From the NCBI GenBank assembly GCA_001724265.1, contig MEDY01000140.1:45619-65618 (forward strand): a stretch of 20,000 bases of DNA, read 5' to 3'. Shown here piece by piece: positions 1 through 20,000 of this stretch. The position numbers and the translations under genes are program-made. Numbering within the stretch: position 1 is the stretch's first letter; each line of letters opens with the position of its first letter. The DNA comes from Rhizaria sp. SCN 62-66 (Eukaryota). The notes under the pieces are model-generated. The model was given only the letters and a program-made list of their open reading frames with translations, did no database searches and was not told where the DNA came from.

Positions 1-1608
1 CAGCTGCTGCGCGAAGAGCTTTTGCGCGACGAGCGCCGTGTTGACCGCGGAGGCAGCGACTTCGCGGTGTGCGACGGCCGCGTAGCCCGTGCCGTAGGGC
101 TCCAGAGCGACGGCAACGGGCTGCGGCAGCGGGGCTGCCATCGCGCTGCTGCCGGGCTTGCCGCCCAGCAAGAGCGTGACCCTGGCGGCGGCGGGCAGGC
201 GCGCGGCCGCGACGCCGGCGAGCACCTCGGCGGGCAAAACGCGGCCCACGCAGCACGGACACACGAACGCGTCCGGGTCCCCGCCCGCGCGCGCGAGCAG
301 CTCGCTCATGGCGGCTTGGCTTTCGAACAGCGCGGCGGCTTCGTCCAGAGTGCGCACACCGTACTCGGCCCCCACGTCGACGTTGCCAGCGGCCGAGGCC
401 CGCGCCTTTGCGTCATCCGCGTCGGTATCAGCGCCAGCGCCAGCGCCAGCGGAAATGTCGGGCGGAGGCAGTTCCGCGGTGTAGCGGCGCACTGCGTCGC
501 GCGTGACGAGGCCGGCGCGCGCGCACACAGCCAGCGCGCGGAGGTAGAAGCGGCGGCGGTGCGCGGCGGCGCGGCGCGCGGTGGCCACGCCGGCGCGCGC
601 GAGACAGCGCGGGTGGTACTCGTGGCGGCACACTACGCACCACCACGCCCGCGACGACGACACGGACGGCGACGCGGCTGCGGTTGATGTGGACGCTGCG
701 CCCGCGTTAGCTGGCGCCAGAGCAGGGCCAGCAGCAGTAGCAGCAGCAACAGCCCCGTCCGTCATATCAGTTGCCGAGACTGTGTCCGTGTTGGTACTCG
801 CACGAGGCGCGACTATAGCGCACTCGCCGCCGCCGTTATCGCCGTCGCAGTCGTCGTCGTCGCTGATGCTGTCTGCGTCTGTGGCGACGCCGCAGAGCGC
901 GCAGGCGGCCTCGTCGTGCGGACACCGCGCGGCGGCAGCCGCAGCGGCCACAGCCTCTGGCGCCAGCGCAGTCAGAGTTACGGTCGGCGCAGCGACGCGG
1001 AGGCTGTGTGCGGTCCCGCCGTGTGCAACGGAGGTGCGGCTGTGTGTATGGCTGTGCGCAGCGTTGGCTTGGTGACTGGGCGCAGCATGTGCGTGGTGAC
1101 TGTGTGCTGCGGGGGTCGAGTTTGCGAGCTGGAGCCGCAGCGGGACAGCGGATGCGCTAGCCGAGGCGGCAGACGCTGCCGTGGCAGTCGCAGCCAAGGG
1201 AAATACTTGTGCTGGCGCCGATGGCGCCACCGTTGCTGCCGGCGCATGTGCTTGTGCCAGTGCAGGAGCTGAAGTTTGAGCTTGATCTTGTGTCGATGCG
1301 GGTGCAGTCGCAGCTTTGTCGGCAGTCTTGGTCCGGTTGCTGGTGCGACTGGGCCTGTCGTCGAGGCGGCTGGAAACAACTACGACGTCGCTGCCATCGC
1401 TCTCGCTCTCGCCGCTGCTGCTGCTGCTCAGACTGCTGCTGCTACTGACCTCGCCGCCGCTACTGCTGCTGTCAAGCGTTCTGCGCTTGGCCGGAGTCGC
1501 GGCCGCGGCTGGCTTCGTTGGGGCCGTCTTAGAGCTGTTTGACTTGGTCGCAGCGGCCTTGCTGATTACGGCTGTCCTACCGCCATCATCACCATCGTTG
1601 TCGTCGCC

Positions 1609-1645
<37 letters not shown>

Positions 1646-1716
1646 GACTCGAGCTTGCGGAGCACCTTCTGCGCAGGGGCAGACGCAACAGCAGCGCCTG
1701 TAGACGAGGATGATGA

Positions 1717-1756
<40 letters not shown>

Positions 1757-2583
1757 TAGGACGACGATGACGCAGTCAGCTGCAGCCGCAGCCCGGCGCC
1801 GGCTCCGGTGCCGCTGCCCAAAGGCGCGGGAGCGGGCCCAACCGAGCCGCGGGGCAGCGCCAGCGATACCACTCCAGACTTTGAGCTCGAGACGGAGCTC
1901 GCACTTGTTTTTGCAGTGCTGCCTCCAGTGGTCGAAGACGCAGCCACATTAAGCCGCAGATTCGCGCCCCCACTGTTGCTGTTGCTGCTCTTTACGCTGC
2001 TGCGCTGCGAGTTGCTGTTGCTATTGCCACCACGTCCGCGGCTGTCGTTGTGGTAGATGTACCCCGTCTCCGAGTCCGAGCTCGAGCTCTCAGCGGCCGC
2101 CGCGGACGAACGCAACGGGATCGGGATCGAAACAACGCCGCTGCTGCCGCGCGCGCCACTGCCACCGTGGCGCTGCTGCGAGTGCTGCGCGGGGGCGGCG
2201 CCCTTGTCGTGGCTGGTGCCACTGCTGCGGTTGCCACTGTGACGGTCACTGTGACTGTTCCTGTGGGCACTATGACTGTGACTATGCCCGTGACCGTGAC
2301 TATGACTGTGGCCGCCGTGGAGGCGCGATGCCCCCGCTGGGCCCGACACGGCCGCGGTAACCTGCGCAAGGCGGCTGGCAGCAGCGTCGCGCTGGTGGTA
2401 GCTGGCCGAGGCGTGGCGGCCGTCCGCCAGCGGGCGCGACACTGCCGCGGCGGCCGAGAGCAGCTGGCGAGTCGCGCGCACCCCCGGCGGCAGCAGCGCG
2501 GCCGCCGCGGCCTCAGACTCGGCCGCGGACGCCGTGGGCGCGGACGGGGTGCTGCCGCGCGTAGGGCGGTGGTGACCTGACAT
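1..2583 (-). CDS. Large low-complexity protein with a split PHD-type zinc finger; 3' end outside window; in-frame TAG at codon 276
   Basis: ATG at 2583. The ORF track stops at TAG 1756-1758, but the same frame stays open for 585 more codons to the window edge with the same codon style. It encodes CALC (892-903), WWCVVCRHEYHPRC (604-645) and FVCPCC (250-267), the C4HC3 ligand pattern of a PHD finger. Confidence 0.8.
1612..1756. repeat. Coding microsatellites (GCT)11 at 1612-1644 and (GAT)3(GAC)13 at 1709-1756, both encoding poly-Ser on the minus strand
   Basis: Directly visible trinucleotide runs. Confidence 0.95.
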
Positions 2584-2962
2584 CGGTCGGGCGAACGCGG
2601 AACGACGGAAGCCAAGGGACTGCGGACTGTCGAGGGTGAGATCGGCTTCTTTGTGCGGTCAAGAGCGGACTTCTTCTACAGCAAAAATCGAAGGCAAGAA
2701 CGAGTTTTTAGTGAGTATAATAAGAGCGCCCGGCAGAAATTTATCAATCAATTTAGTACAGCAGGTCACTGTGCAATTAACGATCAATACATGTACATAG
2801 CTCAGCCGCAAGATCCCGTGCCTGAGGGCGCGGACTGACCGACCGACCAGCCGATGTACTGCAGACCAGCCGCGGCGGCCGTGCCAAGCAAGCGAAGGTT
2901 CATGAAGCCACAGGTTTGTTGAGTTGACCTGTTTTTTTTTGCCGTCGTGCAAAGGAAAACGG

Positions 2963-3561
2963 ATGACCCGTGGTAACCAAGTACGTTTATCTTCATTCTT
3001 GCAAATTGATAGGCTCGCAACTGTCTGTTATTGCTGCTAATTTTGTGTCGAAAAACTTGCCATGATGACCAATGACGCCAGCAGCGTTGCTCACCCCCGT
3101 CTACCACGATTTCTCCCCACTTTCTTTCATCTCTCTAGCGTGATATTGACCGCAAGCGCGCCGAGGCTCGTGCCAAGGCCACTGCTGGTTCTACCAAGAA
3201 GACTTCGAAGGAGGAGTACGTCGTATCAGCATCAGCCACTTCTAGCCACCACCTGCTATTCAAGAACAAACCTATGCGTTGCCCCACCTAGATGTCTTTT
3301 CGTCATAAGATCAACAATGATTTGATATGGATGGCTATGTATTCTACGCGGATCGTGCGTTTTATCTGCGACGCGGTTGGTTATGCCGCTCTGTTTCCCA
3401 CAACCCTCTAACCATGCCTCGTCAGCGCTCACCCAGCTCCCTTCGCTTTTCTCTTGACTCGCCTTGTTGCCCACCATTGTAGCGATGCTGACCGTCTCCG
3501 CGCGAAGCAGGCCGCTGCCAACGCCCGCAAGGAGGCCGAGGCTGCCGCTGGCAAGAAGTAA
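2963..3561 (+). CDS. SERF: Small EDRK-rich factor (SERF / 4F5 family), 57 aa, 3 exons: 2963-2980, 3139-3215, 3483-3561
   Basis: The spliced product MTRGNQRDIDRKRAEARAKATAGSTKKTSKEDDADRLRAKQAAANARKEAEAAAGKK* has the diagnostic MTRGNQR N-terminus. Both introns are GTACGT...TAG and preserve frame; TAA stop. Missed by the ORF track. Confidence 0.93.
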
Positions 3562-4058
3562 ACGATCTTGTTTGAGCTCAACTATTGACTACATAACCAG
3601 ATTTCCACTTCCCTCCCCGTTGCTTCAGGACGCATACCGCTCCTGAATAACGTAACTGACAACGAAAAAAACATGTCATATGCCATCGTGACAAAAGAAT
3701 ACACACCGATTGCATACTTTTTTTGCCGTGCTCGTCTCGTTATATCTCGCTATCTTTGAAATTCATGACTTCGTATCCGTTTGTGGTGAATGGCGCGAAG
3801 TCTGGAAGCCAAGAAAGAACCCAATCTTTGTTTGATTCAGTTCGTCACTAGGCATCCGTCAAATCGCATAGCGCGCTGGTTTCATATCAACGATGTTGTT
3901 TATACTTATCACCATTTCATTGTCGTTTTAACTGTGTCTCTGTATCTGTCCTATTTCGTCCCCACAACCTCAGCCCTTAATGACCGTTTCTATTGTTGTC
4001 TCACCCTCGTTCAACCTCACTGCTCCCGCACTCCCCGCGCCTCACGCCGCTCCCCAGC

Positions 4059-4570
4059 ATGGCGAGCCAGGTGCAGTACAGCACGGCGTAGGCCTGGCTG
4101 AAGGCACACATTGGCGCGGTGCCTAACACCTCCACAGGCTGGTTCCGCGCGGGCGTGGGCTTCTACAACAAGCGCGAGTACGCGTTCTCCATCCAGTGCT
4201 TCGAGAAGGCCATCGCGCTCGACCCCAAGAACTACAACGCCTACCAAGTCATGAGCCGCGCCTGCATTGCAGTTAATCGTACGCTATCTTGCGCAGATCT
4301 GCTTCTCCTCTCCTGGTGTCACGAACAGTAGTCTGCTGCACGATATTCGCTCACTCACCCTTCTCTCTTCGTTATTTCCACTCACTTGTTTTGCTGTCTC
4401 TCCGCGCGACAGGCCGCGACCTGGCGATCATCGCGCTCAAAGAAAGTGTGAAGCTGAACAACCCCTCTGACTGGCATCTCTTGGTCGAGCTCACTGCCCA
4501 GGAGGCCGACCTCAAGGCCAAGGGCGACTCGGCCAACGCCGTGCATGTGCCGCAAGAGAACGACGCGTAA
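4059..4570 (+). CDS. Small tetratricopeptide-repeat (TPR) protein, ~125 aa, exons 4059-4278 and 4413-4570; in-frame TAG at codon 11
   Basis: Reads MASQVQYSTA*AWLKAHIGAVPNTSTGWFRAGVGFYNKREYAFSIQCFEKAIALDPKNYNAYQVMSRACIAVNR|RDLAIIALKESVKLNNPSDWHLLVEL...; the W..G..FY...Y..C.EKAI.LDP pattern is a typical TPR. Intron GTACGC...CAG; TAA stop. A tiny upstream exon (ATGACTTC near 3765, non-consensus donor) joined to the CAG at 4055-4057 is possible but unproven. Confidence 0.82.
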
Positions 4571-5114
4571 TTGCCGTCAAAGAGTTTCCGGCCCACACCT
4601 GACGACATCACAAGCAACGTCGCGCCTACTTCTAGAGACAGCGACGAGTAACCAGGCAGCAGTTGATGCGCAAACAAACAAGGTGACTGCAAATCACTAG
4701 AACTCGACGTGATGTGACAAATATTAACTGACTCGTGGCTCGTGACACAGCTGCAGCTGGGAGTCTGCTGTCCGTTCCACCCAGTAGCTCGCTTGGTCGG
4801 TTATATTGCTCAGTGCGCGTCACTGGCAGGCGTCACACACCGCGTGATGGGCATCGGGCCAGGAAGGATCTGATGTGCAAAAGCAATGAATGGCTATGTA
4901 CTGTATCACGATATAATGGCCCCAGTTAGTGTCAAGCAGCGGCTTAGATATGTGACCTTTAGCGGCAGATAGTTCGATTTATCACCAAAAATTCCTACAT
5001 TAGTACTTACAACTCATATAACTCAAATAACATTCAAAACTCTACAAATACAAAACAAGACTTCACTCCACCTGCCTAACCCCAACTTGGCGCAACATCA
5101 ATCAAACCCTCCCT

Positions 5115-5914
5115 TCACGCCGGCCCTAGACCGCCGCCGAGGCCGCCGTTGTGCTGCGGAGCGAGCGCGGCGCTGTTCGCGGCGTCGGAGATGGAGATGC
5201 GGGATGCGCCAGGGGCCAACGCGCCGGCGACGGCGTCGGCCACCGCGCGCGCCAGCGCCGCCACGGCCGCCGCAGAGTCGCGCGAGTTGCTGTGACCATG
5301 TGACAAGAAACAAGAGACAACGCCAGAGAACAAGAGGCAAAAGACGAGAGAGGTTGAATAAGATGTGCGAGTGAGTTCGTGTGAAAAACTCGAGTTGCGG
5401 TCGATGATCGTTGACAAATCAGTCGTGATACCATGCAAACAACAATGAAATCAGATGCAGTCCATTTTGTCTGAAATGGCATCAGAACTTCGTTCGATAC
5501 AAGAACGTACCAGACGACGACGATCGCGGCGACGACGACGGCGGCCATGGCAGTCACCACGAGACACGCGCACGCGCACGTGCGCCGCTGCACCGGACTC
5601 CACCGCGCCAGCGCAAGCCCCACGGCCGCGCCGGCCTCCGCCGCGGCCTCGCCCGCAGACAGCGTCGCATAGCCCCCATCATCAGCGCCAGCACGAGTGT
5701 GGTTAGAGCTTTTGACGCCTTTGTAGCGATAGTCGCTCACGCTGCTGCTGTTGCTGCTGCTGATGTAGCCCAGACTGCCGCTCTCACTGTCTCGCTCGCT
5801 GTGCCCGCGCTCACTGTGGTGGCCACCGTCGCTGTGGAGCTCGCCACGGTCACTCTGCCCACGGTCACTCTGCCCACGGTCACTGTGGCGACTGAAGCTG
5901 CTGTGGAGAGACAA

Positions 5915-5946
<32 letters not shown>

Positions 5947-6047
5947 GGGTGCTGAAGCCGTCGCTGTCGTCCTGATATCGCCTGCTCCCACAGCCTTGGC
6001 CGACATAGTTCTTGCTGGCAGTCTTGGCCGCACTCGCCACCGCGTCT

Positions 6048-6082
<35 letters not shown>

Positions 6083-7163
6083 GGAGCTGATGCTGATGTG
6101 GTCGTCGCCGAGCGACTGTGAGCGGCCAAGGCGGCTTGAGTTCACGCCGCCGATCGCCACATCACCGTTCCGCCCCCCGGCCCCGGCCCCGCTACCCTCC
6201 GCCGCAGACGGCAACGCACCGTCGCCGCAGCAGACGCAGCAAGCGCGGAGAGCGCGGAGAGCGCGGGCAAGAAGCAGGTACAGGGACAGCAGCACAGCGG
6301 TTACGGCAGCGCCCAGAGCGGCGAGGGCGGCCGCCGCGGCCGCGAGGCAGTGCGCAGTGCAGAAGAACACGGCGTCCAGACACGCGTCGCAGCATGACAT
6401 GGCGCAGGCGTCGCCGGAGGCCGAGTCTGAAGCCGAGGCGGAGAAGCGCGGGCCGTCGGGGCCAGGCATCGAGGACAGAAACGAGTTCCACGACGAGCTA
6501 TGTTAAGGCAGTATAAATACACGAATACAAAGCACTTTCAGAATATAAATATGATTTTATACATGGAATTACAGTTACATATGTAAAACTCAAATACTAT
6601 TACAGTGAGCCTTTGCTAAGATCGATTAATGTGCATAGATATCAAATTGTTTGCTTGTCGTACCCTTTGGCGGCGGCCTTGGCGAGGGCGCCGACGCCGA
6701 CGACTGTGGCGCCTGGGGGCGGCGCCAGCAGCTTGCGCCGGGCCTGGTCAAGCAGGCGGCGCTGCTGCTGCTGGCGTTGGTGCTGCTGCAGCGACTGCGC
6801 CTGCTGCTGCAACACGGTCGGGAGCAGCAACGAGCCGTCAGGCATCGAAGCGACACCTGCTGCTGCTGCTGCTGCTGTTGCTGCTGTTTGGAGTGCTGAG
6901 GACTTGTGTCGCGCTGCGTAGCTGCCGCCGTATGCCTCCACGTGCGTAGGTGCGGCGCGCAGCGGGTCGGTGGAACCTTGCACGCGCTGTGCAAAGGCGG
7001 GGAGTGCGGACGACGACGGGGGCTGCGGGGCGGTAGAGGAGGCAAAGGGGGCCTCGGATGAGGGCGGGGCCGGTCCCAGGAGCGGCTGGACCGAGCGGCC
7101 AGACGGGCTGAACTGCGACATGACGTAGTTCACACGCCCAATACCCTAGAAAATATAGCGCAT
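5115..7163 (-). CDS. Uncharacterised low-complexity protein with two Cys-flanked hydrophobic (likely transmembrane) segments; exons ~7163/7121-6664, 6497-5511, 5289-5115
   Basis: Three ORF-track pieces join in frame through introns 6663-6498 (GTACGA...TAG) and 5510-5290 (GTACGT...CAG). Hydrophobic stretches are CLAAAAAALAALGAAVTAVLLSLYLLLA and CACACLVVTAMAAVVVAAIVVV; TGA stop at 5115-5117. The start is uncertain: ATG 7121, or ATG 7163 if TAG 7146-7148 is sense. Confidence 0.68.
5844..5884. repeat. 15-bp coding tandem repeat (CCACGGTCACTCTGC x ~2.7) encoding SDRGQ units; nearby (GCC)10 at 5915-5944 and (TTG)11 at 6051-6083
   Basis: Directly visible; degenerate SDGGH/SERGH/SERDS copies follow in the protein. 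Confidence 0.9.
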
Positions 7164-7402
7164 AATGTTGGGAAGGAATGTATCATGAGATAATCGTGCA
7201 GATAGGGGTCAGACAGGAGCAGGCTTGCAGGAGCGAAATGGGAGGCAACGGATGTGATTGATTTGAAAAAGTGTCTGGTCGTTGCATCTGTCCGTCAACA
7301 GATACACCCGTTTTACCCCGAAGACACCACATAGGTTTGTCTATAATCCCTATTTTATACTCGCTAGAAGCGCCTTTATCACACAAATCCACTTCAAACA
7401 AA

Positions 7403-9013
7403 ATGTTGTCGAGCCTCGCGGCCTACGGCAGCAGCGACAGCGAGGCCAGCGACGCCGAGACCGCGCCCACCAAGCACTCACCTAAGGCCTCTGATGTCGC
7501 GGTCGTCTCCGCCGCGTCTAGGCTGACATCTCTGTTTGCGGACGACGCTGACGACGCCGACAGTGCTCCCGCCGGTCCGGTCGCCGCAACCGCAACGGCT
7601 CCCGTCCATCCAGCCACAAACGCAACCACAAACTTGGGCGCTAAGCCCGCAACTGCGGCCACAGTCGCCAAGCCTGCCAGCAGCACCGGCGGCATTAACT
7701 GGGGCGTTCTTTCCGCGCCCTCAGCTGCCGCCACAGCCGCGACCACTGGCGCTGGCATGACCTCTACTAGCTCTGGCTCCTCTAGCTCTAGCTCTGGCTC
7801 TGGCTCTGGCTCTGCTGCTGCGGAGGCTGACGGCGGCGACGGCGGCGCGGACATTGCCCCCAGCATCAAGCGCCCCCGCGTCATCACCTCGGCGGCCGCA
7901 GCCCCGCTCACAGTCACTCTCGGCGGCCCCTCCGCCTCAGCCACATCCGCATCAGCAGCCGCAACCGCTGCCACCGGCTCAGCAACAGCAGCGACAGGCA
8001 GCAGTGGCAGCGCGATGTTGCTGCAACGCTCGCGCGCACTGATGGCGGGCTTTTCTTCCACAGCCGGTGCCGCCGCCGCCGGCCCCGCGCCCGCGCCTGC
8101 TGCTGCTGCGGCGGCGGTGACAGCAGCATCGACCGACTCGAGCTCGAGCTCTGCTGCAGAGACACCTGCGCCTGCTCCTGGAGCTGCGGACGCTGCTCCT
8201 GCGCTGAACAGCACCGCCGCGGCGCTGGCGATGATGCGCCGGTACGCGGCCGCGAGCGCCACGGCCGACGCTGAGGCCGCGGCCGCGGTCGCCGCGGCGG
8301 CGCAGGCGGACGCCGCCGCAGCCAAGGCGGCTACAGAGGCGGCAGCGATCGCAATCTGGGCCGCCACTGAGACCAAGGCCAAGGCCGACGCAGAAGCCAA
8401 GGCCAAGGCTGCGGCAGCTGTTGTCACCGCTGAGACTGACGCTGGTGCCGCTGTTGATGTTGCAGCCAGCACCGGCAGCGACACGCAATCGAGCCCTGCC
8501 GCGCCCGCCTCAACTGCGAACTCCACCTCGACTGCAAACTCCGCCTTAGCTGTTGCGACTGCCAAGGCGCCGGCCCCCGGCAGTCTGGCCGCGTTGGCGG
8601 CTCGCGACCGCACTTTGCGCCGCGAGCTCCTCGCCGCCGGCCTCCTCAACACACAGAGCGACGGCACCGGCGACACCTGTGACGACTACGAAGATGCTGA
8701 CTCAGCCAAGCCATCCCGCCGCGGCGCGACCGTGGTGAGCGTGTCGCAGGCCTCGCTGACCGCGCTCTCGCGCGAGGAGCGGCTGCGCGCCGAGGTCGAG
8801 GCGCAGGTCCGCGCGCAGCACGCTGCACAGACCCGCGCCGTGACCGGCATGACGCGCTGGGACGCCGCGCTCGGTCGCGAGGTCACTGTCGAGTCAGCTA
8901 CAGGCGGCGGGGCCGGCGATAGGGCCGCCAAGAGCCGGATCGGCGTGCTCGCGGAGCAGGCAATCAAGACGGAGCTCGCAATCGCGCTCAAGAAGGCCGT
9001 GGGGCGTCGATGA
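7403..9013 (+). CDS. Ala/Ser-rich protein resembling PRCC (spliceosome-associated), 536 aa, single exon
   Basis: First ATG is 7403, at the AT-to-GC transition. The N-terminus MLSSLAAYGSSDSE matches the 'SLVAY.SSDE' start of PRCC and some other splicing proteins. The C-terminal AAKSRIGVLAEQAIKTELAI resembles the PRCC C-terminal 'KHQI.YL..QA...ELEL' motif (recalled similarity). TGA stop. The CDS is secure; the family call is tentative. Confidence 0.6.
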   Translation: MLSSLAAYGSSDSEASDAETAPTKHSPKASDVAVVSAASRLTSLFADDADDADSAPAGPVAATATAPVHPATNATTNLGAKPATAATVAKPASSTGGINWGVLSAPSAAATAATTGAGMTSTSSGSSSSSSGSGSGSAAAEADGGDGGADIAPSIKRPRVITSAAAAPLTVTLGGPSASATSASAAATAATGSATAATGSSGSAMLLQRSRALMAGFSSTAGAAAAGPAPAPAAAAAAVTAASTDSSSSSAAETPAPAPGAADAAPALNSTAAALAMMRRYAAASATADAEAAAAVAAAAQADAAAAKAATEAAAIAIWAATETKAKADAEAKAKAAAAVVTAETDAGAAVDVAASTGSDTQSSPAAPASTANSTSTANSALAVATAKAPAPGSLAALAARDRTLRRELLAAGLLNTQSDGTGDTCDDYEDADSAKPSRRGATVVSVSQASLTALSREERLRAEVEAQVRAQHAAQTRAVTGMTRWDAALGREVTVESATGGGAGDRAAKSRIGVLAEQAIKTELAIALKKAVGRR

Positions 9014-9380
9014 CCTGTTCAAAGTACGAATGGTAAGCTTATTGCTCTATGTTTGGTCCGTTCTTGACTCCTGGCCCAGAGGCATACAGTTAAGATTTGT
9101 TGCAATTGTGCAAGAAACATAACATACACAGTGAATTTCTAACTACGTACGCTTATTGATCATAAGCTCATGAAACGAACTCGCTATATGTGTGGTGTCG
9201 TTTACAGGTTATGACACCGCATGGCGCATGAAATGTAATCAACATCTGTACGACGTAAAATCAGTTGTATTGTGTACAAATTAATAACTTGACATATTTC
9301 GACACTCATACATTCATTGAATCAAACCTCTCTCGCAATCACTTCGCAACGGCTGACTTAAGCTGAGTAATGCTAACTGC

Positions 9381-10196
9381 TTAGACGAGGGAGACGTTGT
9401 TGGTCCAGAACTCGACGGACTTGTTGTAGGCGTCGCGGTCGAGCGGGATGCCGGAGCCGCCGTGCTCGGTGCCCAGTGCGTTGCGGAGCATCGTGATAGG
9501 CTGCATGGGCGTCTCGAAGCCGTCGTTCTGGGCCTTGACGGAGACGATGCCCCACTCGGCCGTGTCGGTGCTCTCGGTGCCCATCGACGCGTTCTCGATC
9601 TTGATCTGCTCGCGCGAGTAGAGGATCAGGTCCAGGTAACCCGCGGGCGCCACGGAGGGCAGTGAGGCAAGCGGGACAAAGCGGTTGAGCACGGGGAGCT
9701 CCTTGTCAGTGCGCGCGGCGTAAGACGTCTTGACCAGGGGCTCGACCTCAGGGGTGAGAGCAACGTAGCACGGCTTCGTCTGGGTGAAGTTGGGGACGAA
9801 GATGTGCTTGCAGAAGGGCGCGTAGCCGTCGACGAGTACCTCGGCACCCTTGGCCTGCTGTGCGGCAACGTACTCAAGGCACTTGGCCAGGAAGGCGTCC
9901 TTGTCGTAGTCAATGGTGCCAGACGAGGCGTCGCCGGAGCCGGCGCCGAACTGGCGCATGCAGAAGGCGTCGATGCACAGGAAAGCGGGCTTATCGGAAG
10001 ACATCGCAGAGCGAGGTGTCGAGCTAAGCATGCGTCCAACGTGCAGTTGAGATTTCGGCGTCAGATGCGATGATGGCGATGGGAAACGGGGGTACAGAGA
10101 AACAGCAAGGCTTTGGTGTGAGCTGAAGCGCGCTATCGTCACAAGCAAGGGGGTGGAGGCCACACGCGAGCTCTCTTTCAGCCGCGACAGCAGCAT
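9381..10196 (-). CDS. DUF3228-family protein; conserved part starts near ATG 10004, with a possible 64-aa N-terminal extension from ATG 10196
   Basis: Motifs LVDGYAPFCKHIFVPNFT, YAARTDKELPVLNRF, LDLILYSREQI and MQPITMLRNALG..GGSGIPLDRDAY..SV.FW are recognisable as DUF3228. Strong C/G-ending codon bias; TAA stop. Confidence 0.85.
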   Translation of the reverse strand: MLLSRLKESSRVASTPLLVTIARFSSHQSLAVSLYPRFPSPSSHLTPKSQLHVGRMLSSTPRSAMSSDKPAFLCIDAFCMRQFGAGSGDASSGTIDYDKDAFLAKCLEYVAAQQAKGAEVLVDGYAPFCKHIFVPNFTQTKPCYVALTPEVEPLVKTSYAARTDKELPVLNRFVPLASLPSVAPAGYLDLILYSREQIKIENASMGTESTDTAEWGIVSVKAQNDGFETPMQPITMLRNALGTEHGGSGIPLDRDAYNKSVEFWTNNVSLV

Positions 10197-10899
10197 ACCA
10201 GCCGTGTTCTCAGTACCAATGTTGGGACGATCACAGACAAGTGTGCTCAGAGACAGTAGCTACTGTGCGGCGCTGGATCCAGAGAGGGCGAGATGCGTTA
10301 AGAGGCCAAGCACGTGATTTGCAGATCGGTCGAAACAGAGATATAGATTAAGTGCAACACCAGATTTAAAAACAAAATATAATTTCTGAGGCAGTTTCAT
10401 TCTGATCAAATGACACCGTCGAGTTTCAACAGATTTTTCCTCATCATCTATGCCTCGCAAGATCGACTGCGAATCTTCTGCTGGTCGCTTGCCAGTCCCC
10501 ACACTCGACCACAAACGCTTATCAATCATTTGGATAAATGACATTCGTGCATGCTTATACTTGCCTTGTGGCGAAAGAATCTACTCTGAACAATAAAATA
10601 TGGCTTACTTTGCTGTATGGCTTATTTTCTTGTCCCTCGCGAAGCGTTCGGGAAGAAATTGCGCATTAAAAGGCCGACAAGTACTCACCAGTCACTGGTC
10701 ACCATACGACTTCGAGCAAAAATGTGTAACCGGTTTTGCAAAAATGTATTAAAAGATTGGCCTGTTCGTAATCAAGCATCACTCGAACAGAAACAACTCT
10801 GGCCCTCGTTGTCGTATCAATCTGATTCCCAGAAATCTTTCACACACAATATCCAAGACGTTGCTCGCACAGCGACGCGCACTCACGCAGGTGTTCATT

Positions 10900-13056
10900 T
10901 CATGTCGAAGGACGCTTGACCTGGAAAGCCACAGAACCATCACCCTCGCTGCCGTCCAGCTGATCCTGCTCCTGTAGCGGCTCATTTTGCTCGCGCTCGT
11001 CCTAATCATTCTCATCATCCGCATCCGCGCTCGCAGCCACGTCAGCCGCAGCCCCCGGCGCGGCCCTCTTGACACCGCCCTTAGAGCACGCCGCGGCCGC
11101 CGCGACAAGCACCTTCTGCAGCGCCTCTTTGCGCGCAACGGCGGCGTCAACTGCGCCGCGGAGCTCGTCGCACTCGCGCAGCTCCTGGCGCGCGCGCTCG
11201 TGCATGCCCGTGAGCAGCGCAAACAGCTGCTGCGCGCCGCCCATGACGCGCAGGAAGCCCTCGAGCTTGGAGCCTGACTCGACGACCGACTGCACAAAGG
11301 CCTTGTTGGGCAGCTGTCGGGCGTCAGAGGCGAAGTTGAGCGTCGTCACCGTCTCCTGAGCGTTGCTGGGCGAGGGCGAGATGTTGGCGATGAGGCAGAG
11401 CTTGCTGTTGCCGCCGATGAGCCCGCGCAGCAGCAGTGTAAGCTTCGAGTTGCGGTACGACTTGTACTGTTGGTTCTGCACCAGTGAGCGCAGCATCGAA
11501 CCCAGCTCAGACAGAGACTTGTTGATGTTCGACGCCTCATTGAGCTGCGAGCCGCCCGACGCGCCCGTGGTCTTGGCGCACTCGGAGCCGGCCAGATCCA
11601 CAAGCGTGAGCTTCGACGTCGTCGCCACAGTGCCCAGGTCCGTCACGCGGCGCGCAGTGATAGTCACGGTAAAAAACGAGTGCGAGCGCGATGACTTGGC
11701 GTTCATGAGCGTCGCGCCGCTGTGCCGGTTCGCGTTGCCCGCGCGCAAGTGCGCTAGTGCGTCCTCGGCGGACGTGATCACGTGCTCCACCAAGTTCACC
11801 GGCTCGCCGTTCATGATGCGCACTTCGGTGTTCTCGACAGGGCCGGGGCCCGTGGACACGGCGGGCGGCGCCAGCAGGTCGAACACCTTGATGTTGTAGA
11901 TCTCCAGGAATGAGCAACGGCACTCGACGATTGCGCCCTCGCTCGCCTGCTGCGCGCGGATCTTACTGAACAGGTCGGCCAGTACACGCGGGATCAGACC
12001 GCGCTGGTCGCTGCTGTCATAAAAGCCAGACTGTGCGTACGCCTGCGCCTGCGCCTGTGCGCTGGGGGCGTCGAGCGTCGGGCCCATCATCGTGAACGTC
12101 TTGCCCGAGCCCGTCTGCCCGTAGACAAGAATGGTCCCGTTGAAGCCGGCGAGACAGGAGTCGACGACTGGACGGCCCGCGTGCTCGTACACAGCGCCCT
12201 GCGTCGTGGCCTGGTCGAGCACAGAGTCGAAGTTGAACTGCCGCGGCGGCGCGCCGGGCTGCTGCACGACGACGGAGCCGTGGCCGTCAAACTTGAGAAA
12301 GCCGTCGCCCTCGGCCGCCGAGCCCAGCGCGCGCGTCTCGTTCATGTTGGCCGGGCGCACGCGCACGAGCACGGAGACGCTGTTGTTGGCCAGCGCGGCC
12401 GCGGCGGCGGCGGCAGAGGCGGACACCGCGGCGCTGCTGTTGTTCGCGGAGGCGGCGCTGGATAACAGCGCGGGTGCGGAGGCAACGAGGGACTGCGCGC
12501 CCAGGGCCGCGGCGGAGACTGGGAGAGGCGCGGACGCAGAGGTCGGCGTCGGAGTGCCAGCCGCAGCGGCCGCCGCGGCGGCCGGGTCGCTGGCAGACAT
12601 GGTGCCGGAGCTGGTGCTGTTCAGCGAAAGCGAAACGTGCGGGTTCGAGCCGCTACGCGCGCGCATGCCGGGAATCAGGCCGGACGTCTTGCCGCCCTGT
12701 GATGCGGAAGCGGAGGCAGAGGCAGCGGATGCACCAACAGCGGCGGCGGACGGGGCGGAGGACATGGCAGTGCCGGCGACGGAGCTGGGAGCAGTGCTAG
12801 GACGCATGTTCTCGGGCGCCATAACGGCGGCAAGCACAGCGGACTCACGCTCGGTCAAAGAACGCGCAGGGGCGCGAGGAGACTTGAGCAAGTTGTTGAA
12901 CGGGTTGCCGCCAGAGGGAGCGCCCGAAGCAGCGGCCGCGGCCGCGAGGGCGAGCGCCGCACCTGATGGACGCGCGCTATAAGCGTTATTGGAAGACGTG
13001 GAGGATCCCACGGCGCCAAGAATCGAGTCCTTGCGCTGCTTCGCCGAGTGTTGCAT
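10900..13056 (-). CDS. Kinesin motor protein (closest in appearance to kinesin-12/KIF15), ~718 aa if TAG 11002-11004 is read through to TGA 10900-10902
   Basis: Contains VLVRVRP, P-loop YGQTGSGKTFTM, RGLIPR, SFLEIYN, switch I NAKSSRSH, switch II LVDLAGSE, NINKSLSELG and YRNSKLT.LL. There is a ~225-aa low-complexity N-terminus and a short C-terminal coil. The subfamily is an inference from GKTFTMMGP and CSFLEIYN. Confidence 0.92.
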
Positions 13057-13295
13057 CCGGAACAACAGACACCAGAGAGAACGAGGTCACAAACAACTCG
13101 CAATGGAGCGGCACGAGGTGGTGGGGACTGTGCAGAAGGAAACATGTTTCGTTTAGAAATCGATTAAAAGAAGATATGAGAAATAGTGAATAGTTAGATA
13201 ATTGATCGTGAAAATAGAATATATGGCGTTCATTAAGTTTCACTGAATGACCATAGAGCAGTGTGTGAAATAAAATGACTCGTGTCTGGGCGAGA

Positions 13296-13350
13296 TAGCC
13301 GTTGGCGTTTCGAGGCTGACAATCGGATCCAACGGCTAGATCAACGGCGG
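13296..13350. promoter_or_regulatory. Cluster of three MSA-like (YAACGG, 3R-Myb-type) elements in a bidirectional promoter
   Basis: TAGCCGTTGG (13296-13305) is the exact reverse complement of CCAACGGCTA (13329-13338); a third copy TCAACGGCGG lies at 13341-13350. The cluster is midway between the divergent ATGs at 13056 and 13541. Confidence 0.55.
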
Positions 13351-13540
13351 TTTGTTGTATAAGGATAGACGTATATTCTATAAATTAAATTAAGCGATAG
13401 TCAAATGAATAGACTACTAATGTGTTGCTCCCTATACTCAGTAAATTATGCACATTGAAAACGTTCGTTTATATGCTGAAACTCACCCTCTATCACACAC
13501 TCTGTTGTCGCACGCACTATCCGCTCTTAGAAGTCGCCCC

Positions 13541-16500
13541 ATGTCCGAAGACTCTGCGGACACCACGACATCTATTCTTGACGATCTTGTACGTTTTATA
13601 ATCGTGCTTTGCGTAATGTTGCTTTATCCTCGCATCTTGTTCTTACCTGGCATATCCTTCTTTCCTGCCTGAACCCGGCTCCAACTGACACGACATCACC
13701 TTGACTTCTGACCACTCTCTCATACCATTTGCTTCTCAACATAGAACGGCTCGTTCGCCGAGCGCCACGGTGACCTTCTAGCGGATGTTGCTGACGTGAC
13801 CGTTGGCGACGCTGGCGAGTGGTCCAACACCATTCCCGAAGACGCCGAGGAGGCCGAGGACGATAACGAGAACGTTGCCCCGCTCCCCAGCGCTCCCCCC
13901 ACCGCCCGCGCCGCCGCGACCGCTGCCGCCGCCGCGCGCACCAGCAAGACCGCCGTTGTTGCCGCATCTACTGGCGTGAAGCGCTCGCTGACTGCGCGCC
14001 CTGGGCTCTCCGTTGCGGGCACGTCCCGCGCCAGCCTCGCGGCGGGCTCTGTGCCCTCGGCCTCCGTCGCGGGCTCCAGCCGCCTCTCGGTGGCCCCCAG
14101 TGCGGGCGTGCCGCGCTGCGCGACGTCGCGCCTTACGCTGAGCAGCTCCGCGTCGGTCTCGGCCGCGGCAGCGCTGTCTGCGGGCGACCAGGGCAAGCTG
14201 CGCGACCTGGAGCGCAAGATGAAGGAGCTGAACCAGCAGCTCAACGACAAGGCCCGCGAGGCCGCGCAGGCCGCCGCCGCGCGCGACGCCGCCGAGCGCG
14301 CGGCCAAGCTCGCCAAGGACGAGAGCGAGAAGCTGCGCGCGCGCGTGGCCGAGTCGCGCGAGGAGGTCCGACTGGCGGGCGCCGAGAAGACGCGGCTCAG
14401 CAAGGAGCTCGCCGGGCTCCAGAGCCGCCTCACGGGTGCAAGCAAGGACGCGGACAAGATCGCCGCGCTCGAGGCAACGAAGAAGGAGATTGCTGCGCAG
14501 CACCAGGAGCAGAGCAAGAAGGCCGACGCCGCGGCCAAGGCGCTCAAAGACGCCGGCCGCCGCGCCGAGGAACTGGAGCGCGAGATGCAGCAGCAGGCGC
14601 GCGCGCACGAGGACGCCACGGCCGCGCTCGAAGCCAAGGTTGCCGCCGCTGAAGCCGCGACGGCCGCGCAGAAGGACGCCGCGTTCAAGGTGGCCGAGCA
14701 GATGCGTATGCTCGAGGGCCGGCTCTCCGACGCGCAGTTGCAGTCGCTGCGTGACGCACAGGGCCAAGAACACGAGGTCTCCAAGGTGCGCGAGCTTGTC
14801 GACGCCGAGCGCGACGCCAAGAAAGAGGTCCAGACCGCGCTGGAGAAGGCGCAGCGCGCGCTGGCGCAGTCTGAGGCCGAGCGCGAGCGCCTCATCGGGC
14901 AGGTCGCGACCGCCAACGTGCAGACGGGCAACGCGACCGCGGACCTGGAGGCCGCGCGCGCCGAGAATGCTGCTGCCAAGGCGCGCCGGCTCGAGATGAC
15001 CGAGAAGCTTATCGCGCTCGAGGCCGAGCAGGCCGCGCGCGCTCAGGAGGCAGCCGCGCTGACCGAGCAGCTCGCCGCGGCCGTGGCCGAGACTGAGACT
15101 CTGACTGCCGCCCGCGATGAGCTGCTCAGCGAGCGCGACGCCGCGCAGCAGGCCGCCGAGGAGCTCGCCGCCGCCGTCGCGGCCACGCAAGCCGAGCTCG
15201 AGGTAGCGCGCGGCGATGCGGCGGGCCAGTCGCAGCGCGCGGCCGCCGCCGAGGAGCAGAGCACCGAGCTGCAGGCCACGCTTACCGCGACCGAGTCCGC
15301 GCTTGCCAACGCCGTGGCGCAGATGGGCGCGCTGGGCACCGACGAGAAGCGGCTCCAGACCGAGCTCGCGGCCGCGCGCAAGCGCCAGCAGGACCTCGAG
15401 GCGCTCGTAGCTACTGCTGACGGCCGCGTTGACGAGCTCGAGGAGGAGCTGGCCGGCGCTAAGGCCGAGATCGCGCGTGTCGGCGAGGAGCTCGCGGGCA
15501 AGAGCGAGGAGCTGGTCAAGTACGAGGAGATGTGGACCGCTTGCGAAAAGAATCTCAATGAGACCAAGGTCGCGCTTGCCTCCTCTGAGGACGCGTGCTC
15601 CACTCTCAAGGATCAGCTTGCTTCCGCGGAGGCTGCTGCCGAGACCGCCGCCGCCGAGCACGCCGCCGCTGCTGCCACCGCGTCCGAGAAGCTCGTCGCC
15701 TCCGAGGCCGCGCACGTCGAGACGACCGCCGCGCTTGCCGCCGCCACCGCCCGCGGTGACTCGCTCGCCGCCGAGCTCGCCACCGAGCAGAGCGCGCACA
15801 GCGAGACGCGCACCGAGCTTGCCAGCACCGAAGCCGCGCGCGCCGCTGCTGCAGCCGAGTGCGAGTCGCTTCGCGGCTCCCTCGACGGCACCGGCGCGAA
15901 CCTGAGCGAGACCGCCGCCGCGCTGGCCGCTGCTTCCGCGCAAGCCGCCGCTTTCGGCGAGGACAAGACCGCGCTCGAGGCCACCGTTGCCGAGCTGCGC
16001 GCCGCACTAGCTGCGCTTCAGACCGCCAAGGCCGAGGGCGACGCCGCTGCTGATGCCGCCGCCGCTGCCGCGCGCGAGGCTGCCAACGCAGCCGCTAAGG
16101 CTGCCGCAGCTGCTGCTGAGGCCGCCGCCGACGAGATCGAGCGCCGTGACGCCGCCATTGCTGAGGCCCAGGCCGAGCGCGACGTCGCCCAGGCCGCTCT
16201 CGAGGACTCCGCTGCGCAGCTGACCGCTGCCAAGGCCGCCAGCGACGCACTGCGCGCTGACATCGCCGCCCTGCGCGAGAAGAACGCGGGTAGCGAGGTC
16301 GAACGCGGCGCCGCTGCTCTGCGCGCCGACGAGTTCGAGTCCGCGCTCACTGAGGCCAAGGCCGTGAGTGAGCGCATCGAACAGTCGCTGGGCAAGTCGC
16401 AGGCGGCGCTTGCGGCGTCCGAGGCCGCGGTCAAGGCGCTCCGCAGCGACAAGGCCCAAGTTGAGGACGAGCTCGCGACCGCGCAGGCCGCGCTGTCCAG

Positions 16501-18442
16501 CGCTGAGGGCTCACTGGCGACTGTGACCGGCGAGCTCAAGGCTGCGCGCATCGCGATCGAGGAGGCCAACGTGGCCAAGGACGAGACCGCGACCGAGCTG
16601 GCCACGGCCCGCGGCGAGCTTGCCGCGCGCGAGAGCGAGCTGGCGAAGCTGCAGGTAATCAAGGCGCGTCTGGAGGAGAACTATGAGCAGGCCAAGTCCG
16701 CTATCAGCGAGGCCGACGCCGAGTGCGGCGATCTGGGCCGCGAGCTTGACGAGACCAAGGCCGCGCTCGCCGACGCGCTCGCCGACGCCGCGGCCAACGC
16801 GCGCGAGACTGAGTCGGTGCGCCGCGCGCTGGAGCTGTCGCGCAAGACGACCGAGGAGACGCTGCACGAGCTCGAGTCGGTGCGCCAGCTGCGCTCGTCA
16901 ACTGATTCGCGCATGTGCGAGACGGAGACCAAACTGACTGCCGCGCTGGCCCAGGCCGAGGAGCTCTCCGCCAAGCTCGTTGTCACGACCAGCCAGAATA
17001 AGGCGCTGGGCACGGAGCTGGAGGAGCTCCGCCGCAGCAAGCACGCGCAGGAGGAGAAGCTGCTTTGCACGCAGGACGAGGTCGCTGTGCTGCAGTCTAA
17101 GCTCGACTCTGCCACGCGCGCTGATGCCGCCGCGCGCGCGCAGCTCGCCGAGACGTCCGCCGCGCTTACCAGCACCGCAGCGTCTCTTGAGACGGCCGAG
17201 GCGGCGCTCGCGCAGTCGCAGGATGCCGCCGTGACGGCCACGTCCCGCGCCGAGCTCGCCGAGGAGCGCGTCCAGGAGCTCCAGCAGCTCCAGGAGGGCT
17301 CCGCGTCCGATTCGCGCCAGCTCAAGACGGAGCTGCTCGAGGCCAACCGGCGCATCGAGACGCTGCGCGCGCGCGAGCGCGAGCTGAGTCAGTGCGAGGA
17401 GAAGCAGCGCGAGCGTGCGACGGCGCAGGAGCTGCGCGCGGGCAATGCCGAGGAGGCGTTGCTCGCGGCTGAGCGCGCGCGTTCCGAGCTCGAGCTGGCT
17501 CTTGCGACCGCCAAGGACGAGCTTGCCAACAGCACCGACGCCGTGAGCCGCGGCGACAAGAAGCTCACGAAGCGCAACGAGGCGTACCAGACGCTTAAGG
17601 GCGAGCTAGACGAGGTGCAGAAGCGGCTCCGCGACGCCGAGGGCCGCGAGCGCGAAGGCGCCAAGGCCAGCGAGGCGCTCGCGCGCCGTCTGGAGCACTT
17701 CGAGTGCGAGCACGCCAACGTGTCGCAGCAGCTCGCGCAGGTGCAGCAGGCGCTGGCCGAGGCCAAGTCCGTGCGCTCGCAGATCGAGATGGCGCACCGC
17801 GCGGCGTCGACCTCGCTCGAGGAGTACAACACCGCGCTCGCGGAGGCCAACGCCAACACCGAGGCCGCGGCTGCCGACGCCACCAAGCAGCGCGAGGCCC
17901 GTCGCGCGGCGTGCGCCGAGGTCGCTGTGCTCAAGCGCCGCGAGCTTGATCTCCGCGCTGAGGTCGAGGGCCTCCAGGAGCAGATCAAGCAGAAGGACGT
18001 GCGCATCAAGACGCTTACGTCGGTGCAGATCTCTCTGCGCCCTGCACCCGCGTCCTCGACGGCGGCCGTCTCTGCTGCCGCGCCCGCCGCAGCCACCGCT
18101 CCTGTCGCCGCCAGTGCGGAGCCTGTCGCCGCGAGCGTGACCAAGGTCGCCTCAGTCTCTGCTGCCGCTCCTGCCGCGGACGCCGGCACCGACCTCCCCG
18201 CCGCCGTCACCGCCGCGTCGCTGCGTACGTCCACGCGCGCGCGCGGTGGCATTCTCTCCGCGCTTGGCAGTAGCAACACGCGCCGCGCCGCTGCGGCTGC
18301 GCCCGAGGGCGGTGAGTTTGAGAAGCCCGCCGCCGCGCCCGCCGCTGGCACGGCGCGCCGCTCAACGCGCGCCGCCGCCGCGCCCGTCGCCGACGCCGAA
18401 AACGATGACTTCCTGATGAAGATGAACAGCTACAGCAAGTAA
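13541..18442 (+). CDS. Very long Ala/Glu-rich coiled-coil protein (~1581 aa), exons 13541-13588 and 13745-18442
   Basis: ATG 13541 gives MSEDSADTTTSILDDL, then a phase-0 intron GTACGT...CATAG (13589-13744) joins in frame to the 1548-aa ORF. About 1250 aa show continuous heptad character between disordered basic Ser/Ala-rich termini; TAA stop. Confidence 0.88.
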
Positions 18443-18904
18443 GTTGCTTGTGTGAAATTAGATGAAGGTATGAATGTTTCAGTGAGTGCAAGTGTTATGT
18501 GTGATATAATGAAGTGTAATAAGTGGACGGTCTTAACAAGCGTCTCGTGGAGAGGATCCACAAGCGCAAAGAGCGTCTAACATCAATGATGATAAGAAAA
18601 CCCGCAATCATGGGCGTATAATGGCGGCGAATTAATAGCTGCCGTTCCAACCGGTAGCCCTGACGTGATGTACGTGGAGAGGTTTGTGAAAAACGCAAAA
18701 ACGCGCCTGGAAGGGGCAGTTTGAAATAGTTATATAACTTTGCTAAACATCCGCCAAATAAAGCAAATTTTTGATATCATGTATGAAACTCTTTTTTTAA
18801 TTCTTTTCATAATTATAATTGCATAATTGCGCTGGAGTATCTTCCTACGAAGACGCGTGGTCTCACCCCCTCCTCAACAATACTTTACGAATTCCTTCGC
18901 GCCG

Positions 18905-20000
18905 ATGGCACCTCAAACCAACGCGCGCCGCCGCGGCAGGCGCAGCACGCGTAGCAAGGACAGTGATGTTTCTGGCCGTCGCGCAAAAGCCGTGCTGACG
19001 TTTGCTCTTATCATGAACGTGATCACCTTCCTCCTGATGACCGAGACCTTCATCCTCGCCAACGTCGCCAAGCACTTCAAGCTTTCCGCCACGTCGGCTT
19101 ACCGTGCTGTCCGTTCGGCGACTCTTCTTTCCAACAAGGTTATCTCGAAGTCAGACTTCTATTACGGGCAGCTGCCTGAGCAGACATGTGAAGACAGAGA
19201 GACTGTGCCTTCAAGTGACGAGTGACCCTGAGCAGCAAAGAAACCAAGCTGGCTTTAAGGGTCAGGTGAGCTCGACATACGTCAACCAATCCTGCATCTT
19301 ATTGGCAGTTTCAACGACTGTTCGTGGACCTCCCCTCACTTAGATTGCTTGTCTCGTTGTTTCTTCAAGTCTCTCTGCCTTGTGGATTTCTGTTCTAACC
19401 AGTGTCACGTTGATAACACTTATCAGACTGGGGAGTCAGTTTGCTCATGTAATCATAGGCTTTGTCCACACTCTGTTTGAAGCCGGACACGATGTTGCAA
19501 CCTGTGATCAGCCGCATAGCATGCAGTGTCACTTTGATACGCAGGTTGTTAGCCAACCACCTGGTCAACGAAGACCTTGAACTTGTCGTTAAAGGTAAGG
19601 TCAAGGGGCTGTAGCTCCGAGGTCATACCGGACGGGATGAAGATGTACAAGATATCGCGCGACTCAAGAACTGGTCAAGAATAAGGACGGTGTTTGTCGC
19701 AGTTAAACCAGATGGGTTGATCCTGTACTGCACAAGAGGGTCAACCCATCTGGTTTAATTGCGACGAACACCGTCCTTATTCTTGACCAGTTCTTGAGTC
19801 GCGATATCTCGTACGTCTTCATCCCGTCCGGTATGACCTCTGAGCTACAGCCCCTTGGCCGCACATTTAACGACATTCTAAAGGTCTTCGTTAACTAGGT
19901 TGTTGGACCAGGTGCATCCACAAGGGGGTCAACAACTTCCCTGTGTCTGCTCAGGCAGCAAGCGTTGAGGCTAACAACCTGCGTATCAAAGTGACACTGC
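18905..20000 (+). mobile_element. Decayed, rearranged pogo/Tigger-type (Tc1/mariner superfamily, DDE_1) DNA transposon; extends beyond the window
   Basis: ORF 18905-19225 resembles a CENP-B N-terminal HTH (RRAKAVLTFALIMNVI...LANVAKHFKLSATSAYRAVR). 19743-19895 reads NTVLILDQF...YVFIPSGMTSELQPLGRTFN, and the inverted copy reads YIFIPSGMTSELQPLDLTFNDKFK, the pogo 'P..T..LQPLD...N..FK' motif. Internal deletion and frameshifts are present; no TIR was identified. Confidence 0.78.
19523..20000. repeat. Long inverted repeat: arms 19559-19720 and 19741-19900, plus 19523-19554 and 19969-20000; spacer of 20 nt or less
   Basis: Manual alignment shows roughly 90% identity over ~160 bp with one 2-nt indel. 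A ~65-nt extra segment follows in the right arm, then a perfect 32-bp match reaches the window edge. Confidence 0.95.

Follow-up and report, generated by a model that had tools for sequence, protein, structure and literature searches.

In-frame TAG codons in a protist locus from wastewater suggest that UAG is probably a rare sense codon, most likely for glutamate, with UAA and UGA as stops

Three genes at a locus of an uncultured protist each carry one TAG within otherwise continuous coding sequence, which raises the question of whether UAG still terminates translation in this organism or is read as an amino acid. Nuclear genetic codes rarely change, and the parting of UAG from UAA is rarer still. 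The window, that is, the whole stretch of 20,000 nucleotides that was analysed, represents an intron-bearing locus of eight eukaryotic genes, for which six introns and 4640 codons were modelled (Table 1). The introns are 134-267 nt long and each begins with GTACG, and codon usage is marked by a GC3 of 0.81. A sequence-only reading of the locus had proposed a sense role for UAG, as a rare codon probably for glutamine, while UAA and UGA remain stops; the PHD and PRCC identities that it gave to two of the genes were not borne out, the only Pfam families found in the window ORFs (E <= 0.01) being DUF3228, the kinesin motor and TPR. The host DNA derives from wastewater and bioreactors. The DUF3228 protein has relatives at 81, 76, 68 and 67% identity, all uncultured, and a tree of this single gene, which included no green algal row, hints at a host within Cercozoa.

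Table 1. Genes and in-frame TAG codons of the window, with positions given in window coordinates.
Feature	Position	Strand	Details
Ser/Ala/His-rich low-complexity protein (earlier 'PHD protein')	1..2583	-	ATG 2583; continues past window base 1
In-frame TAG no. 1	1756..1758	-	start of (TCG)n serine run: TCA TCG TCG TCC TAG TCG TCG ...
SERF gene	2963..3561	+	exons 2963-2980, 3139-3215, 3483-3561; TAA end 3559-3561
Small TPR protein	4059..4570	+	exon 1 4059-4278, exon 2 4413-4570; 126 codons; TAA at 4568-4570
In-frame TAG no. 2	4089..4091	+	TPR codon 11; context GCG TAG GCC
Membrane/low-complexity protein	5115..7121	-	exons 7121-6664, 6497-5511, 5289-5115; 540 codons; TGA at 5115-5117
Ala-rich ORF (earlier 'PRCC-like')	7403..9013	+	537 codons; TGA end; no Pfam family
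DUF3228 ('flagellar associated protein')	9381..10031	-	217 codons; TAA end; Pfam E 4e-71
Kinesin (KIF15/kinesin-12-like, best named matches)	10900..13056	-	684 codons to TAG
In-frame TAG no. 3	11002..11004	-	GAT TAG GAC; acidic tail ...DADDEND-TAG-DEREQNE...
Coiled-coil protein	13541..18442	+	exon 1 13541-13588, intron 13589-13744, exon 2 13745-18442; 1582 codons

Which TAGs count as in frame depends on the gene models. The splice joint 3215>3483 (GT..AG) of the SERF gene, whose product begins MTRGNQRDIDRK..., is present in one contig of run X6 and one of X7. The model of the membrane gene, for which no spliced RNA was seen, is based on GTACG donors, AG acceptors, a continuous frame and lower GC within the introns. 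Its long stop-to-stop ORF ends at a TAG (5126-5128), but removal of the 221-nt intron 5290-5510 puts this TAG out of frame and the gene then stops at its TGA. The TAG at 13742-13744 is the acceptor of the intron in the coiled-coil gene, and the earlier statement that this gene, which terminates in TAA, has no in-frame TAG was upheld over its whole length.

Under these models three of the eight genes carry one in-frame TAG each, a rate of about 0.65 in every 1000 of the 4640 codons, and neither an in-frame TAA or TGA nor a frameshift occurs. The sequence-only reading had placed the three TAGs correctly, together with the codons that follow them (TCG, GCC and GAC, which share no read-through motif), and was right that internal TAA and TGA are absent. 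Its tally of gene ends also stands, provided that the kinesin is counted as read through: four of seven are TAA (SERF, TPR, DUF3228 and coiled-coil) and three TGA (membrane protein, PRCC-like ORF and kinesin). Two of the arguments that it drew from such counts carry little weight. Under the codon usage of the window 76% of single-base nonsense changes yield TAG, and random nonsense mutation would give TAG at all three sites with a probability of 0.44, so the TAG-only pattern is weak evidence. The lack of TAG gene ends is likewise weak, amounting in this small sample to none of seven with the kinesin read through and one of seven otherwise.

Relatives allow a reading at one site of three, the other two lying in low-complexity tails that cannot be aligned; both the sense reading of UAG and the identity of its amino acid consequently depend mainly on a single column, in the TPR gene. 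In this gene ATG 4059 is followed by ten codons, the TAG and then the TPR repeat. The column of TAG 4089 in an alignment with 37 relatives holds E in 25, H, D, Q and S in two each, P in one and a gap in three; a conserved Glu therefore occupies it in 25 of the 34 relatives having a residue there, within an N-terminal motif sAE-WL--R-G, contrary to the earlier view, which had recognised no conserved position among the three sites. The nearest relative, P0121 (90% identical), has a single open frame, MASQAQYSTA-E-AWLK, with E opposite the TAG. Apart from TAG 4089 the gene contains no stop or frameshift, the window protein retains six of six invariant alignment columns, and exon 2 matches the relative P0252 at 74% identity over 35 residues. 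The signals of the intron (4279-4412, GTACGC..CAG) are intact, and an X6 contig begins exactly at 4413, the start of exon 2, its 47 further letters being unplaced. The next in-frame ATG (4248-4250) lies downstream of the Pfam TPR match, which spans residues 16-47 of the post-TAG stretch; the database entry P0122 is a TPR protein that begins only behind TAG 4089.

The DNA was checked against contigs from two other studies (2017, 2025) and from a possible source run of 2015, assembled contigs being liable to lose rare variants. TAG 4089 is unchanged in an X3 contig covering 3204-5480 (0 differences) and in an X4 contig covering 3716-5073 (one difference, at 4302). TAG 11002 is unchanged in an X3 contig covering 8472-13303 (0 differences) and in an X6 contig covering 10923-11201, which comes from a cDNA library that may include DNA. 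The segment 1584-1773, with TAG 1756 in it, was masked as a repeat in this comparison, and confirmation in independent DNA is therefore limited to the other two TAGs.

The PHD-like gene, with 861 codons inside the window and the TAG as codon 276, has two stretches that are open in the same frame, 300 and 585 codons long, joined by this single TAG. None of 2000 first-order Markov simulations of the region reached a one-stop span of such length (886 codons). LRLxL motifs and His-rich repeats occur in the same frame on both sides of TAG 1756, and the protein has a Cys/His cluster towards its C-terminal part. The TCG context of the TAG would be a better fit for Ser than for Glu.

The kinesin site is ambiguous. 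Reading through TAG 11002 would give 719 codons including the stop (TGA 10900-10902), and since only 33 codons are gained between TAG and TGA, this TAG could be an ordinary stop. The database copy P0001 ends there. The composition of the post-TAG sequence is coding-like, with a GC of 0.60 (GC1 0.79, GC2 0.36, GC3 0.64), and differs from that downstream of six true stops (0.36-0.56). Aligned globally, the ortholog P0002 has a tail that stops level with the read-through form, but BLASTP detected no similarity in the tail.

Because TAG lies within otherwise intact genes, and once at a conserved Glu, UAG is probably read as an amino acid. We infer from the sequence and alignments of this window that UAG has probably become a rare sense codon, most likely for glutamate, and that UAA and UGA terminate. 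The earlier proposal of a rare sense UAG beside UAA and UGA stops has gained from the TPR column, the DNA of two other studies and an intact gene; of its three sites, that of the kinesin is ambiguous and that of the poly-Ser run falls in a masked repeat. Its choice of Gln fared less well: Glu is more likely, since the one readable site favours it by 25 relatives to two, and Glu would be tolerable in all three contexts (STA-E-AWLK, DDEND-E-DERE and SSSS-E-SSSS). A putative tRNA with anticodon CUA could have arisen, probably from tRNA-Glu(CUC), by a single change at anticodon position 36, and a putative eRF1 would have lost recognition of UAG while retaining that of UAA and UGA. New TAG codons would then appear through single-base changes such as GAG>TAG, silent in the new code. 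No tRNA gene was found within the window by ARAGORN or Rfam, and eRF1 is not among the window genes.

Of the alternatives, the one that survives best is that the standard code applies, although we regard it as unlikely. The kinesin would end at its TAG, the TPR gene would be a young pseudogene or null allele with a fixed GAG>TAG change, and the TAG of the poly-Ser run would be a nonsense variant or a repeat assembly error. One base change turns GAG into the stop TAG, which is exactly what a simple nonsense mutation at the TPR Glu would produce; the predominance of TAG among possible nonsense changes, the short kinesin extension without alignable homology and the masking of TAG 1756 would all suit this explanation, and an intact TPR allele could exist as a minor variant that contigs fail to keep. 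Against it, eight adjacent genes that are otherwise free of lesions over 4640 codons would have to include two independent single-lesion knock-outs. The assemblies of three studies, from 2015 to 2025, all give the TPR TAG, the TPR protein keeps every invariant residue of its family, the intron signals of its gene are intact, and the long one-stop span of the PHD-like gene was never matched in simulation. General pseudogene decay was rejected on similar grounds, each of the three genes having a single TAG, no other stop or frameshift and, in TPR, conserved invariant columns, so that only a very young pseudogene would still fit. Programmed read-through under the standard code, which calls for a stop close to the usual C-terminus and a stimulating 3' context, was also rejected: the TPR TAG is codon 11 in a gene of 126 and the PHD-like TAG codon 276 in one of more than 861, the codons after the three TAGs have no motif in common, and the geometry is right for the kinesin only.

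It is also unlikely, and ranks second among the alternatives, that UAG has a dual meaning akin to the ambiguous stop/sense codes, terminating in some contexts (e.g., near true 3' ends) and being decoded in others, whether through a suppressor tRNA set against eRF1 or through leaky termination. The scarcity of in-frame TAG is what would be expected of a costly or partly decoded codon, and with the kinesin TAG so close to the next stop both products of that gene are plausible. TAG is needed as a terminator, however, by none of the seven window genes, the TAGs of the TPR and PHD-like genes would waste most of the product unless efficiently decoded, and the codons following the three sites offer no common context. 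It is very improbable that RNA editing or unusual micro-introns remove or change the TAGs, or that these are sequence artefacts common to the assemblies: no RNA contig is shown over 4089 or 1756 and a 21-nt GT..AG stretch (4071-4091) is formally excisable in frame, but this candidate starts with GTGCAG and not with the GTACG of the far longer modelled introns, its excision would remove conserved residues that are encoded continuously in relatives, two of the sites agree across independent assemblies, and the X6 contig is unchanged at 11002.

If UAG is indeed glutamate with UAA retained, in a non-ciliate with a GC-rich genome, the assignment would be new and would provide a further natural test of how eRF1 discriminates between UAG and UAA. 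It would also bear on GC pressure as a driver of stop-codon capture, because rare TAGs arising out of abundant GAG codons would suit such a route. Standard-code gene callers shorten host proteins, as in P0001 (kinesin) and P0122 (TPR), so that eukaryotic bins recovered from wastewater metagenomes would carry faulty annotations. It is conceivable, at somewhat less than an even chance, that the window represents a nuclear code absent from the literature searched, in which UAG is glutamate and UAA and UGA are stops, in an uncultured, GC-rich and probably cercozoan protist that has persisted for a decade in wastewater reactors.

The cases of a split between UAG and UAA mentioned in the accounts consulted (PMC11687900; PMC5304391) comprise a rhizarian, Iotanema, Scotinosphaera, Protocruzia, some phyllopharyngean ciliates and one oligohymenophorean. 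The rhizarian, Rhizaria sp. exLh (Sainouroidea), is described as reading UAG as Leu with UAA and UGA as stops (Panek et al., 2017; PMC5304391), and like the present host it is a non-ciliate in which UAG alone would be reassigned and the other two codons terminate. Both may even be members of one supergroup, should the placement in Cercozoa by a single gene prove right, in which case the present locus would represent a second independent reassignment of UAG in Rhizaria, to an amino acid other than Leu. According to the same source, 71 gene ends of exLh comprise 56 UAA and 15 UGA, and UAG occurs 384 times in 71 genes, at conserved Leu positions; in the present host UAG is rare, and the single site that can be read falls on a conserved Glu. 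Leu is absent from that column in all 34 relatives, which led to the rejection of an exLh-type code. The habitats also differ, that given for exLh being an insect.

In Iotanema spirale, Protocruzia tuzeti and some phyllopharyngean ciliates UAG is given as Gln and UAA as stop, UAG being a minor codon in I. spirale at about 8% of Gln codons (PMC5304391; PMC11687900). These codes resemble the proposed one in the decoupling of UAG from UAA, but their amino acid is Gln whereas the residue aligned here is predominantly Glu, and the host differs from the ciliates in its GC-rich genome and intron-carrying genes. In the green alga Scotinosphaera, mentioned in PMC11687900 as having UAG as Ser and UAA as stop, the change likewise concerns UAG only, in a non-ciliate, and Ser would suit TAG 1756 in its serine run; in the TPR column, however, Ser occurs in two of 34 relatives against 25 with Glu. 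The DUF3228 tree, itself without a green algal row, does not group the host with green algae.

The closest parallels in amino acid lie among codes in which UAA has also become sense. UAG and UAA are both reported as Glu in peritrich ciliates and in Blastocrithidia nonstop, where UAA has a dual role (PMC11687900; PMC12153298); these codes share with the proposed one the reading of a codon of the UAR pair as glutamate, but a UAR = Glu code was rejected for the present host, in which only UAG is found in frame and TAA ends four of the seven genes. Oligohymenophorea sp. PL0344, in which UAG is Glu and UAA is Lys (summarised in PMC11687900; own paper PMC10553269), has in common with the present proposal a glutamate UAG with a meaning distinct from that of UAA; there UAA is a sense codon too, whereas here it would be retained as a stop.

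Gene models over the 20-kb window comprise eight genes, six introns (134-267 nt) and 4640 codons, with an exon GC content of ~62-73% against ~30-51% in spacers and introns and a GC3 of 0.81. Three domains are identified by Pfam (DUF3228, kinesin motor and TPR); the PHD and PRCC domains named in the sequence-only reading were not detected at E <= 0.01, and an Rfam search of the window gave 0 matches. TAG occurs in frame three times, exactly where that reading had placed it (1756-1758, minus strand, in the PHD-like gene; 4089-4091, plus strand, in the TPR gene; 11002-11004, minus strand, in the kinesin gene), and its claim that internal TAA and TGA are absent holds across all modelled codons (0 of each). 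The donor is unusually uniform, GTACG(T/C/A) opening 6/6 modelled introns. Since TAG is the last triplet of four of the six, TAG triplets at exon starts are not to be taken for in-frame codons, and those at 3136-3138 and 13742-13744 were rejected as intron acceptors. Two contigs, one from a cDNA run and the other from a polyA RNA run, show the SERF intron at 3216-3482 spliced out. Contigs of the polyA run X7 cross intron 5290-5510 unspliced (window 5119-5718) and one begins within SERF intron 1 (window 3095-3215), so this library also holds pre-mRNA or DNA; the contig at 5119-5718 is 12 bases shorter than the window at 5626, where a repeat varies in length.

Modelled introns and palindrome arms, in window coordinates
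Feature	Position	Strand	Remarks
Intron	2981-3138	+	SERF intron 1, GTACG donor
Intron	3216-3482	+	SERF, GTACG donor; spliced out in contigs
Intron	4279-4412	+	TPR gene, GTACG donor
Intron	5290-5510	-	gene 5115-7121, GTACG donor
Intron	6498-6663	-	gene 5115-7121, GTACG donor
Intron	13589-13744	+	coiled-coil gene, GTACG donor
Palindrome arms	19553-19659/19800-19906		87% complementary
Palindrome arms	19651-19724/19737-19810		92% complementary
Palindrome arms	19523-19554/19969-20000		100% complementary

With the kinesin gene counted as read through, four gene models end in TAA and three in TGA, as had been proposed. The TGA end given for the membrane protein gene 5115-7121 is right, because removal of intron 5290-5510 puts the TAG at 5126-5128, the close of ORF 5126-6502, out of frame; this TAG was rejected as a gene end. 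In the same gene (minus strand) the apparently separate ORFs 6642-7145 and 5126-6502 are joined in frame by a 166-nt intron to give 540 codons. The product contains long runs of a single residue (11 N, 10 G) and a stretch predicted to be hydrophobic, and spliced RNA from this gene was not observed. The arguments that had been built on the stop-codon tallies carry little weight. Under the window's codon usage (first model set: GAG 275, CAG 143, AAG 155 and TCG 113), TAG is the outcome of 76% of all single-base nonsense changes, and random nonsense mutation would make three of three internal stops TAG with a probability of 0.44; likewise, seven gene ends are few for judging the absence of TAG among them. 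What carries the case is therefore the interruption of intact, conserved genes by TAG, rather than TAG being the only internal stop.

The TPR gene (4059-4570, plus strand) starts at ATG 4059 and runs for ten codons to the TAG, beyond which lies the TPR repeat. No other in-frame ATG comes before 4248-4250, which is downstream of the Pfam TPR match (residues 16-47 in the post-TAG stretch). A word-based search found four proteins, one of them being the part of the window ORF that follows the TAG. Another, P0121, is 90% identical over the whole query and reads MASQAQYSTAEAWLKARIG, with E opposite the window TAG. Searching 1.84 billion cluster representatives with a profile revealed a widespread family of small TPR proteins, with named sequences from Hondaea fermentalgiana and Rozella allomycis among them. 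From the 150 matches listed, long proteins with many TPR repeats were set aside; the 34 short ones chosen (length 64-205 aa; one matched stretch in 29, two in five) were aligned with the three word-search relatives and window exon 1. In these 37 relatives the column under TAG 4089, which sits inside the motif sAE-WL--R-G, holds E 25, H 2, D 2, Q 2, S 2 and P 1, with three gaps; the window protein keeps 6/6 invariant columns, and 35 residues of its exon 2 match a relative at 74% identity. Given the relatives' N-terminus and the dominance of E, sequence comparison indicates that the N-terminus is part of the TPR protein and that the TAG stands in for a conserved Glu codon. A 21-nt intron at 4071-4091 was rejected, as its donor is wrong and its excision would remove conserved residues. 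The family (~120-130 residues, widespread in eukaryotes) is apparently uncharacterised and is marked by the motifs GWFRAGVGFYNK and NPSDWQLLVELT; the Hondaea fermentalgiana member carries the label 'Tetratricopeptide repeat protein 27'. A profile scan of genome contigs with the TPR alignment returned two bacterial TPR loci, irrelevant here.

In the PHD-like gene, TAG 1756 (minus strand) links a 300-codon and a 585-codon open stretch in the same frame. Among 2000 first-order Markov sequences modelled on this region, five contained an ORF of at least 585 codons and none reached 886 codons with a single stop. The LRLxL motif occurs twice before the TAG and once after it, and His-rich repeats flank it on both sides.

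The kinesin TAG can be taken either way, since no more than 33 codons are gained by reading through it. An identical kinesin protein is recorded on six contigs, of which the longest measures 65,228 bases. The extension has a GC of 0.60 and a coding-like profile (GC1/GC2/GC3 0.79/0.36/0.64), against 0.36-0.56 in the 99 bases after six true stops, and global alignment brings the tail end of P0002, a 62%-identical kinesin ortholog, level with that of the read-through form; a BLASTP comparison of the tail found no similarity. Scanning metagenome contigs with the kinesin gave 80 loci, all of them kinesin loci from other organisms (30-41% identity), while scans of genome contigs (with the kinesin alignment) and viral contigs gave no match. 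In a 380-letter contig of the cDNA run X6, 279 letters fit window 10923-11201 and the remaining 101 do not fit past 11201, within the kinesin ORF; this end could reflect a sequence variant, a chimeric contig or a joint missing from the gene model.

On this evidence UAG is best read as a sense codon, and we consider it probable that it is one. A young nonsense allele together with an ordinary kinesin stop would suit the short kinesin extension and the chance expectation for internal TAGs; set beside the intact TPR family signature and the long open span in the PHD-like gene, it seems unlikely. A dual-meaning or leaky UAG, to which the kinesin site also lends itself but against which no gene in the window needs TAG as its terminator, is slightly less probable again. 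An RNA-level change or artefact is very improbable. X7 has no contig cover in 4003-4669, the bin containing TAG 4089. In runs of two other studies that TAG is unchanged in X3 contig 3204-5480 (0 differences) and X4 contig 3716-5073 (a single, intronic difference), as is the kinesin TAG in X3 contig 8472-13303 (0 differences). The contig comparison took in the window without the masked repeat 1584-1773, which includes TAG 1756.

The window DNA is present in contigs from bioreactor, wastewater and activated-sludge runs of several studies dated 2015-2025. Among the matches listed, the relatives of the DUF3228 protein (9381-10031, minus strand) are uncultured (81, 76, 68 and 67% identity), and named matches reach only ~50-55%. 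In a maximum-likelihood tree of 35 rows and 213 columns (the window plus 34 hand-chosen from 120 listed, nearest uncultured and named), the window and seven uncultured metagenome rows group together (support 99/93); their sister is Paulinella chromatophora plus P. micropora (97/94), and Mataza sp. branches next (96/80). This one gene with hand-picked rows hints at a placement in Cercozoa, and suggests that a whole uncultured clade of relatives exists in environmental data. The best named kinesin matches show no consistent affinity; an oomycete affinity was rejected, the score of the Achlya match being inflated because that protein has two motor domains. An ESM Atlas search with DUF3228 gave no usable lead.

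A large nested palindrome occupies 19523-20000. Summed contig depth over 18677-20000 is many-fold above that of its neighbours in X3 and X4, and the segment is rich in variant letters and shows 'opposite strands' joints. It resembles a fold-back element or a repeat present in several copies, unless the assembly itself has folded back at a contig end.

The sequence-only interpretation is supported in part: UAG is probably a sense codon, but the Gln proposed for it fares poorly at the TPR column, where the 34 relatives with a residue have E 25, Q 2, S 2 and L 0. If UAG is sense at all, this one column makes Glu its meaning with a likelihood somewhat over half. The acidic context of the kinesin TAG fits Glu. 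TAG 1756, at the head of a TCG run, fits Ser better than Glu; E interrupts other Ser runs in the PHD-like protein. By analogy with what is established for other reassignments, UAG would be decoded by a CUA-anticodon tRNA, a single step away from the CUC of tRNA-Glu, an eRF1 would lack UAG recognition, and TAG codons would arise by silent GAG>TAG changes; neither a tRNA with a CUA anticodon nor eRF1 is encoded within the 20-kb window.

To our knowledge, no NCBI table assigns UAG to Glu with UAA kept as a stop, and a full-text literature search found no report of such a code. According to published accounts, UAG is Leu in the sainouroid Rhizaria sp. exLh (384 UAG in 71 genes; gene ends UAA 56, UGA 15) and Gln in Iotanema spirale (Panek et al. 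2017, PMC5304391), Ser in Scotinosphaera, Gln and Leu in Protocruzia and phyllopharyngeans, and Glu in one ciliate in which UAA is Lys (McGowan et al. 2024, PMC11687900); UAR is Glu in peritrichs and Blastocrithidia (PMC11687900). In contrast to Rhizaria sp. exLh, Leu is found in 0/34 relatives at the TPR column, and, unlike codes in which UAA is sense, the window has no TAA in frame and uses it to end four of seven genes.
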